Origin: Candidatus Poseidoniaceae archaeon
GTDB lineage: Archaea > Thermoplasmatota > Poseidoniia > Poseidoniales > Poseidoniaceae
Assembly (NCBI GenBank): GCA_965659685.1
Contig: CBFHXB010000002.1
Span: forward strand, 71,903-135,902
Direction: 5' to 3'
Length of the DNA: 64,000 bases
Shown here: one piece after another, positions 1 through 64,000 of the stretch
Layout: every line of letters begins with the position of its first letter
Position numbering within the stretch: the first letter of the stretch is position 1
The notes under the pieces: model-generated
Database searches by the model: none
The model's input: only the letters and a program-made list of their open reading frames with translations
What the model was told of the DNA's origin: nothing
Program-made: the position numbers and the translations under genes

Positions 1-1065
1 GGCGGCGCCGAAGGAAAGCGAGCCCCCTACAGCATGGAAGACATTCGACAATGCATGCTTCACGTCGTTGACGTGGACTGGAGCAAAACGACGGACATCA
101 CGCCCGACGTGAAGCTCACCTTCGAGAACGCAGGTCACATCCTTGGTTCGTCTGCCGTCCACCTCAACATCGCCGACGGCAAGCACAACATCGTGTTCAG
201 TGGCGATCAGAAGTACGAGAAGTCCTGGCTTTTCGACGCGGCCAACGTCCGGTTTCCACGGTGCGAAACGCTGGTCATCGAATCCACATACGGCGCCAGC
301 GGCGACTACCAGCCCTCCCGTGAAGAAGCGACCATGGAATTGCAGGACATCGTCACACGGACGATTGAACGCGGTGGGAAACTGATCTGTCCCGTCTTCG
401 CCGTCGGGCGTTCACAAGAAGTGATGATTGCCATCGACGACCTGTTCCGTGCGGGGAAGGTGAAGCCCGTGCCCGTCTGGTTGGACGGGATGATTCAGGA
501 AGCCACGGCGATCCACGCCGCCCATCCGGATTACCTGACGAGTTCTCTGAGGCGTTCTTTGCTGACCGACGACGGACAGAACCCCTTCACGAGCGAATGG
601 TTCCGGCCCGTCCAAGGGCGAGAGTTGCGTGAATCCATCATCATGGACACCAGCCCATGCATCGTGCTGGCGACGTCCGGGATGATGAACGGCGGCCCCG
701 TAATGGAGTACTTCAAGCACTGGGCATCCGAAACCAGAAACTCCCTATGTTTCGTGGGCTATCAGGCAGAAGGCACCCTTGGGCGTCGTCTCCAGAAGGG
801 CTTCGGTGAAGTGCCGATGATCATCAACGGCCGCACCGAGATGGTGAAAATCGGCTGTGAGATGGTCACCATCGACGGGTTCAGCGGTCACTCCGACCGT
901 CGTCAACTCCTCGATTTCGTCGACCAAATGAGCCCCACGCCCAAGGCCATCGTTTGCCACCACGGCGACTACCACAAGTGCAACGAGTTGGGCAAGACCC
1001 TGCGCGAACGATACCGGTGCCGAACCTACGCGCCTCGGAACCTTGAGACGGTCCGTCTGTTCTGA
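1..1065 (+). CDS. aCPSF1-like beta-CASP / metallo-beta-lactamase ribonuclease, C-terminal part (5' end lies upstream of the window)
   Basis: Frame 1 is open from base 1, with no stop before the ATG at 34. Motifs appear in order: ENAGHILGSS, VIESTYG, VFAVGRSQE, IDGFSGHSD, VCHHGD. This fits archaeal CPSF1-type RNases. Confidence 0.8.
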   Translation, partial: GGAEGKRAPYSMEDIRQCMLHVVDVDWSKTTDITPDVKLTFENAGHILGSSAVHLNIADGKHNIVFSGDQKYEKSWLFDAANVRFPRCETLVIESTYGASGDYQPSREEATMELQDIVTRTIERGGKLICPVFAVGRSQEVMIAIDDLFRAGKVKPVPVWLDGMIQEATAIHAAHPDYLTSSLRRSLLTDDGQNPFTSEWFRPVQGRELRESIIMDTSPCIVLATSGMMNGGPVMEYFKHWASETRNSLCFVGYQAEGTLGRRLQKGFGEVPMIINGRTEMVKIGCEMVTIDGFSGHSDRRQLLDFVDQMSPTPKAIVCHHGDYHKCNELGKTLRERYRCRTYAPRNLETVRLF

Positions 1066-1068
1066 AGC

Positions 1069-1173
1069 TCAGATCATCGGTTCGCCGCATTCAGGGCAGG
1101 GGATTCCGGGCAGGAACATCCCTGGGATGTACCCGCATTCCACGCACATTGAGGTGGTGTCGTCGATGCCCAT
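1069..1173 (-). CDS. 34-aa zinc-ribbon micro-protein (hypothetical)
   Basis: Hand translation: MGIDDTTSMCVECGYIPGMFLPGIPCPECGEPMI*. It has two CxxC knuckles. A GGGTGA Shine-Dalgarno-like run lies 5 nt before the ATG. The ORF starts 12 nt after the stop of the same-strand HAD gene and is below the ORF-track size cut-off. Confidence 0.4.
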   Translation of the reverse strand: MGIDDTTSMCVECGYIPGMFLPGIPCPECGEPMI

Positions 1174-1185
1174 CGTGCTCACCCT

Positions 1186-1974
1186 TCAATCCGTTGACCC
1201 GGTCAAAAATCCATGCTGCTTCATCGCGTCGATGACGTGATGCAAGTCGCACGTTTCGATGACCACCTTGGCATGGGGCAGCGGACGCTCGTCCCACGGG
1301 TTGAAGCAAATGGGCAAGCCGGCCTCTTGGAACATGCCAATGTCTCCGGCCGAATCACCGACCGCCACCGTATGGGTTCGGTCCACGCCGTAGCGTCGTT
1401 GGAGCATGCGCACCAGCGCGCCTTTCCCGTCCATCTGAACTTGGTATCGACCCAAGGTCCGGAGGGCACCGTTCTCGTCGTGCCCGAGTTTTGGCAACCA
1501 GCCATTCGTGAACACGTCAAGTCGACTGTCGTACCCATGCCCTGCCTCGCTGGCATAGCGTTGCTCGATGCCCCCCCACCTTCGCCGCCATGGCGTGCCT
1601 GTGGGAAAGCGCGAAGCGATGCGGTGTGCGGTGGCTTGCACCCCGCCGCTAACGATGGCGACGTGCCATCCTGCGTCCAACGCAGATTGAATCAGGGCCT
1701 CGAGACCCGGCATCAGTGGAGCGTCGAGCAAGATGTCGTCAAGGCGGTCCACGCGAGCGTCGCTACCGTCCATGGCTTGGAACGCTGCTTCGATCAGGCG
1801 GAGGTCAAGTTTGATCCAAGTCCACTCGTCGAGTTTTCCTTGGTTGTACAGGTTGAAGGACGCCGAATTGTCCGCTCCGATGGCGTCGTAGACCACCTGC
1901 CAGGTCGAAAGGTGATTGACGAGGACCCGGTCCATGTCGAGGCAGAGAAGACCCTGAGCCGGTGCAGACTTCAC
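1186..1974 (-). CDS. HAD-superfamily phosphatase (phosphoserine-phosphatase-like)
   Basis: HAD motif I is present as CLDMDRVL (DxD). VAIVSGG and the C-terminal VGDSAGD motif are also present. A 4-nt ATGA overlap links it to the upstream gene. Confidence 0.75.
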   Translation of the reverse strand: MKSAPAQGLLCLDMDRVLVNHLSTWQVVYDAIGADNSASFNLYNQGKLDEWTWIKLDLRLIEAAFQAMDGSDARVDRLDDILLDAPLMPGLEALIQSALDAGWHVAIVSGGVQATAHRIASRFPTGTPWRRRWGGIEQRYASEAGHGYDSRLDVFTNGWLPKLGHDENGALRTLGRYQVQMDGKGALVRMLQRRYGVDRTHTVAVGDSAGDIGMFQEAGLPICFNPWDERPLPHAKVVIETCDLHHVIDAMKQHGFLTGSTD

Positions 1975-2837
1975 GCCACTTCACCTTCGTTCTCGACCTG
2001 ATGGTGAAGGCCTGCGACCTGCTTTTCCATGATCCACAGCAGGATGGCGGTCATCAATGCAAACAGGCCCACCAACGTGACCGCGACGGTGGCCAAGGTG
2101 ACGCCAAGCGACGTGGAGTTGAGTTCTTTGAACTGGTCGATGACGTTTCCAGAGAGCTGAATCCCGAGCACAAAGAGGACCAAGCCAGGGAGTCCAATGA
2201 GCATCAACGGATGCTTCGATTCCAACATCCAGTAGAACATCTGTGCCATCCTTGAGGCGCTGGCCAAGGACTCTGCCTGATGCACGTTTGGCCGAGCGAT
2301 GTGTCGGCTGACACGCACGCCGAGTTCCTCGGGGAGGTCCATGGCGGTGCCAAGCGGTCCCAAGGCCGCCAAGGCCGCAAATCCAGCCGGGGTGACCTGC
2401 AGATGTTGGACGTCCGCGTTCAAGAGCACCACGTCTTCCGGCGGCCCCTCGTCTTCCCCGAGCACGATGGACACGTGGACGTCCCATCGTTCGTGCAACC
2501 GGTTGATTGAGAGGGGAAGATCACGAAGTCGCCATGCGTCGTTGACGCGAAGGAAGAGCGTGCGCTCGGCGTCCTCAAGTCCACCATCCTTCAACGAGGC
2601 GGCGAGGCTGGCTGCGGTGATGTGCTCGTCATGGAGCATCAGCACGGGGCAGGACAGCCGCTCTGCAAGTTCGACCGTGGCGTCGGTTGAGCCTCGGTCG
2701 AGCAACACGACTTCGTCCACCGTTTCACGAGCCCGAACGATGATCGACACGATCCGAAGTTCGAGGTCCGACCCGATGAGGACCAAACGGTGACGCGGCG
2801 CACTCACGCTCACCTCCCGGTCGAACGCGGGTATCAA
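1971..2837 (-). CDS. Divergent GT2-like membrane protein, paralogue of the 15825-16757 glycosyltransferase
   Basis: LLDRGSTDATVELA resembles the GT2 DDGSxDxT motif. The N-terminal PxxNE motif is replaced by GSDLE. The C-terminal two-TM hairpin (KHPLMLIGLPGLVLFVLG ... LVGLFALMTAILLWI) aligns by eye with the C-terminus of the 15825 GT2. The track start at 2837 is TTG. A GTG at 2807 preceded by GGAGGTGA is a more likely start. Confidence 0.6.
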   Translation of the reverse strand: MIPAFDREVSVSAPRHRLVLIGSDLELRIVSIIVRARETVDEVVLLDRGSTDATVELAERLSCPVLMLHDEHITAASLAASLKDGGLEDAERTLFLRVNDAWRLRDLPLSINRLHERWDVHVSIVLGEDEGPPEDVVLLNADVQHLQVTPAGFAALAALGPLGTAMDLPEELGVRVSRHIARPNVHQAESLASASRMAQMFYWMLESKHPLMLIGLPGLVLFVLGIQLSGNVIDQFKELNSTSLGVTLATVAVTLVGLFALMTAILLWIMEKQVAGLHHQVENEGEVA

Positions 2838-2870
2838 TCATCTCCTTCCCCTTGCACGTTCCGACACCTT

Positions 2871-3803
2871 ATGGGGCGCGGTCGTTGGCAGCGGAACATG
2901 TGGGAAGGGCGCCGTGTTGCGGTGGTCATGCCCGCGCGGGACGAAGCCCTCCACGTCGGTGGAGCGCTCCGCAGTTTACCCCCCGAGGTCGACCTCGTGG
3001 TGCTCGTCGATGACGGCTCCATGGACGGGACGCAAGAGGCCGCGCAGGCCGCCGAACATCATGCCGAATTGGTCGTTTTGGAAGGTGCCGGCAAAGGGGT
3101 TGGTGCAGCGGTGGCGCTGGGCTTTGGTCACCTGATGGAACGTTGGGGTCCAGACGACCTCGTTGCGGTCATGGACGGCGACGCACAAATGGACGGCGAG
3201 GACCTCATCCCGCTGTGCCGTCATCTCGTGGACACAGAGGTTGACGTGGTGAAGGGGAATCGGTTGGCCCACCCTGCAGTCCGCACGAGCATGCCCTTGT
3301 TTCGACGGTGGGCCAACCGCGGCCTCGCGGTGTTGACCACGTTGGCCTCCGGCCGGCGGGTTTACGACCCTCAGTGCGGTTTCATCGTCCTCCGAACGTC
3401 CGTGCTTGAACGAACCAAGCACGATCCAGTTTGGCCCGGTTACGGTTACGTGAACCATCGCTTCATCCACTGGTCCAGGCACGGCATTCCCGTTTCTTCG
3501 CATCCCGTCCGCCCCATCTACGGGGAGGAAACCTCAGGCATCCGCCCTGTTCGATTTTTCTTTGGCGTGGGCGCGATGTTCGTCCGTGAACACCACGCAC
3601 GCGCGTTTTCTTCGCTTGCTTCAGGTCCACACCGTGGTCGCCTTGCCCTCGCCTTGCTGTTCTACCTCGGGGGATGGGCAGCAGGACTTGGTGCACTGCT
3701 CGGCACCTTGCCGCTTACGGTGCTGTGGTTGCTTCCCATCGCGTGGTTGCTTGCGCACGGCCTGGATCGCACTGCGCATGCTGGTGGGCGCGCCAGGATT
3801 TGA
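2871..3803 (+). CDS. Family-2 glycosyltransferase
   Basis: Motifs VAVVMPARDEA, LVDDGSMDGT and the MDGDAQMD DxD motif are present, with C-terminal TM helices. The ATG at 2871 was chosen because the longer ORF (2790) overlaps the divergent gene. The 3' end overlaps tRNA-Pro on the other strand by about 22 nt. Confidence 0.8.
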   Translation: MGRGRWQRNMWEGRRVAVVMPARDEALHVGGALRSLPPEVDLVVLVDDGSMDGTQEAAQAAEHHAELVVLEGAGKGVGAAVALGFGHLMERWGPDDLVAVMDGDAQMDGEDLIPLCRHLVDTEVDVVKGNRLAHPAVRTSMPLFRRWANRGLAVLTTLASGRRVYDPQCGFIVLRTSVLERTKHDPVWPGYGYVNHRFIHWSRHGIPVSSHPVRPIYGEETSGIRPVRFFFGVGAMFVREHHARAFSSLASGPHRGRLALALLFYLGGWAAGLGALLGTLPLTVLWLLPIAWLLAHGLDRTAHAGGRARI

Positions 3804-3859
3804 ACCTGGGTCCAGGCGTCCCAAACGCCCGATGATAGGCCAAGCTACACCACGTGCCC
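3782..3859 (-). tRNA. tRNA-Pro (anticodon UGG), 3' CCA encoded
   Basis: Reverse complement: GGGCACGTGGTGTAGCTTGGCCTATCATCGGGCGTTTGGGACGCCTGGACCCAGGTTCAAATCCTGGCGCGCCCACCA. It folds as a cloverleaf with anticodon loop TTTGGGA and T-arm CCAGG/TTCAAAT/CCTGG. There is one A5:C68 mismatch in the acceptor stem. Confidence 0.9.
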
Positions 3860-3885
3860 TTGAGTGGCGCTCACGCTTCTCGTCT

Positions 3886-4338
3886 TCAACCTGACCGTTG
3901 TTCACCGAGAAGGCACCAGAGGTCACTTTCCTCCTCAAAGAGGAGACCGGTCCCCATCGCGTGTTCGATGACGTCCGGAACCGGGGTGATGGATGACCTT
4001 CGCCGAAGGGCCTTCGCCAACGCCTCCACGGTGACGTACCCGTCCTCGTTGGCCGCCTCGCGCAAGGCTGCGAACCACACTCGTGGTGAATCTTCGTCGT
4101 CGGCGCCTTTTCGAACCCGTTGGCCGCCTATACGCTTGCGAAGTTCATCGCGGAGTTCCTCAGGCGTGTTTGCCAAGGTCACCAGCACTTGGAGTTCGGC
4201 CGCGGATGCCGCCCGATCCACGACGTCCATCGGTGATGCCGTTCGATGCCCGCAGTGCGGGCAACGGTGGGCTGCACCCCGGGCGCCGTGGCAGCGCGAG
4301 CACGACGGGCAGCGGGCGACGAGCCAAACGTCGTCCAC
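3886..4338 (-). CDS. Hypothetical protein with N-terminal C4 zinc ribbon
   Basis: CPSC-x12-CPHC lies near the N-terminus and is followed by a helical acidic/basic domain. The track start (4434) overlaps the upstream gene by 86 nt. A GTG at 4338 lies 10 nt after that gene's stop and is the preferred start. No family was recognised. Confidence 0.5.
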   Translation of the reverse strand: MDDVWLVARCPSCSRCHGARGAAHRCPHCGHRTASPMDVVDRAASAAELQVLVTLANTPEELRDELRKRIGGQRVRKGADDEDSPRVWFAALREAANEDGYVTVEALAKALRRRSSITPVPDVIEHAMGTGLLFEEESDLWCLLGEQRSG

Positions 4339-4348
4339 GCCAATCCCC

Positions 4349-5005
4349 TCACAAGCTGAAATCGGTTCGATTCCCTGGGCGCATGGCGCGTGCGGCGGGA
4401 GCCTTGGTGTCGACGCGACGCTGTGCGGCGTCAATGGCTTCCTGAGCGCTCCTCGTCATGGACTTGCGGACCGGTCCGGTTCGTTGGCTTCCGAGGTTGG
4501 ACAGCGAGTCTGGGAGGATGAGTGCAGCCACGGCGACACCGTGGTGGTCGCGACCGGCGGTCACTTCGTCCACGGCAAGGTCGAAGGATTCGACCTCAAG
4601 GTCACGGGACGCCAACCGGCGCTGGAGGTTTCGGCGAAGCAAGAGGGTCGTCTCTTCGAAATCGGTCGCGGTGGTGATGGTGGCCACGACCGTGCATGGC
4701 TCACCTTCCGGTGTGCGTGCCATGGCATAGGCCACACCGGCACATGCGCTGGATCCATTCCACGCATAGGCGCTGGCAACGTGGCACTCCACGAGTGAGC
4801 CCATTGGCAAGGGCCTCGGTTGGATGGCTTGGAATCCAAGCGGCAGCATCGCCCCTTGCATGGGCACGTACCGCACGTCACCTAGGCCCAGGTCGACCAA
4901 GGCTTGGTCAAGCGCGTCCTCGGCGTTTTCTCCCCACGGCGCAACGGCGGTCATCAGCCATCCGGAAGTGGTGCTCATGGGGGCAACAGGTTGGGGCGGG
5001 TTCAT
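4349..5005 (-). CDS. Pyruvoyl-dependent arginine decarboxylase (PvlArgDC/PdaD)-like protein lacking the Ser-Ser cleavage motif
   Basis: By eye it aligns to my recollection of M. jannaschii PdaD: GENAEDALDQALVDLGLGDVRYVPMQGAMLP ... LPMGSLV versus [31 protein letters not shown] ... LPMGALV. The ATG at 5005 (MNPPQ...) fits PdaD length better than the track start at 5065. Confidence 0.6.
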   Translation of the reverse strand: MNPPQPVAPMSTTSGWLMTAVAPWGENAEDALDQALVDLGLGDVRYVPMQGAMLPLGFQAIQPRPLPMGSLVECHVASAYAWNGSSACAGVAYAMARTPEGEPCTVVATITTATDFEETTLLLRRNLQRRLASRDLEVESFDLAVDEVTAGRDHHGVAVAALILPDSLSNLGSQRTGPVRKSMTRSAQEAIDAAQRRVDTKAPAARAMRPGNRTDFSL

Positions 5006-5029
5006 CAACAGCGTGGTGCCATTCCGGGC

Positions 5030-5353
5030 ATGGTCGGGGGCCAAGGTTCGCCGAGCGGGCGTCACGCCGCATGGCCGCTGTTGGCGGTGCTCGTGCTGCT
5101 GGCCGTCGTCATGCTCTTTGCCGGACCACTGGGCGTTGTCCGTGGTTTTGCCGACGGATTGGCGCTCGCCATCACCCTCCTTGTGATCGGGCTGGTGTTG
5201 GTGCTGGTCTTGTCACGCAGGGGTGCGCGTTCCGACCCTTCAGGTTCGACGCCCGGAGTGGTTTCTGCACAGCCGATGGTCGCTCGCGCCATGCCTCATG
5301 TCGAAACGGAGGCCGACGTGGACCTCGAGGGCCTGGATCTTCCTTTGGTTTGA
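5030..5353 (+). CDS. Hypothetical small two-TM membrane protein
   Basis: ATG at 5030. Two hydrophobic helices (WPLLAVLVLLAVVMLFAGPL and LALAITLLVIGLVLVLVL) are followed by an acidic tail. Third codon positions are GC-rich. Its stop abuts the asnS stop in a TGATCA palindrome. It fills an otherwise empty gap of nearly 300 bp. Confidence 0.35.
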   Translation: MVGGQGSPSGRHAAWPLLAVLVLLAVVMLFAGPLGVVRGFADGLALAITLLVIGLVLVLVLSRRGARSDPSGSTPGVVSAQPMVARAMPHVETEADVDLEGLDLPLV

Positions 5354-6682
5354 TCAGGGCGTGACGCGACGCGAATCGCGCGGGAAGGGGATGACCTCAC
5401 GGATGTGGTCTGCTCCAGAAAGCCAACTTACCACACGGTCCACGCCAAGCCCGAAGCCGCCGTGAGGGACACCGCCGTAGGCGCGGGTGTCGATGTAGAA
5501 TTGGTACGGCTCTCGCGGCACATTTTCTTCGTCAATTCGCGCGAGAATTTCCTCTTCGGACCATGTGCGCTCTCCTCCACCGATGATCTCGCCGTATCCT
5601 TCGGGGGCCAGCAGGTCGTGGCACAACACGTAGGCTTCGTCGTCTGGGTCCATTCGGTGATAGAAGGGTTTGGCCACCTTGGGGTAATGCGTCAGGAAGT
5701 GGGGCACATCGAAGTCTGCGGTCAGCACCTTCTCCTTGCTGTAATCCAGGTCTTGACCCCACTCAATGTCCACGTTCATGCCCTGAAGCGTTTCGACGGC
5801 CTCGTCGTAGCGCATGCGTGGGTACGGATTATCCGCATAGCGGGCCACAAGATCGAGATCGCGGTCCAAACTGGCCAGTTCGTCGCTTCGCTCATCGAGC
5901 AAGGTCTTCGCAATCCGTCGGACCACGCCTTCTCCGTGGGTCATGATTTCGTCGTTGGTGGCCCACGCCAATTCCATCTCGGCGTGCCAGAACTCCGTCA
6001 AGTGTCGCCGAGTGCGGCTCTTTTCTGCGCGGAAGGACGGAGCGATGGTGTACAAACGCTCCAAGGCCGGCATCGCCGCTTCGGCGTAGAGCTGCCAGGA
6101 TTGGGTCAGATAGGCCTTCTTGCCAAAGTAAGGGACTTCGAAGAGCGTCGAACCTCCCTCGACGGCACCGGCCACGAAATTCGGGGCTTGGTACTCCACG
6201 AAGTCGAGGTCTCGGAAGTAACCGTGAATTGCACCGAACACCGAAGAGCGGATCTGCAACATCGTCGTCATCCTTGACGTTCGAAGGTAGAGGTGCCGGT
6301 GGTCGAGCAGGAATTCGGTTTCTCCGCCGTCGGCAGCGGCCATGGCGGATTCGGTGATCGGGAAGGGCCGTTCGGGGTTGACGCCACCGACCACCGTTCC
6401 AGAGACGACGCTGACTTCATGCCCGCCTTGGGCACGTTCGTCGACCTTGACTTCGCCGACGAGTTCCATGGACGATTCGATGAGCGCCTCGCTGAGGGCG
6501 GTGAAGGCCTCGTCACCGACCACGTTGCGCTTGACGACGCATTGCACCGTCCCAGTGGAATCACGCAGCACAATGAATCGGAGGTTGTTGTTGCCACGGC
6601 TTCGCTTGACCCACCCCTTCAGGGTGACCTCTTCGCCGTCATGGTTGCCCGATTGAACCGCACCGATGTAGGTCGTTTTCAT
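5354..6682 (-). CDS. asnS: Asparaginyl-tRNA synthetase (class IIb)
   Basis: FRAEKSRTRRHLTEFWHAEMELAW and YIDTRAYGGVPHGGFGLGVDRVVSWLSGADHIREVIPFPR match the AsnRS-type signature (compare E. coli [21 protein letters not shown] and YGTVPHSGFGLGFER). The ATG at 6682 (MKTTYIG) was chosen. The track start at 6745 is TTG and lies 18 nt from a tRNA. Confidence 0.9.
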   Translation of the reverse strand: MKTTYIGAVQSGNHDGEEVTLKGWVKRSRGNNNLRFIVLRDSTGTVQCVVKRNVVGDEAFTALSEALIESSMELVGEVKVDERAQGGHEVSVVSGTVVGGVNPERPFPITESAMAAADGGETEFLLDHRHLYLRTSRMTTMLQIRSSVFGAIHGYFRDLDFVEYQAPNFVAGAVEGGSTLFEVPYFGKKAYLTQSWQLYAEAAMPALERLYTIAPSFRAEKSRTRRHLTEFWHAEMELAWATNDEIMTHGEGVVRRIAKTLLDERSDELASLDRDLDLVARYADNPYPRMRYDEAVETLQGMNVDIEWGQDLDYSKEKVLTADFDVPHFLTHYPKVAKPFYHRMDPDDEAYVLCHDLLAPEGYGEIIGGGERTWSEEEILARIDEENVPREPYQFYIDTRAYGGVPHGGFGLGVDRVVSWLSGADHIREVIPFPRDSRRVTP

Positions 6683-6762
6683 GGGAATCCCGGCGATGGC
6701 TGCCTCACCCGCCATTTGAACATGACCGCCTGAGTCAGGCTCCAATGGCGTTGAGGAGAGAG

Positions 6763-6836
6763 CGGGCCTGACGGGGTTCGAACCCGCGACCGACGGATTA
6801 AGAGTCCGTCGCTCTACCTGACTAAGCTACAGGCCC
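6763..6836 (-). tRNA. tRNA-Lys (anticodon CUU), no encoded CCA
   Basis: Reverse complement: GGGCCTGTAGCTTAGTCAGGTAGAGCGACGGACTCTTAATCCGTCGGTCGCGGGTTCGAACCCCGTCAGGCCCG. The acceptor stem is perfect and the anticodon loop is CTCTTAA. Confidence 0.9.
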
Positions 6837-6857
6837 ACAGCGCGCTCCTGACGCCCG

Positions 6858-6864
6858 TATTTAA
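6858..6864 (-). promoter_or_regulatory. TATA box (TTAAATA) for tRNA-Lys
   Basis: On the minus strand, TTAAATACGGG ends 21 nt upstream of tRNA position 1. The same TAAATACGGG decamer precedes tRNA-Glu. Confidence 0.55.
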
Positions 6865-6878
6865 TCACCACGGCGGGG

Positions 6879-7580
6879 TCATGCAAGGCGGCCGCCAGGG
6901 CGTACCAGACGTGCTGCTCCTGAGGCTCCAGCAAGGTAGACCACGTCGCACATGTCGATGAAGAGGCCGACCTGCACCACGCCTGCAAGCGAAAGGAGCG
7001 CGGTTTCGACGGCCGCGGGGTCAATCAGCGTCGGTCCGGTGTGGGCGTCGATGATGTGGTTCCCGTTGTCCGTGACAAGGGGGCGGTCACCGTCCATGCG
7101 CAGGGTGGCTTCGCATCCCAAGAGGTTCGCGATGGCCGAGCGGGTGGTGCCAAGGGCAAACGGCGTGATCTCGATGGGAAGAGGAAAGGCACCGAGCACG
7201 TCAACCATCTTGCGATCGTCGGCCACGACGACCATGGCTCCTGAGGATTGGGCCACCAGTTTTTCGCGAAGGAGGGCCGCGCCTCCGCCCTTGATGAGTT
7301 GGAAGGCAGCATCCACCTCGTCAGCCCCGTCGATGACAACGTCCAGTGCGTCCACGTCATCGAGTTCAGCCAACGGCAAACCGAGTTCAGTGGCCAACGC
7401 GTGGGTCGCGAGGCTGGTCGGCACGCCCACCACGTCCAACCCCTCTTCGTGATGCTGGCGAGCAAGTTCCACGATGGTGTGGTGGACGGTTGAACCGGTG
7501 CCCAAACCCAGGGTCATGCCGTCCTCGACCTCGTTGCAGGCGGCGATGCCGGCCAAGCGCTTGGCTTCGTCAATGGACAT
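6879..7580 (-). CDS. rpiA: Ribose-5-phosphate isomerase A
   Basis: Motifs GLGTGSTV, DGADEVD and LIKGGGAALLREK are present, and the length is 233 aa. Confidence 0.9.
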   Translation of the reverse strand: MSIDEAKRLAGIAACNEVEDGMTLGLGTGSTVHHTIVELARQHHEEGLDVVGVPTSLATHALATELGLPLAELDDVDALDVVIDGADEVDAAFQLIKGGGAALLREKLVAQSSGAMVVVADDRKMVDVLGAFPLPIEITPFALGTTRSAIANLLGCEATLRMDGDRPLVTDNGNHIIDAHTGPTLIDPAAVETALLSLAGVVQVGLFIDMCDVVYLAGASGAARLVRPGGRLA

Positions 7581-7671
7581 GCGGCAAGGTCAACCGGCCC
7601 AGTCCAAAGGCTATGCCCCTCGTGCCGGGATGCTCCGAAGCATTCAATGGCGAGGAAGAAGGTGGTGAAGC

Positions 7672-10600
7672 ATGGCCCCGAGAGGACGCTATGCAGCAGT
7701 GCTGCTGGTGCTTCTCATGGTCTCCATGCCGTGGGCGCCTGCAGCGCCTGCAACGCTGACCATGAACGAGCCGAGCACCACCCTCGGTACAGCGTCCACG
7801 ATCGTCATCGGTGGAGCCAACGGCGGACATGACGACCGCGTCGAGGTCGAGGTGGACGACGGCCGTTCCATCGCACGCGTCGACCTCACGCTCGAATCCG
7901 CAGCCCTTGGTCGAAGCACGGGAGCGGCCCTCACCGGCGCCTCAGATTTCGACGCACCCGGAGCCGTCTACGATGGCATGGACGTCAACGGCAGCGCCCT
8001 CACCATCCTTCCTGACGGTGCGTTTTGGGACTTTGAAGACCCCAACCACGGCTGGACGCTCGGTGGAACCAACGTCTGGAAACATGGGTTCGACAGCACC
8101 CTCGGATCCACGGCTGGCGTTTCGTCGGGCCAAAACGCCCTCTACACCTACGACGGAAATTATCCCTACATGTCAACGACGTACTGGGCGACATCCCCTG
8201 ACCTTCCTTGCAATGGTTGTGCAGGTTCGTGGGAATTGAGTTTCATGCGTCGTCTCGGCATTGAATCAAGTTCTTGGGACCACGTGTACGTTCAGGTCAA
8301 AAACGCCCAAGGGAATTGGGTCCAGGTCTGGACGAATTCCGGAACCATCAACGAGAATTCCTTCTCGCAACAATCCTATGACATTTCGACGCATGTTGCG
8401 TCCAATCCCAACTTTGCCGTTCGTTTTGGGCTCGGTACGACGGACTATTCGGTTCATTACACGGGTTGGAACATCGACGATGTGCGCATCCAGCCCAGCG
8501 GCGGCGTCACTGGGACAGGCGAAGGAACGTGGACTTCAGCGCCCTTTGGCCCAGACGTTGACGGGGCTCCGCATGCAAGGTTGACCCTCGACGCCAATGT
8601 GCCAAGCGGTGCGGTGTTGGAGGCGACGGTGATCGACGCGTTGACCGGCACGGCCGTTCCGGGGTACACCAACTTGGACGTCACGACGGTTGATTTGGGC
8701 GCCATCGACGCCGCAGAACGTCCCCTGCTCAGGCTTCAACTTCACTTTGAGGAGGGTTCGGAAGGTGCACCGGCCGTGGGCAGCATCGCCTACGGAGGAC
8801 GGTTGTTGCACGAACTTGAGGTCATGCCACTGGCCATGTGGACGGATCCGTCTGGAAACGAACCCGCCGACGCGGGGACCTTCAGCACCAGCGCTGGAGC
8901 CTTCGTGGCGGCGACCACCCTGACGAGTCCCGTCACCACGCACCGTTCGGGCATCGGAGCGGTTCGGAATTCCTGCGATTTGACCGATGGGATCCTCGAA
9001 CTTCGCCTCGACGGTGGAGCATGGACCGAGATTCAAGACGGCGGGGGCCTCATCGTTTTCGAGGCCATCGCCCACACCGCTGAACTCCGCATTCGGACGG
9101 CGGCAGGCAGCAACGCGTGGACGTTGAAGCATTTCGAAGTGGACCTTCTTCCGTCTCCCGCGCCGTCAGGTGCCATGGTGGACATCGGTGCCGACGGCAC
9201 CGGTGAATGGGGCTTGGTCGAGGCAGCCCATGGGCGGCTCGGTCTGCAAGATCGCTTGACCAACGGCGCACAATGGATGGAAGCCAACATGATCGGGGGC
9301 GCCGATGTGGTCGTTCCCTTCCTGCTGCCGGCCGACGGTGTCGAGGCGCTCTCCCTTGTGGTTGACGTGCTGTCCAGCGACACCAACCTCCTCAACATGG
9401 AACTCCGGATGGACGGGAACACGGTCGTGCAACCCTTTGATGTACGGCCCTTTGTGGACGAAGCGGAAGTCCACCTTTCCTCGACGGACCTTGCCACGCT
9501 CAACGCCGCCCTCAGCGGACAGAGGGACGCGGGGCCAAGCGGGTTGGATTTTGTCGAAGTTCAAGCCGTGTTCTCAGGTCCAACCAGCGCCAACCTTGTG
9601 TTGGTCGCCGGCGGTCTCTTCGCGCCATACTCGGGCGTGATGTCGACTTCTTTGGTTCCAGGACATCCGCTTGTGGTGGCTTTGAACGGGGCGCTTGGTG
9701 AAGCCATGCCAATGAACGGCGTCCGGCGTGTCTCCCTTCCAGTCGCCCTCTCCGCACCCGGTGCCGTTCAATTCACGGTCGACGACCTTCGAACCACCGC
9801 ATCGGTGGAGGTGGTCGGCTTGTCCATGACGCCCGATGTGGACACCCTGGTCCCCGGAGAGGACTGGTACCGGTTCAACGCGAGCTTTGACGCAACACGT
9901 CTGGGAACCACCACCTTTGCTAACGACATGCGAACGCAAGGTTGGGACGTTCGTATGGTGCTTCACGCCCCGGGTGGAGCGGCGGAAGTGACCTGCTCGG
10001 TCGGTGCTCTGCCCCTGACGGGAGACGAATTGAACGGCTGCAGCGACACCGGTCAAGCCCTGATCTGGAGCAACGGCGACGAAGAGGGTCATCTGACGCT
10101 CGGCGGATCTGGTGCACTCGCTTGGGTGGACGTGGCCTTCCAAATTCCTGTGGCGTGGGCCGATGAGCCAAGCGCCGTTTTCTCGATTTCACTCGTGTCA
10201 CCCGCTGGCCCGATGCTCCCTGCTTCCCGTACCTTCGGGGCTGGCGCAGCCATGGGCATCGAACCGGACGTCGGACTCGAAGATTGGTGGATCGAGACCT
10301 CCAGCGGCTACCGTGCGCATCCGAGCGAACCATGGCTTGCGCCCGGTGACGTCGGTACCATTCACATTCAGGTCGGTTTCGAAGACCTGCCGGATGCGGC
10401 CCGTCCTCGAAGCGGTGACGTCCTCGTTCGTGCGCGTCTCAATGGCGTCGACATTGGGACCACTTCGTCCTTGAACGCTGGACATGCGTCCTTCCCCTTC
10501 ACGGCACCGAGTTTCGTACCTGAGGTGGAAGTGCGGATCGACATCGAGCCGCTCAAGGGTCAAGATCGGGCCGACGCGGTCGACTCGTCCACGACCTTCG

Positions 10601-12573
10601 GGCTTGACGGCGTCGCACCCCTGCTGTTGTCCTCGTCGACCGATGCAACCGCTCACTTGAGCGCTGACGAACATCACGAGCACAGCCTCCTCATCGGTGA
10701 CCGCCCCCGCCTTCCTTCGAGCGGTGACGTCCACCTCTGGCGTTCATGGGTGGACGACCTCAACGGCAACGGGGTCATCGATGCCGACGAAGCCAAGCTC
10801 AGGAAGGTCAGCGTGCCGGCCAATTTGACCGACCTTCAGGGGACCTACGCCTTTTCCCTCGACGCATCCCGTGCACCGCAGGACGGATGGTACGCCTTCT
10901 GGTACGGCATTGCCGACCAAGCGGGCAACGTCCTGCTCGACGTAGGAAACCGTTCGTCCCCCATGTCCATCGTGCAGGTCAATTCTGACGCGGCTCCTTC
11001 GGTCGGCAACGATGCTTCCGCATCGTGGTCCGTGTCCTCGCCTGCTTGGCTTCACCCAAGCGAAACGGTCACCCTCTCCGTGCCGTTGGGTGATGGAAAC
11101 GGTTTGCAAGACTTGGCCGAGGTGACGATCGATTTGGACCTTGAGCGGGACGACGGTTTGGTCGTGACCTGGACCGCCGAGGACGGTTGCAGCGAAAACC
11201 ATCCTTTCCTTACGGTCCTCGATTGCAGGATGGAGGGTTCGCCCTCCGCGTTGACGCCCTTCAGCGAACAAGGCTTCCTGCGCGTTGACCTGCACCTCGA
11301 TTGGGGCTTTGACCCAAGCACGACGGCAAGAACGCCTTCGGTCACGGTCGAGGACCGTGGCGGCCAATTCTCCTCCGATCGCCTCGATGGATTGCGGTGG
11401 AGGGCCTCCAGCGAATTTGTGCTTGACCCAACCTCGGTGGTCGTTCAACTGGAGGGGGCCGTGCTTGGTGAGGCTCAGGCCCAACTTCGCCCCGGTGCAG
11501 AACTCCAGGTGTCGTCCTCCTTTGCTTGGGCTCGCTCGGGTCGGACGGTGCTCCATCCCCTGCATGTGGAAGCCTCGCTTGGTTCTGAAGTGCAGAACGG
11601 CAACACCTCCGACGGTTCCTTCAACCTCACCCTCGAAGTGCCCGACGAAGCAGGGAGCCAAGGTCTTCTGATTCGTGTGTTGGAGGCACCGGACGGTGCG
11701 GTTCACCGCGGAGCCGACGACGTGGTTCGACGCTTCATGGTCGACACCGAACCGCCGCGTGTCAAGGCGCTCACCTCACCCGCACTCGGTGCTCCGCTTC
11801 CGGAGTCCGATTGGGGGGCGTTGACCGTTGACGTCCGCATGGACGAGGACATTGGTCTTGGACAGGTGAAGCTTGGATGGCGCGTTATGGTCAGCGGTTT
11901 CGGTCTGGCGGGAGAGGTGCTCGGCGAGGGCGTTGAACCGATGACGCTCCGTGGTGCGCGCACCAGCGGCGAAGATTTGCCCCTCCGCGCCGTGCTGGAT
12001 CTCGACGCTGCCCTCGCAGAAGACGTGCGTACCCAGCGGCTCGAATTGCGGGTTTGGGTCCTTGGTGAGGACCAATCGGGCCAGCCAGTGGACACGCTTG
12101 GAAATTCACTGGCGGACCCCCTGGCCGTTTGGTTGCTTGAGCAACGTGTGGCTGAGGTCGTCTTCGACGGCGAGCCGGACGAGACCCTCGTGAATCCCGT
12201 CAAAGGTGGCGAATTGGTGTGGTCCTACAGCATCGTCAACCTTGGTCGAGGCCCGGGTGACGTTCAGATCATCGTCGAAGTCGTCGAAGCGGACGGTGGG
12301 CGTACGCGCCTCGACGCGCGTTCCATCAACATCGAAGCCGGGGCGAACGCCGTCCAAAACGGGAGCTGGGTCCCACTCGATGAAGGGCCGGTCCGCTTCG
12401 AATACATCATCGTGGACGGCACGACGCACGTCGGCGACACGCTCCTGATTGGCGCTTCTCAGGGCCAGGGCCTCTTTGGTGGCCCTGCGGGCGGGGTGGG
12501 CAGCATCCTGATTTTGGTCATCGTATCCCTCGTCGGCTTCGTTGCCTACCGTCTCTCCAAGGAACGCTCCTGA
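7672..12573 (+). CDS. Giant secreted, C-terminally anchored surface protein (1633 aa)
   Basis: Signal-like N-terminus MAPRGRYAAVLLVLLMVSMPWAPAAPA. GGTGGTGA lies 3 nt upstream of the ATG. A MAM / choice-of-anchor-J-like module ends in GWNIDDVRI. The extreme C-terminus is GGPAGGVGSILILVIVSLVGFVAYRLSKERS*. Confidence 0.85.
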   Translation: MAPRGRYAAVLLVLLMVSMPWAPAAPATLTMNEPSTTLGTASTIVIGGANGGHDDRVEVEVDDGRSIARVDLTLESAALGRSTGAALTGASDFDAPGAVYDGMDVNGSALTILPDGAFWDFEDPNHGWTLGGTNVWKHGFDSTLGSTAGVSSGQNALYTYDGNYPYMSTTYWATSPDLPCNGCAGSWELSFMRRLGIESSSWDHVYVQVKNAQGNWVQVWTNSGTINENSFSQQSYDISTHVASNPNFAVRFGLGTTDYSVHYTGWNIDDVRIQPSGGVTGTGEGTWTSAPFGPDVDGAPHARLTLDANVPSGAVLEATVIDALTGTAVPGYTNLDVTTVDLGAIDAAERPLLRLQLHFEEGSEGAPAVGSIAYGGRLLHELEVMPLAMWTDPSGNEPADAGTFSTSAGAFVAATTLTSPVTTHRSGIGAVRNSCDLTDGILELRLDGGAWTEIQDGGGLIVFEAIAHTAELRIRTAAGSNAWTLKHFEVDLLPSPAPSGAMVDIGADGTGEWGLVEAAHGRLGLQDRLTNGAQWMEANMIGGADVVVPFLLPADGVEALSLVVDVLSSDTNLLNMELRMDGNTVVQPFDVRPFVDEAEVHLSSTDLATLNAALSGQRDAGPSGLDFVEVQAVFSGPTSANLVLVAGGLFAPYSGVMSTSLVPGHPLVVALNGALGEAMPMNGVRRVSLPVALSAPGAVQFTVDDLRTTASVEVVGLSMTPDVDTLVPGEDWYRFNASFDATRLGTTTFANDMRTQGWDVRMVLHAPGGAAEVTCSVGALPLTGDELNGCSDTGQALIWSNGDEEGHLTLGGSGALAWVDVAFQIPVAWADEPSAVFSISLVSPAGPMLPASRTFGAGAAMGIEPDVGLEDWWIETSSGYRAHPSEPWLAPGDVGTIHIQVGFEDLPDAARPRSGDVLVRARLNGVDIGTTSSLNAGHASFPFTAPSFVPEVEVRIDIEPLKGQDRADAVDSSTTFGLDGVAPLLLSSSTDATAHLSADEHHEHSLLIGDRPRLPSSGDVHLWRSWVDDLNGNGVIDADEAKLRKVSVPANLTDLQGTYAFSLDASRAPQDGWYAFWYGIADQAGNVLLDVGNRSSPMSIVQVNSDAAPSVGNDASASWSVSSPAWLHPSETVTLSVPLGDGNGLQDLAEVTIDLDLERDDGLVVTWTAEDGCSENHPFLTVLDCRMEGSPSALTPFSEQGFLRVDLHLDWGFDPSTTARTPSVTVEDRGGQFSSDRLDGLRWRASSEFVLDPTSVVVQLEGAVLGEAQAQLRPGAELQVSSSFAWARSGRTVLHPLHVEASLGSEVQNGNTSDGSFNLTLEVPDEAGSQGLLIRVLEAPDGAVHRGADDVVRRFMVDTEPPRVKALTSPALGAPLPESDWGALTVDVRMDEDIGLGQVKLGWRVMVSGFGLAGEVLGEGVEPMTLRGARTSGEDLPLRAVLDLDAALAEDVRTQRLELRVWVLGEDQSGQPVDTLGNSLADPLAVWLLEQRVAEVVFDGEPDETLVNPVKGGELVWSYSIVNLGRGPGDVQIIVEVVEADGGRTRLDARSINIEAGANAVQNGSWVPLDEGPVRFEYIIVDGTTHVGDTLLIGASQGQGLFGGPAGGVGSILILVIVSLVGFVAYRLSKERS

Positions 12574-12611
12574 AGGGATGCGTTCAAGTGGAACGCAACA
12601 CCACCGCGGCC

Positions 12612-12917
12612 CGGAGGGAGTGGGAGGACTGCTGACAGAGCCAGACTCTGAGGAAAGTCCCCTCTCCACGGTGCACATGGGCCGCACAAGCGGCAGACCG
12701 GAGACGGTCAGGTCAATGCAGCAGAAACGAACGATGCGTGGTGAACGATGATGTCGAAGGACGGAGGTTTCCACGTGGTCGATGAGACGAGCAACCCCAT
12801 GGGAGCAAGCCCAGACAGCCCTGACGACGCGGCACGCCGAGGGGCGGGTAGGGTGCACAGTTGAATGCAGTCACCGTTTTACGGGAACAGAAAGGGGCTT
12901 ACTCCCCGCTCCCTCCG
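12612..12917 (+). ncRNA. rnpB: RNase P RNA (archaeal type)
   Basis: GAGGAAAGTCC (CR-I / P4 5' strand) lies near 12650. ACAGAAAGGGGCTTAC (CR-V) lies near 12885. GGGTAGGGTGCACAG is also present. The terminal P1 helix pairs CGGAGGGAG (12612-12620) with CTCCCTCCG (12909-12917). No credible ORF covers the region. Confidence 0.8.
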
Positions 12918-12919
12918 CC

Positions 12920-15778
12920 TCATTCCAAGACGGCATCGATGGCCGTCATGTGTTCCGAGGTGACCACCCCTTCACCGAAATCCACGGCGCGTTTTCGGTG
13001 ACGAACAAGCGAGACGATGTCCCGTTCGCCGGCCAACAGGGCGGGAAGCAGGAAGCAACTTGTCAGGAAGGCGGCGGCGATGAGGGCCGCCATGATGCCA
13101 AAGAAATTCTCGAGCCCTGGGAAGGCGGCAAGGAAGCCCGCTGAAATGCCGGCGATGGTCGTGATGGAGGTCTCGAAAATCGTGTGGCCGGTGGATTCGA
13201 TGGACGTTGCCAAGCCTGTCGGCGTCTCCCCTTCTTCCTGAATGCGGTGCATCATGTGAATGGCATCGTCGACACCGATGCCGAAGACGATGGTGCCGAT
13301 CATCGCGGTGAAGATGTTGACGTTCACGTCACCGCTGCGCATCATCAGCGGTTGCCAGAGGATGACCACGGCCACGGGGACCATCGTGTAGAGGCCGATG
13401 CGTGGGCTCCTGAACATGAGCATCAGGAACAAGGTCAACACCAGCATCGTCAGAATGGTGGTGCGCGATTGTGTCTCGTGGATGCCTTGGTTGATGTCAA
13501 GGGACACCGGCAGACCTCCGGTCAAGCGTGAAGAGCGTGTGTTCTGGAGGAGGTTGTCCTCGGAAAGAACGCCGTCGATTTCGTCCCGGAGCACCTCGGC
13601 GTCGTTGAGGTTCATGTACGGTTGATCGACGTACACCAGTGCTTTCGTCCCCGCTTCATTCAGCAGCATCGACCGCACTTCGGGACTGAGGGTGTCGAAC
13701 ACCACGCTGACCATGTCACGACGCAATCCTTCCCTTCCGTCAGGACCCGATGCGTCGAGGGTGATCCACAGGTGACACTCAAGCGGATCGTTGGAGTCCC
13801 AACACGGCTCGTGCAAAAGGTCCCAGAGGCTTCCCTCGTACAGCGTCACGCCCTCGGTCAATTCAACGGTGACCGGGATGGACTTCAGGAAGAGCACGAT
13901 GCTGGTGGTGTTGGTGGCTTCGACCTGCGAAACGATGGCCTCAATGCGGTCGATTTCGTCGAGCACAGGAATGTCGCGGATGTTGTCCGTGCCGTTGTCG
14001 TTGCTCCGTGTGGTGGCGTCGAAGACGAACAAGGAGGTCTGACCTGAATCAAATTGGTAGGAATAGGTCGCCAACGCCTCGAGCGATGCGATGTCATCGG
14101 GTGCCTCGCTGCTCCCCGTGATTGGCTCGGAGAGGGCGTCGAGGTTGATCACGCCCACGACGGTGACCAAGAGGGCCACGGCGACGACGGCGTACCAATG
14201 CTTGACCGGGGCCTTCCCCACTTGGCCCCATGCTGATGGCGTCGATTTCCGGCTGTAGCGCAACAACCAGGCCAAAGTCGGGACAAGCAAGAGGCTGAAA
14301 ATCAGGGTGGAGATGATGCCGAGGACCAAGGTCACGCCCACGGAACGAATGGGGGTCACGGCCACGATTTGGGGCACCATCAAGACGGAGAAACCGATGA
14401 CGGTGGTCACAGCTGACAGGAGGACGGCGAGCCCCGTGGACCGGGTCATTTCCAGCACGCAGGTTCGGTACAGTTCCATGTCCCAGAGGTCTGGTACAGG
14501 GTGCTCGTCCTCCCCACGTCGACGTCGCAGCATGTTGTCGCTGTGCGCCGTGTCGATGTGATGCCGTCTTCGTTCTTCGACACGGTTGACCATGTGCAAG
14601 GCATAATCGACGCCGAGTCCAATGAGGATGGGGAAGGTGGCGACGATCATCGGCGTGAGGGTCAGGTCGAGCAGGACCGTGCTTCCAAAGGTCACGGCGA
14701 GGGCCATCAGAATGGGCAAACCGGTGATGACGACGACTTTGGCAGAGCGGTGCAACCAAGTGATCACCCCGATGGTGAACAGGAGGGAGTAGGGAAGCAT
14801 CTTCAGCAGGTCGTTGTAAATCTCCGTGCTGATGTCCTCGAGGACCTTGGTGAGGCCGGTCACGGTCATGTCGGTGTTGCTCAATTCTGAGGGGCGGTCG
14901 TCAATGACGTTCTGAATGTGGGCAAGCAATTCCGAGAAGTCTTCGAAATCCGTCCGGTTGAGGTCGTGGTTGAGGCCGATGACGATGGCCGCAGTGTCCC
15001 ACACACCGTCACCGTCGAGGTCGTTGGTCGGGTCGCCGTCGTTGTCGCTGTCCACGGTCGGGTCGAGGTCGTTGGTGTCCCGGACCATCGCGGTAAAGGC
15101 CCCACCAAGGTTGTCGACCAAGGTGTCGATGCGGTCTTGGTCTGGGATGGCGTATGCTCCGCCTCCGGGAACGTCGCAATCGAAACTTACCGGAATGCGG
15201 GACTGCAAGCCGTTCTTGCACATCGAGTTGTTGAACCGACCGTCAGCTGAGTTGGCTTCTTTGATGAGTTGGGCCGGTGAGAGGATCCACAGAATGCCGT
15301 CCTCTCGTCCACGGTCGTCCTTGTTCCAGTCAATGCCCCGGCTCGTGGCTCCGGCATTGGCGTTTTCATCGTCGCCTTCAACCCATGAAATCTCCCTGAG
15401 GATGGCCTCGTCGGAGATGTTGTCCCCCAGACCCTGCCCTAGGGCAGCGTTGTCGGTTCGTATGTAGACGATGGCGATGTCCGTGGACCACTCTTCACGC
15501 ACCTCGAGTAGGAGGTCGGTGGACTCGGCATCGTCCGGGAGGAAGATTTCGACGTCGTCGTCGATTTGGTCTTGGAAGGACATGCCCACCTGACCCAGCA
15601 TGCCCGCCACAATGAGGCACACGACCACGACCATACGCGGCGAGGTGAGCGCGGCGGTGTACATCCCCTCGAACCCACGTTCCATACGTTCCTTGGCCAG
15701 GTTCGCGAGGCGGTCGCCGAGATCACGGACGCTCTTCAGGGCGGCAAGGGTCTCCGACCGGAGGTCCTCATCCACCAT
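12920..15778 (-). CDS. RND-superfamily exporter, HAE3/MMPL-like (952 aa)
   Basis: The architecture is duplicated: TM1, a large hydrophilic loop, then a 5-TM bundle, twice. The signature GLGVDYALHMVNR occurs in the first bundle and GIGVDDAIHMMHR in the second. Confidence 0.85.
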   Translation of the reverse strand: MVDEDLRSETLAALKSVRDLGDRLANLAKERMERGFEGMYTAALTSPRMVVVVCLIVAGMLGQVGMSFQDQIDDDVEIFLPDDAESTDLLLEVREEWSTDIAIVYIRTDNAALGQGLGDNISDEAILREISWVEGDDENANAGATSRGIDWNKDDRGREDGILWILSPAQLIKEANSADGRFNNSMCKNGLQSRIPVSFDCDVPGGGAYAIPDQDRIDTLVDNLGGAFTAMVRDTNDLDPTVDSDNDGDPTNDLDGDGVWDTAAIVIGLNHDLNRTDFEDFSELLAHIQNVIDDRPSELSNTDMTVTGLTKVLEDISTEIYNDLLKMLPYSLLFTIGVITWLHRSAKVVVITGLPILMALAVTFGSTVLLDLTLTPMIVATFPILIGLGVDYALHMVNRVEERRRHHIDTAHSDNMLRRRRGEDEHPVPDLWDMELYRTCVLEMTRSTGLAVLLSAVTTVIGFSVLMVPQIVAVTPIRSVGVTLVLGIISTLIFSLLLVPTLAWLLRYSRKSTPSAWGQVGKAPVKHWYAVVAVALLVTVVGVINLDALSEPITGSSEAPDDIASLEALATYSYQFDSGQTSLFVFDATTRSNDNGTDNIRDIPVLDEIDRIEAIVSQVEATNTTSIVLFLKSIPVTVELTEGVTLYEGSLWDLLHEPCWDSNDPLECHLWITLDASGPDGREGLRRDMVSVVFDTLSPEVRSMLLNEAGTKALVYVDQPYMNLNDAEVLRDEIDGVLSEDNLLQNTRSSRLTGGLPVSLDINQGIHETQSRTTILTMLVLTLFLMLMFRSPRIGLYTMVPVAVVILWQPLMMRSGDVNVNIFTAMIGTIVFGIGVDDAIHMMHRIQEEGETPTGLATSIESTGHTIFETSITTIAGISAGFLAAFPGLENFFGIMAALIAAAFLTSCFLLPALLAGERDIVSLVRHRKRAVDFGEGVVTSEHMTAIDAVLE

Positions 15779-15824
15779 GCACCGGGATTGTGCCCCGGGT
15801 TTTGGACCTACGCCCTGCGCCGAT

Positions 15825-16757
15825 TCAATCGATGCCGAAGTGTTCGACGATCAGGTGGCGCAGGAGGCTGCGCACACCTTGGAGCACCAAGCCGGCCGCC
15901 ATCAGGCTGAGGCCGAGGACGCCCACCCAAATGGCGGTCAGTCCATCGCCAAGGAAGGTGTCGAGGGTGCTGGTGACGTTCTGTGCCACGTTCAGCCCCA
16001 TGGCCGCTCCAGTGGCAAAGAGGCCCATGCCTGGGAGGCCAAGCACGAGAAGTGGCTTCTTCTGGGAGAGGGAGATGATGGCCCAGGACAACACGGTGAA
16101 ACCATGGGACACTGCGGTGTAGTTGGACCCCTTGGGGACGTCGTAGCGAATGACGGTGGGGATTTCTTTGACGTGAAGTTGCTTCTCTTGGGCGTCTTCG
16201 AGCATCTCCAAGGAGAGCTCCATGCCTTCGGCGTCAAATCGCAGGCGATCCAATGCCCGTGCAGAGAAGGCACGGAAACCAGACTGAGTGTCACGGATGC
16301 CGAGTTCGTTGCTCAGGTTCGAGGTTGCGGTGATGACGCGGATTCCAAGCCGACGGTAGGCCGGCATGTGGGTGCCGCCCCCTCCCTCCACGAAGCGGGA
16401 GCCGATGGTGAAATCTGCCGTCCTTTCCTTGATCGGGTCAAGGAGGCGTGGGATGTCGTTCGTGTCGTGCTGTCCGTCGCTGTCCAAGACCACGAGGGCG
16501 TCCACGTCCATTTGCCTGGCGTGCTTGAACAGGGTCTTCAGGGCGCCACCATAGCCCCGGTTCACCCGGTGTCGGATGACGGTCGCTCCACATGCTTCCG
16601 CAATACGGGCGCTGGCGTCCGAAGAGCCGTCGTCGATGCAAATGACCTCATCGACGTGCTCGAGCGCACGCATGACGACGGTACCGATGGTCTCCTCTTC
16701 GTTGAAGACCGGCATGCCCGCAATGACGCGGAACCGCTCAGAGCTGGGGTCTGCCAC
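15825..16757 (-). CDS. Family-2 glycosyltransferase (dolichyl-phosphate hexose synthase-like) with C-terminal TM hairpin
   Basis: Motifs MPVFNEEETIG, CIDDGSSDAS, DSDGQHD and NRGYGGALKT are present, with two C-terminal TM helices. The GTG start at 16757 lies 22 nt downstream of a TATA-like box. Confidence 0.85.
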   Translation of the reverse strand: MADPSSERFRVIAGMPVFNEEETIGTVVMRALEHVDEVICIDDGSSDASARIAEACGATVIRHRVNRGYGGALKTLFKHARQMDVDALVVLDSDGQHDTNDIPRLLDPIKERTADFTIGSRFVEGGGGTHMPAYRRLGIRVITATSNLSNELGIRDTQSGFRAFSARALDRLRFDAEGMELSLEMLEDAQEKQLHVKEIPTVIRYDVPKGSNYTAVSHGFTVLSWAIISLSQKKPLLVLGLPGMGLFATGAAMGLNVAQNVTSTLDTFLGDGLTAIWVGVLGLSLMAAGLVLQGVRSLLRHLIVEHFGID

Positions 16758-16779
16758 AAGGGAACGGCCCTCAAAGTCC

Positions 16780-16786
16780 TATTTAG
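16780..16786 (-). promoter_or_regulatory. TATA-like box (CTAAATA) upstream of the GT2 gene
   Basis: The minus strand reads GGACTAAATAGGACTTTGAGGGCCGTTCCCTT followed by GTG. The spacing implies a leaderless or near-leaderless mRNA. Confidence 0.45.
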
Positions 16787-16890
16787 TCCATATTGACGAA
16801 CATAGGCGTTCAGGGTTGGACGTCACCCCTGCCGCAGCAGGGGGACGTCGGGCGCGCCAGCGGGCGTATGCTGTTCAGAAACGAGCGGAT

Positions 16891-17145
16891 TCAATCGACC
16901 AGTTGGCTGATCGTGGTCACCGCGCGCTCACCCTCCAGGACCCGCTGCAAGGCGCGCAGCGAGATGACGAGGGGCGCGTAAGCCCGTCCGTCGCTGGTGG
17001 TGTAGGTGGAGCAGGCCTGAATGGCCTCGATGTCGATCGACACCTTGAGCGCCCCCCCGGCGCCGCTCCTTCGGACGTAACCGACCAGCATGCTGGTCGT
17101 GTCCTCTTCCTTCGTTTCGTTCGTGTTTTCCTTTGTCTTGGGCAT
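16891..17145 (-). CDS. Hypothetical 84-aa protein
   Basis: The ATG at 17145 is preceded by GGCGGAGGGAACAGG (a GGAGG Shine-Dalgarno). The sequence is MPKTKENTNETKEEDTTSMLVGYVRRSGAGGALKVSIDIEAIQ... No family is confidently recognised. Confidence 0.5.
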   Translation of the reverse strand: MPKTKENTNETKEEDTTSMLVGYVRRSGAGGALKVSIDIEAIQACSTYTTSDGRAYAPLVISLRALQRVLEGERAVTTISQLVD

Positions 17146-17249
17146 CCTGTTCCCTCCGCCTTTTCGGCAACTTGTCCGCTTCACCTCTAGGGTCTTGAAG
17201 CACTTGGGCAGGACGAAAGGATGAACATTGACGCGCTTCAGGCCAAGGC

Positions 17250-18200
17250 ATGCGCTGGCTGGTCACAGGTGGAGCGGGCTTCATCGGTTCACACGTCGTC
17301 GACCGTTTGGTTGAACGAGGTGACGATGTGCTCGTCCTCGACGATCTCTCAAGCGGCCGAAGGGAATTCCTGGCCCATCATCTCGACGCAGGTCGCGTCA
17401 CCCTGCAGGTCGTTGACCTGACCGATTTTGAGGCAACGCTTCCCCATTTTGCCGGCATCGACCGGGTGATCCATCTCGCCGCAAACCCTGACATCCGACT
17501 GGGGACGCGCGTGACGGACACCGACCTCAGGCACGGCACCGTGGCGACCTACAACGTGCTGGAATCCATGCGACAACACGAGGTCAAGGACATCGCGTTC
17601 GCTTCTTCCTCTGTGGTCTACGGTGAGGGTGTTCCCTTGCCCACGCCGGAGAACCATGGCCCCTGCATCCCTATTTCCCTGTACGGTGCAAGCAAGGCTG
17701 CAGGCGAAGGACTGATCGGTGCTTACGTCGGAACCTTTGGCTTCAGGGCGTGGATTTTCCGCTTCGCGAACATCATCGGCGGACGAGGCACGCACGGGGT
17801 GATCTTCGATTTCATTCACAAGCTCGTCGCCACGCCGGAGCGCCTCGAAGTGCTGGGTGACGGGCGTCAAGAAAAGTCGTACATGCTGGTTGAAGATTGT
17901 GCGGACGCGATGCTGCACGTCATGGAGCAGACCGATGCACCCCTGACCCTCATGAACCTCGGAACGCAAGACACCTGCTCGGTCCGGCGGATCGGTGAAA
18001 TCGTCATCGATGTGATGGGCTTGACGGCGCGCATGGACTACACGGGCGGGGACCGCGGCTGGGCTGGGGACATTCCGAAGGCGCGCTTGGCCATTGAACG
18101 GCTTTTGGACACCGGATTCACGTTGACGTGCCAAAGCGAGGAAGCAGTGCGGCACACCGCGACCCTGCTCCTCAAGGAAATCGTAGGTCCACGCGATTGA
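17250..18200 (+). CDS. NAD-dependent sugar-nucleotide epimerase/dehydratase (SDR family)
   Basis: VTGGAGFIGSH Rossmann motif and the YGASKAAGE (YxxxK) catalytic motif are present. Confidence 0.9.
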   Translation: MRWLVTGGAGFIGSHVVDRLVERGDDVLVLDDLSSGRREFLAHHLDAGRVTLQVVDLTDFEATLPHFAGIDRVIHLAANPDIRLGTRVTDTDLRHGTVATYNVLESMRQHEVKDIAFASSSVVYGEGVPLPTPENHGPCIPISLYGASKAAGEGLIGAYVGTFGFRAWIFRFANIIGGRGTHGVIFDFIHKLVATPERLEVLGDGRQEKSYMLVEDCADAMLHVMEQTDAPLTLMNLGTQDTCSVRRIGEIVIDVMGLTARMDYTGGDRGWAGDIPKARLAIERLLDTGFTLTCQSEEAVRHTATLLLKEIVGPRD

Positions 18201-18223
18201 ACTCAGGGTTCATAGCCAACCGC

Positions 18224-18913
18224 ATGCACCCGCGGCCCATGCAGTTGCATGATGACGAAGCCGCCGGCGTCACAGACAACCCACTCCTGATGGTGGTTGC
18301 ATTGGTCATTGCGGGCCTGATGATCGTCGCGGTCACCTCCGACCCCGTCGCCACCGGCACGGACATCGGCGACCGCGCACCGGAACTGACTTCGATGGCC
18401 TATGACGGCGCCGGTTGGGCCAATTTTGACCTGTCGTCGTACTTCGACGAGACTTGGGTCGAAGGGCAGCCAGGCTCGTGGATCATCCTTGAGTTCATGG
18501 ACACCGATTGCCCGTACTGCGTGCAAAGAGCAGGTGAACTTGGCGATTGGGATGCTGTTTTTGATGCTGAGAATCCTCAATGGGCCAACGAAGACGTGCA
18601 GGTCATCGCGGTCGCGGCAGAGTTGAACATCGCGGGACACGACTCTTCTCGAGAAGAAATTGAGGCGTTCCGAGACAAGTCAGCAGGTCACACTTGCGCG
18701 AAGCAGGATTGCAGCGCACGTGACGGTTCTGCCCACTCCTTCCCCTACGTGGACGACCTTTCACTTGACGCCATGGACACTTGGAAGGTGCGTGGGACAC
18801 CGACCTACTTTGTCATCCAGCCAGATGGAATCATCGCATGGACCAGCGACAACACGGCGCGCTACGCCGACGCCGGTGAGGCGGTCGCTGCTCTCGCGGT
18901 GGTGGATGCGTGA
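18224..18913 (+). CDS. Membrane-anchored thioredoxin-fold thiol:disulfide oxidoreductase (TlpA/ResA-like)
   Basis: N-terminal TM helix LLMVVALVIAGLMIVAV, then ILEFMDTDCPYCVQRAGEL (CxxC). The ATG at 18224 was chosen because the longer ORF overlaps the epimerase. Confidence 0.8.
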   Translation: MHPRPMQLHDDEAAGVTDNPLLMVVALVIAGLMIVAVTSDPVATGTDIGDRAPELTSMAYDGAGWANFDLSSYFDETWVEGQPGSWIILEFMDTDCPYCVQRAGELGDWDAVFDAENPQWANEDVQVIAVAAELNIAGHDSSREEIEAFRDKSAGHTCAKQDCSARDGSAHSFPYVDDLSLDAMDTWKVRGTPTYFVIQPDGIIAWTSDNTARYADAGEAVAALAVVDA

Positions 18914-19551
18914 ATGCAAACGTCATCCTCGCGGTCGAATCCCTCCCCCTTTTGCTAGGATTTCTCCTGACCCTTCCGGTTGGGGGGAAAATTGCTCAAC
19001 CAGTGCTCAACGTATGGCCGTCACTCGCTTCTCCACGTGGACGGATGACCGCTGGATTGGTCCTCATTTGCCTTTCAGGCCTCGTCATCTCCACCCACAC
19101 GTATTGGATTCATGAAAAAATCACGGGAACCACGACGTCGTTTTGCGCAAGTGATTCCCTCTTCTCATGCGACGACGTGATCGGTCATGAGACCTACGGG
19201 TACGCACCGGTCATCGGTTTGCCATGGGGTCTTATCGGCATGGGCGTTTTTGCAGCCCTTTTGTACGCGTCAATGATGGTCCAGAAAGAGCCTGATGCAC
19301 CGGGTCGAACCCGTATGCTGCAGGTGCTGATGCTCTTCAGCGGAGGTGGGGTTCCAGTCATTCTGTTGCTCATTTCCTACGAGGTGCAAATCGAAAAACT
19401 GTGCCAGTATTGCAGCATGGCCCATCTGGCCAACGTGTTGGTGCTGGTGACTTCTGTTCGGATGTTCCGGGCCACACAAGACGACGCTTGGAGCAGGATG
19501 GCACGTGCGGATCTGAGCCCTCGCGTTCAAGGGCAATCCGAAGAAGCGTGA
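18910..19551 (+). CDS. Vitamin K epoxide reductase (VKOR) family membrane protein
   Basis: Loop cysteine pair FCASDSLFSC and active-site CQYC lie within a TM helix of a multi-TM protein. The GTG start overlaps the upstream stop (GTGA). Confidence 0.8.
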   Translation: MNANVILAVESLPLLLGFLLTLPVGGKIAQPVLNVWPSLASPRGRMTAGLVLICLSGLVISTHTYWIHEKITGTTTSFCASDSLFSCDDVIGHETYGYAPVIGLPWGLIGMGVFAALLYASMMVQKEPDAPGRTRMLQVLMLFSGGGVPVILLLISYEVQIEKLCQYCSMAHLANVLVLVTSVRMFRATQDDAWSRMARADLSPRVQGQSEEA

Positions 19552-19815
19552 TCAGGGAATTGCGTCGCCTTCGTGGACCAAGTCACCGATGTCCTCGACC
19601 ATTTCGAGGCGAACCACCGTGATCTCGAGGTGACCTGCCTCTGGGTAGGCCTCTCGAATTTCCTCAATGAGCGCTTCTCGGACGCCGTCCGCATCATCTG
19701 CAACAAGGAAGCTCAGGTGACGAGAGCGGTCTGAACCGTGCTCGACCACGTACTCAACGATCCACTCGCTGGATGAGCCTTCTTCCCACACCACGTCCCA
19801 GCCGTTTTGTTCCAT
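19552..19815 (-). CDS. Hypothetical small acidic protein (87 aa)
   Basis: ATG at 19815 with a CTATAT box 23 nt upstream. Its stop is back-to-back with the VKOR stop (TGATCA). No family recognised. Confidence 0.5.
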   Translation of the reverse strand: MEQNGWDVVWEEGSSSEWIVEYVVEHGSDRSRHLSFLVADDADGVREALIEEIREAYPEAGHLEITVVRLEMVEDIGDLVHEGDAIP

Positions 19816-19837
19816 GATACTACATCGGCACGGCAGG

Positions 19838-19843
19838 ATATAG
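19838..19843 (-). promoter_or_regulatory. TATA-like box (CTATAT)
   Basis: It lies in an AT-rich patch 23 nt upstream of the ATG at 19815 on the minus strand. Confidence 0.4.
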
Positions 19844-19908
19844 AGGTTTGCTCTCCAAGCATGGAAATATGCAGGAAAAGGGAAGAAGAAAGGGTTTTCC
19901 GGGAAGAA

Positions 19909-20865
19909 TCACTCTTCCTCAGAAACCTTTCTTCCGGATTCCGTCGTTTTCGTTGGCCAAACAGCCACCGCCACACCGCCCGCAAGCAAGGTGGCTGCCA
20001 AGGCCCAACGGTGATCCGCTCCCGCCTCAACGGTGGAAGGTCGGACGGCAAGTTCAACGGCGCCCTCGCTGTGAGTCGTCTCTAGGCTTAGGTTCCCGTC
20101 CGCGGTTTCGTCGATCAGGATCAGGCTGAACGGTGCATCGTCGGCCCACGCCAACGTCCCGTTCATGGTTCCGTTCATGGTGAGGTCACACGGGCCGGTG
20201 CACACGCTGGACCACGCGCCATCCGCATCCAGCGTGTGGAGTTCAACCAAGGCACGGTCGTAGGTGCTTCCTTGCACGACCTCCACGCCAAAGGCCGCTG
20301 GAGTCCGCGCATGCTCGAGGACCATGAGCGTCAGTTGTCGGCCATGTTCGGGCTGCTCGGCATGAAGTTCAAACAACACGTCACCGGCTTCCCTCGTGGC
20401 GTTGATGCCCAAGTTCGGGCGAGCGTTGCGTCCCGATTCAAGCTCCAGCATCCGTCGCGTGACGTCGGGCCACACCTCCGGTCCGACGAGCGGTGCCTCG
20501 CCCTCGACAAGGAAGGCAGGGGTCTGGGTGAGGTTTCCGTGCACGCTTCTCCACCGGTCAAGGCGTGCTTCCGAAGCGTTCGTGGCCACACCGTCTTGGC
20601 CGTCCAAGGGGTGCAGCGCAACGAGGGCCAAACGGGAACCGTGCCTGTCGGCCACCTCGGCCAAATATGGATCGATGTCGGCACAGGTGGCGCACCACGT
20701 CGCGGTCATCTCTTCAACCAGGACCGTGGTTTTCGCCTTCACTTCAAGACGTTCGCCGTCGTTTAATCCGTCAATGCGGAGCGCGGCGGCGTTCGGAGTG
20801 GCGCTCAGCAGGATGAGCACGAGCAGGCACGCGGCCACAACCCGACCACCCCGCTCGGCGCGCAT
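19909..20865 (-). CDS. Secreted, C-terminally anchored thioredoxin-like protein
   Basis: The ATG at 20865 gives MRAERGGRVVAACLLVLILLSATPNAAA (signal-like). EEMTATWCATCADIDP carries WCxxC. The C-terminal TM is WALAATLLAGGVAVAVW. The longer track ORF (to 21255) runs antisense into rlmE. Confidence 0.65.
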   Translation of the reverse strand: MRAERGGRVVAACLLVLILLSATPNAAALRIDGLNDGERLEVKAKTTVLVEEMTATWCATCADIDPYLAEVADRHGSRLALVALHPLDGQDGVATNASEARLDRWRSVHGNLTQTPAFLVEGEAPLVGPEVWPDVTRRMLELESGRNARPNLGINATREAGDVLFELHAEQPEHGRQLTLMVLEHARTPAAFGVEVVQGSTYDRALVELHTLDADGAWSSVCTGPCDLTMNGTMNGTLAWADDAPFSLILIDETADGNLSLETTHSEGAVELAVRPSTVEAGADHRWALAATLLAGGVAVAVWPTKTTESGRKVSEEE

Positions 20866-20961
20866 GGTCGTGGGGGGATGGCGGTGGTGAAGAAGCCTCG
20901 TCGGCTCCTTGGGCAAGGGGAGCCTTCTTGACGGCGCCTCGTGCAGCATCATCTGAACTTC

Positions 20962-21687
20962 ATGGCTGAGCACTGGGTTGAGAACCACCGCCGCGACAGT
21001 TGGCGGCGTCAAGCCAAAGCGGGTGGATACCGCGCACGCTCGGCGTTCAAACTCAAGCAGATCCAGCAGCGGTTCGAACTTCTTCGCGAAGGTGACGTTG
21101 TTTTGGACGTGGGTTGCCACCCCGGCGGCTGGGCGCAGGTGGCGGTGGAGTTGGTCGGCGAATCCGGGACGGTTGTCGGCATCGACCTCATGGCCACGCA
21201 ACCCGTTGACGGGGCCACCTTGCTGACCGGTGACGTCACCGACCCTCTGATTCAATCACGGCTGCTCGAGGTGCTGGACGGTCGGGAAATCAATGCCATC
21301 GTGTCCGACATCTCCCCGGACATCACCGGGAATTGGGACATTGACCAAAGCGTGGCCATGTCCCTGGTGGCCATGGTGTTCGATTTCGGACTACCTCGCC
21401 TGGCCGCAGGGGGCAGTTTCGTCACCAAGATGTTCCAAGGCATCGGCGTGGAGGAACTGATCGCGGAGGTTCGCCCTCACTTCTCCAAGGTTCGACGGTT
21501 TTCGCCAGAGGCCAGTCGCAATTCCTCCTCCGAAGTGTACCTGATCTGCCGAAATCACACGCCTTGGGGCACCCCCGCCGAGCCGCTCTCCGAACGCTAT
21601 GAAGCGTCGTTGGGGAAACGACTCAACGGTGAAAACATCGACGTGGAGCCGATCAACACCCGCTTCAAAGTGCATCGTCGAGGTTGA
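20962..21687 (+). CDS. rlmE: 23S rRNA 2'-O-ribose methyltransferase RlmE/FtsJ
   Basis: RSAFKLKQIQQRFELL, VLDVGCHPGGWAQV (SAM-binding) and VSDISPDITGNWDIDQ are present. Confidence 0.9.
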   Translation: MAEHWVENHRRDSWRRQAKAGGYRARSAFKLKQIQQRFELLREGDVVLDVGCHPGGWAQVAVELVGESGTVVGIDLMATQPVDGATLLTGDVTDPLIQSRLLEVLDGREINAIVSDISPDITGNWDIDQSVAMSLVAMVFDFGLPRLAAGGSFVTKMFQGIGVEELIAEVRPHFSKVRRFSPEASRNSSSEVYLICRNHTPWGTPAEPLSERYEASLGKRLNGENIDVEPINTRFKVHRRG

Positions 21688-21726
21688 CGGTGACCTTGAA
21701 ATCGGTAAAGGCGATGTTCGAAGGCC

Positions 21727-22044
21727 ATGGGCCAACGGAAGATGACCATCGCAGATTTGCGGCCAGATTGCCCCGTGACGGAACTTGACCTGATCGTGCT
21801 CCGTCGCTACCCCACAAGGAACGTGGTCGGGAAGAAGTACAGCGGCCCCATGGCTGCTGCCTGTGCAAGGGACCGCTCAGGAATCGTGGGTTTGCTGCTC
21901 TGGGGCGACGACGTCCATCGAATACGACCGGGACTTGCCGTTCGTTTGGAACGTGGATGGTGCAGGGCGCGTGACGGCGCCTTGGTGGTCAGCACCGGTC
22001 GCCACGGCCGATTACGAGTGATGGAGCCCCCGTCTTCCCACTGA
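21727..22044 (+). CDS. Small OB-fold nucleic-acid-binding protein (SSB/RPA-like)
   Basis: The pattern IADLRP ... LDLIVL ... GPMAAACARDRSGIVGLLLWGDD ... RPGLAVRLERGW matches small archaeal single-OB proteins by recollection. No search was done. Confidence 0.6.
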   Translation: MGQRKMTIADLRPDCPVTELDLIVLRRYPTRNVVGKKYSGPMAAACARDRSGIVGLLLWGDDVHRIRPGLAVRLERGWCRARDGALVVSTGRHGRLRVMEPPSSH

Positions 22045-22090
22045 GGAAGCATAAAGAGGGGTGAGCCGTGGCCGGAGCATCCGAGGTGGC

Positions 22091-22261
22091 ATGATGAGCG
22101 AGAGGGCGACAACCTGCAGCACGTCCGGTATCCCCCTGACTCAAGAAGGTTCGACCAGCTTCCCCTGCCCTGGCTGCGGGGAGCCGATTGGCCGAAGCCC
22201 CCGCGCACGCAACCAAGGCGTGGTGTACGCTTGCCCGTCGTGCGGATTCCAAGGACCCTGA
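22091..22261 (+). CDS. Zn-ribbon protein of the family usually found next to aEF-1beta (COG2888-like)
   Basis: FPCPGCGEPI ... YACPSCGFQGP. It sits directly upstream of aEF-1beta, as in many archaea. GAGGTG lies just upstream of the ATGATG at 22091/22094. Confidence 0.65.
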   Translation: MMSERATTCSTSGIPLTQEGSTSFPCPGCGEPIGRSPRARNQGVVYACPSCGFQGP

Positions 22262-22270
22262 GGTGATGGC

Positions 22271-22543
22271 ATGGGCGAAGTTGTGATGACGTACAAGGTC
22301 AACCCTCACACCGAGATCGAAGACGTCGATCCGGAGATGATCGCCGACACCATCCGTGGTTTTGCCGACGACGTGTACGACGTTCAAGCGGTCGAAATCA
22401 AGCCCCTCGCGTTCGGACTGCGTTTCGTTCAGGTTCACGTGAAGATGAACGACGGAGCAGGCCTTCCTGACGTCTTTGAATCCCGCATGGCGGAGATTCA
22501 TGGCGTTGGCGAGATCGAAGTCATCTCGATGGGCCTCATTTGA
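22271..22543 (+). CDS. Translation elongation factor aEF-1 beta
   Basis: MGEVVMTYKVNPHTEIEDVD ... VEIKPLAFGL ... The 90-aa length and N-terminal pattern are typical of aEF-1beta. Confidence 0.85.
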   Translation: MGEVVMTYKVNPHTEIEDVDPEMIADTIRGFADDVYDVQAVEIKPLAFGLRFVQVHVKMNDGAGLPDVFESRMAEIHGVGEIEVISMGLI

Positions 22544-22632
22544 ACGGCGCTCGCCGTCCATCGTTGCAAGGTTCGCGGCGGAAGCGTTGTTCTCTGCACA
22601 GCAGTGCGTCGTGCCGATGCGCAAGGTCTTGC

Positions 22633-24159
22633 TCAACCAAGATGGTCCAATGGAGCCATCATGAATTCACGAAGCAACGTGGTGGCGTAGGCTCCGCTGG
22701 AGAGGGTGAAGCGGAATTTGATGCACGCGCCCTCTGGATGCCATCGGTCTCCGTCTCGAGGTCCTTCGGACCATCGTCCGTCAAGGGTGCCTTCGCTGGC
22801 TTTTGGGACGCTTTCCCACGTGAATTCCTTGAAGCCCGTCACGAGGGCGCGTCGCGTTCCCTTGGTGGACAAGCGCGGAATGGCGGCGACGGTCCAGGTG
22901 GCGTCTTTGAGTCCCATGCTTTCCATCACACCGGCTTCGATGTCACCGGGGCGTCCGTCGCAGGTGCTCACCTCAGATCCGGGCAAAGGTCCGGTGACCG
23001 TCAGCCTCCCGAGGTTGCAGTTTCGTGCGATTCGGTCGGCGGTCCTGCTTTGCACGGTCACGCAACCCTTGGCTTCGAGTTGACCGCGTTCGTCGACGCG
23101 ACCCACAAGGTCACCCTCCACTGGGGTCGCAAGGGGCAAACCGTCCTCCAAACGGGCGTGGAGCGCGCGGTTGAACACGACCGATTGCAAGGCGTGCACC
23201 GTCATCAGCTGGAGGTTGTTGGGCAAACGGCGAAAGGCGCCCACGTGGTCGTCTGGCTTTTCCAAAAGGTGGGAAGCCATGCGACGTTCGAAGTCCATCC
23301 AATCCGGGCAGGATTCGATGACCTCCTCAGAAATGCCTTCCTCGCGGATGCGCTTCCGGAACGCGGCCACGTCGGGGGCTTCACCGTCTCCGGGCATCGA
23401 GAGGTAGGTCATCACGGCCTCGTCAAAGCGACCTGCGATCACGTGACGTCCAACTTCCGCGGTCACGGGGCGCCCGGAACCGAAGCGCTGAGGGCCAATC
23501 CAATTCGGGAACCGTTCTGCACCGAGCGTCGCCTCCAACGTCGCGTGAATCTTGCCGATCTCCTCCATGGCTTCTTGGTCGGTCATCGGTCGACCGTCGG
23601 GGTGGGCGCAGCCGCGCACCGTGATGGTGAACCGGTTGCCTCGGTGGTTGCCGAATCCGATTTTCTGATGGGTGCGGCCGAGGACTTCGATGTCCACGTC
23701 GGTCAATTCAACGCCGTTCACCTTGTTGGCAGGAGCGTCGATGACGAAGAGTTGGCGGGTGATGGCCCGCTTGTCTTTGGTACCGGCAAAGAAAATCCGC
23801 TCTTTGGGAATCCCGAGGGCTTTGGCCAAGCGAGCGATGAAGCGGTTGGTTTCCCAATTTCGCAAGGTGATGCTGGCCACCGTGAAGCGGCCTCGCTGGT
23901 CCATGCTGAGTTTGGTCGAGAGCTCTTCGACGCGGAAATCCTCGACCCGAGTTTTGACCAATCCACCGATGCCGTCGGCGACGGTGGCGTAACCGGTCAA
24001 GCCGATGGCTTCAGCGTGGTGTTGTCCGGAGGCGGACACCGGGGCGTCCTCCTCAGAGGGTGGCGCCGGAGAATTCTGCGGCGATGGAGGCAACCAGCTC
24101 GTTGATGACGCTGGCCGGATCTGCCTTGCCCTTGGTTCGAATGTAGAACTCGGGATCAT
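22633..24159 (-). CDS. truD: tRNA pseudouridine synthase TruD/Pus7 family
   Basis: VEDFRVEE and FFAGTKDKRAITRQ signatures are present. The start is uncertain. The ATG at 24159 overlaps rpoL by about 107 nt. A GTG at 24039 lies just after the rpoL stop. Confidence 0.85.
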   Translation of the reverse strand: MIPSSTFEPRARQIRPASSTSWLPPSPQNSPAPPSEEDAPVSASGQHHAEAIGLTGYATVADGIGGLVKTRVEDFRVEELSTKLSMDQRGRFTVASITLRNWETNRFIARLAKALGIPKERIFFAGTKDKRAITRQLFVIDAPANKVNGVELTDVDIEVLGRTHQKIGFGNHRGNRFTITVRGCAHPDGRPMTDQEAMEEIGKIHATLEATLGAERFPNWIGPQRFGSGRPVTAEVGRHVIAGRFDEAVMTYLSMPGDGEAPDVAAFRKRIREEGISEEVIESCPDWMDFERRMASHLLEKPDDHVGAFRRLPNNLQLMTVHALQSVVFNRALHARLEDGLPLATPVEGDLVGRVDERGQLEAKGCVTVQSRTADRIARNCNLGRLTVTGPLPGSEVSTCDGRPGDIEAGVMESMGLKDATWTVAAIPRLSTKGTRRALVTGFKEFTWESVPKASEGTLDGRWSEGPRDGDRWHPEGACIKFRFTLSSGAYATTLLREFMMAPLDHLG

Positions 24160-24310
24160 CGAGGTCGGGGTGGCCAGGGAAGTAGTTGGCGTACTCGATT
24201 TTGTCGTGGTTGTTCAATCGCTCACGGAGCATCTGAAGGGAGGTGTGACCCTCACCCACAACACGCATACGGAGTTCTTGTCCTTCGCGGAAGAGCACCT
24301 TGATTGGCAT
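24053..24310 (-). CDS. rpoL: DNA-directed RNA polymerase subunit L (Rpo11)
   Basis: The 85-aa product from the ATG at 24310 is MPIKVLFREGQELRMRVVGEGHTSLQMLRERLNNHDKIEYANYFPGHPDLDDPEFYIRTK... This is the typical subunit L pattern. The longer track ORF (to 24628) is an R-rich extension. Confidence 0.8.
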   Translation of the reverse strand: MPIKVLFREGQELRMRVVGEGHTSLQMLRERLNNHDKIEYANYFPGHPDLDDPEFYIRTKGKADPASVINELVASIAAEFSGATL

Positions 24311-24419
24311 GGGAACGGTCGGTCGACCTGACGGCTCGCTTTCAAGCCTTCGGGTTGTATTGCCGTGCTTTGCGCGCCGTCTGCCTCTTCGCTTATGAAC
24401 CGAAGCGCCCGGTGGGGCC

Positions 24420-26993
24420 TTGATGGAGGTCGAGCGCCTGGAGGCCCTCGCCGACCGTGCGGCACCCGCCTTCGCAAAAGCAGCCCTTCCAATCTTGATC
24501 TTGGCCGGTCTGGTCACGGCCGGCCTGATGGTCTCCTTGGTGACCAGTCCTCCTGCATTTGACACCGACTTGGACCGCTTCGCACCGGACAGCGACGCCC
24601 TCGAAGCACACGAGCGCATCCATGCCAACTTCCCCGAAGAGCGCCGCCCAATGTTTGTTCATGCCGTGGCCGACGACGGCGGAAACGTCCTGACCCTCGA
24701 CCATCTGAAAGCCATGGAAACCGACGAACTTGCGCTTCGCAATGCATCGGCAGAACGGTCGGATGTGGTGGTGGCGTGGGCCACGGCGACAACGGCCCTT
24801 CAGGTGGCGCTCGACGAAGAAGCCAACGGGACCGCCTTGTCGAGCATCACCGATTGGCCCGAACTTCTCGCCCTGGTGCTTGACGAGGGGACCACCTGCA
24901 CCTTGACCGACGACGACGCCTTGTTGGCGTCGGCGACCTTTGCTGCAAACGCGATGCTCTCCGAAGACCTGGACATTGACCCAGTGTGCGCCTTCTTGTC
25001 CGACGGGACAGGTGGTGGCGTACCGGTGGCTTCCTCCACCCTCTGGGTGCTCGACATCGACCCCTCGATTGACACCACACAGCGCGAAATTTTGCAAGAC
25101 CAGTTGCGTCTCGAACTCGCGGCCATCTCCGAAGATTCCCCTCTCACCTACGGGGTGGTCTCCTTGGATCTGATTTCCTACGACATCGATGCCTCGACCT
25201 TTGACGGCTTGGCCCTGCTCATTGGGCTGGCCCTGCTTGTCGTGGTCCTCGTTCTTGCCTTCGCCTTCCGCACAGCCCGTGGCGTGGCCTTCCCCTTGAC
25301 CGGTCTTTCTGTGGCGCTCATCTGGACCTACGGGCTGCTCAATCTGTTTGGAGCCAAGTTCACGGCCCTTGAAGTGGCCGTGGCGCCGCTGGTGCTCGGA
25401 CTTGGGATTGACTACTCGATTCATCTCCAGCGCGCGTACCTGACCACACGGAAAGAGAACGACGATCCCGCTCACGCGTGGCTGAAGGCTTGCGCCGGGC
25501 TCGCCATGCCGTTGGTGCTTGCCGTGGTCACCACCGTGGCTGCGTTCTTGGCCAACGCCGTCTCTCCTTTGCCTCCAATCGCCACCTTTGGTGTGGCTTT
25601 GGCGTTGGGCGTCGTGTGCGCATTCCTGGCCTCCACGGTGGTGGTTGGAGCCCTCCACGTCGTCGTCGACGCTCGGCGCCCGAAGCGCGACGCCATCGTG
25701 CTGCGCATGCCACGGTTCAGCGAACGTCTCGTGGCGGTTCAGCGCAGCCAGCAACTGAGCATCTTGCTGGTTGCCGTGTTGGTCAGCCTCGCGTCCCTTG
25801 TTGGCGCTTTGTCCCTTGAAACCGAGTTTGATTTGACGGATTTCCTCGACGAAGACCTCGAGGTCATGGAGGTCCGTGATGACCTCGAAACGTCCTACGA
25901 TGCCGCAGGCTGGAAGGTCGTGTATTTGCTCATGGAACCCGAGGACAACCGCTCCACGATTCCAATGGATGCGGTCATGCTGGACCAACTCCGTCTCCTC
26001 CATGGTGACCTGAAAGCAAACCATGACGTCGTGGGGACGGACGGCACCAAACCCTCACCCTCCTACGACGGGCCGTATGTGCTGCTTCGTGATGCCGTGT
26101 TGAGGAACGCGAGTTTCGGAGAAGATCACAACCTCGCGGTGCTGACCACCGGTGACGTCTACCCGGTCACGTCGAGTCAACCCGTTGACCTCCTCGGGGC
26201 CTTCCAAGCCTTGCAAACGAACACCAGCGTGGCCGACCCGTTGACTGGGCTGAGTTGGGCTGACCGCGTCGAGGCGACGGTCGCGATGAACGACGAGGGC
26301 GTGACGCACCTTCGCAACGAGATCCGCGTCGAAGCCAGCACATCGGCCGATTCCAGCCGAGTGGTGGCCACCTTTGTGTCCATGGTTGATGGTGTGGAAG
26401 GTGAGAACGGGCTTGACGCAGATTTGGACGGATTTGCACAAGTGCACGTAACGGGTGATCTTGTGGTCCTTGAAACGGTCCTGACGGGACTGAGCGTTTC
26501 GCAACTTGAGTCGACGGCGATTTCCCTCGCCGTGTCGTTTGTGGTCCTCTTGGTGCTGACCCGCCGGTTGATTCCTGCTTTGGTTGTGCTGTCTCCCGTG
26601 GTGTTCTCCACCCTTTGGGTGGTCGGCTCCATGGTCCTGCTCGGGCTGAAGTGGAACGTCATGACCGTGATGGTCACCGCCCTGACGTTGGGCATTGGGA
26701 TCGATTTCGCAATCCACATGTGGCAACGCATGGAACGGGAGCGTTCTCGCCGCTCAAACCGTGAGGAAGCCATGGTTGCCTCCATGTCCACCACCGGTGT
26801 CGCGTTGTTGCTTTCCGCTGCCACCACCGCACTCGGTTTCATCGTCCTGCTCGCATCACCGATGCCCCTCATCCGGGATTTTGGCATGATCACCGCGGTG
26901 ACGGTGGGCTTCTCGCTCCTCCTTTCGCTGGTGTTGCTGCCGGTGCTGATGGACGTGGCCGACGCGGCCAGTTCACGCCAAGATCAAGGCTGA
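24420..26993 (+). CDS. RND-superfamily exporter, HAE3/MMPL-like (857 aa), paralogue of 12920-15778
   Basis: It has the same duplicated topology, with GLGIDYSIHLQRAY and GIGIDFAIHMWQRM signatures. The TTG at 24420 is followed directly by an ATG at 24423. Confidence 0.85.
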   Translation: MMEVERLEALADRAAPAFAKAALPILILAGLVTAGLMVSLVTSPPAFDTDLDRFAPDSDALEAHERIHANFPEERRPMFVHAVADDGGNVLTLDHLKAMETDELALRNASAERSDVVVAWATATTALQVALDEEANGTALSSITDWPELLALVLDEGTTCTLTDDDALLASATFAANAMLSEDLDIDPVCAFLSDGTGGGVPVASSTLWVLDIDPSIDTTQREILQDQLRLELAAISEDSPLTYGVVSLDLISYDIDASTFDGLALLIGLALLVVVLVLAFAFRTARGVAFPLTGLSVALIWTYGLLNLFGAKFTALEVAVAPLVLGLGIDYSIHLQRAYLTTRKENDDPAHAWLKACAGLAMPLVLAVVTTVAAFLANAVSPLPPIATFGVALALGVVCAFLASTVVVGALHVVVDARRPKRDAIVLRMPRFSERLVAVQRSQQLSILLVAVLVSLASLVGALSLETEFDLTDFLDEDLEVMEVRDDLETSYDAAGWKVVYLLMEPEDNRSTIPMDAVMLDQLRLLHGDLKANHDVVGTDGTKPSPSYDGPYVLLRDAVLRNASFGEDHNLAVLTTGDVYPVTSSQPVDLLGAFQALQTNTSVADPLTGLSWADRVEATVAMNDEGVTHLRNEIRVEASTSADSSRVVATFVSMVDGVEGENGLDADLDGFAQVHVTGDLVVLETVLTGLSVSQLESTAISLAVSFVVLLVLTRRLIPALVVLSPVVFSTLWVVGSMVLLGLKWNVMTVMVTALTLGIGIDFAIHMWQRMERERSRRSNREEAMVASMSTTGVALLLSAATTALGFIVLLASPMPLIRDFGMITAVTVGFSLLLSLVLLPVLMDVADAASSRQDQG

Positions 26994-27556
26994 GCGTTTG
27001 GTGAGAGCGCGTCCACGATGGCGTCCATGTCCAAGCCCTGGTCGTGGGCCACCAAGGCCAACCCCAACCAGGACGTGCACGGCCGCAGGGCGTGCTGCTT
27101 ACGTTCCGCACGTCGCTTGACCTCACTCCGGTCCAACCCCGAAGCACGTGCGATGAACCCAACCAATCGAGCCTCGAGCCGAACCCGTGGGTCGTCGCTT
27201 TCGTCGTTTTTGGACGCGGGCGTGGGTGGAGCTGCCTTGGTCTCTGCCGGAGCAGCAACGGGGGCAACCGCCTTTGCTGCCGGTTCACCTGGCGGCGTCG
27301 CTTCCAACAGCCTCGATGGCCGGGGCATCCACGACAATGGAACCTTGACCTCACTGAGGTCCCTGCTGGGCAAATAGCCGCCTTCGGCGGAGGAAAGCCA
27401 ACCCGTGTCGATGAGGTGGGCCACCACCCTGTCAGCTTCCTCAATGCCAAGCCAGCCCTGGGCGAAGGCCATCGTGCGGGCCATGTCAGAGGCTTGCATG
27501 GGCACGCCTGAACGGAACAGGACCAACAGGGCCCGCTCGACGTCTTCCGCAGCCAT
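26984..27556 (-). CDS. Conserved archaeal protein, DUF2240-like
   Basis: An N-terminal wH-like part (WLGIEEADRVVAHLIDTGWLSSAEGGYLPSRDLSEVKVP) is followed by an A/P-rich linker. The C-terminal part is GLDRSEVKRRAE ... LALVAHDQGLDMDAIVDAL. This matches my recollection of the DUF2240 layout. ATG at 27556 was chosen. Confidence 0.5.
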   Translation of the reverse strand: MAAEDVERALLVLFRSGVPMQASDMARTMAFAQGWLGIEEADRVVAHLIDTGWLSSAEGGYLPSRDLSEVKVPLSWMPRPSRLLEATPPGEPAAKAVAPVAAPAETKAAPPTPASKNDESDDPRVRLEARLVGFIARASGLDRSEVKRRAERKQHALRPCTSWLGLALVAHDQGLDMDAIVDALSPNAQP

Positions 27557-27595
27557 CGATGACCAGCAAGGGCGGTCGTCCAAGAACCCGACGGC

Positions 27596-30500
27596 TCATG
27601 CGATGCGCTCGAAGGCGCCGTCGTCGCGGAGCTTCCATCGCCCTGTGCCCTCGCCTTCGTAGTACGTACCTTCCGTGGTGTACTCGTAGTCGCCTCCTCC
27701 GGGGAGTTCGGTGTGATCGCCGACCACTGCTCCCGCATCCAACAGCGATGCAGGTTCGTGAACGTGTTCGGTGACCGGGGTGAGCGCGGCCAAGGCAGCT
27801 TCTGCGTTCGCCAAATCCACGGTCGCAGAGGCCGGCTTTGTTGGTGGTGCACGGGGGCCACCGGCCACACGTCGGTCAGCACCTGGGGGTCCCTTGGGCT
27901 TCGGCTTGGATGGGCCACCCGATGGGCCAGGAAGGGCTGCTTCAAGGTCGTCTTCGGTGTGACCTCGCCGCCTCAAGAGGACCACGGCGAGGGCGAGCAC
28001 GGCCAATCCACCGCCGCCGACCACCGCTGCTCCCATGCCGCCACCTGCGTTTTGGCCTCGGTAGGTCCAGAGGTTGTCGTCTTCGTCCAATTCGCTGACC
28101 TCGTCGTTGGCGTCAACGGTTACGCGCAAGGTCCACTCGCCCTTTGGGACGTTGAAGTTGCCACGGATCAATTCTGACTCATCGGCACCGAGGCCGCTGA
28201 TTTCGCGCCGGACGACCACGGCCTCCTCCCCGTCGCTTTCGAGCGTGATTTCAACCACGAAGGGTCGGTCAATGGCTTCCGACCGGGCGATGACGGGCGC
28301 GGCGACAAGCACATTCGCTCCTTCTGAATCAACATCGCCGTTCAGGGTCACGTCTCCCAGTTCCAAATCAGGGCCTTCGTCGGTTAACGTGGCCACGAAC
28401 CATGGGTCGCTGGCCGTCAGGTCCGACGCACCCACGAGCGGGCGCCCCGCATCGTCCCGGCCGTTGGCCCAACAGGACAGGCTCGCTTGCGGGTCGAGGT
28501 CCGCCGGGTCCCCGACGTTGGAGAAATTGAACACCGCTGTGAAAAGCGTGAGGTCCTCGAAGATGCCCGTAGGTGGCACGGATTGTGTCACTTCGGGCCA
28601 AGACCGTTCGGTCGAGGTCACTTGGCAGGTGACGTTGATCGGCCCGTTCCATCCCGTGTCCTCCTCGACGTTGACGCCGACGGTGACCTCGTCGAGGTGG
28701 TAACGGGACCACGAGGCTTCTGCGCTCTTGGCCACCAAGAATGGGGGGGTGGCGTCAACGTCCATCGGTGACAACACGATTTGGTGGAGCATGACCGTGT
28801 CCTGGGGGTCCCAGACTTCAATCCGGGCGAGCATCAAGCGTCCTCCCGCGGTCGGGGCAGGGATGCCGGTGTCGAGCACACCGTCTTGGATGAGGACCGT
28901 ACTGCCCCCGTCCCAACGCACAGCGCCGACGTTGCCAAACCATCGGATTCGGAGCCCTCCTTCATACGGCACGCCGCTGGTGCTGTGGTTGACGGTGGCG
29001 CTCAAGTTCAGGTGCTCTCCGACGGCAAGGACGCTGTCTGCGTCGATCGGCCCTTGGGTGGCGCCTTCCAAATCTGAGAGGTTCACGCCATCGAAGGTCA
29101 GCTCCCTGGCGAAGGTCCACGCCCCGGCAAGCTCGGTGGCGTTCGTGCCGTCGATGTCTTTGGCGACGATTCGGACCGCTCCTTCGATGAGTGAACCGGG
29201 CACCAAGGCCCATTCTGGGGCAAAGGCCAGGTCTACCGTCATCACGTCGTTGGACACCGAAGCAGCGCACGCCACCACGGCCGTTCGCCCGTCCAAGTTC
29301 TGACACTGTTCGCTGATGACGTCCCAACGGACCCCGAGGTTGACGTCCCCACCGAGTTCAATCCGGAGTTCTTGAACGTCCTCCAGACCGTTGCCGTCGG
29401 TCAAGGACACCTGCCATTGAAGGGGCCGGCCGGGCTCGAGGTGTTGTAACGTACCGTCGCTTGGGTTGATGCTCAGAACGTCGACGGTACGCGGGATCCT
29501 GGTGGTCCAATTCAGGTGGCCGGATTCAGCCGCCACGTTCGCCACAGGGAGTCCTGCAAGGTCGCTTCCCAGGACCAACACGCGAACGGCTTGATGGTCA
29601 TCGTTGGCGCTGTCGTCAACGGTGAAGTTGGCGGTCCAGACCGTGCCTGTGTTGGACCACGTCGCGGGCACCTGGACGTATTCCCCGAGGCTTGCGAGCC
29701 CGTCGATTTGGCCACCGTTTTGGCCGTCGTCTCTCGCTTCGACCCAGACGCGGAAATCGACGTCAGCGGGATCGAATCCTCCGACTTCTGCGAAGCTGAG
29801 GATGACGTTTCGTGCTGCGTTTTGATTCGCATAGGCCGCTTGATTCGGGCTGCTGCCGAGCAGGCTTGGGGCTTGGGCATCGAGGACAAAGGCGGTGCCG
29901 TCGTTTTCGAAGAGGAGGGTGGCGTTGGCTTCCGTACGAAGTTCGATGCGGAGGTCAGCAGGCCCGGAGGCATCCGAAGGAAGCACCATCGTCAGTGGGG
30001 CCAGGCTCGCGAGGCTGAGGTCGGTCCACGCGGTGGACATGTTGAACCACGTTGAGGCAGGCACGAGTTGACCTGCGGCAAGGTCCTCCACGCTCAGGTG
30101 CATGCGTGCTTGGAAGGCGCCGTCAGCCGGTCCGTCGTTTCGACTCGGGAAAGACGCTGAGAGGTCCACGGTCAACACACGGTCTGCGGCCACGACGACG
30201 GACGAAGTCGCCATCAGGTCCCGTCCATCGGCGGTGATGGCATCGAGGGTGACCTCGATGTCATCGGTCCACGTCAGCGTCGGGTTGTCCGGTGCAGCGG
30301 CGAAGACCAAGGAACCGTCATCGGCCTTGATTTCGAGGTGCATGTCCATTTGATTGAGGTTGACCACGCCCTGGTCCAGGTGAAGGTTCCACGCGAGTTC
30401 GGGTGGCGTTTGTTGGACGAGGTGAACGCTGCTGTTTGCGGTGTTGACGACCCGCAGGGCATCCATCGGGCTTGTGAGGGTCCATGTTCCACCGTTTTCC

Positions 30501-32224
30501 TCTGCCACGATCCGCTGGGTGCGTCCAAAGCCGGCGTCGAGGACCAGTTCCGCGCTGTCCCATTCGGTGTTGACGTCGACCAAGGTGGTCACGTTCAGCG
30601 GTTGACCGTAACTTTGCAGCGACGTGCGATCCAGGGCCGTGAACACGGTTTCCTCCATGCCCCAAGCAACGGCATCGAGGTCCGGCAAGGTCCATGCTTC
30701 ACCCTTTGTTGTGCTCAGCACGACACGGCACTGCATCCAGGGGTGCAAGTCGAGGAATTCTTCCACAGACCGTTCACTGCCGGAAACGCTTGGTTCCGGA
30801 ATGCTATGGTTGCCGATGGGGTGGTTGTAGCTGAAATTGCCGATCATCGGTTGCCAATCGATGCCGTTGAGCAACAGCGCATCCGGGGCGGTCCGGTACT
30901 GCAAGCCGAGGGAGGTTCCCGCAGGCGTGCTGCCGTCGAGGCGAATCCAGCGGAACATGGCATCGCCATGGGCGACGCTTCGGAGGTCGATTGGGGGTGA
31001 CGTCAACGTCCCTGTGTGCTCGGCGGGGCTGACGTAACGGTTGGACGTGGAGCGGAGTTGCAACCAATTCCAGGACGGATTCCCGGCATCGCCTCCGATG
31101 ACATAGGTGGCGTTGTTGTACTGCGTCCAGGCCATGCTGTGAACCGCGATGAGCAAGTTCCCCATGTTGCGCCACTCATCGGTGTCCGGTAACCAACCGT
31201 AGGTCCGGCGTTGTGCTCCCGTGCTCGAAGCGCCTCCAAACAGCACGATTTCGTCGTGGATGACGGTGGCCCCTGCCCCTGAAATGGCCACGCCCAAATC
31301 GGTGTGATTGGACCACGTTCCATTGCTCATGTGCATGCGTTCGGTCGTGTTGGTCAAGTCCCAACTGGCGGTGGGTGGTCCACCACCTGACGATGTCGCC
31401 GTGGTCTTGTAGCCACCCATGACGTAGAGGTTGCCGCGGTAATGGGCGGCTGCAGGCAGGACACGTGGTGTCGTGAGGTTCCCTTGCGCGGTCCAGGTGT
31501 CGTTGTCGATGTCGTAACTGGAACTGGTGTTCATCGCCATCACGTTCCCCGTCCGGTTCACACCACCGACCACGTACATGACGCCGTTGTGATGCGCATA
31601 GCCGGCTTTTCCAACGGCCCTGTCGCCGGGCATTGCGGTTCCAAGGCTCCAGGTGTCCGTCGTGAGGTTGTAGCGTTGCACCAAGCCTGAGGTAAACGAA
31701 GGGACCGAGGATTGGCTGTCTTCCATCGGAAGATCGCCCGCGAGCACCAAGGTGTCCCCCCAGCGGGCGCATCCTGCGAAGGATTGTGTGTTCGGCAGAG
31801 GATTGGAGGCCACGGTCCACGTGCCGTTGGTGACGTCGTAGATCTCGATCATGCTGGTCTCTTCCTCGTCGTTCCATTGGCTGGACGGATCGATGATGCC
31901 ACCGACCAACCACAATTCGTTCCGTTCTGGGATGGGGAACAAGCAAGCCGCCATGCGTGGAAACTGAGGTGTTCCTGCTGGCCCGGACCAGGCCACGGAG
32001 GGTCGGTCGATGACCACCTCGTTCCCGTCGCTGTCCCAACTGGTGCCGCTGAGGTTCCACCCAGTGCCGTTGAAATCAGCTTGCATGGCGCTTGCGGGCA
32101 TGGTGAAGGGGGCGGGCGCCTCCAAGGCCGTTTCAACGCCTCCCGAGGTCGGCATCACCATCGCCCATGGCATCGTGAGGAAGAGACCGAGCACAACCAA
32201 GGCTTGGAGGGTGGTCTTCGACAT
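27596..32224 (-). CDS. Giant Kelch-repeat surface protein with TM anchor and about 150-aa cytoplasmic tail (1542 aa)
   Basis: Signal-like MSKTTLQALVVLGLFLTMPWAMV. The N-terminal Kelch/galactose-oxidase-type propeller repeats include LWLVGG, IEIYDVTNGTWT and MYVVGG. A CARDB-like module lies near the C-terminus (... VDANDEVSELDEDDN). The TM helix is GGGGLAVLALAVVLL followed by RRRGH. Confidence 0.85.
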   Translation of the reverse strand: MSKTTLQALVVLGLFLTMPWAMVMPTSGGVETALEAPAPFTMPASAMQADFNGTGWNLSGTSWDSDGNEVVIDRPSVAWSGPAGTPQFPRMAACLFPIPERNELWLVGGIIDPSSQWNDEEETSMIEIYDVTNGTWTVASNPLPNTQSFAGCARWGDTLVLAGDLPMEDSQSSVPSFTSGLVQRYNLTTDTWSLGTAMPGDRAVGKAGYAHHNGVMYVVGGVNRTGNVMAMNTSSSYDIDNDTWTAQGNLTTPRVLPAAAHYRGNLYVMGGYKTTATSSGGGPPTASWDLTNTTERMHMSNGTWSNHTDLGVAISGAGATVIHDEIVLFGGASSTGAQRRTYGWLPDTDEWRNMGNLLIAVHSMAWTQYNNATYVIGGDAGNPSWNWLQLRSTSNRYVSPAEHTGTLTSPPIDLRSVAHGDAMFRWIRLDGSTPAGTSLGLQYRTAPDALLLNGIDWQPMIGNFSYNHPIGNHSIPEPSVSGSERSVEEFLDLHPWMQCRVVLSTTKGEAWTLPDLDAVAWGMEETVFTALDRTSLQSYGQPLNVTTLVDVNTEWDSAELVLDAGFGRTQRIVAEENGGTWTLTSPMDALRVVNTANSSVHLVQQTPPELAWNLHLDQGVVNLNQMDMHLEIKADDGSLVFAAAPDNPTLTWTDDIEVTLDAITADGRDLMATSSVVVAADRVLTVDLSASFPSRNDGPADGAFQARMHLSVEDLAAGQLVPASTWFNMSTAWTDLSLASLAPLTMVLPSDASGPADLRIELRTEANATLLFENDGTAFVLDAQAPSLLGSSPNQAAYANQNAARNVILSFAEVGGFDPADVDFRVWVEARDDGQNGGQIDGLASLGEYVQVPATWSNTGTVWTANFTVDDSANDDHQAVRVLVLGSDLAGLPVANVAAESGHLNWTTRIPRTVDVLSINPSDGTLQHLEPGRPLQWQVSLTDGNGLEDVQELRIELGGDVNLGVRWDVISEQCQNLDGRTAVVACAASVSNDVMTVDLAFAPEWALVPGSLIEGAVRIVAKDIDGTNATELAGAWTFARELTFDGVNLSDLEGATQGPIDADSVLAVGEHLNLSATVNHSTSGVPYEGGLRIRWFGNVGAVRWDGGSTVLIQDGVLDTGIPAPTAGGRLMLARIEVWDPQDTVMLHQIVLSPMDVDATPPFLVAKSAEASWSRYHLDEVTVGVNVEEDTGWNGPINVTCQVTSTERSWPEVTQSVPPTGIFEDLTLFTAVFNFSNVGDPADLDPQASLSCWANGRDDAGRPLVGASDLTASDPWFVATLTDEGPDLELGDVTLNGDVDSEGANVLVAAPVIARSEAIDRPFVVEITLESDGEEAVVVRREISGLGADESELIRGNFNVPKGEWTLRVTVDANDEVSELDEDDNLWTYRGQNAGGGMGAAVVGGGGLAVLALAVVLLRRRGHTEDDLEAALPGPSGGPSKPKPKGPPGADRRVAGGPRAPPTKPASATVDLANAEAALAALTPVTEHVHEPASLLDAGAVVGDHTELPGGGDYEYTTEGTYYEGEGTGRWKLRDDGAFERIA

Positions 32225-32247
32225 TAACGTCGACTTTTGAGGGGGTC

Positions 32248-32253
32248 ATTTAG
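32248..32253 (-). promoter_or_regulatory. TATA-like box (CTAAAT) upstream of the Kelch giant
   Basis: The minus strand reads GCCTAAATGACCCCCTCAAAAGTCGACGTTA followed by ATG, a spacing of about 24 nt. Confidence 0.4.
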
Positions 32254-32276
32254 GCATTCGCGGTGATTGGACGCGC

Positions 32277-33545
32277 ATGTTGATGAGGGGTGGCGTGGGT
32301 GCGGGGCCGAAGCCCATGGCCGAGTACATCGCCCGAGACCCTCGCACCGGCAAGCCCATCGAGATGACCACGGTTGTTCAGCGGGCGCAGGTCGAGGAGA
32401 ACCATCGAGGCGCATGGTCACGTTTGACCCCCGCCCAGGTGCTTGAGCTGGCCACCGGGAGCGTCGATGCCCTCGATCTGATGCTCGACGGAGAGCGTCG
32501 TCATTTCACGCGACTTGACGGCGTGGCAGGTTTGGTGATGGCCAAAGGGACCTACGCCGATGCGGCATACCACGCCCTCATCGACGCGTGCATGGACGAC
32601 GATGCCAAGATCCGGCAAGCGGCTTTGCGGGCCATGCCCGAAGTTGCCCAGCAACGTTCGGACGAGCTGTTCGATCACCTGAGCGTGCTCATCGACGATC
32701 CCGAGGACATCGTCCAAGCCGCGGCCAGCGATGCCCTTCGAAGGATGGCGCCGGTGTTCCCATCCGGCGTCGAGGACAGCCTCGTCAACGCCCTCCGCTC
32801 CTCGGACTCTCGCTTGTCCAAAGCCGCTTGGGAAGGCCTCCGCGTCATGGGCGAATCCTGGCCATCTGTGGTCTGCGTTCACGTGGACAGCCTGTTGCTC
32901 GAGGATTCCGTCGACCTGCGGAAACAAGCCGCAAGGGTGCTTCAGCGGGTCGTGGCACGAGCGGGCCACCAGGGGTGGGATCTGGTCACATGGGCCCTCG
33001 CAGACGACGAAGTTGTGGTCCGTCGGGAAGCGGCGAAGTGCCTGCCAAAGTTGGTGAATCCCGCGCCCAAGATGGCCGTCATTCTGGCCGAGAAAGTGCT
33101 CTACGACACGGACGCCACGGTGAGAAACCGTGCTCTGAAGGTGCTCGAGCGGGTGGACCTCGGAGGCAGCCGAGCCAAATCCATCGTCCTCGCAGGCACA
33201 CGGCACGAGATGGTCGACATCCGGCGTGCGTGCGTGGAAATGCTGCATCGCTTCATGGGTGAAGAGGACCAGCGCAGTTTTGCTCAGGACCGGCTCCAAA
33301 TTGAGCAGGACCCTGGCATCCGTGCGCTCTTGATGGAGATGATCTTCGACCCGGAAATCGACGGCGACGAAGACCAAAAGAACCGCTTCTTGGCCCCGGC
33401 CGAACCCGTTCCTCAACTGGACCGGGAAGTGGCGCAAGCGATGGAGCAATCCATCGGTATGCTCGAACCTGAACCCGCGGAACGACCCCCGCCTGCATCG
33501 GTGGACGAGGCCGAACCCGTGGAAGACGGTGGCCAACACCGTTAA
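32277..33545 (+). CDS. HEAT-repeat protein
   Basis: Repeated D-x-D/E-x-x-V/I-R-x-x-A-x-x-x-L helical pairs are present (DDDAKIRQAALRAM, DPEDIVQAAASDALRRM, EDSVDLRKQAARVL, DDEVVVRREAAKCL, DTDATVRNRALKVL). The tail is acidic. Confidence 0.7.
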   Translation: MLMRGGVGAGPKPMAEYIARDPRTGKPIEMTTVVQRAQVEENHRGAWSRLTPAQVLELATGSVDALDLMLDGERRHFTRLDGVAGLVMAKGTYADAAYHALIDACMDDDAKIRQAALRAMPEVAQQRSDELFDHLSVLIDDPEDIVQAAASDALRRMAPVFPSGVEDSLVNALRSSDSRLSKAAWEGLRVMGESWPSVVCVHVDSLLLEDSVDLRKQAARVLQRVVARAGHQGWDLVTWALADDEVVVRREAAKCLPKLVNPAPKMAVILAEKVLYDTDATVRNRALKVLERVDLGGSRAKSIVLAGTRHEMVDIRRACVEMLHRFMGEEDQRSFAQDRLQIEQDPGIRALLMEMIFDPEIDGDEDQKNRFLAPAEPVPQLDREVAQAMEQSIGMLEPEPAERPPPASVDEAEPVEDGGQHR

Positions 33546-33583
33546 AGGAGGCCCACCGGTCGCCCAAACGTTCAGGTGTAGTC

Positions 33584-33799
33584 ATGGATGACGTCACGTA
33601 CGATGACAAGGCCGAGCAGTTCGAGCGCATGTGGGACGGTATAACCCCCAAGGGCATCAACCGAAACAAGGCCCTGAAATTCCGTCAGTACATCCTCGAG
33701 CACGTCCGCCAGACCAAGCGCCCCCTCACCCGTGAGAACGCGCGCAAGTACTGGATGGGCCAGCTCCAGCAGGAGATCAAGGACGCCGAGTCCTTCTGA
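33584..33799 (+). CDS. Hypothetical 71-aa protein
   Basis: ATG with AGGTG 6 nt upstream. The composition is basic and helical (KALKFRQYILEHVRQTKRPLTRENARKYW). No family recognised. Confidence 0.5.
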   Translation: MDDVTYDDKAEQFERMWDGITPKGINRNKALKFRQYILEHVRQTKRPLTRENARKYWMGQLQQEIKDAESF

Positions 33800-33860
33800 G
33801 ACGCGCGAGGGTCGCCGCCGTTCCGGTGGCCCGTAGAACCAAGGAACGGAGGCGAACACG

Positions 33861-35282
33861 ATGTTCACAACGACGCGATTCAACGCATGGGACCTTCCCG
33901 ACACCGTCCAAGCCCCCATCGAAGGCCATGGGAGGGAGTTTGCCACCGAAGTTCAACGCGACACCATTCCTCGTGCTCGCCTTGGGCGTGACGTGATTGG
34001 GCAAGCCCGAACCGGGTCCGGAAAAACCGCGGCATTTGGCCTTCCGATGATCGAGCGTGCCACACCCGGTGCCGGTCTCCAAGCCTTGGTCCTCGCCCCC
34101 ACCCGGGAACTTGCGGTGCAGGTCGCCGAAGAGCTCGATTCCCTTCAGGGCAAAACGGGGCTTCGCATGCAAACCGTGTACGGTGGTACGGACATCGAAA
34201 AGCAAGCCAAGCAACTCGACGCTGGCGTTGACGTCATCGTCGGCACACCGGGCCGTGTCATGGACATGTCCGAACGTGGGCACATCGACTTGACCAAGCC
34301 GGGGATGTTCATCCTCGACGAAGCAGACCGCATGCTCGACATGGGTTTCTTCCCCGACATCCTTTGGGTGTTGGAGCGGATGACCGCCCGTGAGCAAACC
34401 CTGCTCTTCTCGGCCACCTTCCCTCAAGAGATCGTCAACGCCGCTTCCGAGTTCATGCGCGACCCTGAATTCGTGCAGGCCAACGAAGACGAAATCGATC
34501 TGCCGGACGTGCGCATGCTGCTCGTCCACGTGGGTCGTTCCAACAAACTCTGGGCCACGGCCCGCGTGTTGGCCCACCTCGAAGAGGACGGTCAAGCCAT
34601 CATCTTCGCTAACACGAAGCGCATGGTTGACCTTCTTGTGACCCGGCTCGCCAAGGCCAAATTCGACGTCGAAGGCCTCCACGGCGACCTCTCGCAAAAC
34701 CAGCGTGAGCGCATCCTTGGTCGCTTCCGAGATGGCGACGTTCGCATCATCGTCGCGACCGACGTCGCTGCACGTGGCATTGACGTGGACACCGTGACGC
34801 GCGTGATCAACTACGACGTGCCCAACGACATGGACGCCTTCATTCACCGCATTGGACGCACGGGTCGCATCGGTCGATCCGGAGAGGCATGGACCTTGGT
34901 GGACCGTACCTCCGGGCAACAGATGCAAAACATCGTGGCCACGTACGACCTTCCCGTCGAAGACGCGGACGCTCCGGACCTTCCCGAAGGCATGGAGCGC
35001 GACCCTGTTCAATTTCGAGAGGACCTTTCCGACGCCGCCGACCCCTTCGGCTTCGTCACCCTTCGGGTCAGCATCCCCTCCGCAGAAGGACTGTCCAAGG
35101 CCGCCCTCACCGATTGGCTCGTGGCCACGTTGTCGTGTGACCCGCTGGCCGTCGGAAGCATCGTCCAAGCTGAGGCCCACCTCGACCTTGGCATGCACAG
35201 CAGCGTTGCGGCCAAGGCCATGAAGGCGCTCAGCAAGGAAGGCGTGGCGGGTTTGACCCGAACGGCTGAACTGGTGCTCTGA
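33861..35282 (+). CDS. DEAD-box ATP-dependent RNA helicase with DbpA-like C-terminal domain
   Basis: Motifs TGSGKTAAFGLP, PTRELA, TPGR, DEAD, SAT and HRIGRTGR are present. GGAGG lies 9 nt upstream of the ATG. Confidence 0.9.
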   Translation: MFTTTRFNAWDLPDTVQAPIEGHGREFATEVQRDTIPRARLGRDVIGQARTGSGKTAAFGLPMIERATPGAGLQALVLAPTRELAVQVAEELDSLQGKTGLRMQTVYGGTDIEKQAKQLDAGVDVIVGTPGRVMDMSERGHIDLTKPGMFILDEADRMLDMGFFPDILWVLERMTAREQTLLFSATFPQEIVNAASEFMRDPEFVQANEDEIDLPDVRMLLVHVGRSNKLWATARVLAHLEEDGQAIIFANTKRMVDLLVTRLAKAKFDVEGLHGDLSQNQRERILGRFRDGDVRIIVATDVAARGIDVDTVTRVINYDVPNDMDAFIHRIGRTGRIGRSGEAWTLVDRTSGQQMQNIVATYDLPVEDADAPDLPEGMERDPVQFREDLSDAADPFGFVTLRVSIPSAEGLSKAALTDWLVATLSCDPLAVGSIVQAEAHLDLGMHSSVAAKAMKALSKEGVAGLTRTAELVL

Positions 35283-35285
35283 GGT

Positions 35286-36281
35286 TCATTCCTCTTCACG
35301 TACGGCCTCACGCAAGGCCTGACGTTCGTCCTCATCGAGCATGCTTGGCCAGCGTCCGTCGGCGAGCGGTCGCTCGAAGATCAACGCACTTACCGCGAAA
35401 CTGAGCAAGCCGAGGCTGGCCACCGACCACGCGCCGTCAATGGCATCGTTCCAGGTGTTTTCTGCGTCTGCACAACGTTGGCTGATCAGTTCGCTGAAGG
35501 CACACATTTCCGCGGTCGCACGTGCCTCAAGGGCGACCGGATCGTTGCGGACCATGTAGGTCGCCGTCAAGAAGAGGATCAAGGCCAACGCGACGCCCAT
35601 CACGGGTTGCTTCCATGCAGGGCGATGCTCGGACCACGTCCAGGCCTTGCGGGGCGTGATGCGCCATCGGTCGCTGCCGGCCATGCTGCGGTCCTTCACC
35701 CGGCGAGGTCCCCCCACCCACGTGAACCATGCCAACCACAAGCCGATGAGGACCACAAGGAAGCCCCATTCGTACACGTTGCGGTGAAAGGCCCACATGT
35801 CGTTCAGGCACGCCGGATCGTTGGGTGCTTCCAAGCATCCACCAAGTGCGATGGGATAGAACGCGACCAAACGGGTGAGGTTGAGGATGAAAACCAACGC
35901 ACATCCGACGGCCACGGCGCGAAGCCGATCCCGCTGAGGCACGTCGTCGGTGATGAGGATGAGGGTGGAGAGGAAAATCATCTCGTGCACACCCGCGCAT
36001 TCGTCTGAGACGTAGAGGCCGACGCTGTCGAAAGCACCAGGGAAACTGCTGTGATGGAAATCGATGCGCGTCGTCCAACCGTTGTGTTGGCTCAGGCTGA
36101 CCGCGTCCGCGCCCCAAATCCACTCCGTGATGCCGTGCCACAACCACGCCTCCACCACCTGCAAGGGTGCCAGGGTGTCCGAAGGCTCGGTCAGGAACCA
36201 GTAGAACGCCTCGACAAGAAGCAAAGCGAGCGGATACTTGCCATACCGCAGGCCAAGCGCTGCCACCTCGGACCAGGACAT
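35286..36281 (-). CDS. Exosortase/archaeosortase-family membrane protein (putative)
   Basis: A polytopic protein with the family's Cys/Arg/His triad in the expected order and context: YVSDECAGVHEM, FILNLTRLV (NxxR) and WAFHRNVYEWGF. The ATG at 36281 was chosen because the longer ORF runs antisense through the TusA-like gene. Confidence 0.55.
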   Translation of the reverse strand: MSWSEVAALGLRYGKYPLALLLVEAFYWFLTEPSDTLAPLQVVEAWLWHGITEWIWGADAVSLSQHNGWTTRIDFHHSSFPGAFDSVGLYVSDECAGVHEMIFLSTLILITDDVPQRDRLRAVAVGCALVFILNLTRLVAFYPIALGGCLEAPNDPACLNDMWAFHRNVYEWGFLVVLIGLWLAWFTWVGGPRRVKDRSMAGSDRWRITPRKAWTWSEHRPAWKQPVMGVALALILFLTATYMVRNDPVALEARATAEMCAFSELISQRCADAENTWNDAIDGAWSVASLGLLSFAVSALIFERPLADGRWPSMLDEDERQALREAVREEE

Positions 36282-36386
36282 GTCGTCCTCGGCCTTCGCC
36301 GTCGCTGCCACAGCCCCACCTTTCGCTGCTGCCTCATAGGGGCGTCGGTCGCAATGCTTCAAGGCACCCCGGCCCTCCGGTCCACC

Positions 36387-36638
36387 ATGGAAGGCGGGGT
36401 GCAAGCGCTCGCCCCCAGCCACCGTCTGGACGTCAGAGGTTACCGGTGCCCGATCCCGGTGGGCGAGACCCGTCAGGCCTTGGCTGACTTGGAGCCGGGC
36501 AACGTTTTGGAAGTCAGGTTCGACGACCCTGAGGCGTTGGAAGACCTTCCTCCAATGCTGGCTCGACACGGCCACCGCATGCTTTCGGTGGAAGAGGTTG
36601 CAGGTGACTGGCGCATGTGCATCGAGGTGGTCAAGTGA
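36387..36638 (+). CDS. TusA/SirA-like sulfur-carrier protein
   Basis: LDVRGYRCPIPVGETRQALADLEPGNVLEVRFDDPEALEDLPPM carries the CPxP motif and the TusA-fold pattern. Confidence 0.7.
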   Translation: MEGGVQALAPSHRLDVRGYRCPIPVGETRQALADLEPGNVLEVRFDDPEALEDLPPMLARHGHRMLSVEEVAGDWRMCIEVVK

Positions 36639-37237
36639 GCACCGACGACGTCCCAAGCGTGGCCACCTTGCCCACGCCGTACGGTGCGTTTCGCATCGAG
36701 GTGGTCAAGGACGAAGGCGGATTGGAACACGTCGCCCTTTCGATGGGCGATTTGAGCGGTCCCGACCCGGTGCTGGTGCGGCTCCATTCAGAATGTTTGA
36801 CCGGCGATGCTTTTGGTTCGCTGCGTTGCGACTGTGGCCCACAACTCAACGCCGCCCTCGCGGCGGTGGCCCAACGAGGATGGGGCTGCGTGTTGTACCT
36901 CCGCCAGGAAGGTCGAGGCATCGGGCTCCACGCCAAAATTCAGGCCTACCATCTGCAAGACCAAGGTGCAGACACCCTTGATGCGAACCTGATGCTTGGG
37001 CACCCGGCCGACGGACGGGATTACACCATGGCCGCGAAGATGCTGACTTCCCTCGGCGTCGGTCAGGTTTCGTTGCTGACCAACAACCCCGACAAGGTCG
37101 AACAACTGCGTTCCTATGGCATTGATGTGGTCGAACGGATCCCCCTCGTCGCTGGCGTTGGCGAGGACAACAGGGACTACCTCCGTACCAAGGCAGAGCG
37201 CATGGGTCACGAACTTGAGGGCGACGATCTCGCCTGA
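36617..37237 (+). CDS. ribA: GTP cyclohydrolase II
   Basis: LVRLHSECLTGDAFGSLRCDCGPQL, YLRQEGRGIGL and LLTNNP are present. Start is either the GTG at 36617 or the GTG at 36635, which overlaps the TusA-like stop as GTGA. Confidence 0.85.
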   Translation: MHRGGQVSTDDVPSVATLPTPYGAFRIEVVKDEGGLEHVALSMGDLSGPDPVLVRLHSECLTGDAFGSLRCDCGPQLNAALAAVAQRGWGCVLYLRQEGRGIGLHAKIQAYHLQDQGADTLDANLMLGHPADGRDYTMAAKMLTSLGVGQVSLLTNNPDKVEQLRSYGIDVVERIPLVAGVGEDNRDYLRTKAERMGHELEGDDLA

Positions 37238-37328
37238 ACGTCTGACAGCCGGGTCACCTTTCAGTCGGGGTGCAATTTCACCGCAACGACCTTGATGAAA
37301 CCGCCCGTGGGGAGGGCAAGGGTCGCAC

Positions 37329-37814
37329 ATGGACATTGAGACCGCAGCAAACATTGGCGAAGCCGTGAGCGGCATCGCCATTTTGTTCACCCTGCTGTTC
37401 AGCCTGCGGCAGGTCAAGTTCTGGAACGAGAACCGTCGCTATGAGATCGGTCGTGACCTGGCGGCTCACCTCAACAATCCGATGATCCACCGTGGTTTTG
37501 CCGTCACCACGAACAAACTTCACGAGGAATTGAGCCTTGAGGAATTGGTGGGGCTGACCCGTGAAGAAAAGGACGCCATGAACGCCACGATGATTGGCAT
37601 GAACAACATCGGTCTTCTCGCCAAGCACGGTCACCTTTCGCTGGATTTGGTCGAAGCTTTTTGCGGCTATTACGTTCGGATCTTTGGGCCACGATGGCGC
37701 CGTGCCGTTGAGGTTCATGCCCAAGCCATGCAGCAAGTTGAATCGGTCAGCACCGTATGGAATGGGCTGTACTGGTTGATGGACACCCTCGAAGGTGACC
37801 GTGACGAACCCTGA
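37329..37814 (+). CDS. Hypothetical N-terminally anchored protein (161 aa)
   Basis: One N-terminal TM helix (AVSGIAILFTLLFSL) precedes a helical soluble domain. GC looks somewhat lower than the neighbours by eye. No family is confidently recognised. Confidence 0.55.
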   Translation: MDIETAANIGEAVSGIAILFTLLFSLRQVKFWNENRRYEIGRDLAAHLNNPMIHRGFAVTTNKLHEELSLEELVGLTREEKDAMNATMIGMNNIGLLAKHGHLSLDLVEAFCGYYVRIFGPRWRRAVEVHAQAMQQVESVSTVWNGLYWLMDTLEGDRDEP

Positions 37815-37885
37815 CACGCTGAATGAGCGGCCCCCCACGGCTCGTGCGTGGTGAAGGCTAAACCTCGCGTGCTGGACCTGCGGGC

Positions 37886-38515
37886 ATGGAGGTGGAGCTC
37901 GTCCTCGCGCTGGCCGCGGCCGGCACGATGCTGGGCGTCGTGGAGGGCCTGAAGCCCGGTCCTCTGATGACCATGGTCGTCCGCGAAACGCTCTCCGGTG
38001 GACTGAAGGCGGGCATGTGGACGGCCGCAGCCCCGATCTTCACCGACGGGCCGCTCATCCTCCTCAGCGTTCTGGTCGCCGCCTCGGTGGCCAACAGCCC
38101 GTACCTGCTGCTCGCCATCACGGTGGCGGGGGCGCTTTTCCTGGCCAAGATGGGCATCGATTGCTTCACCCTTGATCCGCCGGACTTCAATGCTGAGCCC
38201 GGCGCTCCTTCAGGCTCGCTGCTTCGTGGCGTCATCACCAATTTGCTGAACCCGAACGCCTACGTGTTTTGGTTCCTGATCGGTGGGCCTCTGATGGCCT
38301 CGGTGGTGCAGGAGGAATGGCTGGCACCGGTGGCCTACGCCCTGTCTTTCCTGCTGACGCTGATGCTGACCAAGGCCGTCGTCGCCTATGCGGTGCACAA
38401 GGCGAGCAACGGCATCTCCGAGACCGTCTACAAGCGCCTGCTTGCCGGATGCGGCGTGGTGATGCTCGGCTTCTCGGCCTTCTACGTCCGTGCAGCCTGG
38501 CAACTCCTCAACTGA
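37886..38515 (+). CDS. LysE/RhtB-family amino-acid exporter
   Basis: About six TM helices with the N-terminal GLKPGPLMTMVV motif typical of LysE translocators. Confidence 0.8.
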   Translation: MEVELVLALAAAGTMLGVVEGLKPGPLMTMVVRETLSGGLKAGMWTAAAPIFTDGPLILLSVLVAASVANSPYLLLAITVAGALFLAKMGIDCFTLDPPDFNAEPGAPSGSLLRGVITNLLNPNAYVFWFLIGGPLMASVVQEEWLAPVAYALSFLLTLMLTKAVVAYAVHKASNGISETVYKRLLAGCGVVMLGFSAFYVRAAWQLLN

Positions 38516-38639
38516 AGCAGTTCCATCACCTCAAACTTCCCGGAATGTGCGTGATCGCGCCGGGCCAACGAGGTGACCAGCAAAAATCGATTCACCTCGT
38601 GGCGAAGCGCGAGCACGCTAGCAGCTGAGAGAAGCAGAG

Positions 38640-38712
38640 TGCTCGCGCCGGGATTTGAACCCGGGTCAAAGGAATGAGAATCCTTTATGATGGGCCACTA
38701 CACCACGCAAGC
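38640..38712 (-). tRNA. tRNA-Glu (anticodon CUC), no encoded CCA
   Basis: Reverse complement: GCTTGCGTGGTGTAGTGGCCCATCATAAAGGATTCTCATTCCTTTGACCCGGGTTCAAATCCCGGCGCGAGCA. The anticodon loop is TTCTCAT. Confidence 0.9.
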
Positions 38713-38738
38713 AGGCATTTTCGCCGAACGTCCTCCCG

Positions 38739-38744
38739 TATTTA
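38739..38744 (-). promoter_or_regulatory. TATA box (TAAATA) for tRNA-Glu
   Basis: The minus strand reads GCGCTAAATACGGGAGG and ends 26 nt upstream of tRNA position 1. It shares TAAATACGGG with the tRNA-Lys promoter. Confidence 0.5.
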
Positions 38745-38874
38745 GCGCTAACCGACGGGTCGAAAGTGAACGCCGTACGTTGAACTGAAATCGATGCAGT
38801 GTCGTGGTCTTCACTTCACTTTCAGCGACCTCTCCCAATCGCCGCCTCATATGCGACCGGCGTGAGCGGTCATC

Positions 38875-39123
38875 ATGGCCCACGCCCCCATCCCCCCGAC
38901 CTTCGCGTCCATGCACACCCTGCATGCCCCCGCCCAACGCTCGCCGTGGACGGACGATCACCACAGCCCCCTTGCACACGCTTCTGGCCGGCTCCCCGTT
39001 CGAAGCCAGGACGCCGATTGGCGCCCCCTTCACCTCATGGAGCGGCCCGTCCGACCCCTGTCGCGCAGCCTCCAAGGTTTGCAAGCCAGGGCCAACGCCC
39101 TTCCGGTTCGGGGGGTGGCTTGA
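38875..39123 (+). CDS. Possible 82-aa hypothetical protein
   Basis: Its third-position GC is the strongest of the frames in an otherwise unassigned 410-bp stretch. Its stop overlaps the next ATG (TGATG). No motifs were found and it is Pro/His/Arg-rich, so confidence is low. Confidence 0.25.
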   Translation: MAHAPIPPTFASMHTLHAPAQRSPWTDDHHSPLAHASGRLPVRSQDADWRPLHLMERPVRPLSRSLQGLQARANALPVRGVA

Positions 39124-39362
39124 TGGGTCGCACGCAACGCCTTCGTGAAGCCATTCACTGCTACCTCGGCGAGCACGGTGAAGCCAACACGACGATGATT
39201 CTCGATCACATCAACAGCCGCTTCCGCTGGGGTGCCACCATGAACCAAATCGGGAACGTGCTCGCACGTGACCGGCGCTTTGAGAAGGTCGGTTTCGATG
39301 ATCGAAGCGCAACCGGTGGCTTCCGCATTCGCGTCTGCATTTGGTCCATCGCCGCCTCCTGA
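39123..39362 (+). CDS. Hypothetical 79-aa protein (possibly winged-helix-like)
   Basis: MGRTQRLREAIHCYLGEHGEANTTMILDHINSRFRWGATMNQIGNVLARDRRFEKVGF... The upstream part of the track ORF (from 38799) is Pro-rich filler. Confidence 0.5.
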   Translation: MGRTQRLREAIHCYLGEHGEANTTMILDHINSRFRWGATMNQIGNVLARDRRFEKVGFDDRSATGGFRIRVCIWSIAAS

Positions 39363-39401
39363 GGGGCAAAGGTCCTTGGCGCGTTCGCCGGGCTTCGGTG
39401 C

Positions 39402-40286
39402 ATGGCAGGCCGTGCTGGAGCGTTGCTCGAGCTGACCAGGCCCACCAACTTGGTCCTCGGTGCGGCCACGGTTCCACTGGGGGCCACCATGGTCTTGGGA
39501 GAGGCCTGGACCTCTGAGTCGATCACGGTCACGGCCCTCTACGCCACCAGCGTGGTGGCCTTCATGGCCGCAGGGAACGCGATGAATGACCTTCGCGACG
39601 TCGAGGTGGACCGTGTGGTTCACCCGCACCGGCCCCTGCCCAGCGGTCGCGTTTCACGGCCGGTGGCCGCACGCTTCACGGCAGGATTGTGGCTGCTCTC
39701 GTTGCTGACCTTGGTCCTCGGTACCGCTGGGTTGGCCACAGGAATGCCGGACGCTCCGATGCTGGCGCCCGTCGTCATCTGGGTGCTCGCGGCCGTGCTG
39801 ATGATGACCTACGACCACGGCCCGGCCCTGAAGGACCGAGGCCTGAGCGGCAACCTCGCCATCTCCGTGCTGGTGGGTGCTGTCGTGCTGTTCGGGGCCG
39901 CTGGCGTTGGGTCTTGGGCCCATCCTGTCGCCTTGGCGGCCGCTGCGGTGGCGGCCTTGGTCAACCTCGCACGGGAGATCGTCAAGGACGTCCATGATCT
40001 GGAGGGCGACGAAGGGCACCGCTCCACCTTGCCGATGGTCATTGGGGCCGAGCGTGCTCGGATGGTCGCCTACGTCTGTGCCTTGCTCGGACTCGTTGTG
40101 CTCTACCTTCCGTACTGGCGTGGCCCGTTGGCCTTCTCCCAAATCTTGCTTCAGGCCCCGGCCATCTTGCTCATCATCACGACGAACGGTCCGCTTTACC
40201 AGGGCCAAGATGCCGTGGTGGCCAGCAGGTTCCGGCTTGGGATGTTGGCCGGTCTCTTCGGATTCCTGGGCAGCGTGCTGCTTTGA
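39402..40286 (+). CDS. UbiA-family prenyltransferase, digeranylgeranylglyceryl-phosphate synthase-like
   Basis: NAMNDLRDVEVDRVVHPHRPLPSG carries NxxxDxxxD, and there is a second Asp-rich motif, KDVHDLEGD. The protein has about eight TM helices. Confidence 0.8.
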   Translation: MAGRAGALLELTRPTNLVLGAATVPLGATMVLGEAWTSESITVTALYATSVVAFMAAGNAMNDLRDVEVDRVVHPHRPLPSGRVSRPVAARFTAGLWLLSLLTLVLGTAGLATGMPDAPMLAPVVIWVLAAVLMMTYDHGPALKDRGLSGNLAISVLVGAVVLFGAAGVGSWAHPVALAAAAVAALVNLAREIVKDVHDLEGDEGHRSTLPMVIGAERARMVAYVCALLGLVVLYLPYWRGPLAFSQILLQAPAILLIITTNGPLYQGQDAVVASRFRLGMLAGLFGFLGSVLL

Positions 40287-41276
40287 TCAGGATTCGAGTC
40301 CCATGAACTCGCCCATGGCTTCCCAAGCAACGGGATTGACCATGCGTGCCATGATCGACATTTGTGCCCACATTCGGTTTTCGGCTTGGTCGAAGACGAT
40401 GGATTGGTCATGGTCCATGACCCCATCCGTGACCTCCTCGCCGCGGTGGGCCGGGAGGCAGTGCATGAAGCGCCACGCTTCGTCCGCGTGAGCCACAAGG
40501 TCCTCGTTGACCTGGAATCCATCGAAATCGTTCATCTTCCCATCGAGGTGTTCTTCGCCCATCGACACGAACACGTCGGTGTAGATGACGTGGGAGCCGC
40601 TGACGGCTTCCACCGGGTCGTTCGTTGCCGTGATGGTTGCTCCTGTTTCCTCAGCGATGGCATGGGCCCGGGCCACCACGTCCTCGTCCGGTTCGTACCC
40701 CTTTGGTACGGCGTAGGCCACGTCGTGGCCAAGCATGACCGAAGCCAGCATCAGGTCATGCAGCACGTTGTTGCCGTCGCCGACCCAACTGACGCGGAGT
40801 TTCTCGTCGGTGTCGAAGGCTTCCATGACGGTCATGAGGTCCGCAGCGGCTTGGCAGGGATGATGCTTGTCGGAAAGCGCGTTGATCACCGGCACGTCAG
40901 CGCTCCGGGCCAGTTCAGTCACGTCCGCGTGGGCGTAGCAGCGGTAGGTGATGGCGCCCAAGAATCGGGAGAGCACTTTGGCGGTGTCCGCCACGGTTTC
41001 GCTTGTACCAAGTTGGATGTCGTTCTTCAAGAGGGTGAGTGGATTTCCACCCAACCGGTCGATGCCGACTTCAAAGGAGACGCGTGTTCGGGTGCTGGGC
41101 TTCTCGTAGATGCAGCCTACCGTCAGCGTGTCCAAGGGCATGAAGTTCAGGACGACTTCGTCGCCGGTCTTCCACAAACGCTTGAACTCGATGGCCCACC
41201 GCAGCACGGCTTCAAGGTCTTCTCCAAGGTCATCGATGGCGAGCAGAGCATCGGTCATGTCCCGCTTGGGCCTCAT
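40287..41276 (-). CDS. argF: Ornithine carbamoyltransferase
   Basis: Motifs STRTRVSFE, SDKHHPCQAAADL, DVFVSMGEE and HCLPAHRGEEV are present. Confidence 0.85.
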   Translation of the reverse strand: MRPKRDMTDALLAIDDLGEDLEAVLRWAIEFKRLWKTGDEVVLNFMPLDTLTVGCIYEKPSTRTRVSFEVGIDRLGGNPLTLLKNDIQLGTSETVADTAKVLSRFLGAITYRCYAHADVTELARSADVPVINALSDKHHPCQAAADLMTVMEAFDTDEKLRVSWVGDGNNVLHDLMLASVMLGHDVAYAVPKGYEPDEDVVARAHAIAEETGATITATNDPVEAVSGSHVIYTDVFVSMGEEHLDGKMNDFDGFQVNEDLVAHADEAWRFMHCLPAHRGEEVTDGVMDHDQSIVFDQAENRMWAQMSIMARMVNPVAWEAMGEFMGLES

Positions 41277-41295
41277 GCGGCCCTTGAGCGTTGCT

Positions 41296-42120
41296 TCAGT
41301 TACGCTCGTGCTCGATGTCGGGTGCGAAGCCGTCGCGGGCGTCGCTCATGCCGCCGTACATGGCCTGCACAAAGGTGAGGATGTCGGCAAGACCTTCTTC
41401 AAGTTCCGACGACAATGGGGTCAGGCCAGGAGCTTGCGAAAAGGACTGCATCAAGCGGAGCTGGTTGATGGCGAATTCCGTGCGCTGACCGCCGGCTTCG
41501 TCAAACAAGGCTTGCTCGAGGATCTCAAGACGCTCGGACCACTCGAGGACGCGTTCCAGCTCTTCCTCATCAAGCAGGTCGCTCTTGGAGAGGAAGTTCT
41601 TGGTCGGAAGGCCCAATCGGAATTCAACGATCGACGACAGCAGCATTTGACTGACGAAACCGCTCGGGGACCGTGACAACATCGGGTCGAAGAGGTAGAT
41701 GATGGCGGCTTGTTCGCGCCCCAGCACGTCGATGAGGTGGCTGCTGGCTTCACGGAAGGCAAAGAGTTCGACTTGCCCGGGGGTGTCGACAATCATCAGT
41801 TCGCCCGAGAGCGTGTGCAGTTGCTCCGCAACGTCACCCGCTTGGGCAGCGAGGAGGTCGGCGGCCAAGATTTGGGCGCCGTTGGGTCCAAGGTCGTATT
41901 CGTCCATGACCTCGGTGAGGGAGATCATGTCACGGACGTCGAATTCGGCGTCGTAGTGCACCCGTTCGGCCCCTGGGTCGAGGTTGACGGCAAGAACTTC
42001 GGTTTCGAGGAACCGTGACCAGCGTTGGAACGCCGTCACCAGCGAGGATTTTCCGGCACCGGCAGTGCCCACCACGAAGACAACAGGGGGAGTGCTTGAG
42101 TCGCCGCCGGCCATGGTCAT
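41296..42120 (-). CDS. GPN-loop GTPase
   Basis: P-loop GTAGAGKSS, NLDPGAE and the eponymous GPNGA loop are present. Confidence 0.85.
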   Translation of the reverse strand: MTMAGGDSSTPPVVFVVGTAGAGKSSLVTAFQRWSRFLETEVLAVNLDPGAERVHYDAEFDVRDMISLTEVMDEYDLGPNGAQILAADLLAAQAGDVAEQLHTLSGELMIVDTPGQVELFAFREASSHLIDVLGREQAAIIYLFDPMLSRSPSGFVSQMLLSSIVEFRLGLPTKNFLSKSDLLDEEELERVLEWSERLEILEQALFDEAGGQRTEFAINQLRLMQSFSQAPGLTPLSSELEEGLADILTFVQAMYGGMSDARDGFAPDIEHERN

Positions 42121-42248
42121 CGGCGGTTATGGCCCTTCTTCAACGCGACGGAGCCAGAACGCCACCTTCCGCGCTGAAGTGGGGAACGGTTATGTGCTCA
42201 TCAGCGATGCAAACGTTGCCGCCTTACGGCTCTTCAGGAGGAAGAAGC

Positions 42249-45200
42249 ATGACCGACGAAAACATTCCACCCGCACCCCCCGGTCTCCCACCTGCTCCTC
42301 CCGCCCCTCCCGGCCTTCCACCGGCGCCCCCAATGCCACCCGGCATGGGCGCTCCCCCTGCCCCTCCCGGCATGGAAGCTCCACCGGCTCCTCCCGGCCT
42401 CCCCCCTGCTCCACCGATGCCTCCTGGCATGGAAGCACCTCCCGCGCCTCCCGGCATGGATCCGCTCGCTGCTCCTCCCGCGCCTCCCGGCATGGATCCG
42501 CTCGCTGCTCCTCCCGCGCCTCCCGGCATGGATCCGCTCTCCGCTCCTCCCGCCCCACCCGGCATGGGCGCGCTCGCCGCTCCTCCCGCGCCTCCCGGCA
42601 TGGACGCGCTCGCCGCTCCTCCCGCCCCTCCCGGCATGGACGCGCTTGCTGCTCCTCCCGCTCCTCCCGGCATGGACGCGCTTGCTGCTCCTCCCGCCCC
42701 TCCTGGCTTGGACCCGCTCATCTCCGATGGGCTGATGCCCCCTGCGCCTCCTGCGTTAGAGCCCTTGACGGAAGACGAGTTGGAATCCTTGGAAGAACCG
42801 TCCGAAGCACTTGCAACGGACCCCTTGGCCATGCCCGCGCCTCCCGCACCTCCTGGTCTCGAAGCACTTGCAGCGGACCCCTTGGCCATGCCCGCGCCTC
42901 CCGCACCTCCCGGTCTCGAAGCACCTGCCGAGGACCCCTTGGCCATGCCCGCGCCTCCCGCACCTCCCGGTCTCGAAGCGCCGGCCGAGGACCCCTTGGC
43001 CATGCCCGCACCTCCTGCCCCTCCCGGCATGGACGCGCTCGCAGCCCCACCCGCTCCGCCAGGCCTTGACCCGCTCGCCGCGGATGCTTTGCTCGCACCT
43101 CCGGCGCCACCCGCGCTCGACATGCCTGCCGAGGACCCGTTGGCCATGCCTGCCCCACCCGCCCCTGCTGGGCTTGATCCGCTGGCAGCGGATGCACTTC
43201 TCGCGCCCCCCGCTCCTCCCGCTGATCCTCTGGCGGCGGATGCCTTGATGGCACCACCCGAGCCGCCTGCAGACCTCCCTGACCTGACCGCAGCCCTCCC
43301 TGTTGAGGGCGTACAGGGCGCAGGCGAGGACAAGGTGGACGCAACCGAAGAAGGCCTGTCTGGCGTGGTTGCCGGTGCAGTCTTGCGGTCCTCCGACGAA
43401 GTCGACAGCATTGCGGGCGACAAGCTCGAAGGAAGCATTCACGAAGTGGAAGACACCACCGTGGATGCGGACGGTCACGTGACCAAGCAGAAGGTCACGG
43501 GGACCCTTACGCTGTCGAACCCTTCCAAGGACGACCGTGTCTACGACGTGGACGCCGTCATGTCCGATTCGTCCTCGACGAACCTCAAGGGGAACGTGGT
43601 GAGCGTCGAAGAACTGGAGCCCGGTCAGGAGCATGCCGTGTCGTACACCGTGTCCGACCGCAACATGCTGATGATGGCAGAGCGCTTCGACACCAACCCG
43701 GCTCGGGACAAGGAGCGCTCGCTTTCCTTGGCCATGGGCGCTGAGAACACGATTTCCCTCGAATTGGAGGTCCGCAACGTTGCGTCCACCGGTTTGCACG
43801 ATGTCGTCGTGACCCGCCCGCTTCCTGACGGCATGAACGTCACCGAAGTGGAGCACGCCACCGTTGAGGACGGTACGCTCACGTGGGACGTCGGCCACCT
43901 TGACGTCGGTGCATCGAGCACCATCGTGGTGCGAGGAACCCTCGTCGCCACCGGCAAGGACCCCGTTTCCAGCGGTGCGGCCACCGCCACCTACCGTGCT
44001 GACGCCGCCCTGTCCACGATGAACTTCGAGGATTTGGACGCCTTCTGCCGCGGTTTCGCTTACATGCGATCCGTCGAAGGTGAACGCCCTGACACGTGGG
44101 AAGTCACCGCCGTGTTCGAGAACCGTTCCTCCTTTGCCGTGGACTTGGTCAAGCTTCAGGCTCGGCTCAAAGGCAGCGATGAGTTGCTGTTCGACTTCAG
44201 CGACGTGAACGAAGACGTCGCTCCCCATGGCGAGTGGCGGTCTGAATCGGTCAGCGTTGCCTCGGCCGAGAAGCCGGACCTGACGTGGGAACTCTCCTAC
44301 ACCGTGCTGCCGCGCACCAGCGCCACCACCGAGGGTACGCTCACAATGACGCCACGCGATTTGGCCATCGTTGACGCAACGGTGGAGAAGTCCTACAGCA
44401 AATCGAAGCTTCATTCCTACCGTGAGCAAACTGTTCAGGCAGAGATCCGCATCACCAACACCGGTTCGTCCGACATCAACCTGATGCGTCTCACCGACGA
44501 CATCCCTGGCGTGTTCCACGCCGTGGACAGCTCGACCCTGAAGATCAAGCAGGCCGGACAATCCCTGCCTCCCGAGCAATTCAAGGCCGATGTCAGCGAA
44601 GGCATCACCCTCGAAGGCGAACACCACAGCCCTGACGGCGCAGGTCACACCCTGACCTTGACCATCGGGCGCAAGGGTCCCATCGGCATGGCTCCCGGCG
44701 AAGTCGTGGTCGTGACCTACGACCTCGTGGCGCCCGACCCTTCGCCTCAGAACGAACGCGTGGACGCCCCAATCCGTGGCGAATTCAGTTGCGAGCGCTT
44801 TGGCCCAGTCTGTGAGCGTGACGTCGAGTCGGCTCCATCGGTCCGTGTTGTCCACAACCGCCGTGACTTTTCGGCGGGCAAGCAGGCCTTGAAGGTCGGA
44901 GGGCGTGGCCGTTACGAAGTGCTGATCCTCTTCGAGAACAACGGCGACACGCCCCTGGCTGACGTCCAGCTCAAGGACGTCATTCCGCCCGGCTACGAGA
45001 TGACGGACTGCGAAGTGCGTGCGAACAACTCGGCCCTCGAGAACGTTGAGACCAGCCAGGAGACGGACGCCACAGGCACCACCGTCATCTGGCATCTTCC
45101 AAGCGTCGGCAAGGCCGAGCGCATCGACGTGGCCTACATGATCAAGGGCGAAGGAGACATCGACACCGACCTCCTCAACACCTTCCACGGCGCCGTCTTT

Positions 45201-45629
45201 GGCGACGAAATCGAGGACGATGACGCAGAACCCGAAGCACCTGCAGAAGCCGAAGAGGCTTCCGAGGAAGTTGAGAGTGCACCTGCGGTGAAGTTCCGAG
45301 ACGACGTGCTCGACCGCGTCATGGACGCCCACGGCATCGACAGCGAGCACCGTGACGCCTTCATCGCCCACGCCGCCGCGTTCGACCACGACGGCAACAA
45401 CTACCTCAAGAAGCAGGAGTTGGAGGACGCCGCCACCGCATGGAACGAAGCACACGGTGATTCTTCCGAGGACGAGGGCATCGCAGAAGCCGAGGAAGAA
45501 GCGGAAGCATCCGAAAGCGACGACGCGGAGGTCGAATCGGCAGAGACCAAGTCTTGCCCGATCTGCATGAAGGACGTTGCAGCGGACGCCACCGAGTGCG
45601 ACTGCGGATTCAAGTTCGAGGAGAACTGA
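42249..45629 (+). CDS. Signal-less 1126-aa repeat protein with a poly-PPxPPG region, beta-sandwich (DUF11/CARDB-like) repeats, an EF-hand-like loop and a C-terminal zinc ribbon
   Basis: The ATG at 42249 is preceded by AGGAGG 8 nt upstream. The in-frame upstream extension overlaps the divergent GPN gene. There is no hydrophobic N-terminus or TM segment anywhere. DHDGNNYLKKQELEDA fits an EF-hand loop. The protein ends CPICMKDVAADATECDCGFKFEEN*. Confidence 0.85.
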   Translation: MTDENIPPAPPGLPPAPPAPPGLPPAPPMPPGMGAPPAPPGMEAPPAPPGLPPAPPMPPGMEAPPAPPGMDPLAAPPAPPGMDPLAAPPAPPGMDPLSAPPAPPGMGALAAPPAPPGMDALAAPPAPPGMDALAAPPAPPGMDALAAPPAPPGLDPLISDGLMPPAPPALEPLTEDELESLEEPSEALATDPLAMPAPPAPPGLEALAADPLAMPAPPAPPGLEAPAEDPLAMPAPPAPPGLEAPAEDPLAMPAPPAPPGMDALAAPPAPPGLDPLAADALLAPPAPPALDMPAEDPLAMPAPPAPAGLDPLAADALLAPPAPPADPLAADALMAPPEPPADLPDLTAALPVEGVQGAGEDKVDATEEGLSGVVAGAVLRSSDEVDSIAGDKLEGSIHEVEDTTVDADGHVTKQKVTGTLTLSNPSKDDRVYDVDAVMSDSSSTNLKGNVVSVEELEPGQEHAVSYTVSDRNMLMMAERFDTNPARDKERSLSLAMGAENTISLELEVRNVASTGLHDVVVTRPLPDGMNVTEVEHATVEDGTLTWDVGHLDVGASSTIVVRGTLVATGKDPVSSGAATATYRADAALSTMNFEDLDAFCRGFAYMRSVEGERPDTWEVTAVFENRSSFAVDLVKLQARLKGSDELLFDFSDVNEDVAPHGEWRSESVSVASAEKPDLTWELSYTVLPRTSATTEGTLTMTPRDLAIVDATVEKSYSKSKLHSYREQTVQAEIRITNTGSSDINLMRLTDDIPGVFHAVDSSTLKIKQAGQSLPPEQFKADVSEGITLEGEHHSPDGAGHTLTLTIGRKGPIGMAPGEVVVVTYDLVAPDPSPQNERVDAPIRGEFSCERFGPVCERDVESAPSVRVVHNRRDFSAGKQALKVGGRGRYEVLILFENNGDTPLADVQLKDVIPPGYEMTDCEVRANNSALENVETSQETDATGTTVIWHLPSVGKAERIDVAYMIKGEGDIDTDLLNTFHGAVFGDEIEDDDAEPEAPAEAEEASEEVESAPAVKFRDDVLDRVMDAHGIDSEHRDAFIAHAAAFDHDGNNYLKKQELEDAATAWNEAHGDSSEDEGIAEAEEEAEASESDDAEVESAETKSCPICMKDVAADATECDCGFKFEEN
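42264..43285 (+). repeat. In-frame tandem coding repeats (about 39-nt and about 57-nt periods) encoding some 24 PPxPP units
   Basis: Units such as APPAPPGMD(P/A)LA (13 aa) are repeated about 8 times with near-identical DNA. Units DPLAMPAPPAPPGLEA(L/P)A(A/E) (19 aa) are repeated about 4 times, with degenerate copies on both sides. Confidence 0.9.
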
Positions 45630-45630
45630 A

Positions 45631-46050
45631 TCAGAACGGAAGTTGCCACCGGGGCGCCAGCTCCGGGTCTTCGTCTTCGTCAACGATGAGGATGACCGGA
45701 CGGCGCATGCTCACGAGCAGTTCCTCCAGCGGTGTCCGTGTTGCCGGTGCCATGGTGCCCACGCGGAGATCCACTGCAAGCCAAGCTTCCGGGTACTGCC
45801 GCATCCAAGCCCCGAGTTCAGCCTCGATGGACTCAGGTGGCGCTCCAGGACGAACGCTTGGCAAATGACCCCAGCCCTGCGGGCAGCGTTGCTCCATCTC
45901 CGTCCAGAGGAAGACGCGTGGCGCGCTGGGCAGGCGTGCGAGTTGGGCTTCGGCCTCCTCCAAGGTGGCGCTGACCGGCTGTCCGGGCATCGGCATTGGG
46001 AGCGGGTGCGCCCAGCCCGGATTGACATCGAGTGGACTTCGGCGGCGCAT
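45631..46050 (-). CDS. Hypothetical 139-aa protein
   Basis: It is the most protein-like of three overlapping ORFs in this interval (... LEELLVSMRRPVILIVDEDEDPELAPRWQLPF*). Its stop lies 1 nt from the upstream convergent stop. No family recognised. Confidence 0.4.
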   Translation of the reverse strand: MRRRSPLDVNPGWAHPLPMPMPGQPVSATLEEAEAQLARLPSAPRVFLWTEMEQRCPQGWGHLPSVRPGAPPESIEAELGAWMRQYPEAWLAVDLRVGTMAPATRTPLEELLVSMRRPVILIVDEDEDPELAPRWQLPF

Positions 46051-46196
46051 GGTGGGCGGTTGACGGGGAGGGACTTGAAGGCATCAGCCGTCCGTGTGGA
46101 CGGGCGAACGTTCATGCCGTGCATTCACGCCGTCGGGGTGTGAGCACCCCATCGGCCCCCGGCGGCCCCGCACCGCCTGCGCCCCCTCAAGGCGCC

Positions 46197-47072
46197 ATGT
46201 TCACCATGCTGGCCATGATGCTCATGATGGTCTTGCTCGTCGTCAATCCGAACATTCGGAACACGCTTGGGGACATCGCTGACCCGATCTTGTCCCCAGT
46301 GCTCCCCGAGGAGCGCTTCGTCATTATCACCTTGCTCATTTTGGGCAGCGCATCGATGCTGGTGAACACCGTCTTGCGCAACCTGTTCATGGATCCGATT
46401 GCACAGGCCCACCTCCAGCACCGGCAGGGTCAGGTGCGTCAAATCATGAACGAGGCTCGCATGTCCCGGGACTCGACCCTTCAGGACAAGGCCATGACCT
46501 TGCAACAGCAGATGATGCCCGAGCAACTCAGCGTGCAAATGGGCGCCATGAAACCGATGATGTTCACCATGGTGTTCATCATCGCTATTTTTGCTTGGCT
46601 GACGACCACCGTGGAAGACTTCCGTGTGGGCTACATCTCCCTGCCGTGGGCGCCAGAATGGGGTCTGAATGATCGCTTTCTCTTGTTCCCTGCATGGATT
46701 TGTGCCTACATTTGCATGAGTGCGCCGTTGGGTCGCGTGGTGGACCGGCACATCAAACTCCTCCGCTACCGCAACCATCCCTTGGTGAAGGCCGAGGAGA
46801 CCATCCCTGAGCCGCTCCTTCACCTGATTCAAGGAAAGAAGGGGAGCGGCGATGGCTCCACCAAGCGTCGTCAAGAACAGCGCCGCCGCCGCGACGGACC
46901 ACGCAAGCGCAACGACGAAGCCGCGGCTGCAAAGACGGAAGATGGCGAGACGGCGCCCAAGGCTTCCTCGGCAGCCAAAGATCTGGCGTGCCCTACCTGT
47001 TGGAGCGATCAAGTGCGCCGTGAAGGGCCACGGACCAAGGTCTGCCAAACCTGCTTCCACGAGTGGGTGTGA
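46197..47072 (+). CDS. DUF106/EMC3-like (archaeal YidC/Oxa1-superfamily) membrane protein with basic linker and C-terminal zinc ribbon
   Basis: TM1 is MFTMLAMMLMMVLLVV. A Met/Gln-rich coiled hairpin follows (MNEARMSRDSTLQDKAMTLQQQMMPEQLSVQMGAMKPMM), then TM2/TM3. It holds the conserved position immediately upstream of cmk-cbf5. The tail is KRRQEQRRRRDGPRKRND ... CPTCWSDQ ... CQTCFHEWV*. Confidence 0.75.
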   Translation: MFTMLAMMLMMVLLVVNPNIRNTLGDIADPILSPVLPEERFVIITLLILGSASMLVNTVLRNLFMDPIAQAHLQHRQGQVRQIMNEARMSRDSTLQDKAMTLQQQMMPEQLSVQMGAMKPMMFTMVFIIAIFAWLTTTVEDFRVGYISLPWAPEWGLNDRFLLFPAWICAYICMSAPLGRVVDRHIKLLRYRNHPLVKAEETIPEPLLHLIQGKKGSGDGSTKRRQEQRRRRDGPRKRNDEAAAAKTEDGETAPKASSAAKDLACPTCWSDQVRREGPRTKVCQTCFHEWV

Positions 47073-47074
47073 CC

Positions 47075-47617
47075 ATGGTCCGCGTGACCGTCTCCGGTCA
47101 TCCAGGCAGCGGGACCTCCACCTTGGTGGCGGCGTTGGCCGAACGCTACGGTTGGACCACCCTCAACGGCGGTCAGGTGTTTCGCGAAGAAGCGGCCCGC
47201 CGTGGCATGGACCTGGGCTCGTTCGGACGCCTTTGCGCTGAAGACGCATCCGTGGATCGTGACCTCGACGCCCTCCTTCAGGAGCGGATGCAGGCCGATG
47301 GAGGGCCCGACGTGGTTGAAAGCCGCATGGCAGGATGGTGGGCGTACCGCCTTGGTTTGGACTGCCTGCGTGTTTGGCTCGATGTCGATGAATCGGAGCG
47401 CGCGCGACGCGTGGTGATGCGGGAAGGCGGTGACCTTGACGCCGCACTGCAAGCCAACCGGGAACGTCGTGCCGTGGACGGTGCTCGCTTTGAGGAACTC
47501 TACGGCTTGCAACCTGAAGATGCGGAACCCTATTCACATAGGCTCGACGCGAGTCGACTTGACGCTGCAGCGGTCGTTGAGGCCGTCGTGGCGATGATTG
47601 AGGAGGATTCGGTATGA
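47075..47617 (+). CDS. cmk: Cytidylate kinase, archaeal type
   Basis: MVRVTVSGHPGSGTSTLVAALAERYG carries the P-loop. Size and position before cbf5 fit. ATG at 47075 lies 2 nt after the upstream stop. Confidence 0.8.
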   Translation: MVRVTVSGHPGSGTSTLVAALAERYGWTTLNGGQVFREEAARRGMDLGSFGRLCAEDASVDRDLDALLQERMQADGGPDVVESRMAGWWAYRLGLDCLRVWLDVDESERARRVVMREGGDLDAALQANRERRAVDGARFEELYGLQPEDAEPYSHRLDASRLDAAAVVEAVVAMIEEDSV

Positions 47618-48585
47618 CCCACATTGTGCTCGACGCAGAGGCCACGACCGATCCTGCCTTCGGGCAACGCCCGAATGAGCGCAGCGTGGAGGAGCGAATC
47701 GCTGCTGGCGTGCTGCTTTTGGACAAGCCTGCCGGGCCCACCTCACACCAAGTGGCCGCTTGGGTCCGCGATCGTTTCGGCCTCGAACGCATGGGTCACG
47801 GCGGTACGCTTGATCCGTTCGCAACGGGTGTGCTCCCCCTCACGTTTGGCAAATCGATGCGCCTGACCGGCAAAGTGCTCACCCACGACAAGACCTACAT
47901 CGCCGTGCTTGACGTTCCCGAAGCGATCGACGACGAGGCCCTGGAAGCCGCACTCGCCCGTCTCCGTGGACGTGTCTATAACGTCCCTCCCGAGATTTCT
48001 GCGGTCAAGGTTCAGGTCCGGACCCGACGCATCGAGCGATTGGTGTTGCTCAACCGAAGCCCGACGCACATCGTGGTCGAAGTGGCCTGCGAAGCGGGCA
48101 CGTACATTCGAACCATGGCCCGCGATCTTGGTCTTCTGCTCGACCGACCGGTCAAGCTGATCGAACTTCGCCGCTCGGCTTCTGGCCGATTCGACCTGAG
48201 CGCGTCTGCAACCCTGCAACAGGTGGCCGATGCCCATTGGCTTTGGTCCTCTGAAGGGAAGAGTGAGGCCTTGCTGCGTCTGCTTCACCCCATCGAGATC
48301 CTGGCGGAAGACCTGCCAAGGGTCGTGGTGCGGGACGCTGCGGTGGGCGCCGTGGCTCATGGCGCCCCGCTGATGCGACCTGGTGTGGTGTCCGTGGACG
48401 GTGGTTGGACCGCCGGTTCGTTGGTGGCGGCCATGTCGCTGAAGGGCGAACTGATCGCCCTGATGCGTTTGAGCGTTGACAGCACCTCCATTCAAGGCCT
48501 GTCCGATGGCGAAGTGGCCAAGGCAGAAACGGTGGTCATGACGACCGAGGTGTACCCTCGTTCGTGGGCTTCCAAAGAAGCTTGA
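47614..48585 (+). CDS. cbf5: H/ACA RNP pseudouridine synthase Cbf5 (TruB family) with PUA domain
   Basis: LLLDKPAGPTSHQV and GHGGTLDPFATGVLPL (catalytic Asp motif) are present, with a C-terminal PUA-like region. An ATGA overlap links it to cmk. Confidence 0.9.
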   Translation: MTHIVLDAEATTDPAFGQRPNERSVEERIAAGVLLLDKPAGPTSHQVAAWVRDRFGLERMGHGGTLDPFATGVLPLTFGKSMRLTGKVLTHDKTYIAVLDVPEAIDDEALEAALARLRGRVYNVPPEISAVKVQVRTRRIERLVLLNRSPTHIVVEVACEAGTYIRTMARDLGLLLDRPVKLIELRRSASGRFDLSASATLQQVADAHWLWSSEGKSEALLRLLHPIEILAEDLPRVVVRDAAVGAVAHGAPLMRPGVVSVDGGWTAGSLVAAMSLKGELIALMRLSVDSTSIQGLSDGEVAKAETVVMTTEVYPRSWASKEA

Positions 48586-48776
48586 TCACGCTTCGATGTA
48601 CTCTTCGTAGATGTATTCGTCTGTTTCAATGCGGATTTTCAATTCCGGCATGGTCCCCACAACCTCTCCTGCCGTTACCGGACGGCCCCCACGGCCTCAG
48701 GAGGAACCACACCCGCGACTCTTCGCATATGAAGGTTCATCGTGACGCACGCATTATGCGTCCGACGGGGGTGGGT

Positions 48777-51164
48777 TCACTCGACCTTGCGAACGCGCTT
48801 TGGTGCAAAGGCAGCGAACAGGCCAAGGATGGCGACGAGCACGAACACCGTACCGAGGACGACAAGCCCGCCGGAGAGTTCAGGCCCGCCGCTGGAGGAC
48901 CCGTCATCGAGGGTCGATTCGGCTGGCGTCACGGTGACGGGAAGGCTCTCGAGGTTGTTGGATTCATCGCGCTCGTCGACGGTCGCGCTGCGGTCGACTT
49001 CGGCTTCAAGACGAACGAGTGCGTCCCCGTCTTCGGGCACGCGCCATGCGAATTCGACGACACCGAGTCCGCCGGGTTCAATCAAGGGGATTTCACCTGT
49101 ACCGATCAACTCGCCATCGGCGGTCAAACGCACGTCGACGAGGGTGGCCGTCACGGCGCCTGCGTTTCGGACGTAGACGGTGATGTCCACGATGCTGCCG
49201 CTTTCCAATGCCCCGGTCGGTGCGAGGATGTCATCGATGCTGAGGTCGGCCAGGGCCCGCACGTCAAGGTCGAGGGTTCGGTCCGTGCATGAGGTGGCAT
49301 CGCACACGGTGACGCCAACGGAGACAAAGCCAGGGGTAGGGGCCGTGAGACGAACCACGCCTGCGGTGAGATCAACGGTTGCCCATGAGCGGTTGGTGGA
49401 GGCTTGCAAATCGGAGGAATCGCCGTCGCTCACCGAGATGGCGACCGTGGTCTCCACCTCATGTTCGACCGGAACGATTCCGGGGAACTCGTCCACCACC
49501 GGAGCATCGTCCACGGTCGCGACCTGCACGGTCCACGATTCCGTCCATGTGTTGCCCGCCGCGTCCATCACCGAGGTGACGATGCCAGCGTTGCCTGAGG
49601 CCTCGGGCACCAAGGACACGCGGATTTGGCCCTCGGTGAGGTCCACGTTCACGACGTCTGGAGCATCGTTGGTGAAGGAGACCGCCAAGGCGTCAGCCGC
49701 GGTTCTGTCGTCGGTGCATCGGGTGATCAGGGGGAGGACGATGCCTCCGGCGTCTTCGGTCAGGAACTGATTTCCAACGTTCTGGCACACCGGGTCTTCG
49801 TCGTATTCAACGCTGAAGCCGCCGCTCAAACTCACCGAACTGAATTCGACGGCTGTGCTTGACGACGAACCGTTGGCGTCCCAGGTGAACACGGTCCCAA
49901 GACGAACTTCCACGGCTGAGTTGTCTTCGGCCAAGGCATGCCCAACGGGCAAGTCGAATCGGAAGGTTCCGAGGGTCGTCACCGGCTCGTTGGCGACCAC
50001 CACGCCGTTGACGTAAGCCGCCCAGCGGGAACTGCTTTCCAGCAGACCGGCCACGTCGCCATGGATGCGGCCGATCAGGGTCAAGGTCGGGTCGTTGACG
50101 TCAACGGTCAGCCGCGACATGCACCCTTCGTTCATCGAGACCCGAATTTGGAGGGCGTCGACGTTTGGAAGCAGTCCGTTCGTGTCATGGCTGGTCCACA
50201 CGCCGGGAGTGCCGTCGCCGTCCATCTCACGCACTTCGAAACTCAGGTTCGTCGTCGCCCCATCAAAGGCATAGGCCAGCCGGCCAAGGCGCTGTTCAGG
50301 TGGCCGCTCAACGGTGGCGCTGGTCCACTGTCCGAGGGTGCCTTCGGCCGAGGGTTGCAAGCCACATGGTGCCAGCGAAACACCGTCGGTTTGGCCTTCA
50401 TCAAGGTCGAGGTGGATCACTGGGATGCCGACGTTCGACGTGGTCGCCGTGGCCGTGGCTTGTTCTCCGCCGTACCATGGCGTCAGGACGACGATTTCCA
50501 ATCCGACCGCGTCAACGCGGAGTTCGCTGTCGTCGGTGGTGCCTTCGGACACGTAGTCCAGCCGCACGGTGAGGTCAGCCAATTCGCTCCACGTCCAGTT
50601 CGGGGCGTCGTCAAGGCCGATTCTATAGGGTTGACCGTCCATGTAATCGATGCCGCTTCCGGTGTTGGACCAGGTTTTCACCAAATCGAAAATGCCACCC
50701 GTTTCGTGAGACACACGCACCTTGTCTTGGAACAACGCTCCGGGCACTTCGATGGCCAGCAGGAGGGTCACGTCACGCACCGCAAAGGAAGTCAACCCGC
50801 TGACGTCGAATCCGTCCACGTCAATGTCCGGTCCAGTGCTCCACGTGTAGGCCCCGTCCGGTGCACCAAGGCTCGCATTGCTGTCGGTGGGTGTGGTGGA
50901 GGCCCAGACGGTCTGCGCGACCAAGTTCTCTGGCCGCTCGTGCATGAAGGTCAGATGATCGTCGGCCACCATGGCCTGCGTGTGCTGGGCAGGAGCCGTA
51001 CTGAAACTCACGCTGTCGTCCAAGGACCAGTCGCTGGGTTCGTCGAAAACGCCCTGAGGCAACAGATCGACGACCGCGGTTGAGTGAACGCTTCGAGCAG
51101 CGGCCGGGATGGCCGGGAGGAGCAGCAGGAGGACGAGCAAGGTCGCAACACGTGCCTTGGTCAT
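48777..51164 (-). CDS. Large secreted, C-terminally anchored surface protein (795 aa) with CARDB-like domain
   Basis: The ATG at 51164 gives MTKARVATLLVLLLLLPAIPAAARS. A CARDB-like module is present (DITVYVRNAGAVTATLVDVRL ... VDERDESNN). The C-terminus is SSSGGPELSGGLVVLGTVFVLVAILGLFAAFAPKRVRKVE*. Confidence 0.85.
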   Translation of the reverse strand: MTKARVATLLVLLLLLPAIPAAARSVHSTAVVDLLPQGVFDEPSDWSLDDSVSFSTAPAQHTQAMVADDHLTFMHERPENLVAQTVWASTTPTDSNASLGAPDGAYTWSTGPDIDVDGFDVSGLTSFAVRDVTLLLAIEVPGALFQDKVRVSHETGGIFDLVKTWSNTGSGIDYMDGQPYRIGLDDAPNWTWSELADLTVRLDYVSEGTTDDSELRVDAVGLEIVVLTPWYGGEQATATATTSNVGIPVIHLDLDEGQTDGVSLAPCGLQPSAEGTLGQWTSATVERPPEQRLGRLAYAFDGATTNLSFEVREMDGDGTPGVWTSHDTNGLLPNVDALQIRVSMNEGCMSRLTVDVNDPTLTLIGRIHGDVAGLLESSSRWAAYVNGVVVANEPVTTLGTFRFDLPVGHALAEDNSAVEVRLGTVFTWDANGSSSSTAVEFSSVSLSGGFSVEYDEDPVCQNVGNQFLTEDAGGIVLPLITRCTDDRTAADALAVSFTNDAPDVVNVDLTEGQIRVSLVPEASGNAGIVTSVMDAAGNTWTESWTVQVATVDDAPVVDEFPGIVPVEHEVETTVAISVSDGDSSDLQASTNRSWATVDLTAGVVRLTAPTPGFVSVGVTVCDATSCTDRTLDLDVRALADLSIDDILAPTGALESGSIVDITVYVRNAGAVTATLVDVRLTADGELIGTGEIPLIEPGGLGVVEFAWRVPEDGDALVRLEAEVDRSATVDERDESNNLESLPVTVTPAESTLDDGSSSGGPELSGGLVVLGTVFVLVAILGLFAAFAPKRVRKVE

Positions 51165-51238
51165 GGTTCCTCTTGGGGCGCAACGGCACTTGAACGCACG
51201 GGTCACTTGCTGCACCAAGAAACACGTTGCGGTGCGTT

Positions 51239-51244
51239 GAAATA
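51239..51244 (+). promoter_or_regulatory. Possible TATA-like box (GAAATA) for tRNA-His
   Basis: TTGAAATAGGCG ends about 28 nt upstream of the tRNA 5' end. It is weaker than the other boxes. Confidence 0.35.
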
Positions 51245-51272
51245 GGCGCGTCAGGACGGCGCGATACCTCTT

Positions 51273-51345
51273 GGCTGTGGTGGTGTAGGGGTTAGCACGG
51301 CAGATTGTGGTTCTGCCAGCCCGGGTTCAATTCCCGGCCACGGCC
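51273..51345 (+). tRNA. tRNA-His (anticodon GUG) with genome-encoded G-1, no encoded CCA
   Basis: GGCTGTGGTGGTGTAGGGGTTAGCACGGCAGATTGTGGTTCTGCCAGCCCGGGTTCAATTCCCGGCCACGGCC. The extra 5' G pairs with the discriminator C, giving an 8-bp acceptor. The anticodon loop is TTGTGGT. Confidence 0.9.
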
Positions 51346-51350
51346 CTCTG

Positions 51351-51362
51351 TTGTTTTCTGTT
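51351..51362 (+). terminator. Oligo-T-rich tract after tRNA-His
   Basis: TTGTTTTCTGTT begins 6 nt after the tRNA 3' end. Archaeal terminators are typically oligo-T runs. Confidence 0.35.
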
Positions 51363-51456
51363 GGAAGCAGGCCGTGGCCTCAGGCGTTCTGTTGACCGAT
51401 GTTCTTCGCACGGCAGAGCTTTGCTCATCTCCTGCACGTCATGCAAAGGTCACGCG

Positions 51457-51777
51457 CTAGACACTTACTTCTGATAGAGCCCGACCAAGTTCGAACAGGA
51501 ACAACATCAGCAAAATGAATGCGGCCAACAGGGCGATGACGGTCAAGCCAACGAGTCCGCCAAGGAGTTTGAATACGAACAACACCTTGCGTTCGTAGGC
51601 GTCGGGTTCATCCTTCCTCGGGTCAGGAGCCAAGGCCACGATTTCTGCTTCCATGCCTTCGCCTTCGTCGGGCAACCATCCAAACTGTTGACCGCAGGAC
51701 AAACACGTGAACACGTCTGCCTTGTTCGCGGGGAGTTCAAGGGTTGCCTCGCAGTGAGGACACTGCCCCTCTGGCAT
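51457..51777 (-). CDS. Zinc-ribbon plus C-terminal TM-helix protein (106 aa, hypothetical)
   Basis: MPEGQCPHCEATLELPANKADVFTCLSCGQQF has CxxC-x17-CxxC. The TM helix is LLGGLVGLTVIALLAAFILLMLFLF. The ATG at 51777 lies 22 nt downstream of an AAAAAATAA box. Confidence 0.55.
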   Translation of the reverse strand: MPEGQCPHCEATLELPANKADVFTCLSCGQQFGWLPDEGEGMEAEIVALAPDPRKDEPDAYERKVLFVFKLLGGLVGLTVIALLAAFILLMLFLFELGRALSEVSV

Positions 51778-51799
51778 GCAAAAACATGTTTCGGTGCGG

Positions 51800-51808
51800 T
51801 TATTTTTT
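51800..51808 (-). promoter_or_regulatory. TATA-like box (AAAAAATAA)
   Basis: It lies in an AT-rich patch inside the 3' end of the upstream gene, 22 nt upstream of the ATG at 51777 on the minus strand. Confidence 0.4.
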
Positions 51809-51827
51809 GCTCCGAAACGAACGGAGT

Positions 51828-53282
51828 TCACAGCGTCTGCGGGCCACCGGCGGGCATTGGTGCCAGCATGGTGATGTTCTCGCCCCGCAGGCTGGGGCCC
51901 TCATGGAAGGTCGCGAAGATGCCGACATCGGCGCCGCTCGCGCCTCCGATGTTGTGGGCCAGGGCGAACCAGGTGCGCCCTTCAGCGTCAACCCGGATGT
52001 CGAGGAAGTCACCGAGACCACCGCAGCGGTTGTAGCCGCAGTCCTCGACGGTGTCGATCGGGTCGTCCATCGCGTTGAGTTGGACGGTGGTCAGCAGTGG
52101 CGTTTCGTTGAAGGCGTCCGTCGCATAGGTGAGGTAGGCGTTCCAGATTTCCTCTTCCCGGGCGTCTTCACCGACGTAGCCGAAGGCGACGGTGCCGGCG
52201 TCACCGGCCACGACCACGGGGAATCCGGTGCCGGTCAAGCCGATGGGCGGTGCGATCATGGTCGCGTTGGACCACGTCGTGCCTTGGTCACGTGAATACG
52301 ACCAGTAGGGCATGTCGTCCAAGCCCATCCACATCGCGTGGACGTTGCCGGAGGAATCGACCTCCACCTGCGCTTCTTCGGCGTTCCACGTGTCTGCGGT
52401 GCCGGTTTCAGAGGTCGGAAGCGGGTGTTCGGTCCACGAAATGCCCGCGTTGGTGGTGCGGAACACAGAGTAGCCTTCGCCCGTGCATCCCTTGTTGCCA
52501 CGGTAGAAGTTCCCGTCGACGCTGCCGACAAGGTGCGCCGAGAGGCCACCGGAGGAGCAGGTCACCGGCGCGCCAGAGGTTTCTGGGCCCCACGTTGCGC
52601 CGCCGTCTTGGCTTGAGGAACAGAGCGGGTGAGGCGCGTTGCCGTTGATGCAGAACATCCAGGTGGTCGGATGGAAGAGGGCTTCCATGTTCGAGCTCGC
52701 AATGGTTTGGTGGTCTTGGACCGAGTAAATCTGGGTGGCCACGCTGGGTCCATTCCACGATGCACCCTCATCGTCGGACCATTCGACGGTCATGCCCAAC
52801 AAGGCGTGCATGTCGAATTTCATGATGCGGCTGGTCCACGGGTCGACGTAGATGTAGGGGTCGTTGGAGTTCGCGATGGGCAGCAGTGGATCGTAGACGT
52901 TCTCGCAGGAATAATCCAACACGGTGGTCATGCCGATCAAATCGCAGGCCACCACGGCCGTGGAACCACCCGGTCCGTTGCCGTAGGAACTCATGAAGAG
53001 GGTTTGCGACTCGGTGATGCCCATCGTCGGCTCGAAGGTCGACATGCCGATGCCGTAGTAGGTGCCCATGGCATGGAATGGAGCGTTTCGACCTTCGAGG
53101 CCGAGGCTGTCGTTGCCCCACGCGTCCACGGCGTCGGGCATGTGGTACCAGGTCAATTCGGGACGCTCGAAGTCCCACACGGTGGGCGTGGGCGCCTCCG
53201 GCTCGGCCTCTTCGCCACCAAGGCAACCTGCCAGCGGCAGGGTCAGCATCATGATGGTCAGAAGGAGGGCCATCGTGCGCAT
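51828..53282 (-). CDS. BNR/Asp-box repeat beta-propeller protein with lipobox-type signal peptide
   Basis: MRTMALLLTIMMLTLPLAGC carries an LAGC lipobox. Four Asp-boxes are present: SDDEGASW, SQDGGATW, TTNAGISW and SRDQGTTW. Confidence 0.8.
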   Translation of the reverse strand: MRTMALLLTIMMLTLPLAGCLGGEEAEPEAPTPTVWDFERPELTWYHMPDAVDAWGNDSLGLEGRNAPFHAMGTYYGIGMSTFEPTMGITESQTLFMSSYGNGPGGSTAVVACDLIGMTTVLDYSCENVYDPLLPIANSNDPYIYVDPWTSRIMKFDMHALLGMTVEWSDDEGASWNGPSVATQIYSVQDHQTIASSNMEALFHPTTWMFCINGNAPHPLCSSSQDGGATWGPETSGAPVTCSSGGLSAHLVGSVDGNFYRGNKGCTGEGYSVFRTTNAGISWTEHPLPTSETGTADTWNAEEAQVEVDSSGNVHAMWMGLDDMPYWSYSRDQGTTWSNATMIAPPIGLTGTGFPVVVAGDAGTVAFGYVGEDAREEEIWNAYLTYATDAFNETPLLTTVQLNAMDDPIDTVEDCGYNRCGGLGDFLDIRVDAEGRTWFALAHNIGGASGADVGIFATFHEGPSLRGENITMLAPMPAGGPQTL

Positions 53283-53311
53283 GCTGCTCACCGTACCTCG
53301 CTCAGCGAGGT

Positions 53312-54235
53312 TCACGCTTCGTCTGAAATGGAGGTCGGTCTTGAACGCTCTCGTCGTTGCCTGCGGCCACCTTCGAGGGCTTGACGGTCCAGAACGGACT
53401 TGCCGTAGGGCGTCAGGTACTGCTCGAGGGGATCACGACGTCGTCGGACGCTGCCGCTGCCTCGACCTCCGACCTTTCCTCCACCGCCGACGCTGCGTCC
53501 GGCCTTGAGGCGAGCTTGAACTTCGAGCGCCCTTTCGCGCTTTTGTTCGTCGCTCAAGTTCTTCATCGACGGGTCCTTCATCAAGCCCTCAAGTTCCTTC
53601 TTCGAGGCACGCTTCTTGGCGGCCCGGTGCTGGTAGACGAAACTTACCCCAGCAATCGGAACGGCGAACCACACGGTGGTCGAGGCGCCAGGATGCAGGG
53701 TCATCACCGGCATTTCAAGGAGAATGAACACACCCACCAGAAGCCCAACTGAGCCCACGGCTGCCGCAGCAATGGTCGGCAACAGCTTGCGCACGGACCG
53801 CGTGAAATACCACGTGACCAACGCGGCAATGATGGGGATGAACTCACCCTGCTCGATGTCGATGCCGCGCACATAGAGTGCCTGTACGCCGGCCGTGATG
53901 CCGATGAAGGCCAGCAAACCTGCCATCATCCGCAGGCTTGCTTGCGCCACCGACACCATCAGGATGCCGATGATCGCGGCGCAGGCCAGTTGGCTCTGCG
54001 CCATGTCCAACGGCGAATCGATGCCCACCGATTGGAGCATGCTCAGTAGGTTTGGGGCGAGCACATAGCCCGTCACCGCTCCAATGGCGAGGGCCGTCAC
54101 CGGCAAGCGACGGTGACCTTGAAGCAACAAAAGGACGGAAAAAAGCACGATGGGAGCGCCTGCGAGCGGACCTTGTGCTTCGACGACCAACAGGAGGTCG
54201 CTGCCGGAGTCGGCGATGTCGTTGATTCTCGACAC
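53312..54235 (-). CDS. Hypothetical polytopic membrane protein with basic C-terminal tail
   Basis: Several TM helices (AIIGILMVSVAQASL, LLAFIGITAGV, VGLLVGVFILLEM, WFAVPIAGVSFVY) are followed by a K/R-rich tail. The GTG at 54235 is a proposed start. The rest of the 549-aa track ORF is antisense to the hydroxylase gene. Confidence 0.45.
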   Translation of the reverse strand: MSRINDIADSGSDLLLVVEAQGPLAGAPIVLFSVLLLLQGHRRLPVTALAIGAVTGYVLAPNLLSMLQSVGIDSPLDMAQSQLACAAIIGILMVSVAQASLRMMAGLLAFIGITAGVQALYVRGIDIEQGEFIPIIAALVTWYFTRSVRKLLPTIAAAAVGSVGLLVGVFILLEMPVMTLHPGASTTVWFAVPIAGVSFVYQHRAAKKRASKKELEGLMKDPSMKNLSDEQKRERALEVQARLKAGRSVGGGGKVGGRGSGSVRRRRDPLEQYLTPYGKSVLDRQALEGGRRQRRERSRPTSISDEA

Positions 54236-54379
54236 GTGCTCACGAGGTCCGGGCCGGTCTTCATGATGCCGATGATGGGCCCACGACTCAGTCGAGACGA
54301 GGTGCTTGGCGTTCGATGTTCTGTGGTGCGCGACGAGAGAAGACGATACCAACAAAAGCGGGCCTTGTGTCTTCGGTTC

Positions 54380-55480
54380 ATGGGTGACGAGGACCAGCTC
54401 ATCGTGCCCACGGTGGAAGGAGGGCTCCTCGACGCGATGACGCCTCACATCGAAGCCGTGGAACGTCGGAAGCAGCGGGAGGAGGAGGATTTGGCCCCGA
54501 CTCCGCTGGTGTTCCGCGTGATGTTGACCCTCGCTTTGATCGGGGGATTGGCTTGGGCATGGTCCTTGGAGGCCTTCGGTCCTCTTGGCGTGCTGGTGGT
54601 GTTGTTTGTCCTTGTCGTGCCCTTCGAGAAATTGTTTCCTCGTCACGCGCAACCCTTGCGACGTCCAATGGTTGTCTCGGACATGACCCACGCGCTCCTC
54701 CTCCCGGTCAACGGTGTGCTGGCCACCATCGTCGTGGTCGTGGTGGCCGTGCTTTCGCTGATGTGGATTCCAGGACTGTTGCTCCGACCCTTGGTGGACC
54801 AACTCCCAGAACTTCCTCGCTTGGTGCTTGGCGTCTTGCTCTTCGATCTCGCCGTGTATTGGACGCACCGCTTCCACCATGAGGTGCCCTTCCTCTGGCG
54901 CTTTCACCAGGTCCACCATTCCACAGAGCATTTGGATTGGGTCTCTGGATTTCGCGTTCACCCGTTGGATGGAGCCTTGTTGGCGCCCGCCTTCGTGTTC
55001 TTGATCGCCGCAGGATTTTCACCCGAATTTGGTGGCGTTCTTGCCGTCGCTCAGGCCATCACCGGCTTGTTCCTTCACGCCAACGTTCGGTTTCGGTGGC
55101 GCTTGCTCCACCGCCTGATCATCACGCCTGAATTCCATCACTGGCACCATTCCAACCATGAGGAGGCACGATGGTCGAATTACTCCACCTTCCTCCCGGT
55201 GTGGGACATGATCTTCCGCACCTACCACATGCCCAAAGACGCGCGACCACAAACCTACGGGATCGACACACCAATGCCCAAGGGTGTGATGGAACAATGG
55301 TTGCTCCCCTTCCGAGGTTTGGGCTCGCCTGTCAACGCGGTGCGCCATCCGTGGCGCTCGTTCAAACTCGTGCTGTCCGGCACCAAACGGCTGCTCCGTG
55401 ACATGCGCTGGAGCATGACACGAAAGCACGACCAAACACCGTTCGGCGTGCCGAAGGTCCCGGCCCCCCAAGACCCGTGA
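54380..55480 (+). CDS. Fatty-acid hydroxylase / sterol-desaturase superfamily membrane enzyme
   Basis: Three His boxes are present (HRFHHE, HQVHHS, HHWHHSN) in a multi-TM protein. The start is uncertain, with ATGs at 54263, 54380 and 54437. Confidence 0.8.
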   Translation: MGDEDQLIVPTVEGGLLDAMTPHIEAVERRKQREEEDLAPTPLVFRVMLTLALIGGLAWAWSLEAFGPLGVLVVLFVLVVPFEKLFPRHAQPLRRPMVVSDMTHALLLPVNGVLATIVVVVVAVLSLMWIPGLLLRPLVDQLPELPRLVLGVLLFDLAVYWTHRFHHEVPFLWRFHQVHHSTEHLDWVSGFRVHPLDGALLAPAFVFLIAAGFSPEFGGVLAVAQAITGLFLHANVRFRWRLLHRLIITPEFHHWHHSNHEEARWSNYSTFLPVWDMIFRTYHMPKDARPQTYGIDTPMPKGVMEQWLLPFRGLGSPVNAVRHPWRSFKLVLSGTKRLLRDMRWSMTRKHDQTPFGVPKVPAPQDP

Positions 55481-55533
55481 CCCTCCGGACGGAGCGGTCG
55501 CTTCTTTGAAATGGCGACCGCGGGTCGGGGGAC

Positions 55534-56745
55534 TTGGTGAGCACCGTGATCAACGATCTCGCGAACCCCACAGAAGCCCATCTCATGTTGCGTGAGATGG
55601 TGCGTGAATGGGTCAAAGAGCACGTCGAACCTCAAGCGCATGAGCACGACCGGTTGGAACGATTCAACCTCGACCTGATGCGCTCCATGGGTGAATTGGG
55701 CCTGCTTGGCCTGACGGCAGACGAAGCCTATGGCGGCGCAGATCTGGATGCTGTTGCGGTCTGCATCGTCCACGAGGAACTGTCCGCCTCGGACCCAGGG
55801 TTTGCCCTTGCCTACCTCGCACATGCGATGCTGTTTGTGAACAACCTCGCCTTCAACGGTGACGACGCACAAAAAGAACGCATCCTGCCAAAGGTCTGCT
55901 CAGGCGAGTGGATCGGCGCGATGGCCATGTCCGAACCCGACGCAGGAACCGACGTCCTCGGATTGACCACCAACGCGGTCAAGCAAAACGACGGAACGTG
56001 GTTGCTCAACGGTCGCAAGATGTGGATCACCAACGGCGTCCTCGACGAAGAGGGCACCCCCGCCGATGTCGTCTGGGTCTACGCAAAAACCGGCACCGAC
56101 GCAAACGGTCGCGTTCAGATGAGCACCTTCCTCGTGGAAGCCGGCATGCCGGGATACAGCGTCGGTCAGAAGATCATGGACAAGACCGGCATGCGAGCCT
56201 CCAACACCGCTGAATTGGTCTTCCAGGATTGCATCGTCCCCGCTGCCAACCTTGTCGGCGACGAAGGCGGTTCCTTGGTGCACATGATGGGCAACCTCGA
56301 AATCGAGCGCTTGGCCTTGGCCGCGATGTCCCTCGGGATCGGTCGCCGTGCCCTCGAAGAAATGAACCAATACGCCACGGACCGCACCGCGTTCGGGAAC
56401 AGCATCCGTGATTTCGGCCAAATCCAACGTCACATCGGTGAGTCGTGGTCCAAGTACCGTGCCATGCGTTCCTACATCTACGACACCGCATCCAACCTCG
56501 AACTCGGGCAAGCCGGACAACGCTTGGACTCCGACGGCGTGAAACTCTACGCCACCACGGCCGCCAAGGAAATCGCGGACGCCGCCATGCAAGTCATGGG
56601 AGGCTACGGGTACGTGGGTGAGTATCACGTCGAGCGTTTGTGGCGGGACGCGAAGTTGCTGGAGATCGGTGGCGGGACCCTTGAATCCCACCAGAAGAAC
56701 ATCACCCGCGACCTCGCGAAGATGCACGATGCTATCTTGCGATGA
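55534..56745 (+). CDS. Acyl-CoA dehydrogenase (isovaleryl-CoA dehydrogenase-like)
   Basis: GAMAMSEPDAGTDV, MWITNG, ASNTAELVFQDCIVP and GGYGYVGEYHVERLWRDAKLLEIGGGT are present. Confidence 0.9.
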   Translation: MVSTVINDLANPTEAHLMLREMVREWVKEHVEPQAHEHDRLERFNLDLMRSMGELGLLGLTADEAYGGADLDAVAVCIVHEELSASDPGFALAYLAHAMLFVNNLAFNGDDAQKERILPKVCSGEWIGAMAMSEPDAGTDVLGLTTNAVKQNDGTWLLNGRKMWITNGVLDEEGTPADVVWVYAKTGTDANGRVQMSTFLVEAGMPGYSVGQKIMDKTGMRASNTAELVFQDCIVPAANLVGDEGGSLVHMMGNLEIERLALAAMSLGIGRRALEEMNQYATDRTAFGNSIRDFGQIQRHIGESWSKYRAMRSYIYDTASNLELGQAGQRLDSDGVKLYATTAAKEIADAAMQVMGGYGYVGEYHVERLWRDAKLLEIGGGTLESHQKNITRDLAKMHDAILR

Positions 56746-56755
56746 GTCTGCGTCC

Positions 56756-59700
56756 TTACGGTTGCCACCGTTGCCAAAGTTGGTCGCTGTGTGCGGCTCG
56801 GTAAAACCAGACTCCGCTTCCTTGCGGCATCTCGTACCATTCGTAGCCGTCGTCTTTGACCACACCGACCGCGTGGACGGAGGGTTCCGTTAGCATGCCT
56901 TGCTGGGGCGATTGATGCGCGACCGCTGGCGTCGTCCGGGGTTCATCCAATTCGCTCATCGCGATCTTTTCGCGCAGCAGGATGCCTCTGTCTTCTGAAT
57001 CCATTGAACCTTCGAGCCCAAAGTAGCCCTCGGTGTGGGCGATGCGGTACAGGTCTTGGGGAGAGGCGACGAGCAGGTCATCGATGAGGGTGAACAACTT
57101 CTCGCGCGTGTCTTTCCTGATCTCGTTGTTCGTGTACCGTGCGGTGAGGTCAGCCTTCAGTTGGTTGAGTTCTTCCGTGAGCTCCGGAGGATTGCCGTGA
57201 TAGGCCTGCACCAACGATTTGAGGTAACTCAATTCGTTGGTCTCCTCTTCGGAAAGCTTGCTGTTCTTGCGCAGCACCTGCACCCACCGGAAGGCATCTG
57301 GGAGGACAGCCGCCACGGCGTTGGTTTGCAAGATGCTGAACAAGGCAAGGAGGATGGCGCCGATTCCCACGGTGGTCGTCACCGCCCCAGCATCACCGGC
57401 AAAGAGCGATTGCAAGGTGGAGACGTCTTCTTCACTCTGGGTGGACGGGAGCAAACAGCCGCGGGAGTCCACCGTCACGCCCTCGGCTGTGCCAGGGCAC
57501 TGATCCTCGGTGTCCGGCACGCCGTCGTTGTCTGAATCGACCACGGTTTGCGTTTCGTTTCCGTCATCGGTTTGGTTGTCCTCCGACGGTTGGAACTGGT
57601 CCGGGACACCGTCGCCGTCTGCGTCAAGGCAGCCGTAGTACCCGTCCGCCGTGGAGTTGCCAGCAACGCCGGGGCAGTGATCAGGTTGCACCGCTCCGAC
57701 AACGAATGCACCGGGCCAATCTGGACTTCGGCTCTCGTTCCAAGACGCATCGCCCCAGTTGTCGCCGTAGCCGTCGCCGTCCGTGTCCGTCCACTGGGTG
57801 GCCTCAAGCGGGAAGATGTCCTGATGATCGGGGATACCGTCTCCGTCAGCGTCCAATTGGGCCGGTGAGCAACCGTCGCCATCGACCTCTGCCTGAGCAG
57901 CGGTGTTTGAACAGAGGTCGTTCACGTCCCCGATGCCGTCGCCGTCGCTGTCCAAGGACTGGGTGCTGTCGTTGGGGAAGGCATCGGTGTTGTCGCCCAC
58001 GCCGTCGCCGTCGGAGTCCATCTGCTCGAAGGCGTTCGTGGGAAAGGCATCGCTGTTGTCCCCCACCCCATCCCCGTCGCTGTCTGCGGTCTCACTCGGG
58101 TTGTTTGGGAAGGCGTCGCTGTTGTCCCCCACGCCGTCACCGTCGGAATCCATGATCTCGAAGGGATTGAACGGGAAGGCATCGGCGTTGTTGCCGACAC
58201 CGTCACCGTCGCTGTCCTCGCTCTCGGTGGCGTCGTTTGGGAAGGCATCGGCGTTGTTTCCAACGCCGTCACCGTCGCTGTCCATCCATTCTGCGCTGTT
58301 GCTGGGGAAGGCGTCACCGGCGTTGCTGTAACCGTCGCCGTCGTCGTCAGGGCATCCCGTCTGATCTTGCGTGGAGTTGCCTGCGACCTCGAGGCAATCG
58401 TCGTCCGCGTTCAGCACGCCGTCGCCGTCGAGGTCGTTCTGATCGATGAACGTGAAACTGGACGACAACAAGTGTTCGCTTCCGTCCTTGTCGATGAGGC
58501 TGAGGTCGACGGTGCCAGACGTGGAAACGGAAGGCGTCGTGACCCGAATCAAGGTGTCGTTCACGACGGTGCCCGTCACAGAACCGGAGGTGCCAAATTT
58601 CACCGTGATCTCATGCGACACATCGACGCCGGTCGATTTTGTGGTGTACTTCAACACGTCCGACGTCGCGTCGCTGAAGGGAACGTGCATGATTCCTTGT
58701 CCATCGATGAAAATTGAATTTCCTTCTCCAACATCGGCACCGTTGGCGATCGTGCTGACGTCCCAGTTGGTCGTGATTGGATCGATGGTTGCGTACTTCA
58801 AATTCATTCCAGACCATGTGTGGTACACGATGTGGGGTTGATCAGCAGCGTCAACCGCGATGGAAGGGTCCCGGCCGGTGTGCCCTGATGCGTCGATGAT
58901 CTCGGTGGTCCATCCACTGTTTGGCGTTCCCGTTGAGTACCTCAAATCGTCTTCTTTGTCATCGAAATGGGCGATGTGAAACTGTCCCTGTTGATCCACT
59001 GCCATTGAGGTCATGTAACCCGGGTACAACTGGGATGGGCTGGTTCCAGTGTCGACCAGGTAGGTGTCCCATGAGCCGCTCTTGTCCGTCGCGATTTTCA
59101 GTTTCGAAGAGGAACGGTCTTGATAGGCGATGTAGATGTCATCGTTCTCGTCGATCACGATGGCAGACTCACATCCCCGATTGTTTCCGGATTCAACCGT
59201 GCTGTGGGCCCAGGTTGTTCCTGTGTATGAGGCGATGCGCAGTCCATTCCCGCATTGGTCTGCGCCGTTGACGGCGTAGGAGATGTGTGGGCGGTTGTTT
59301 GAGTCAACAGCGATGCCAATTGGGCCGAAATGCGCAGCGTTCGAAACGGTCTGATCCGTCCATGCGGTTCCATCGAACGTCATGTAGACCAACGTTTCAG
59401 CCCAACTGGTGTAGGTGGTGTACGCCAAGTGCAGGTGGTCGTTGTCATCAATGACCATGTGAATGTCCCAACAATACGTGTTCCCACAATCGTTTATTTT
59501 CACTGAATTCCAACTTGTCCCGTCGTGGACGCTGTGTCGGATTTCGTAGTTTCCGTCTTTGATTTGGACGACGTGGATGTGCCCGTTCGAATCAACACCG
59601 ACGGCATTCCATCGACCTGCTTGGTCGCTCATGTCCAAATTCGACGCTGCCCATTGGTGGTTGATGCCGTCACGGGTGACGTTGGTGAAGGCGAGATCGG

Positions 59701-59950
59701 AAAAGCCGCTTCCGGTGATCTCGATGTCCTCACCTCCGCTCATCCATCCTTGTGTCGGTGTGACCGTGGTCTGCATCGAGCCAGTGTGTTGAACCATGTT
59801 GTGTTCAGGTTGCAGCGAGACAGGGTCGACGGGCAGCATCGAAGCAAGCAGCGCGAGCACGACGGCCAACACCAGCCCTGAGCGCATACCACAGGCTGGC
59901 TTTGGCCCATTTTCATGCTTTGGTACCGTGGACGTGCCTTCCTCCCACAT
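56756..59950 (-). CDS. Giant type-I membrane protein with beta-propeller-like repeats, an IPT/TIG-like domain, thrombospondin type-3-like Ca-binding repeats, a TM helix and an about 190-aa cytoplasmic tail
   Basis: Start is the ATG at 59950 or 59887 (MRSGLVLAVVLALLASMLP signal). A repeated hhVDxxGxxHIxY motif occurs about 7 times. DSDGDGVGDN-type repeats are present. The TM helix is GIGAILLALFSILQTNAVAAVL. The longer track ORF (to 60424) overlaps the upstream gene. Confidence 0.85.
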   Translation of the reverse strand: MWEEGTSTVPKHENGPKPACGMRSGLVLAVVLALLASMLPVDPVSLQPEHNMVQHTGSMQTTVTPTQGWMSGGEDIEITGSGFSDLAFTNVTRDGINHQWAASNLDMSDQAGRWNAVGVDSNGHIHVVQIKDGNYEIRHSVHDGTSWNSVKINDCGNTYCWDIHMVIDDNDHLHLAYTTYTSWAETLVYMTFDGTAWTDQTVSNAAHFGPIGIAVDSNNRPHISYAVNGADQCGNGLRIASYTGTTWAHSTVESGNNRGCESAIVIDENDDIYIAYQDRSSSKLKIATDKSGSWDTYLVDTGTSPSQLYPGYMTSMAVDQQGQFHIAHFDDKEDDLRYSTGTPNSGWTTEIIDASGHTGRDPSIAVDAADQPHIVYHTWSGMNLKYATIDPITTNWDVSTIANGADVGEGNSIFIDGQGIMHVPFSDATSDVLKYTTKSTGVDVSHEITVKFGTSGSVTGTVVNDTLIRVTTPSVSTSGTVDLSLIDKDGSEHLLSSSFTFIDQNDLDGDGVLNADDDCLEVAGNSTQDQTGCPDDDGDGYSNAGDAFPSNSAEWMDSDGDGVGNNADAFPNDATESEDSDGDGVGNNADAFPFNPFEIMDSDGDGVGDNSDAFPNNPSETADSDGDGVGDNSDAFPTNAFEQMDSDGDGVGDNTDAFPNDSTQSLDSDGDGIGDVNDLCSNTAAQAEVDGDGCSPAQLDADGDGIPDHQDIFPLEATQWTDTDGDGYGDNWGDASWNESRSPDWPGAFVVGAVQPDHCPGVAGNSTADGYYGCLDADGDGVPDQFQPSEDNQTDDGNETQTVVDSDNDGVPDTEDQCPGTAEGVTVDSRGCLLPSTQSEEDVSTLQSLFAGDAGAVTTTVGIGAILLALFSILQTNAVAAVLPDAFRWVQVLRKNSKLSEEETNELSYLKSLVQAYHGNPPELTEELNQLKADLTARYTNNEIRKDTREKLFTLIDDLLVASPQDLYRIAHTEGYFGLEGSMDSEDRGILLREKIAMSELDEPRTTPAVAHQSPQQGMLTEPSVHAVGVVKDDGYEWYEMPQGSGVWFYRAAHSDQLWQRWQP
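57911..58288 (-). repeat. Tandem 66-nt coding repeats (DSDGDGVG(N/D)N(A/S/T)DAFPN...), six units
   Basis: Near-identical 22-aa units were read directly from the translation. More degenerate D-x-D-G-D copies extend to about 57490 and about 58440. Confidence 0.85.
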
Positions 59951-59970
59951 GAGTGAGAACCGCTTCCTCT

Positions 59971-60528
59971 TCAAGCCGGCGAGCGTCGAACCAAGACGAG
60001 GTTGAGGACGGCCAGAACCATGACGACGACGGAGAGCCACAACGGCATCAGTGGGACCTGATCGTAGGGGAGTGAAAGACCGTCCAGCAGGGATTCGCCC
60101 CGCGTGTAGGTGCCACCCATTGAGGACGTCATCAGCACCATTCCAACCGCCAACAGGCCCCCCAGGCTCTGCCACCGTCGCCCCAAACGGTCGTTCCAGA
60201 CCTGCGCACCGAGCCTTCGGCGGGTCAGCAAAACCCCCAGCGCGAGTCCAATGGCGGCAGAGCCAAGCAGCATCTTGTTGATGAGCAAGGGATGATTCAC
60301 GCCGTCTCCAGGGCTCGATTGTAGCCCTGTGGCCATGGCGAAAGGCATCGCAAAGAGACCGAACGCGAGCGCGAAGTGCGCGGTCACGTCCGCCACCCCA
60401 ACATGGCGACCCGTTCCGAACCATCCGTGGCTGGCCACGCCAGCCAACAGGAAGGCCACGCCTGCCAAGGCGAAGGATCCAACGGCCACTTCCGTGGAGA
60501 TCACGTGAAGGGTGGATGCGGAGACCAT
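59971..60528 (-). CDS. Polytopic (about 5 TM) membrane protein, hypothetical
   Basis: Five hydrophobic helices with several intramembrane or near-membrane His residues (SHGW, GRHVG, TAHFALAF, VNHPLL). Its ATG overlaps the upstream stop (TGATG). Confidence 0.65.
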   Translation of the reverse strand: MVSASTLHVISTEVAVGSFALAGVAFLLAGVASHGWFGTGRHVGVADVTAHFALAFGLFAMPFAMATGLQSSPGDGVNHPLLINKMLLGSAAIGLALGVLLTRRRLGAQVWNDRLGRRWQSLGGLLAVGMVLMTSSMGGTYTRGESLLDGLSLPYDQVPLMPLWLSVVVMVLAVLNLVLVRRSPA

Positions 60529-61499
60529 CAGGGCATCACCTCGTCAGCGAAGGGCAGAAGTTTCGGCTGCTCGTTGTGGGGAAGGGTCTTGCGTGGCAAC
60601 GCGATGAAGGCGACCAAGAACGCCACCAACATGGCGAACGCTTGGGCATACACGGTCATGTCGTCTGACTCAAAGGTCGGCTCCTGGCTTTGCAAGGCCA
60701 CCCATGGGGTGGTCTGCGTGGGCCCTTCGCCTTCCAAATGAACGCGCCATTCGACCAGCACCGGTGCGAGGCTGGCTGGGATTTCAAAGGTCCACACGCC
60801 GTTGTCCTGCGAGGTTGCAGCGGCCGTTCGGACCGCGCCGCCATCCACGCGCCACTCGACGTCGAGGTCGTGCACGGCTTCGGTCGTCAGGCGGATGACG
60901 GTGGATTCACCGACGGTGCGCATCACCGGTGGCTGGAAGCCTTCGGACAGACGGGGCAAATCGTCGGGAACCGCATCCACCTGCACGCTGACCGGCGCGG
61001 TCGTGACGCCGAAAAAGGGCGCTCCGCTGCCGTCTCGGGCGCCGTGGTGCACGGATGCATGAAGGTCGTAAGCACCCGCACTGGGCGCTCGCAGCGTCCA
61101 CTCGACCGTGTGCTGAGCGGTGCCGTCAGGGACGACCACTTCGACGTAATTTTGTGATCCCCCCTCGCTGTTGGACACCACCGTCCATCCGTCGTCCTCC
61201 GGCGTGTCTTCGGCCCCGGAAACATCGGAGAGCAAGAAGAAGCCAAGCAGGCCGGTGTCGGTGGTTTGCACGTTGGTCACGGTTACGGAGACGCTGGTGA
61301 GCAAGCCCTCGTACACGGCATGCTCGACGGAAATCGAGACCGTTGAGGCAGAGCTTCGGTTCATGTCGGCATCACCGTGGCAGGCACCGCCACACTGTGC
61401 GTCGAAGGTGCCCTCGCCGACACCGTTTGGATTCGCGGCGCCGAAGGATGGCGCCATCAGCAAGGCGGACACGATCAACAGAACGGCGAGACGCTTCAT
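60528..61499 (-). CDS. Secreted, C-terminally anchored protein sharing an N-terminal C-H-G ... W-T-x-x-A-P module with the next gene
   Basis: Signal MKRLAVLLIVSALLMAPSFGAA. Module elements are QCGGACHGD, LLGFFLL and VEWTLRAPSAGAYDL. The C-terminal TM helix is FAMLVAFLVAFIAL. An ATGA overlap links it to the upstream gene. Confidence 0.7.
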   Translation of the reverse strand: MKRLAVLLIVSALLMAPSFGAANPNGVGEGTFDAQCGGACHGDADMNRSSASTVSISVEHAVYEGLLTSVSVTVTNVQTTDTGLLGFFLLSDVSGAEDTPEDDGWTVVSNSEGGSQNYVEVVVPDGTAQHTVEWTLRAPSAGAYDLHASVHHGARDGSGAPFFGVTTAPVSVQVDAVPDDLPRLSEGFQPPVMRTVGESTVIRLTTEAVHDLDVEWRVDGGAVRTAAATSQDNGVWTFEIPASLAPVLVEWRVHLEGEGPTQTTPWVALQSQEPTFESDDMTVYAQAFAMLVAFLVAFIALPRKTLPHNEQPKLLPFADEVMP

Positions 61500-63991
61500 T
61501 GACGACCACCTCCGTGGCGCAGCGTCAGAAGTTGGAGCAGCAGCAGCACGAACAGCATGGCTCCACCAAGTCCGTATCCCAGGCCAGCGGCTGGCTCCGG
61601 CGCTTCCACTTGAACGTCCTCGACGAGGACGCTGACGTCGTCCGCACCCCGTTGGAAGGTGCGCTCCTCATTGACCGGTTGAACCGTGTAGGTGTTGGCA
61701 CCGCTCATCGGCGGTCGGTCGGTGAAGTCGGTCGCGTTGACCGCCGCAATCATGTTGCCGTTTCTATAGACATGATGCGTGACCATTTCTCCGCTCCATA
61801 ACCACGTCAAATGGACCATGCCTGAGCCGTCATGCCGTGCTTCAAGGCCCTGAATTTGCGGCCCTGATTCAGGCGTCAAGGAAAGGCTGGTCGTCGCGCT
61901 GGCGCCGTGTTCGTCCGTGACCCGGAGGGTGACTTCTGTGGGGCCATCCAGAATGATCGCAACCTCGCTTCCGGTGGCGGTTTGACCGTTCCACGTCCAT
62001 CGATGGACGAGGTGCGTGCCGTCCAGATCCGTGGACCCATCGCTGGACAACACGGTGCGTTCCCCAAGCCAGACCTCGCGTGAAAGGACCTCGATGACGG
62101 GCACCGGTGGCAGGTTGCCGATGACGACGTCGGCTTCCGCGGCTTCGCTCCATGCGATGCCGTCGCTGACCATGACGCGAAGTCGCCAGCCTTGCTCCGG
62201 TGCCAATTTTTCGTTCGGCACAGAGGTCAGGTTCGACAGCGTGGCGTCGCGAAAGCCGTTCTTGTACCATGTTATCGTGAAGGTCAGGTCATCGCCGTCT
62301 GCGTCCACTGCGACGATGTTTGGGGACAAGTCGGCCCGGGAGGTTACGTTCTCCGACCAGGCCACCTCCACACGTGGAACCGAGTTCAGCACGATCAGGC
62401 GCTCGGTGGTGGAGCCAACCTCTTCGATGCCGTCGGAGATGCGCACCACAGCATGCCATACGTCGCCTCGGCTCAACGCCGAGGCGGGAAGGACGGTTTC
62501 GTCAACCGCGGTGCCTTGCTCCACGTCGTTCAGGAACCATCGCACGCTGGTGATGGTCAGGTCATCCCCGTCCACGTCGCTGCCGGTGAGGTTCAGCGTC
62601 AGGTTGTCTTGGACCGTGAAGGACGTCGACACAATCCGAGCGTCATCGATGGCCGGGGGCGTGTTTCCAACCACGAGGGTCTGGCTCGTCGTCCACGCCG
62701 ACCAAAGGTTGCCGTCGTAGGCTCGAACCTGCACCGACCATGCTTCTCCCTTGGCGGTCATGGAGGACGGCAACGGATTGAGTCCATCCGCTGCTGAGAC
62801 GGCAACACCGTCCCTGCTCCAAACCAGTTCCACGGATTGAACGGCGTCCCCGTCGGGGTCGCTCTCCAACCACGTGGCGAGAATGCTGTCTCCGGTCAAC
62901 GGCACGGTGGCGTTGCCAATCTGAACTTCGCTGACCACGGGGGCCTCGTTGCTGGAGCCCACCGTGATGGGGTCCGACATGAACCATTCCGAAACGTCGG
63001 TACCGTCCGAAACGCGAACCTCAACGCTCCACACGTCGCCTGGGCGCGTGGCAAAGGAGGGCAACGTTGTGGCGTTGTCCAGCGAGTGAACGGGGCTTCC
63101 TTCGAGGTGCCAGCGCGCCTCGGTGGTGGTCGTGGCATCGCCGTCAACGTCCTCGCTCTGCAGGCTGAAGGTCACGTCCACGGAGGTGTCCGGGGTGACG
63201 CTGCTGGGCGTCACCGAGACCACCGAAGGTGCAGAATTGACGACGATCACCGGCGTGGAAGCCTCGGTCGTTCCTGCGTCCATGCCGTCGGAAGGCGTGA
63301 CCTCAACGTGCCATGATTCCCCCTTTGAGGTGACGGATGCGGGCAGCGTCAGGGCGGTGTGTGAGGGTTGCACCACCCCGTTGCGGTACCATGCGACGCT
63401 GGAGCCGCTCTCGGTGTCGCCGTCGTCGTCAAGGAAGGTGTAACTCGCGGTCAGATCGGCCAAGGTCGTGGGTGCGTTTGGTGCAATGGCGAGGTTGCTG
63501 ATGCTTGGTGCTTGGTTGGACACCGCTTCGTTGGCGGTCGTCGAGGTGGTGCCGAAGGTGTCTCCGCTTGTCGCCCCATTGCCGTTGGCGGACAGCACGG
63601 CCAGATCAAACCGGACCGCTCCAGACCCGGCCGCAGGTGCGGTCCAGTCCATGGTCCACGATGTGGTACCTGGAGCGTAATCGTGGGTGGCTTGCCGTCC
63701 GTTGGCGTTGACCTTGCTGTTGGCATCGGGATTCGACAATTGTCCCTTGTTGACCTCGAGGTTGAATCCCCCGGTGTTGGGCGATGTGCCCATGCCGACG
63801 GTCAAGGTGTAGGAGGTCCCAGGCGTGTAATCGGTCGGGACGCCGCTCAATTGTGCCGTCACGCTGCTGTAGCCGTGGCAGTTGCAGCCTCCTGAACTGT
63901 TGTACATCCCGTTGTCTTTGGCCACCACTTGATTCAAGGGTGCAACAGCGAGCAAAACCACGAGAAGCACGATGCCGACGGCGGTCCGCAT
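61496..63991 (-). CDS. Large secreted, C-terminally anchored protein (831 aa) with a C-H-G module, five cadherin/Ig-like repeats and a PKD-like domain
   Basis: Signal MRTAVGIVLLVVLLAVAP. Module elements are GGCNCHG, GGFNLEV and MDWTAPAAGSGAVRFDL. Five units of about 94 aa carry D-x-D-G-D and (K/R)G(E/D)xWxVxV motifs. The C-terminus is AAGLGYGLGGAMLFVLLLLQLLTLRHGGGRQ*. Confidence 0.85.
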   Translation of the reverse strand: MRTAVGIVLLVVLLAVAPLNQVVAKDNGMYNSSGGCNCHGYSSVTAQLSGVPTDYTPGTSYTLTVGMGTSPNTGGFNLEVNKGQLSNPDANSKVNANGRQATHDYAPGTTSWTMDWTAPAAGSGAVRFDLAVLSANGNGATSGDTFGTTSTTANEAVSNQAPSISNLAIAPNAPTTLADLTASYTFLDDDGDTESGSSVAWYRNGVVQPSHTALTLPASVTSKGESWHVEVTPSDGMDAGTTEASTPVIVVNSAPSVVSVTPSSVTPDTSVDVTFSLQSEDVDGDATTTTEARWHLEGSPVHSLDNATTLPSFATRPGDVWSVEVRVSDGTDVSEWFMSDPITVGSSNEAPVVSEVQIGNATVPLTGDSILATWLESDPDGDAVQSVELVWSRDGVAVSAADGLNPLPSSMTAKGEAWSVQVRAYDGNLWSAWTTSQTLVVGNTPPAIDDARIVSTSFTVQDNLTLNLTGSDVDGDDLTITSVRWFLNDVEQGTAVDETVLPASALSRGDVWHAVVRISDGIEEVGSTTERLIVLNSVPRVEVAWSENVTSRADLSPNIVAVDADGDDLTFTITWYKNGFRDATLSNLTSVPNEKLAPEQGWRLRVMVSDGIAWSEAAEADVVIGNLPPVPVIEVLSREVWLGERTVLSSDGSTDLDGTHLVHRWTWNGQTATGSEVAIILDGPTEVTLRVTDEHGASATTSLSLTPESGPQIQGLEARHDGSGMVHLTWLWSGEMVTHHVYRNGNMIAAVNATDFTDRPPMSGANTYTVQPVNEERTFQRGADDVSVLVEDVQVEAPEPAAGLGYGLGGAMLFVLLLLQLLTLRHGGGRQ
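62108..63514 (-). repeat. Five tandem about 94-aa (about 282-nt) coding repeats
   Basis: Repeats span about aa 160-628. Each unit contains N-x-(A/P)-P, D-x-D-G-D, W-x-x-(N/D)-G, L-P-(A/S)-S and (K/R)-G-(E/D)-x-W-x-V-x-V-x-x-S-D-G. The copies are diverged at the DNA level. Confidence 0.75.
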
Positions 63992-64000
63992 AAGCGCGAA

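Follow-up and report, generated by a model that had tools for sequence, protein, structure and literature searches.

ArtX, an orphan archaeosortase subfamily of Marine Group II archaea

Introduction

The closest described relatives of the enzyme considered here are the archaeosortases, of which the PGF-CTERM-specific archaeosortase A (ArtA) of Haloferax volcanii is the main point of comparison. Three residues, Cys173, Arg214, and Arg253, are required by this enzyme (PMC9263693), and it has been found to process a tripartite signal that is located away from the C-terminus (PMC9263693, PMC6098224). Many Euryarchaeota carry two or three archaeosortase paralogues, and the paralogous enzymes known so far each have their own distinct motif (PMC6098224).

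We analyzed a stretch of 64,000 nucleotides (the window) from the genome of a Marine Group II (MGII; Poseidoniales) archaeon, for which the source assembly is 1.89 Mb long, with 62% GC and a completeness of 87%. An archaeal RNase P RNA also lies inside the window. In the surface ocean, Marine Group II represents one of the most abundant groups of archaea. No members are in culture, and a role in the use of particles and polymers is attributed to their large surface proteins. Searches of the literature on archaeosortases together with Marine Group II or Poseidoniales found no paper linking the two. The original prediction for this DNA was that it encodes an archaeosortase-like enzyme, here called ArtX, and that three giant surface proteins in the same window carry an undescribed GGP or glycine-rich signal that the enzyme may recognize. 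Here, we describe ArtX as an orphan archaeosortase subfamily and consider which proteins it might act upon.

The ArtX gene and its family

The ArtX gene occupies 35286..36281 on the minus strand, and the reading frame exists as had been claimed, translating to 331 aa from an ATG at 36281, with the stop codon at 35286-35288. All three of the motifs DECAGVHEM, NLTR, and FHRNVYEWGF are present in this polytopic product, and a gene call based on codon usage retains the same frame. The true start is probably a GTG at 36311, giving a protein of 341 aa. This codon is favored because an AGGTGG lies upstream of it, a 99%-identical database protein is also 341 aa long, and homologues keep the acidic ‘DD’ before Met that ends the ten added residues (VAATAKAEDD).

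Scoring with hidden Markov models confirmed the archaeosortase-like identity. The NCBIfam superfamily signature TIGR04178 matches residues 90-188 of ArtX at 32.1 bits, against a cut-off of 23 (hmmscan), and recovers the gene at 33.6 bits in a six-frame search of the genome; ArtX belongs to the exosortase/archaeosortase superfamily. None of the models for named subfamilies was reached, the scores and cut-offs in bits being 17/150 for ArtB, 16/170 for XrtX, 15/103 for XrtG, 14/80 for pacearchaeosortase, and 13/75 for ArtA. Across ArtB, ArtC, ArtD, ArtE, ArtF, pacearchaeosortase, heimdallarchaeosortase, and XrtB/G/H/W/X/Y, the best score was the 17 bits of ArtB, with the rest at or below 16. Relatives of ArtX at 30-39% identity, and remoter ones, are also matched by the signature only, and at least 246 homologues in Poseidoniaceae metagenome-assembled genomes (MAGs) are named ‘exosortase/archaeosortase family protein’. 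Among 1.84 billion representative proteins that were scanned, only 21 clusters fall below 1e-30, so the ArtX family is narrow. It is an unnamed subfamily, confined to Marine Group II.

Searches beyond this superfamily gave little. Pfam returned chance matches alone (PTR2, and VKOR at E = 0.3), and a VKOR-like reading of a Cys pair in the protein was abandoned. Comparison with the PDB found no relative of ArtX, the sequence matches being designed coiled coils and the best Foldseek E-value being 0.35.

Active-site residues and predicted structure

The signature region is encoded at 35718..36014 (minus strand) and holds the Cys, Arg, and His landmarks in the order that had been predicted. Cys95 (codon 35997-35999), Asn134, Arg137 (codon 35871-35873), and His166 (codon 35784-35786) are invariant in alignments of 18, 14, and 37 ArtX homologues, down to 30% identity. 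The same is true of Gly97, His99, and Glu100, which together with Cys95 make up a C-x-G-x-H-E motif. Judged by conservation, the invariance of this motif together with Arg137 and His166 has the appearance of a working active site.

Comparison with the ArtA family of the same genome points to a common core. In BLASTP and profile-profile comparisons, Cys95, Asn134, and Arg137 of ArtX align with Cys191, Asn229, and Arg232 of ArtA, and the spacing from Cys to Arg is 42 residues in ArtX and 41 in MGII ArtA; the profile-profile alignment spans just 51 columns, with low probability. Both proteins also have a conserved His about 26-29 residues past the Arg (His166 in ArtX, His258 in MGII ArtA). In the MGII ArtA alignment this residue belongs to an invariant His258-x-Tyr-x-x-Arg263, in which Arg263, five residues past His258, is probably the counterpart of Arg253 in H. 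volcanii. Near His166 of ArtX there is no invariant Arg; the next invariant residues are F174, W182, and W185, and the region aligns poorly with ArtA. Since the second critical Arg of ArtA appears to have no invariant counterpart, the chemistry of ArtX may differ from that of ArtA.

An AlphaFold2 model of ArtX, built from an alignment of 37 sequences, has a mean pLDDT of 88.8. A three-stranded sheet occupies residues 61-90, and the model also shows seven to eight long helices (3-31, 38-56, 98-109, 116-139, 141-151, 156-188, 226-246, and 268-299). By the positive-inside rule, the basic loops at 112-121 and 192-224 would be cytoplasmic, and Cys95, Arg137, and His166 would therefore be found at the outer face, where they are predicted to sit at the ends of helices beside the small, extracytoplasmic sheet.

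A C-terminal extension of about 130 aa with two additional helices had been claimed for the protein, and both the model (helices 226-246 and 268-299) and conservation in the family bear it out. This family-specific part (residues ~200-331; 35289..35684, minus strand) consists of a basic loop, the helix hairpin 226-246/268-299, a connector containing Cys260 and Cys270, and a tail ending in EEE. The Cys260/Cys270 pair is invariant across the family alignments and probably forms a disulfide on the outer side, in a topology assigned by the positive-inside rule that would leave the acidic tail inside. A second invariant pair, Cys149/Cys158, is located in a predicted outer loop ahead of His166. The version of ArtX in genus g9 is 223 aa in length and does not contain the C-terminal extension.

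Distribution and genomic neighborhood of ArtX

The ArtX protein was used as a query against 301 genomes of the class. Within MGIIa, the family to which the window belongs, ArtX is found in 139 of 141 genomes, and the two genomes that lack it are 78-80% complete. In the sister family, MGIIb, it is restricted to genera g13, g14, g19, g21, g22, and g23, and is missing from g15-g18 and g20, the genomes of which are 1.3-1.6 Mb and in many cases more than 90% complete. A single genome of a third family has ArtX, and other orders of the class gave only weak matches, to other archaeosortases. When a conserved surface protein was used to build a maximum-likelihood tree, all 15 of the sampled genomes without ArtX formed one clade, with 100/100 support, that is sister to g19, which indicates that ArtX was lost once. 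The enzyme is near-universal in MGIIa, with one loss, in the streamlined clade of MGIIb.

Genes located close to ArtX might be expected to provide a clue to its substrate. In the window, a DEAD-box helicase (33861..35282, plus strand) is convergent with ArtX, leaving a 3-nt gap between the two stop codons, and a small TusA-like open reading frame and GTP cyclohydrolase II (RibA) are divergent from it (36387..37237, plus strand). These are conserved neighbors, with no functional link implied for the helicase. The gene order in 12 loci, from both families, is a HEAT-repeat protein, the DEAD-box helicase, ArtX (convergent), and RibA. Eleven of these loci extend beyond RibA, and in them the next gene, one gene away from ArtX, encodes a CARDB protein of ~800 aa. 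It is the orthologue of a giant encoded in the window, the 813-aa CARDB-domain surface protein at 48777..51218 (minus strand; identified by its CARDB match and by synteny). The window is rearranged relative to the other loci, with 42015-51218 inverted and 37329-41276 inserted. In a complete genome lacking ArtX (G066), the same block is intact, with ArtX cleanly absent from its place between the helicase and the TusA-like gene; a search of G066 detected no remnant of it. Because the whole region is syntenic housekeeping, adjacency to ArtX means little, and with the CARDB protein unchanged when ArtX is absent, the neighborhood was rejected as a clue to the substrate.

The ArtA system of the same genome

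A stronger member of the superfamily is encoded on contig C9 of the same genome. It scores 65 bits on the superfamily signature and 107.5 bits on TIGR04125, for which the cut-off is 75, and its homologues are named ‘archaeosortase A (PGF-CTERM-specific)’. As PGF-CTERM proteins are also present, on other contigs, ArtX is a paralogue that has been added to a complete ArtA/PGF system. Of 39 genomes searched for ArtA-like genes, only G121 gave no match; the 38 positive genomes include 17 of 18 without ArtX.

The presence of two enzymes raises the possibility that ArtX shares or subdivides PGF-CTERM-like substrates with ArtA, such as proteins with LPAPG, PSF, or PGG tails. This genome has only three strict PGF tails. 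Of the PGF tails scored against the PGF_CTERM model (cut-off 24.5), two match at 37 and 21.8 bits and a third reaches only 11.4, whereas two PGF-like variant tails match no curated C-terminal model. Several such variants are encoded in the genome, their helices being rich in Ala and Leu and their tails containing RR, and the multiple paralogues of many Euryarchaeota (PMC6098224) would be compatible with such a division of labor. Set against this, G066 has the same kinds of variants (LPAMG, LPAPG, LPAVG, and VPGVG) without having ArtX, and its strict PGF tails are more common (eight compared with three), so that PGF-CTERM substrates fail to track ArtX. No variant class follows the presence of ArtX, and in the known cases of paralogous archaeosortases the motifs are distinct (PMC6098224). 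Sharing of substrates with ArtA therefore appears unlikely.

The proposed glycine-rich signal

The three giants of the window provided the basis for the proposal of a new signal. The first is a secreted protein of 1,633 aa (7672..12573, plus strand) with no Pfam domain, identified by its tail, in which a C-terminal helix is followed by a basic tail of 7-9 aa (...GQGLFGGPAGGVGS-ILILVIVSLVGFVAY-RLSKERS). The second is the 813-aa CARDB protein, in which the helix is followed by the conserved end APKRVRKVE. The third, recognized by its tail and by domain search, is an Ig/PKD-like surface protein of 831 aa (61496..63991, minus strand) with a C-terminal helix and an RHGGGRQ tail. The letters of the three C-termini are exactly as had been quoted, and in this genome the tripartite layout is located at the very end of all three giants, an observation in favor of ArtX recognizing a G-rich or GGP signal, helix, and basic tail, with these proteins as its substrates.

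A glycine-rich recognition motif is not borne out by wider comparisons. When the terminal 52-58 residues of the three giants, along with two additional Gly-rich tails, were compared with the NCBIfam models of C-terminal sorting signals, including GlyGly-CTERM, nothing matched at E <= 10. Three or more Gly within the 15 juxtamembrane residues were found in 7 of the 26 proteins that combine a signal peptide with a helix at the C-terminus. This is slightly more common than in G066 (3/26), but random windows of the same 26 proteins gave 4.2 +/- 1.7 Gly-rich segments, and 53 of 500 samples reached seven; enrichment of glycine before the anchors is not significant. This genome and G066 each encode a single protein in which GGP precedes a hydrophobic stretch within the final 36 residues, and GG followed by a hydrophobic tail is about equally common in the two genomes (14 here compared with 12 in G066).

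Orthologues of the giants give a similar picture. The 813-aa protein is full-length in 18 of 18 MGIIb genomes without ArtX that were tested, and its helix and cytoplasmic end (APAKIKKIE or GPGR(I/V)(R/K)K...) do not differ between genomes that have the enzyme and those that lack it; the segment before the helix is unconserved, with no GGP in the orthologues. Orthologues of the 831-aa protein with a helix and basic tail are present in three genomes lacking ArtX (G012, G054, and G018), and its GLGYGLGG segment is kept only by the nearest genera. A conserved GGP is absent from the orthologue sets of all three giants, and the residues ahead of the helix vary within each set. From these sequence comparisons, the three proteins appear to end in ordinary type-I membrane anchors, and with no conserved motif found genome-wide, the proposal of a new motif fails. 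Co-occurrence of motif and enzyme across MAGs had also been suggested; the 813-aa and 831-aa families show no such pattern, and the 1,633-aa family does, through one loss event only. The glycine-rich reading is already largely refuted, and we consider it highly improbable.

Other types of signal were also sought. A pattern scan for PGF, PEF, VPxxxP, PIP, IPTL, PEP, CGP, GGP, and GG in this genome and in G066 revealed no class specific to ArtX. Tails of the VPxxxP, PEF, PIP, and IPTL classes were not found in the genome, the single VPxxxP match being a PSF/PGF-like tail, and no signature motif before the helix was found to be common to unrelated proteins. In the comparison of this genome with G066, no genome-wide signal class was found to be specific to genomes with ArtX.

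An explanation for such results could be that ArtX has lost the role of a sorting peptidase and now serves as a pseudo-enzyme or scaffold, or acts as an enzyme on some other membrane substrate. The apparent lack of a counterpart of the second critical Arg of ArtA would fit with this, and the extra conserved module and its disulfide-type cysteines suggest an added or altered function. The strict invariance of Cys95, Arg137, His166, Gly97, His99, and Glu100 at 30-100% identity argues against a loss of activity, and makes this explanation decidedly improbable.

A candidate client

Of the three giants, only the 1,633-aa family co-distributes with ArtX. Among the 301 genomes, 169 have both genes, 128 have neither, none has ArtX only, and four, all <=84% complete, have the giant only. 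At the level of genera the co-distribution is perfect, with both genes in 19 and neither in 11. A distance of ~18-54 kb separates the two genes, which belong to one syntenic block in both MGIIa and MGIIb, and the giant, like ArtX, is cleanly absent from its otherwise syntenic site in G066. A juxtamembrane motif, G[FLV][LF]G..[VI][ND]P, is common to orthologues and paralogues of the giant, and ArtX could be dedicated to this family and cut at this motif, also in those members in which the helix precedes a long cytoplasmic tail.

Several observations limit the weight of this pattern. The genera without ArtX form the single, fully supported clade described above, so that the co-distribution amounts to one loss and one gain, and co-loss is cheap, since 31% of the open reading frames of this genome are unmatched in G066. 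The motif may reflect plain homology: a hidden Markov model of the juxtamembrane segment and helix, searched against the whole proteome, found only the giant itself and its paralogue, and the copy in this genome lacks the [ND]P. Furthermore, most orthologues, as well as the paralogue of the giant in this genome, continue past the helix into a cytoplasmic tail of 40-175 aa with conserved W-rich or acidic motifs, which suggests a permanent type-I anchor. Such a tail would be no bar to processing, because ArtA of H. volcanii handles an internal tripartite signal (PMC9263693, PMC6098224). We regard dedication of ArtX to this family as unlikely on present evidence, and the co-distribution, stemming from a single clade and one loss event, as a weak lead and not a result.

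In a more specific form of the same idea, ArtX and the giants of ~1,650 aa would be an MGII-specific pair of enzyme and client, in which the enzyme recognizes the juxtamembrane motif, located in most cases away from the C-terminus, and the ectodomain is cut from the helix and tail so that it can be anchored to lipid or shed in a regulated way; this, too, is a doubtful proposal. If it were true, the pairing would represent a new class of signal and would bring the natural cases of internal processing by an archaeosortase to two.

Function of ArtX and comparison with known systems

The reading that we favor, with a probability of roughly 0.6, is that ArtX is an active cysteine peptidase or transpeptidase, as predicted from its conserved residues, that it represents an unnamed MGII subfamily and a paralogue of ArtA, and that its cognate signal is not of the GGP or G-rich type. 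By analogy with ArtA, its target would be a membrane-proximal signal found in one secreted protein or in a few, and after cutting there it might possibly transfer the proteins to lipid. The set of clients would be small, and the 1,633-aa family, put forward by its co-distribution, would be the sole supported candidate in it.

These findings have consequences for annotation and for further studies. A second archaeosortase that has a conserved module and an undescribed signal means that part of the envelope-maturation machinery of MGII is undescribed. Annotating the giants of the window as sortase substrates is unwarranted, and the search for clients of ArtX narrows to proteins that are missing from the streamlined clade, the 1,633-aa family first.

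In this respect, it is useful to compare ArtX with the systems already described. The layout that was first read in the three tails resembles that of the GlyGly-CTERM/rhombosortase system of Gram-negative bacteria, in which a Gly/Ser-rich motif precedes a helix and a basic tail (PMC6219818). However, the three tails leave the GlyGly-CTERM model unmatched, and the enzyme of that system is a rhomboid and not a homologue of exosortases; this genome has only one, generic rhomboid.

ArtA, studied in H. volcanii with its PGF-CTERM substrates, is closer. Both it and ArtX are polytopic proteins of the same superfamily, the core of Cys...(41-42 aa)...Asn-x-x-Arg can be aligned between ArtX and MGII ArtA, and in both the active residues are predicted to be at the outer face of the membrane. 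The differences from ArtA are also clear: ArtX scores 13 bits on TIGR04125, far below its cut-off, and it adds at the C-terminus a module of two helices that carries a conserved pair of Cys, whereas its N-terminal half, with the three-stranded sheet at 61-90, is unlike that of ArtA. ArtX has apparently no invariant match to the second critical Arg and has no associated PGF-type signal, and it is found beside a true ArtA in one genome.

The remaining comparison is with the named subfamilies of archaeosortases and exosortases other than ArtA, for which ArtX scores 11-17 bits against cut-offs of 80-425. The signature domain is common to ArtX and to ArtB/VPXXXP, ArtC/PEF, ArtD/PIP, ArtE, ArtF, pacearchaeosortase, heimdallarchaeosortase, XrtX, and XrtG. 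Like ArtX, these named subfamilies are paralogues that are limited to particular lineages, and each is expected to have its own C-terminal signal.

Length variants of ArtX

ArtX (35286-36281, minus strand), the exosortase/archaeosortase-family paralogue beside canonical ArtA, has a two-helix C-terminal extension following its catalytic core. In genus g9, the gene encodes only about 223 aa (L011:8663-9334 in genome G278, and likewise in G210), and the protein ends in …KKIYSEE, directly past the catalytic core, and the two-helix extension is absent. The g9 protein represents a naturally truncated form that has lost this extra C-terminal module. A single in-frame TAA is reported within the ArtX match in several genomes of genera g2 and g4 (G202, G114, G297, G265, G193, G050, G117, and G094); the cause may simply be that the alignment extends beyond the real stop of a shorter protein.

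Recurrent protein C-termini

Of the 1,351 proteins predicted across the whole genome that contains the window (G000), 30 have exactly EEE as their C-terminus, compared with a composition-based expectation of 0.35. Examples in the window are ArtX itself (35286) and the product of 19909-21255 (minus strand), and the ending is retained by ArtX homologues with identities as low as 30%. The same ending is found in 29 proteins of G066, a complete genome that lacks ArtX.

Several unrelated type-I surface proteins of G000 carry Arg/Arg and then a run of 3-5 Gly directly past the C-terminal helix. They are encoded on other contigs, at C20:33070-37779, C5:78740-81940, and C8:89827-91689, and in the window at 61496-63991; tails of this type read RRRGGGGGS, TRGGGGGDG, GRRGGGGEP, and RHGGGRQ.

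Neighbouring genes and gene order

Archaeal RNase P RNA (12616-12913, plus strand; 232.5 bits) lies directly past the gene for the 1,633-aa secreted giant. A TusA-like ORF (36387-36638, plus strand) is located upstream of ribA and overlaps its start; the orthologue in G066 (G066:1114955-1115401) has an additional N-terminal Cys-rich segment resembling a zinc ribbon.

A secreted Kelch and CARDB protein of 1,542 aa without a C-terminal helix (27596-32224, minus strand) lies within the ArtX synteny block of MGIIa loci but is absent from the block in MGIIb loci. Compared with 11 other MGII loci, the window's genus has the segment 42015-51218 inverted, and an insertion of about 4 kb (37329-41276), whose content includes a LysE-like gene and tRNA-Glu, separates RibA from the 813-aa CARDB surface protein.

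What the first reader, a model, noticed from the sequence alone, without database searches (positions are those of the whole stretch)
42249..45629. Signal-less 1126-aa protein: about 24 tandem PPxPPG(M/L) units, four beta-sandwich repeats, an EF-hand-like loop and a C-terminal zinc ribbon
The first 340 aa or so are almost entirely (A/M)PPAPPG(M/L)(D/E)xLA-type units. I counted 24 PPxPP cores by hand, a density reminiscent of eukaryotic FH1 / proline-rich scaffold regions. There follow about four 110-130-aa modules that look like DUF11/CARDB-type beta-sandwiches (for example ISLELEVRNVASTGLHDVVVTRPLPDGMNVTEV and YEVLILFENNGDTPLADVQLKDVIPPGYEMTD). These domains are normally extracellular. After them come a very acidic region, a canonical-looking EF-hand loop (DHDGNNYLKKQELEDA) and a terminal CPxC ... 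CxC zinc ribbon. I see no signal peptide, TM helix or sorting signal. The start is well defined by AGGAGG 8 nt upstream, and the in-frame upstream extension collides with the divergent GPN GTPase gene. I do not recognise a cytoplasmic protein combining a poly-proline ligand array, surface-type beta-sandwiches and a zinc ribbon as any described family. It could be a multivalent docking scaffold at the inner face of the envelope.
Basis: partly seen in the sequence, partly recalled or inferred. Interest (0 to 1): 0.75.

Follow-up and report, generated by a model that had tools for sequence, protein, structure and literature searches.

The report
Adaptor-like scaffold protein in marine archaea
This is a real, highly conserved cytoplasmic protein of Marine Group II archaea whose five-domain beta-sandwich core is related to the cargo-binding "mu-homology" domain of eukaryotic vesicle-coat adaptors, a kind of protein so far reported only from Asgard archaea, and here it also carries a long proline-motif array, an EF-hand and a zinc ribbon.

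Summary
Two details need correcting: there are five beta-sandwich domains, not four, and 19 exact PPxPPG[ML] units among 26 PPxPP cores. It has no signal peptide or TM segment.

It is the positional orthologue of a single-copy gene found in at least 210 Poseidoniales (MGII) species genomes. These orthologues are about 50% identical over the core, and synteny is conserved (GPN GTPase | gene | EMC3-cmk-cbf5).

The new result is that the five-domain core is homologous as one unit to a 600-800-aa family in Asgard archaea (hhalign E 3.5e-84). This is the family that Eme et al. 2023 listed as "AP mu-subunit C-terminal domain" (PF00928) candidates. Domains D1+D2 align collinearly with the eukaryotic mu-homology domain. 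The support is:
- Pfam hits in relatives up to E 1.9e-10, above the gathering score.
- A family profile hit to AP-3 mu at E 1.7e-5.
- Foldseek TM 0.55-0.66 to mu2, mu3, mu4 and delta-COP.

The proline array, EF-hand and zinc ribbon are lineage-variable additions.

Best reading: a cytoplasmic multivalent adaptor or scaffold. Its partners, its location and its actual function are not known.

The parts
42236..42241 (+). Shine-Dalgarno-like AGGAGG, 7 nt before the ATG
   Evidence: Read directly from the sequence. Some gene callers extend orthologues upstream so that the conserved GGAGG reads as '...RGGIEM' before the same MSDEK start.
42249..45629 (+). Complete CDS, 1126 aa plus stop
   Evidence: More than 556 homologues were found. 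Codon-position GC of the core is 0.65/0.43/0.77, as in other genes of the window.
42249..43283 (+). N-terminal acidic proline-motif array (aa 1-345). It holds about 20 units of the family-wide motif [ML]-x-A-P-P-A-P-P-[GE]-[ML], with no Lys/Arg, no aromatic residues and no PPP.
   Evidence: Copy number varies from 11 to 36 PPxPP cores in full-length orthologues. A strain 98% identical in the core has 79 fewer residues, missing five 12-aa units and one 19-aa unit.
42438..42719 (+). 36-nt tandem array, 7.8 copies (12-aa unit APPAPPGMDxLA)
   Evidence: Tandem Repeats Finder, 91% matches.
42803..43027 (+). 57-nt tandem array, 3.9 copies (19-aa unit EAPAEDPLAMPAPPAPPGL)
   Evidence: Tandem Repeats Finder, 94% matches.
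43419..44075 (+). Mu-homology-domain-like module (aa 391-609), made of beta-sandwich domains D1 (aa 393-481) and D2 (aa 493-599). D2 also matches DUF11/CLIPPER.
   Evidence: AF2 model. Foldseek to mu2/mu3/mu4/delta-COP mu-homology domains gives target-normalised TM 0.55-0.66. Relatives match PF00928 over profile positions 12-236 of 259. The family profile A3 hits AP-3 mu at E 1.7e-5. hhalign of A3 against a mu2 alignment pairs core residues 46-264 with mu2 166-417 (E 1.1e-4, probability 56%).
44052..44348 (+). Beta-sandwich D3 (aa 602-700), with the motif ERPDxWxxxxxFENRSSFAVDL
   Evidence: AF2 model. Weak Alpha_adaptinC2 hit, E 0.055. Invariant residues listed.
44358..44852 (+). Beta-sandwich D4 (aa 704-868), larger than the others and with insertions. 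Motifs SPDGxGH and APDPSPxN.
   Evidence: AF2 model. Weak DUF11 and DUF7507 hits.
44868..45149 (+). Beta-sandwich D5 (aa 874-967), DUF11/CLIPPER-like. K878, D910 and N977 are invariant.
   Evidence: AF2 model. TIGR01451 E 2.9e-8. Family profiles weakly hit the gamma-adaptin ear (E 0.03-0.23). Conservation.
45174..45215 (+). Invariant linear motif LNxFHGxxFGDExE (aa 976-989) at the exit of D5
   Evidence: L, N, F, G, F, G, D, E, E are invariant in 102 of 102 orthologues (H in 101). FG[DES]E is kept in the distant orthologues P0124, P0127, P0132 and P0135.
45300..45455 (+). Three-helix EF-hand module (aa 1018-1069). The candidate Ca2+ loop is aa 1046-1057 (nt 45384-45419). Disordered acidic linkers flank it on both sides.
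   Evidence: AF2 pLDDT about 90. Calmodulin hits at E 0.025-0.1. EF-hand_6 E 0.027. Loop invariance.
45549..45626 (+). C-terminal zinc ribbon (aa 1101-1126), CPIC-x10-CDC
   Evidence: Four Cys invariant. UPF0547 E 4.3e-5.
41296..42120 (-). Divergently transcribed GPN-loop GTPase gene. The 128-nt intergenic region is presumably a shared promoter region.
   Evidence: PF03029 E 1.4e-52. The arrangement is kept in loci L001, L007, L010 and L091.
46032..47072 (+). Downstream EMC3/DUF106 (YidC/Oxa1-like) insertase homologue. It follows the target gene directly in other lineages.
   Evidence: PF01956 E 4.8e-14. In L007 it overlaps the target gene's end by 22 nt. In L091 it starts 38 nt after it.

Best explanation
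**What it is.** The gene encodes a soluble cytoplasmic scaffold or adaptor protein of Poseidoniales (Marine Group II archaea, family Poseidoniaceae).

**The core (shown by computation).** Residues about 390-970 form a rigid string of five beta-sandwich domains. This string is homologous, as one collinear unit, to a 600-800-aa protein family of Asgard archaea. The first two domains correspond to the mu-homology domain (MHD), the peptide-motif and cargo-binding module of the eukaryotic AP-complex mu subunits and of delta-COP.

**The additions (shown by computation).** Around this core, the MGII lineage has added three things:
- A 160-365-aa acidic, disordered N-terminal array of 11-36 copies of the motif Phi-x-APPAPP-[GE]-Phi, where Phi is Met or Leu.
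- A single EF-hand.
- A C-terminal zinc ribbon on an acidic tether.

The proline array and the EF-hand are absent from some positional orthologues, so they modulate the function rather than define it.

**How it probably works (inferred, not shown).**
- The beta-sandwich core is a platform that binds short linear motifs or membrane-protein tails, as MHDs and adaptin ears do.
- The proline array is a multivalent polyproline-II ligand or tether. It would recruit or cluster a partner that is still unknown, or bind the core of neighbouring molecules.
- The EF-hand makes assembly Ca2+-sensitive or mediates dimerisation, because lone EF-hands normally pair.
- The zinc ribbon docks the protein to a fixed partner.

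**Where it may act (the weakest step).** The site of action may be the cytoplasmic face of the membrane. The hints are operon-like linkage to the EMC3/YidC-like insertase in some lineages and one TM-anchored Asgard relative.
For: **Real and conserved.** More than 556 homologues were found, about 50% identical over 97% of the core. At least 210 species-level Poseidoniales genomes encode it. More than 150 columns are invariant across 102 orthologues. Synteny GPN | gene | EMC3-cmk-cbf5 holds down to 32-38% identity.

**Cytoplasmic.** No hydrophobic segment was found, and 58 of 61 relatives also lack one. The same heuristic detects signal and anchor segments in four surface proteins of the window. 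The zinc ribbon and EF-hand are invariant.

**Structure.** The AF2 model has mean pLDDT 82 and shows five beta-sandwiches, an EF-hand module and a zinc ribbon.

**Link to Asgard proteins.**
- hhalign of the MGII alignment against the distant alignment: probability 100%, E 3.5e-84, 578 columns.
- Every distant homologue that carries a taxonomic name is Asgard: Njordarchaeales, Thorarchaeota, Hodarchaeales and Promethearchaeota.
- The first PF00928 candidate in Eme et al. Table S3 aligns to the MGII profile at E 2.2e-16.

**Link to the MHD.**
- 31 of 50 distant members hit PF00928.
- P0155 scores 40.9 bits against a cut-off of 31.6, over profile positions 12-236 of 259, which is D1+D2.
- The family-wide profile that includes MGII sequences hits almost only adaptor proteins in the PDB: AP-3 mu 1.7e-5, AP-2 mu 0.006, delta-COP 0.07.
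- hhalign against a mu2 alignment is collinear over mu2 166-417 (E 1.1e-4).
- Foldseek gives target-normalised TM 0.55-0.66 to MHD structures.

**Additions are accessory.** The positional orthologue P0132/P0271 (687 aa) has no proline array and no EF-hand but keeps the zinc ribbon. P0124 has an acidic N-terminus instead of a proline-rich one.
Against: - The window protein itself does not hit PF00928 at any threshold. Its own profile finds no adaptor in the PDB. The MHD link is therefore transitive, plus structural.
- hhalign against the low-diversity mu2 alignment gives only 56% probability.
- D2 matches DUF11/CLIPPER better than it matches the MHD, and beta-sandwich similarity can be convergent.
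- No longin domain, no other AP-subunit homologue and no ESCRT gene is linked to it. In the three Asgard loci examined (L003, L005, L006) the flanking genes differ from locus to locus, and the uncharacterised neighbours compared showed no similarity.
- No proline-binding domain (SH3, WW, GYF, EVH1, profilin) was found among the roughly 36 window proteins scanned. This covers only 64 kb of the genome.
- Nothing here tests binding, Ca2+ dependence, oligomerisation or localisation.
- MGII synteny is conserved over tens of kilobases, so adjacency to the GPN GTPase or EMC3 genes may mean little.
Confidence: 0.55

Rival explanations
1. It is a cytoplasmic structural protein specific to these lineages, for example a cortical or cytoskeletal lattice element. 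The resemblance to mu-homology domains is generic Ig-fold similarity with no adaptor-like function. The proline array is only an entropic spacer or brush.
For: The window protein has no direct PF00928 hit. hhalign to mu2 gives only 56% probability. D2 and D5 score best as DUF11. The top Foldseek hits by E-value are generic multi-Ig proteins such as integrin legs and C123. The array's sequence and length vary widely and it is absent in some orthologues.
Against: PDB hits of the family profile are almost exclusively adaptor mu subunits, delta-COP and the gamma-ear. They are not the many Ig-like adhesins in the PDB. The PF00928 matches span both D1 and D2 collinearly, and one exceeds Pfam's gathering score. 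The motif core APPAPP-[GE]-[ML] is conserved across MGIIa and MGIIb even though copy number changes. That argues for a recognised motif rather than a mere spacer.
Confidence: 0.22
2. It is an accessory factor of membrane-protein biogenesis or sorting that works with the neighbouring EMC3/YidC-like insertase. This is a specific version of the adaptor idea: the core binds nascent or newly inserted membrane proteins, and the zinc ribbon docks to the insertase or to the ribosome.
For: The EMC3 homologue follows the gene on the same strand in every MGII locus examined. The two genes overlap by 22 nt in L007 and are 38 nt apart in L091. The EMC3 homologue in the window has its own C-terminal zinc ribbon and a basic tail.
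Against: In the window and in L001/L010 a convergent 139-aa gene separates the two. The linkage is absent from the Asgard loci examined and from L009. The whole region is syntenic in MGII, so adjacency is weak evidence.
Confidence: 0.1
3. It is an extracellular or surface stalk/adhesin of the DUF11/CLIPPER type, exported by an unconventional route. The proline-rich region would span the envelope as in TonB-like proteins.
For: DUF11/CLIPPER domains occur typically in surface fibrillar adhesins (bioRxiv 10.1101/2025.04.25.650565). The protein is very acidic. A K/D/N triad spaced like the CLIPPER isopeptide triad is invariant in D5.
Against: The conserved N-terminus of 27 full-length orthologues carries no signal peptide or TM segment. 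There is no C-terminal sorting signal; the C-terminus is an invariant four-Cys zinc ribbon. Real surface proteins in the same window have clear signal and anchor segments. Asgard relatives lack signal peptides as well.
Confidence: 0.08
4. It is an artefact: a mis-assembled repeat region, or the real gene is the 975-aa antisense ORF (42756-45683, -).
For: A short-read assembly of a strain 98% identical in the core has 79 fewer residues in the array, which could be repeat collapse. The antisense ORF passes a simple GC3 filter.
Against: Long polished contigs keep a full-length array. The plus-strand protein has hundreds of homologues and folds confidently. The antisense open frame shrinks to 383 and 150 aa in lower-GC orthologues.
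Confidence: 0.02

Closest known systems
Asgard archaeal 'Adap_comp_sub (PF00928)' eukaryotic-signature-protein candidates (Eme et al. 2023, Nature; PMC10307638, Supplementary section 4.3.1 and Table S3)
   Same: Homologous over all five beta-sandwich domains in the same order (hhalign E 3.5e-84; the listed Jordarchaeia candidate at E 2.2e-16). Both are cytoplasmic, both lack a longin domain, and both have DUF11-like D2 and D5 domains.
   Different: The organism is a Poseidoniales archaeon (Thermoplasmatota), not an Asgard archaeon. Identity is only 20-28%. The MGII proteins add the proline-motif array, the FGDE motif, an EF-hand and a zinc ribbon. The Asgard proteins instead carry HEAT-like or other N-terminal domains, or coiled-coil inserts.
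Eukaryotic mu-homology-domain proteins, especially the muniscins (FCHo1/2, SGIP1, Syp1) and the AP mu subunits and delta-COP
   Same: D1+D2 align collinearly with the MHD and superpose with target-normalised TM 0.55-0.66. As in muniscins (my own knowledge), a disordered proline-rich region is joined to an MHD in one polypeptide.
   Different: The window protein has no direct PF00928 hit. It has no longin, F-BAR or membrane-binding domain. Three extra beta-sandwiches follow the MHD-like module. The tyrosine-motif pocket is not evidently conserved: mu2 D176 pairs with a His in a low-confidence alignment. No partner AP subunits are known. Function is untested.
DUF11/CLIPPER (PF01345) stalk domains of fibrillar adhesins (bioRxiv 10.1101/2025.04.25.650565)
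   Same: D2 and D5 pass the Pfam and TIGRFAM cut-offs. The fold is an Ig-like Greek-key sandwich. D5 has an invariant K/D/N triad with CLIPPER-like spacing.
   Different: There is no signal peptide, adhesive head or sorting signal. The domains are not tandem copies of one unit but five distinct domains conserved as a fixed set. The protein is cytoplasmic.
Archaeal adaptin-appendage-like IG proteins in ESCRT neighbourhoods (Meth_adaptin and Halo_adaptin systems; Makarova et al. 2024, mBio, PMC10936438)
   Same: Both are cytoplasmic multi-IG archaeal proteins with weak similarity to adaptin ears, and some have a zinc ribbon. Here D3 hits Alpha_adaptinC2 at E 0.055, and the family profiles hit the gamma-adaptin ear over the D5 region at E 0.03-0.23.
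   Different: No Vps4 or ESCRT-III gene lies in this window or in any locus examined. There is no TBP-fold subdomain. That paper does not mention MHDs or Poseidoniales.
Formin FH1 and other polyproline ligand arrays
   Same: A long, repetitive, proline-rich, disordered segment with regularly spaced hydrophobic residues.
   Different: There is no PPP anywhere (0 of 52 PP dipeptides are extended). There is no FH2 domain, no basic residues for SH3 binding, and no aromatic residues for WW or EVH1 binding. No profilin-like partner is known in MGII.

Membership tests
Mu-homology domain (Pfam PF00928 Adap_comp_sub) | The protein itself matches the Pfam model at or above the gathering score (31.6 bits) | tested here: not met
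   No PF00928 hit for the whole protein at E<=1, nor for the D1-D2 fragment at E<=10.
Mu-homology domain (Pfam PF00928 Adap_comp_sub) | Homology reachable through family profiles or relatives | tested here: met
   31 of 50 distant relatives hit PF00928, and P0155 scores 40.9 bits over profile positions 12-236 of 259. The relatives are linked to the window protein at hhalign E 3.5e-84. The combined profile hits AP-3 mu at 1.7e-5 and AP-2 mu at 0.006. hhalign against a mu2 alignment gives E 1.1e-4 and probability 56%.
Mu-homology domain (Pfam PF00928 Adap_comp_sub) | Elongated all-beta fold made of two beta-sandwich subdomains | tested here: met
   Foldseek hits mu2, mu3, mu4 and delta-COP MHD chains at E about 1e-8, target-normalised TM 0.55-0.66, rmsd 5-7 A. 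Strand-level topology, in particular the return of the chain to subdomain A, could not be checked because no coordinates were available.
Mu-homology domain (Pfam PF00928 Adap_comp_sub) | Conserved YxxPhi-binding pocket (mu2 F174, D176, K203, W421, R423; from my own knowledge) | tested here: inconclusive
   In the hhalign alignment mu2 D176 pairs with His/Glu of the motif 'IHEVE'. The alignment is too weak to judge the pocket.
AP-complex mu subunit (full protein) | N-terminal longin domain (PF01217) fused to the MHD, and membership of a heterotetramer | tested here: not met
   No PF01217 hit. The N-terminus is a disordered proline array. Partner subunits cannot be tested with these tools.
Asgard PF00928-candidate family (Eme et al. 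2023) | Collinear homology over the multi-domain core to the listed candidates | tested here: met
   Named relatives come from Njordarchaeales, Thorarchaeota, Hodarchaeales and Promethearchaeota.
DUF11/CLIPPER (PF01345) | Pfam gathering score | tested here: met
   43.3 bits against 24.6, E 5.4e-11. TIGR01451 33.6 bits against 24.
DUF11/CLIPPER (PF01345) | Typical surface-adhesin context: signal peptide, tandem identical repeats, sorting signal | tested here: not met
   The five domains are distinct from one another.
DUF11/CLIPPER (PF01345) | Intramolecular Lys-Asn isopeptide bond with a catalytic Asp or Glu | not testable with these tools
   K878, D910 and N977 are invariant, with spacing like K715/D748/N806 of PDB entry 9IFR. 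No model coordinates were available to check the geometry. The Asn position is Gln or Glu in the Asgard relatives inspected by eye (sequences).
EF-hand | 12-residue loop with ligands at positions 1, 3, 5 and 12, flanked by helices | tested here: met
   The loop D-H-D-G-N-N-Y-L-K-K-Q-E has positions 1, 3, 5 and 12 invariant. AF2 models it as helix-loop-helix at pLDDT about 90.
EF-hand | Pfam gathering score, a canonical residue at position 9, and a paired second EF-hand | tested here: not met
   EF-hand_6 scores 14.6 bits against 25. Position 9 is an invariant Lys, which falls outside the PROSITE PS00018 set as I recall it. Only one loop is present.
Zinc ribbon (UPF0547 / DZR type) | Two Cys pairs on a small beta-hairpin module | tested here: met
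   C1103, C1106, C1117 and C1119 are invariant. Two short strands are modelled. The Pfam score of 24 bits is below the cut-off of 29.
Formin FH1-type polyproline | Runs of five or more consecutive prolines next to an FH2 domain | tested here: not met
   0 PPP in the protein, and 2 PPP against 2575 PP in 120 orthologues. No FH2 hit.
Adaptin appendage (ear) beta-sandwich | Significant match to PF02883 or to gamma-ear structures | tested here: inconclusive
   D3 hits Alpha_adaptinC2 at E 0.055. Four of 50 relatives hit PF02883 and four hit AP3B1_C. The D5 profile hits the gamma-adaptin ear at E 0.03-0.23.

The most novel reading that the evidence does not exclude
Poseidoniales, which are not Asgard archaea, retain a true homologue of the eukaryotic coat-adaptor mu-homology domain. 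It sits inside a multivalent, possibly Ca2+-regulated scaffold built like an endocytic adaptor: a disordered motif array joined to beta-sandwich hubs. This would mean two things. First, the MHD arose in archaea from a pair of DUF11/CARDB-type Ig domains before, or independently of, the Asgard-eukaryote lineage, or was exchanged between Asgard and MGII archaea. Second, one of the ocean's most abundant archaeal groups may run a primitive system for motif-based sorting or clustering of membrane proteins.
Probability: 0.2. Interest if true: 0.85.

Novelty: new variant of a known kind. Interest (0 to 1): 0.68.

Why it matters
Mu-homology domains are the cargo-reading modules of the eukaryotic AP, COPI and muniscin coats. 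Archaeal relatives have so far been reported only as sparse Pfam hits in Asgard genomes, where they were used as evidence that eukaryotes inherited coat building blocks from an Asgard ancestor.

This work shows that the same five-domain family is a universal, syntenic, strongly conserved gene in Marine Group II archaea. That has three consequences:
- It changes the known distribution of this "eukaryotic signature" family.
- It supplies hundreds of orthologues for evolutionary and covariation analysis.
- It offers a version whose added parts (a proline-motif array, an EF-hand and a zinc ribbon) suggest direct experiments: which partner binds APPAPP-[GE]-[ML], and whether Ca2+ controls assembly.

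It also raises the idea that the MHD derives from DUF11/CLIPPER-like Ig domains.

If the resemblance turns out to be only structural, the protein is still a conserved protein of unknown function with an unusual architecture, in a globally abundant and uncultured lineage.

Tried and rejected
- **Single-sequence AF2.** The model of aa 346-1126 was useless (pLDDT 39). Only the alignment-based model could be used.
- **Direct searches with the window protein or the MGII-only profile against the PDB.** These gave only weak calmodulin hits. P0155 alone also gave nothing.
- **Foldseek against viral structures.** It returned only generic multi-Ig hits, with a tupanvirus DUF11 protein at the top.
- **Genome-collection scan with the divergent alignment A2.** It failed because no stretch was conserved enough. 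The word-indexed search with A2 found only 8 proteins.
- **Genomic context of the Asgard homologues.** In Njordarchaeales, Thorarchaeota and Hodarchaeales loci the flanking genes differ from locus to locus. Similarly sized unknown genes next to the Njord and Thor copies are unrelated.
- **Search for a second copy in the window.** None was found. The 687-aa "paralogue" turned out to be the positional orthologue in a Thalassarchaeaceae lineage.
- **Scan of about 36 further window proteins.** No SH3, WW, GYF, EVH1, profilin, ESCRT or small-GTPase partner was found.
- **Literature searches.** Poseidoniales or Marine Group II combined with proline-rich or polyproline gave nothing, and mu homology domain combined with archaea gave nothing.
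- **FH1/profilin analogy.** Rejected because PPP is absent.
- **Antisense 975-aa ORF.** Rejected as a high-GC artefact.
- **Isopeptide bond in D5.** Could not be tested because no coordinates were available.

Full report
**1. The observation**

The window encodes an ORF at 42249-45629 (+) of 1126 aa. AGGAGG lies at 42236-42241, 7 nt before the ATG. The upstream in-frame extension to 42015 runs into the divergent GPN-loop GTPase gene (41296-42120, -; PF03029 E 1.4e-52). That extension has no hydrophobic segment.

Residues 1-345 are 36% Pro, 24% Ala and 12% Leu. They contain 26 overlapping PPxPP cores and 19 exact PPxPPG[ML] units. The DNA holds tandem arrays with periods of 84, 36 and 57 nt.

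Pfam finds DUF11/CLIPPER above its cut-off (E 5.4e-11). It also gives weak hits to a UPF0547 zinc ribbon, DUF7507 and Alpha_adaptinC2. TIGR01451 is significant.

No 19-residue window exceeds a Kyte-Doolittle mean of 1.13. The same heuristic picks out signal-like and C-terminal anchor segments in the Kelch, CARDB and Big_9 proteins and the 1633-aa ORF of this window.

The corrections are five beta-sandwich domains instead of four, and slightly different motif counts.

**2. A real, conserved gene of Marine Group II archaea**

A search with residues 346-1126 returned more than 556 homologues. Those that carry names are Poseidoniales, Poseidoniaceae, Thalassarchaeaceae or "Euryarchaeota" MAGs. Most of the 120 listed are 50-54% identical over about 97% of the query, and the closest relatives reach 98%.

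A scan of species-representative genomes found 210 loci. The closest is 90% identical, in a Candidatus Poseidoniaceae MAG.

An alignment of 102 orthologues has more than 150 invariant columns.

Gene order is the same in loci whose proteins are 98%, about 51%, 38% and 32% identical to the window protein. The order is DUF3860, UbiA, OTCase, GPN GTPase (divergent), this gene, EMC3/DUF106, cmk, cbf5, CARDB protein.

Polished contigs of 1.1-1.5 Mb encode a 1122-aa orthologue with 36 PPxPP cores, so the array is not a short-read artefact.

A 975-aa antisense ORF inside the gene is a high-GC by-product. Its open frame shrinks to 383 and 150 aa in lower-GC orthologues.

**3. Anatomy**

An AlphaFold2 model built from the 102-sequence alignment has mean pLDDT 82. 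It shows these parts, in protein numbering:
- A disordered linker up to about aa 377.
- Five beta-sandwich domains: D1 393-481, D2 493-599, D3 602-700, D4 704-868 and D5 874-967.
- An invariant motif LNxFHGxxFGDExE (976-989).
- A disordered acidic linker.
- A three-helix module containing the EF-hand loop (1018-1069, pLDDT about 90).
- A second acidic linker.
- A small zinc ribbon (1101-1126).

In 102 orthologues the loop D-x-D-x-N-x-Y-L-K-K-x-E-L and the four Cys are invariant. The EF-hand is atypical in two ways. It has Lys at loop position 9, and there is no second loop. Pfam scores for it are below the cut-off. Ca2+ binding is therefore plausible but unproven.

**4. The N-terminal array across the family**

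All MGIIa and MGIIb orthologues with the conserved start M[ST][DE]E[KN].PP.PPG carry an array of 163-364 aa with 11-36 PPxPP cores.

The unit differs between clades. It is DPLA-APPAPPG[ML] here and MPPMPPMD-APPAPPE-M elsewhere. The core [ML]-x-A-P-P-A-P-P-[GE]-[ML] is shared.

The region has 0.5% Lys+Arg and almost no aromatic residues. Classical SH3, WW(PPxY) or EVH1(FPPPP) ligands are therefore unlikely, going by my own knowledge of those motif classes.

Triple proline is avoided to a striking degree. The window protein has 0 PPP against 52 PP. The 120 orthologues have 2 PPP against 2575 PP. Shuffles of the array give about 15.6 PPP, and never fewer than 4 in 2000 trials. This rules out an FH1-type polyproline. 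It fits either a strict PPxPP recognition motif or selection against ribosome stalling.

A strain 98% identical in the core differs by exactly five 12-aa units and one 19-aa unit. This is either real copy-number variation or repeat collapse in a short-read assembly.

The array is dispensable. The positional orthologue in a Thalassarchaeaceae lineage (687 aa) lacks both the array and the EF-hand but keeps the zinc ribbon. Another orthologue, P0124, has an acidic N-terminus instead, and P0127 has PPPPPAGF-type repeats.

**5. What the core is**

An exhaustive HMMER search of 1.84 billion representative proteins gave 429 hits at E <= 0.001. Many are proteins of 580-850 aa that are 20-28% identical and match core residues about 45-626 in one stretch.

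A profile-profile comparison of the MGII alignment with 50 of these gives probability 100%, E 3.5e-84, over 578 columns. All five domains are therefore inherited as a unit.

Every distant homologue that carries a taxonomic name is Asgard: Njordarchaeales, Thorarchaeota, Hodarchaeales and Promethearchaeota.

The links to the mu-homology domain are:
- Thirty-one of the 50 hit Pfam PF00928 (Adap_comp_sub, the mu-homology domain of adaptor complexes). The best E-value is 1.9e-10.
- In P0155 the match scores 40.9 bits against a gathering score of 31.6. It spans profile positions 12-236 of 259, which is D1 plus D2. P0149 and P0154 show the same span.
- A profile of 74 sequences that includes MGII members hits almost only adaptor proteins in the PDB. 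These are AP-3 mu (1.7e-5), AP-2 mu (0.006), delta-COP (0.07), AP-1 and AP-4 mu, and the gamma-adaptin ear.
- hhalign against an alignment of real mu2 sequences pairs core residues 46-264 collinearly with mu2 166-417 (E 1.1e-4, probability 56%).
- Foldseek with the window model finds generic multi-Ig proteins at the top with poor TM. It then finds many MHD chains (mu2, mu3, mu4, delta-COP) with target-normalised TM 0.55-0.66 and rmsd 5-7 A.

**6. Relation to the literature**

Eme et al. 2023 reported that Asgard archaea encode stand-alone "C-terminal domain of the mu subunit" (PF00928) proteins, and listed 44 candidates. The first listed candidate, from Jordarchaeia, aligns to the MGII profile with probability 98.7% and E 2.2e-16 over D1-D3. 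The MGII protein therefore belongs to that family.

Makarova et al. 2024 described adaptin-appendage-like IG proteins, some with zinc ribbons, in archaeal ESCRT neighbourhoods. They do not mention MHDs or Poseidoniales.

DUF11 was recently renamed CLIPPER and characterised as a surface-adhesin stalk domain that contains an isopeptide bond.

Searches for papers linking Poseidoniales or Marine Group II to proline-rich or polyproline proteins, or mu-homology domains to archaea, found nothing. The library is limited to open-access texts, so this is not proof of absence.

**7. Mechanism: what is shown and what is inferred**

Shown by computation:
- The protein is cytoplasmic and modular.
- Its core is homologous to the Asgard family.
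- D1+D2 are MHD-like in sequence profile and in fold.
- The added modules are conserved in sequence but variable between lineages.

Inferred:
- The core is a platform for protein-motif interactions.
- The APPAPP-[GE]-[ML] array is a multivalent polyproline-II ligand or tether.
- The single EF-hand gives Ca2+-dependent pairing.
- The zinc ribbon on an acidic tether docks to a partner.

This overall design is a disordered array of short motifs attached to beta-sandwich hubs. It is the design of endocytic adaptors such as the muniscins (proline-rich linker plus mu-homology domain), by my own knowledge.

The cellular process is unknown. The only pointers to the membrane are weak:
- The EMC3/YidC-like insertase gene follows directly. 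It overlaps the target gene by 22 nt in L007 and lies 38 nt downstream in L091.
- That insertase homologue has its own zinc ribbon.
- One Asgard relative has an N-terminal TM helix.

The three Asgard loci examined share no flanking gene with one another. No ESCRT gene, small GTPase, longin domain or proline-binding domain was found in this window.

**8. Rivals**

- The MHD similarity could be generic Ig-fold resemblance. The window protein has no direct PF00928 hit, and D2 scores better as DUF11. Against this, the PDB hits are specific to adaptors and the match is collinear over two domains.
- A surface-adhesin role is unlikely, given the conserved signal-less N-terminus and the C-terminal zinc ribbon.
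- An assembly or annotation artefact is excluded.

**9. Verdict**

It is wrong in calling the protein unrelated to any described family.

The protein is a new, decorated, non-Asgard variant of the archaeal MHD-like family. My confidence by level is:
- About 0.95 that it is a real cytoplasmic protein conserved in MGII.
- About 0.9 that it is homologous to the Asgard PF00928-candidate family.
- About 0.7 that D1+D2 are truly homologous to the eukaryotic MHD rather than convergent.
- About 0.35-0.4 that it acts as a motif-binding adaptor at the membrane.

Noticed in passing
window 42756-45683 (-): A 975-aa antisense ORF lies entirely inside the target gene and passes a simple GC3 filter. The longest antisense open frame falls to 383 and 150 aa in lower-GC orthologues, so it is a high-GC artefact.
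   Followed up: yes
window 45631-46050 (-): A conserved 139-aa orphan gene lies tail-to-tail with the target, 1 nt after its stop codon. It is 51% identical to the copy in locus L001 and has no Pfam hit. It is absent from loci L007 and L091, where the EMC3 gene follows directly.
   Followed up: partly
window 46032-47072 (+): The EMC3/DUF106 (YidC/Oxa1-like) insertase homologue ends in a basic tail followed by its own CxxC...CxxC zinc ribbon. The called GTG start is probably too far upstream: the first TM segment begins near residue 52.
   Followed up: partly
window 42249-43283 and 120 orthologues: Triple proline is strongly avoided. There are 0 PPP against 52 PP here and 2 PPP against 2575 PP in the orthologues, while shuffles give about 15.6 PPP. 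The divergent orthologue P0127 breaks the rule with 14 PPP.
   Followed up: yes
locus L010 3001-5901 compared with window 42249-43283: A strain 98% identical in the core has the same N-terminus but lacks exactly five 12-aa units and one 19-aa unit (1047 aa against 1126 aa). This is either copy-number polymorphism or repeat collapse in a short-read assembly.
   Followed up: partly
window 44880-45179 (K878, D910, N977 in domain D5): Lys, Asp and Asn are invariant and spaced like the isopeptide triad K715/D748/N806 of the CLIPPER crystal structure 9IFR. This raises the possibility of an autocatalytic isopeptide bond in a cytoplasmic protein. The geometry could not be checked.
   Followed up: partly
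window 27596-32224 (-) and 32277-33545 (+): A 1542-aa Kelch beta-propeller protein with a signal segment and a C-terminal TM-like segment is transcribed divergently from a 422-aa cytoplasmic HEAT-repeat protein. Some Asgard relatives of the target begin with HEAT-like motifs. No link between the two observations was tested.
   Followed up: no
window 7672-12573 (+): A 1633-aa ORF has a signal-like N-terminus and a C-terminal TM anchor but no Pfam hit at E<=1e-4.
   Followed up: no
window 12920-15778 (-) and 24420-26993 (+): Two large MMPL/Patched-type transporters are present, one of them with a sterol-sensing-domain hit.
   Followed up: no
proteins P0245, P0255, P0208, P0160 (distant relatives; only P0160 carries a taxonomic name, Hodarchaeales): The distant relatives vary in their added parts. 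Two have coiled-coil inserts of several hundred residues between D1 and D2. One has an N-terminal TM helix. Several have an N-terminal HEAT-like motif, and others a conserved N-terminal domain of about 100 aa with the motif 'WxFxFGxVEL'.
   Followed up: partly
loci L013, L085, L088: Three contigs that carry the gene are filed in public MAGs labelled as bacteria (Salinimicrobium, Rhodobiaceae, Salipiger). This is most likely binning contamination by Poseidoniales contigs.
   Followed up: no

What the first reader, a model, noticed from the sequence alone, without database searches (positions are those of the whole stretch)
56756..63991. Translationally coupled four-gene minus-strand operon: repeat giant, C-H-G module protein, polytopic membrane protein, then beta-propeller/TSP3 receptor-like giant
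The gene junctions are ATGA (61496-61499), TGATG (60526-60530) and a 20-nt gap (59951-59970). The four genes are therefore almost certainly co-transcribed and partly translationally coupled. Two products are secreted and C-terminally anchored and share an N-terminal module. One is a 5-TM protein with several His residues. The last is a type-I membrane protein with a large ectodomain (propeller-like hhVDxxGxxHIxY repeats, an IPT/TIG-like domain, Ca-binding TSP3-like repeats) and a sizeable cytoplasmic domain. This looks like a dedicated envelope complex for adhesion, sensing or possibly redox. I cannot assign it to a described system.
Basis: partly seen in the sequence, partly recalled or inferred. 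Interest (0 to 1): 0.65.

Follow-up and report, generated by a model that had tools for sequence, protein, structure and literature searches.

The report
Conserved archaeal surface cytochrome-like three-gene module
Three of the four genes form an operon found in every marine Group II archaeon (Poseidoniales) that could be tested: two surface-anchored proteins that probably carry covalently bound heme, plus a small membrane partner; the fourth gene is only a local neighbour.

Summary
The sequence features are real. Four minus-strand genes have ATGA, TGATG and 20-nt junctions (the last is 83 nt if g4 starts at a second ATG). The domain descriptions are also correct. The window comes from a Poseidoniales (Marine Group II) archaeon.

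Only g1-g2-g3 is a conserved unit. It keeps this order in all 78 testable loci among 80 species representatives, down to 42% g3 identity and with different flanks. g4 (propeller/TIG/TSP3 receptor-like giant) occurs only in the same species and one close relative. Near relatives with the same flanks carry other genes in that slot.

g1 and g2 share a Reeler-like beta-sandwich module (NCBIfam choice-of-anchor V). It has an invariant Cys-His: GCxCH in g1 and QCGGACHGD in g2. g3 is a 5-TM protein distantly related to DUF2231.

In a non-marine archaeal lineage the g2-like/g3-like pair sits beside CcmABCEF cytochrome c maturation genes and a multiheme cytochrome (20 of 22 contigs). g1-like proteins there carry canonical CXXCH. 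Distant g3 relatives pair with EB_dh haem-domain proteins.

Best reading: a membrane-anchored extracytoplasmic haem-c electron-transfer module of a new family. Haem binding is inferred, not shown. I could not check whether Poseidoniales have a cytochrome c maturation system.

The parts
61496..63991 (-). g1: 831-aa exported, C-terminally anchored protein. It has a signal peptide, a choice-of-anchor V / Reeler-like module (aa 21-151), about six Ig-like repeats (Big_9/PKD/cadherin-like) and a C-terminal TM helix (aa ~801-825).
   Evidence: NCBIfam NF041895 gives 88.5 bits against a cut-off of 42. There are weak Pfam Reeler/Big_9/PKD hits and a weak match to the F-spondin reeler domain 2zou, E=0.006. 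Orthologues lie upstream of g2 in 72 of 80 species loci; the other loci are truncated or split.
63875..63886 (-). g1 C36-N-C38-H39 motif (GCxCH). Proposed haem-c attachment site, with a variant CX1CH spacing.
   Evidence: GCxCH is invariant in all 77 g1 orthologues recovered. Homologous 195-aa PEF-CTERM proteins of a non-marine archaeal lineage have canonical CXXCH in 5 of 6 and CGCH in 1. A second His (H103, QATH) is invariant in Poseidoniales g1.
60528..61499 (-). g2: 323-aa exported type-I membrane protein. It has a signal peptide, a divergent choice-of-anchor V module, a second Ig-like sandwich, a TM helix (aa 281-303) and a short cytoplasmic tail.
   Evidence: The AF2 model has pLDDT 80 and shows two beta-sandwiches plus a TM helix. 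Foldseek finds only generic tandem Ig folds. choice_anch_V scores 8e-5, below the cut-off. There are 209 homologous clusters; every hit that carries a source name is Poseidoniales or Thermoplasmatota.
61377..61394 (-). g2 C36-GGA-C40-H41 motif (QCGGACHGD, CX3CH). Proposed haem-c attachment site. H152 (HHG) is a candidate distal ligand.
   Evidence: The motif is invariant in all 88 g2 orthologues recovered. CX3CH is kept in most non-marine archaeal g2-like proteins; variants are CXXCH, CX6CH and single-Cys xxxCH. The motif loop (aa 19-46) has pLDDT below 50 in the cofactor-free model.
59971..60528 (-). g3: 185-aa five-TM protein, N-terminus outside and C-terminus inside by the positive-inside rule. 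It is a distant DUF2231 relative and the obligate partner of the anchored Cys-His proteins.
   Evidence: There is no Pfam or NCBIfam hit. The family is small: 127 clusters in 1.84 billion representatives. Family-wide invariant residues are H8, G17, G68, K85 and R103; N84, W111 and S146 are nearly invariant. D47 and H51 are additionally invariant within Poseidoniales. A distant member scores 24.3 bits against DUF2231, whose cut-off is 26.4. g3-like genes always lie immediately downstream of a C-terminally anchored g2-like or EB_dh protein.
56756..59950 (-). g4: 1064-aa (or 1043-aa, start at 59887) type-I surface protein. It has TIG, a ~7-blade propeller-like repeat region, a second TIG, twelve TSP3-type Ca-binding motifs, a TM helix and a 184-aa cytoplasmic tail. 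It is a co-directional neighbour, not part of the conserved module.
   Evidence: Pfam TIG and TSP_3 hits are, and motif and TM positions. The best PDB sequence match is only the TSP3-type OmpA-family protein 5wtl. g4 is absent downstream of g3 in 79 of 80 species loci and in L001-L009 and L014. There is no paralogue in the window.

Best explanation
**What the unit is**
The functional unit is the translationally coupled three-gene operon g1-g2-g3. g4 is not part of it.

**The two surface proteins**
- g1 and g2 are exported by Sec and held on the outer face of the cytoplasmic membrane by C-terminal helices.
- Each displays a Reeler-like beta-sandwich module (choice-of-anchor V).
- The invariant Cys-His of this module (CxCH in g1, Cx3CH in g2) is most likely a covalent haem-c attachment site, with the His as proximal ligand.
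- That would make them monohaem c-type cytochromes of a new, non-helical fold family.

**The membrane partner**
- g3 is a five-helix, DUF2231-like protein.
- Its conserved residues cluster at the outer membrane surface: H8, N84-K85, and R143/E145/S146.
- I infer that it docks the anchored cytochrome(s) and connects them to the membrane electron pool. This could be a quinol site or a bound cofactor near the outer leaflet.

**Proposed function**
- The trio would act as an extracytoplasmic electron-transfer module.
- Poseidoniales are reported to have Rieske and cytochrome b proteins and a cytochrome c oxidase but no cytochrome c1. The trio is therefore a candidate for that missing carrier. An outward or inward electron path at the cell surface is also possible.

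**What is shown and what is inferred**
- Shown: the coupling, the conservation, the homology relations, the motif invariance, and the Ccm, multihaem and EB_dh gene contexts in relatives.
- Inferred: haem binding, a g2-g3 physical complex, and the direction and partners of electron flow.

**g4**
g4 is one of many lineage-specific giant surface proteins. It sits in a variable slot between g3 and the acyl-CoA dehydrogenase gene.
For: **Conservation of the trio**
- The order g1>g2>g3 holds in 72 of 80 species loci.
- In 6 further loci g2>g3 is present and the contig ends before g1. One locus is truncated at g3, and one has a split g1 HSP.
- Flanks differ between lineages.
- The 1-4 nt overlaps at both junctions are also kept.

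**Motifs**
- GCxCH and QCGGACHGD are invariant.
- Across the wider family the Cys-His pair is fixed, while the first Cys sits 1, 2, 3 or 6 residues away or is absent. c-type haem motif variants behave this way.

**Context in a non-marine archaeal lineage**
- A g2-like gene is followed within 1-10 nt by a g3-like gene.
- In 20 of 22 contigs that extend more than 1 kb upstream, the pair lies divergent to a multihaem cytochrome c and/or CcmA/B/C/E/F.
- This gene set matches the streamlined archaeal Ccm system described in PMC9084895.
- g1-like PEF-CTERM proteins with canonical CXXCH lie just downstream in six contigs.

**Context of more distant g3 relatives**
- They are coupled to C-terminally anchored EB_dh (PF09459, haem-binding) proteins.
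- Two of the three carry CX3CH and/or CXXCH.

**g3 structure**
- The top Foldseek hits to g3 are haem-handling or haem-b helical bundles (CcmC, Dcytb, cytochrome b561, STEAP1). None is significant.

**Literature**
- Tully 2019 (PMC6336850) reports that MGII have cytochrome b, a Rieske protein and cytochrome c oxidase but lack canonical complex III components.
Against: - No haem binding is demonstrated.
- CX1CH is, to my knowledge, not an established haem-c motif.
- No Ccm or Ccs gene lies near the trio in any Poseidoniales locus or in the window. I could not scan whole Poseidoniales genomes.
- Parts of MGII are predicted haem auxotrophs (bioRxiv 10.1101/2021.01.11.426183).
- g3 has only one family-wide invariant His, so it is not a classical bis-His dihaem cytochrome b. 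Its DUF2231 link is below threshold, and DUF2231 itself has no known function.
- The g1 module sits at the far end of about six Ig-like repeats. That suits a displayed binding domain better than a membrane-proximal redox relay.
- The L098 EB_dh partner has no Cys motif.
- No respiratory genes flank the trio in Poseidoniales.
Confidence: 0.5

Rival explanations
1. The trio is a haem (or iron-porphyrin) capture relay, analogous in logic to the Gram-positive Isd system. The g1 module on its long stalk captures haem away from the cell. g2 is the membrane-proximal relay. g3 is the membrane haem-handling or import component.
For: - Haem biosynthesis deficiencies are predicted for MG-IIb and MG-III sub-clades.
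- g1 is long and g2 is short, as in receptor-to-relay systems.
- Weak, non-significant similarity links g3 relatives to CcmC and HRG haem transporters.
- The trio is ubiquitous in the order.
Against: - A Cys-His motif that varies only in the first Cys is the signature of covalent attachment, not reversible binding.
- Relatives sit beside haem export and attachment (Ccm) genes in organisms that make multihaem cytochromes.
- g3 has no ATPase or permease partner and has only five helices.
- The hhalign match to CcmC has only 22% probability.
Confidence: 0.13
2. g3 is a dedicated maturation factor for its neighbour's non-canonical motif rather than an electron-transfer partner. It would act as an apocytochrome-handling or haem-ligation helper. 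This parallels the dedicated lyases encoded beside CXXCK and CX15CH cytochromes.
For: - g3-like genes are always immediately downstream of a protein with an unusual Cys-His motif.
- Archaeal Ccm systems lack CcmH and CcmI (PMC9084895).
- The top structural hit to g3 is CcmC.
- The conserved residues of g3 face the outside.
Against: - g3 has no WWD domain and no conserved Cys, and only one family-wide invariant His.
- The profile-profile match to CcmC is not significant.
- The L098 partner has no Cys motif yet keeps its g3-like gene.
- PMC9084895 reports that CcmABCEF alone suffices in Methanosarcina.
Confidence: 0.12
3. The Cys/His residues bind a metal ion (Cu or Fe) rather than haem. The trio would then be a surface metal-binding or metalloreductase system, working like eukaryotic Reeler/DOMON-cytochrome b561 ferric reductases or CopC/CopD-type copper handling.
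For: - The g1 module resembles the Reeler domain. Reeler domains occur in ferric-chelate reductase 1 (my own knowledge).
- In L099 the EB_dh/g3-like pair lies between two heavy-metal P-type ATPases behind an ArsR-type regulator.
- Dcytb and STEAP1 are among the top, non-significant, fold hits for g3.
Against: - Single-Cys xxxCH and canonical CXXCH variants occur in the same family.
- The Ccm and multihaem neighbourhood is consistent. Both points favour haem c.
- g3 lacks the four His of b561/STEAP-type reductases.
Confidence: 0.1
4. This is the first reader's model: all four proteins form one dedicated adhesion or sensing envelope complex, with g4 as the receptor subunit.
For: - The four genes share a strand and have short gaps.
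- All four products are envelope proteins.
- g4 has a cytoplasmic domain that could signal.
Against: - g4 is absent next to the trio in 79 of 80 species and in near relatives with identical flanks.
- In L021 another ORF separates g3 from the g4-like gene.
- The g3-g4 junction is the only one without overlap, and it may be 83 nt.
- The window carries several other unrelated giant surface proteins.
Confidence: 0.05

Closest known systems
NCBIfam NF041895, choice-of-anchor V domain (and the Pfam Reeler domain PF02014 / F-spondin reeler domain, PDB 2zou)
   Same: The g1 N-terminal module scores 88.5 bits against a cut-off of 42. g2 and the non-marine g2-like proteins hit the same model below cut-off. 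All are beta-sandwich, extracytoplasmic and followed by a C-terminal anchor.
   Different: No function or cofactor is described for the family as far as I could find. The Reeler match is weak (Pfam E=0.007; PDB E=0.006). Eukaryotic reeler domains are not known to carry a Cys-His haem motif (my own knowledge).
c-type cytochromes with beta-rich folds and a C-terminal membrane anchor (cytochrome f; functionally cytochrome c1)
   Same: All have a Sec signal, a Cys...Cys-His motif close to the mature N-terminus, a beta-sandwich body and a single C-terminal TM helix on the outer face of the membrane. Relatives are encoded beside Ccm genes.
   Different: There is no sequence or fold match to cytochrome f or c1 (one search gives only generic Ig folds). 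Spacing is CX1CH or CX3CH instead of CXXCH. The genes are not next to Rieske or cytochrome b genes. Haem binding is unproven.
DUF2231 (PF09990), predicted membrane protein of unknown function
   Same: Distant g3-family members align over nearly the whole model (positions 3-130 of 139) at 24.3 bits, E=3.5e-5. Six of 36 members hit it. Size and helix number are similar.
   Different: The score is below the gathering threshold (26.4). The window's g3 gives no hit at all. DUF2231 has no assigned function, so the link adds no mechanism.
Eukaryotic Reeler/DOMON-cytochrome b561 proteins (FRRS1/SDR2, plant CYBDOM) and EB_dh haem-b subunits of type II DMSO-reductase-family enzymes
   Same: An extracytoplasmic beta-sandwich (Reeler / DOMON / EB_dh) redox domain is combined with a small helical membrane protein. 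Distant g3 relatives are coupled to EB_dh proteins. b561, Dcytb and STEAP1 are among the top fold hits.
   Different: g3 lacks the four conserved His of b561, and the fold hits are non-significant (E>=0.15). Here the parts are separate genes and the extracytoplasmic haem would be c-type. No molybdoenzyme is nearby.
TSP3-repeat, IPT/TIG surface proteins (e.g. MtsC/MtsD cohesion proteins, OmpA-family TSP3 protein 5wtl), for g4 only
   Same: g4 has calcium-binding DxDxDG repeats and TIG domains in a large ectodomain.
   Different: Scores are far below the equivalog cut-offs (46 against 350 bits). The propeller-like region and the cytoplasmic tail have no family match.

Membership tests
c-type cytochrome (covalent haem) | CXXCH (or an accepted variant CXnCH / xxxCH) motif in an exported polypeptide | tested here: inconclusive
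   g2 has an invariant CX3CH and g1 an invariant CX1CH. Homologues elsewhere have CXXCH, CX3CH, CX6CH and xxxCH. CX3CH is an accepted variant, but CX1CH is not established (my own knowledge). Both proteins have signal peptides.
c-type cytochrome (covalent haem) | A cytochrome c maturation system (Ccm, Ccs or other) in the same genome | not testable with these tools
   None is present in the window or in about 1.3 Mb of Poseidoniales loci, but these all come from the same region. In the non-marine relatives CcmABCEF is adjacent.
c-type cytochrome (covalent haem) | Haem covalently bound through thioether bonds | not testable with these tools
   This needs protein chemistry: haem stain, pyridine haemochrome or mass spectrometry.
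NCBIfam choice-of-anchor V (NF041895) | Score above the curated cut-off (42 bits) over the ~150-position domain | tested here: met
   g1 scores 88.5 bits over model positions 8-149. g2 scores 22.7 bits, so it is related but not a formal member.
Pfam Reeler (PF02014) | Score above the gathering threshold (21 bits) | tested here: not met
   g1 scores 17.3 bits, E=0.007. The PDB reeler domain match has E=0.006 over 45 residues.
DUF2231 (PF09990) | Score above the gathering threshold (26.4 bits) | tested here: not met
   The window's g3 gives no hit. The best family member, P0257, scores 24.3 bits.
Cytochrome b561 / dihaem membrane cytochrome b | Two pairs of conserved transmembrane His that ligate two haems b | tested here: not met
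   Only H8 is invariant family-wide. H51 is invariant only within Poseidoniales. The two lie near opposite membrane faces according to the AF2 helices and the positive-inside topology (inference).
Haem-handling proteins (CcmC / CcmF / CcsA, PF01578) | Trp-rich WWD domain flanked by conserved periplasmic His | tested here: not met
   g3 has no WWD motif. hhalign against archaeal CcmC gives 22% probability. Foldseek against 8ce1_C gives E=0.15 and TM 0.44.
   g1-g2-g3 is retained in every testable locus. g4 is found only in the same species and, separated by another ORF, in L021.

The most novel reading that the evidence does not exclude
The choice-of-anchor V module is a previously unrecognised beta-sandwich class of c-type cytochrome. 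It tolerates CxCH, Cx3CH, Cx6CH and single-Cys sites. With its obligate DUF2231-like partner it forms the missing cytochrome c1/c-equivalent of the Poseidoniales respiratory chain, carrying electrons between the Rieske/cytochrome b proteins and the terminal oxidase. A more radical version: in organisms without Ccm, the g3 family itself would deliver or ligate the haem.
Probability: 0.15. Interest if true: 0.85.

Novelty: new variant of a known kind. Interest (0 to 1): 0.62.

Why it matters
Poseidoniales are among the most abundant archaea in the surface ocean, and none has been cultured. Their predicted respiratory chain has an acknowledged gap: a Rieske protein, cytochrome b and a "cytochrome c oxidase" are present, but no cytochrome c1 (PMC6336850).

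This three-gene module is unannotated and appears order-wide. Context in relatives ties it to cytochrome c biogenesis, so it is a concrete and testable candidate for that gap, or for electron exchange at the cell surface.

If the module binds haem, three things follow:
- The choice-of-anchor V domain gets a cofactor.
- The DUF2231-like family gets a first functional context.
- The known range of haem-c attachment motifs and folds grows.

The result also corrects the unit of analysis. Future work should treat g1-g3 as the system and g4 as one of many variable surface proteins.

Tried and rejected
- **Exact look-up of g3 in the contig index:** not on record.
- **Foldseek of the g3 model against PDB:** nothing significant; best E=0.15.
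- **Foldseek of the g2 model:** only generic tandem Ig folds such as antibodies and titin, so the fold class alone gives no function.
- **g3 as a bis-His cytochrome b:** rejected, because H51 is not conserved outside Poseidoniales.
- **g3 as a CcmC-like haem handler:** hhalign gives 22% probability and there is no WWD motif.
- **g3 as a sortase or rhombosortase for the C-terminal anchors:** considered and rejected. There is no conserved Cys or Ser-His arrangement typical of those enzymes, and g2 keeps a cytoplasmic tail.
- **g2 as a CcmH/CcmG-like thiol-redox factor with g3 as a thiol relay:** rejected, because single-Cys variants exist and g3 has no conserved Cys.
- **Sigma-70 promoter and terminator scans:** uninformative for an archaeon.
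- **AT-rich box search upstream of the alternative g4 start:** not exceptional.
- **GC and GC3 of g4 against its neighbours:** only a minor difference, so no evidence of foreign origin.
- **Literature searches** for DUF2231, choice-of-anchor V, and c-type cytochromes or cytochrome c maturation in MGII: nothing specific.
- **Metagenome scan with a 9-sequence alignment:** A 5-sequence alignment worked.
Full report
**1. Observation**

The region holds four minus-strand ORFs:
- g1: 61496-63991, 831 aa
- g2: 60528-61499, 323 aa
- g3: 59971-60528, 185 aa
- g4: 56756-59950, 1064 aa

g1/g2 is ATGA, g2/g3 is TGATG, and a 20-nt spacer precedes g4. A second ATG at 59887 (MRSGLVLAVVLALL...) gives a more typical signal peptide, and one public gene call uses it. 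The g3-g4 spacer may therefore be 83 nt.

The window ends 9 nt upstream of g1. In a same-species contig (L010) the next gene is divergent and only 33 nt away, with an A-rich box about 25 nt before the g1 ATG. The operon therefore starts at g1.

Homologues name the organism as Candidatus Poseidoniales, that is Marine Group II.

**2. The proteins**

*g1* has a signal peptide and an N-terminal module that is a formal member of NCBIfam choice-of-anchor V (88.5 bits against a cut-off of 42). The module weakly resembles Reeler domains. About six Ig-like repeats and a C-terminal TM helix follow.

*g2* has a signal peptide, a diverged copy of the same module (8e-5; 27% identity to g1), a second Ig-like sandwich, a TM helix and a short tail. 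The AF2 model has pLDDT 80.

*g3* is a bundle of five long helices (AF2 pLDDT 72). It has no Pfam or NCBIfam match.

*g4* has TIG domains, about seven ~50-aa propeller-like repeats, twelve TSP3-type DxDxDG motifs, a TM helix and a 184-aa cytoplasmic tail.

**3. What is conserved**

A scan of one genome per GTDB species found 154 species with a g3 relative, and the best 80 were fetched. One contig is binned as a Salinimicrobium MAG, which is probably a binning error. None of the other 79 is labelled bacterial: they are named Poseidoniales or Poseidoniaceae or carry only a general archaeal label.

tblastn of the four proteins against these loci gave:
- 72 loci with g1>g2>g3 on one strand.
- 6 loci with g2>g3 where the contig ends before g1.
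- 1 locus truncated at g3.
- 1 locus with a split g1 match.
- No counter-example.

g3 identity runs from 42% to 86%, and the set includes the Iverson MG-II chromosome (L093). Flanking genes differ between lineages: DNA ligase and PAC2 in some, glycosyltransferase and an ABC transporter in others. The 1-4 nt overlaps at both internal junctions are nevertheless kept.

The g4 propeller and tail are found only in same-species contigs (L010-L013) and in L021. In L021 a 470-aa ORF lies between g3 and the g4-like gene. In near relatives that share the flanking acyl-CoA dehydrogenase at 94-95% identity, the slot holds CobW plus a small gene (L014) or 1.7-2.8 kb of other DNA.

The conserved unit is therefore three genes. 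g4 is one of several unrelated giant surface proteins in this window.

**4. The Cys-His motif**

All 77 g1 orthologues recovered have G-C-x-C-H. All 88 g2 orthologues have Q-C-G-G-A-C-H-G-D. Each protein has a further invariant His: H103 in g1 and H152 in g2. The g2 motif loop is the only low-confidence part of the ectodomain in the cofactor-free model.

**5. Relatives outside Poseidoniales**

A profile search of 1.84 billion representative proteins found only 127 clusters for the g3 family. The more distant ones fall into two contexts.

*(a) An uncultured non-marine archaeal lineage.* Its contigs carry Rpb6, PEF-CTERM proteins and a CcmE ending in CxxxY. In this lineage:
- A 300-350-aa g2-like protein with CX3CH, a choice_anch_V hit (1e-5), Big_7 and a C-terminal TM is followed within 1-10 nt by a g3-like gene.
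- A metagenome scan added 50 contigs.
- In 20 of 22 contigs that extend more than 1 kb upstream of the pair, the divergent neighbours are a 555-571-aa multihaem cytochrome c and/or CcmA, B, C, E and F (CcmF/NrfE TIGR00353 E=4e-45).
- This is the streamlined archaeal CcmABCEF set that is sufficient for cytochrome c maturation in Methanosarcina (PMC9084895).
- In six contigs a 195-aa PEF-CTERM protein homologous to the g1 module lies just downstream. Five have canonical CXXCH and one has CGCH.
- Among g2-like proteins the first Cys is 3 residues away in most, and 2 or 6 away in single cases. In three sequences it is missing (APSCH, SPTCH, AVGCH). The Cys-His pair is always kept.

*(b) More distant g3 relatives.* These are translationally coupled to 470-480-aa C-terminally anchored EB_dh proteins (PF09459, the haem-binding domain of ethylbenzene dehydrogenase gamma). 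The L099 protein has CYVTCH plus CGSCH, the L095 protein has CASCH, and the L098 protein has no Cys motif.

**6. Interpretation**

Three observations point to a covalent haem-c site:
- The Cys-His pair is fixed while the first Cys varies in position.
- Close homologues carry canonical CXXCH.
- The pair sits persistently beside haem-c maturation and multihaem genes.

On this reading the choice-of-anchor V module is a beta-sandwich monohaem cytochrome domain.

The g3 family is the obligate membrane partner of such anchored haem proteins. Its family-wide invariant residues are H8, K85 and R103, with N84, W111 and S146 nearly invariant. The positive-inside rule and the AF2 helices give an N-out, C-in topology. 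That places H8, N84/K85 and the R143-E145-S146 loop on the outer surface and R103/W111 on the cytoplasmic loop (inference).

g3 is not a dihaem b-type cytochrome, because it has only one invariant His. It has no WWD domain, and hhalign against CcmC gives 22% probability. It is a sub-threshold DUF2231 relative (24.3 against 26.4 bits for a distant member).

My best reading is that g3 docks the anchored cytochromes and links them to the membrane electron pool at the outer leaflet. I hold this at moderate confidence. Three rivals remain open: a dedicated maturation helper, a haem-capture relay and a metal-binding system.

**7. Relation to what is known**

No described system matches. The nearest functional analogies are:
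- cytochrome f and c1, which are anchored c-type cytochromes on the outer membrane face;
- Reeler/DOMON-cytochrome b561 proteins.

Membership of each family was tested and is listed in the membership table. Only choice-of-anchor V (for g1) is met.

Tully 2019 reports that MGII encode a Rieske protein, cytochrome b and a cytochrome c oxidase but no canonical complex III components (PMC6336850). That makes an order-wide anchored cytochrome-like module worth testing. Against this, no respiratory genes flank the trio. I could not establish whether Poseidoniales have any cytochrome c maturation system. Some MGII sub-clades are predicted haem auxotrophs.

**8. Verdict**

- The four-gene complex is not supported. 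A three-gene module is strongly supported.
- A redox (haem-c) role is the best-supported function, but it rests on context and motif logic only.
- I rate it a new variant of a known kind (anchored c-type cytochrome module), interest 0.62.

Noticed in passing
window 48777-63991 compared with L014-L018: Between close relatives the flanking 495-aa BNR/Asp-box-like protein (51828-53315) is 98% identical and the acyl-CoA dehydrogenase 94-95%. g1, g2 and g3 are only 64-80% identical, and the fatty-acid hydroxylase is 73-78%. The region is a mosaic of very different divergence levels. This suggests fast evolution or allele exchange of the surface trio.
   Followed up: partly
P0179, P0180, P0185, P0191, P0193, P0198 (g2 orthologues; alignment A2 columns ~340-396): A subset of Poseidoniales g2 proteins carries a conserved extra cytoplasmic tail, PLPEGGLPxGWxxEQWxWYGHEYLAGKYGG. 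The window's g2 lacks it. Its function is unknown.
   Followed up: no
L099 2123-9947: A distant EB_dh plus g3-like pair lies between two HMA-domain P-type ATPases, downstream of an ArsR/HTH_5 regulator. Rubrerythrin, glutaredoxin and rhodanese genes are nearby. The neighbourhood suggests metal or redox stress.
   Followed up: no
L100 1047-2822; L102 44-1801; L125 983-2674: A conserved 585-591-aa protein with no Pfam match is inserted between CcmE and CcmF in the non-marine archaeal Ccm clusters. It has an N-terminal ectodomain, one TM helix and a long charged coiled-coil-like tail. It may be an uncharacterised archaeal Ccm accessory protein.
   Followed up: no
L100 2869-3342: The CcmE of the non-marine lineage ends in ...VGCASKY. 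This is the CxxxY variant typical of archaeal and Desulfovibrio-type System I, not HxxxY (family knowledge from Allen et al. 2006, as cited in PMC9084895).
   Followed up: partly
window 7672-12573, 27596-32224, 42015-45629, 48777-51218: The window is rich in other giant predicted surface proteins: a 1633-aa ORF with no Pfam hit, a 1542-aa Kelch-propeller plus CARDB protein, a 1204-aa DUF11 protein and an 813-aa CARDB protein with a C-terminal anchor.
   Followed up: partly
window 60433-60476: A 21-nt tandem duplication (2.1 copies) lies inside g3. It encodes the repeated LAGVAF/LAGVAS segment of TM helix 1.
   Followed up: no
L007 6199-6534 (also L008; a 134-aa ORF is called at 6132-6536 in L009): In one Poseidoniales lineage a 111-aa gene with no Pfam match sits 10 nt upstream of the g1 orthologue on the same strand. 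The window's species has a divergent YbjN-like gene there instead.
   Followed up: partly
L017 (CAXRAI010000012.1): A contig carrying g2-g3 at 79% identity to the window is deposited in a MAG labelled Salinimicrobium sp. (a bacterium). This is probably a binning error.
   Followed up: no
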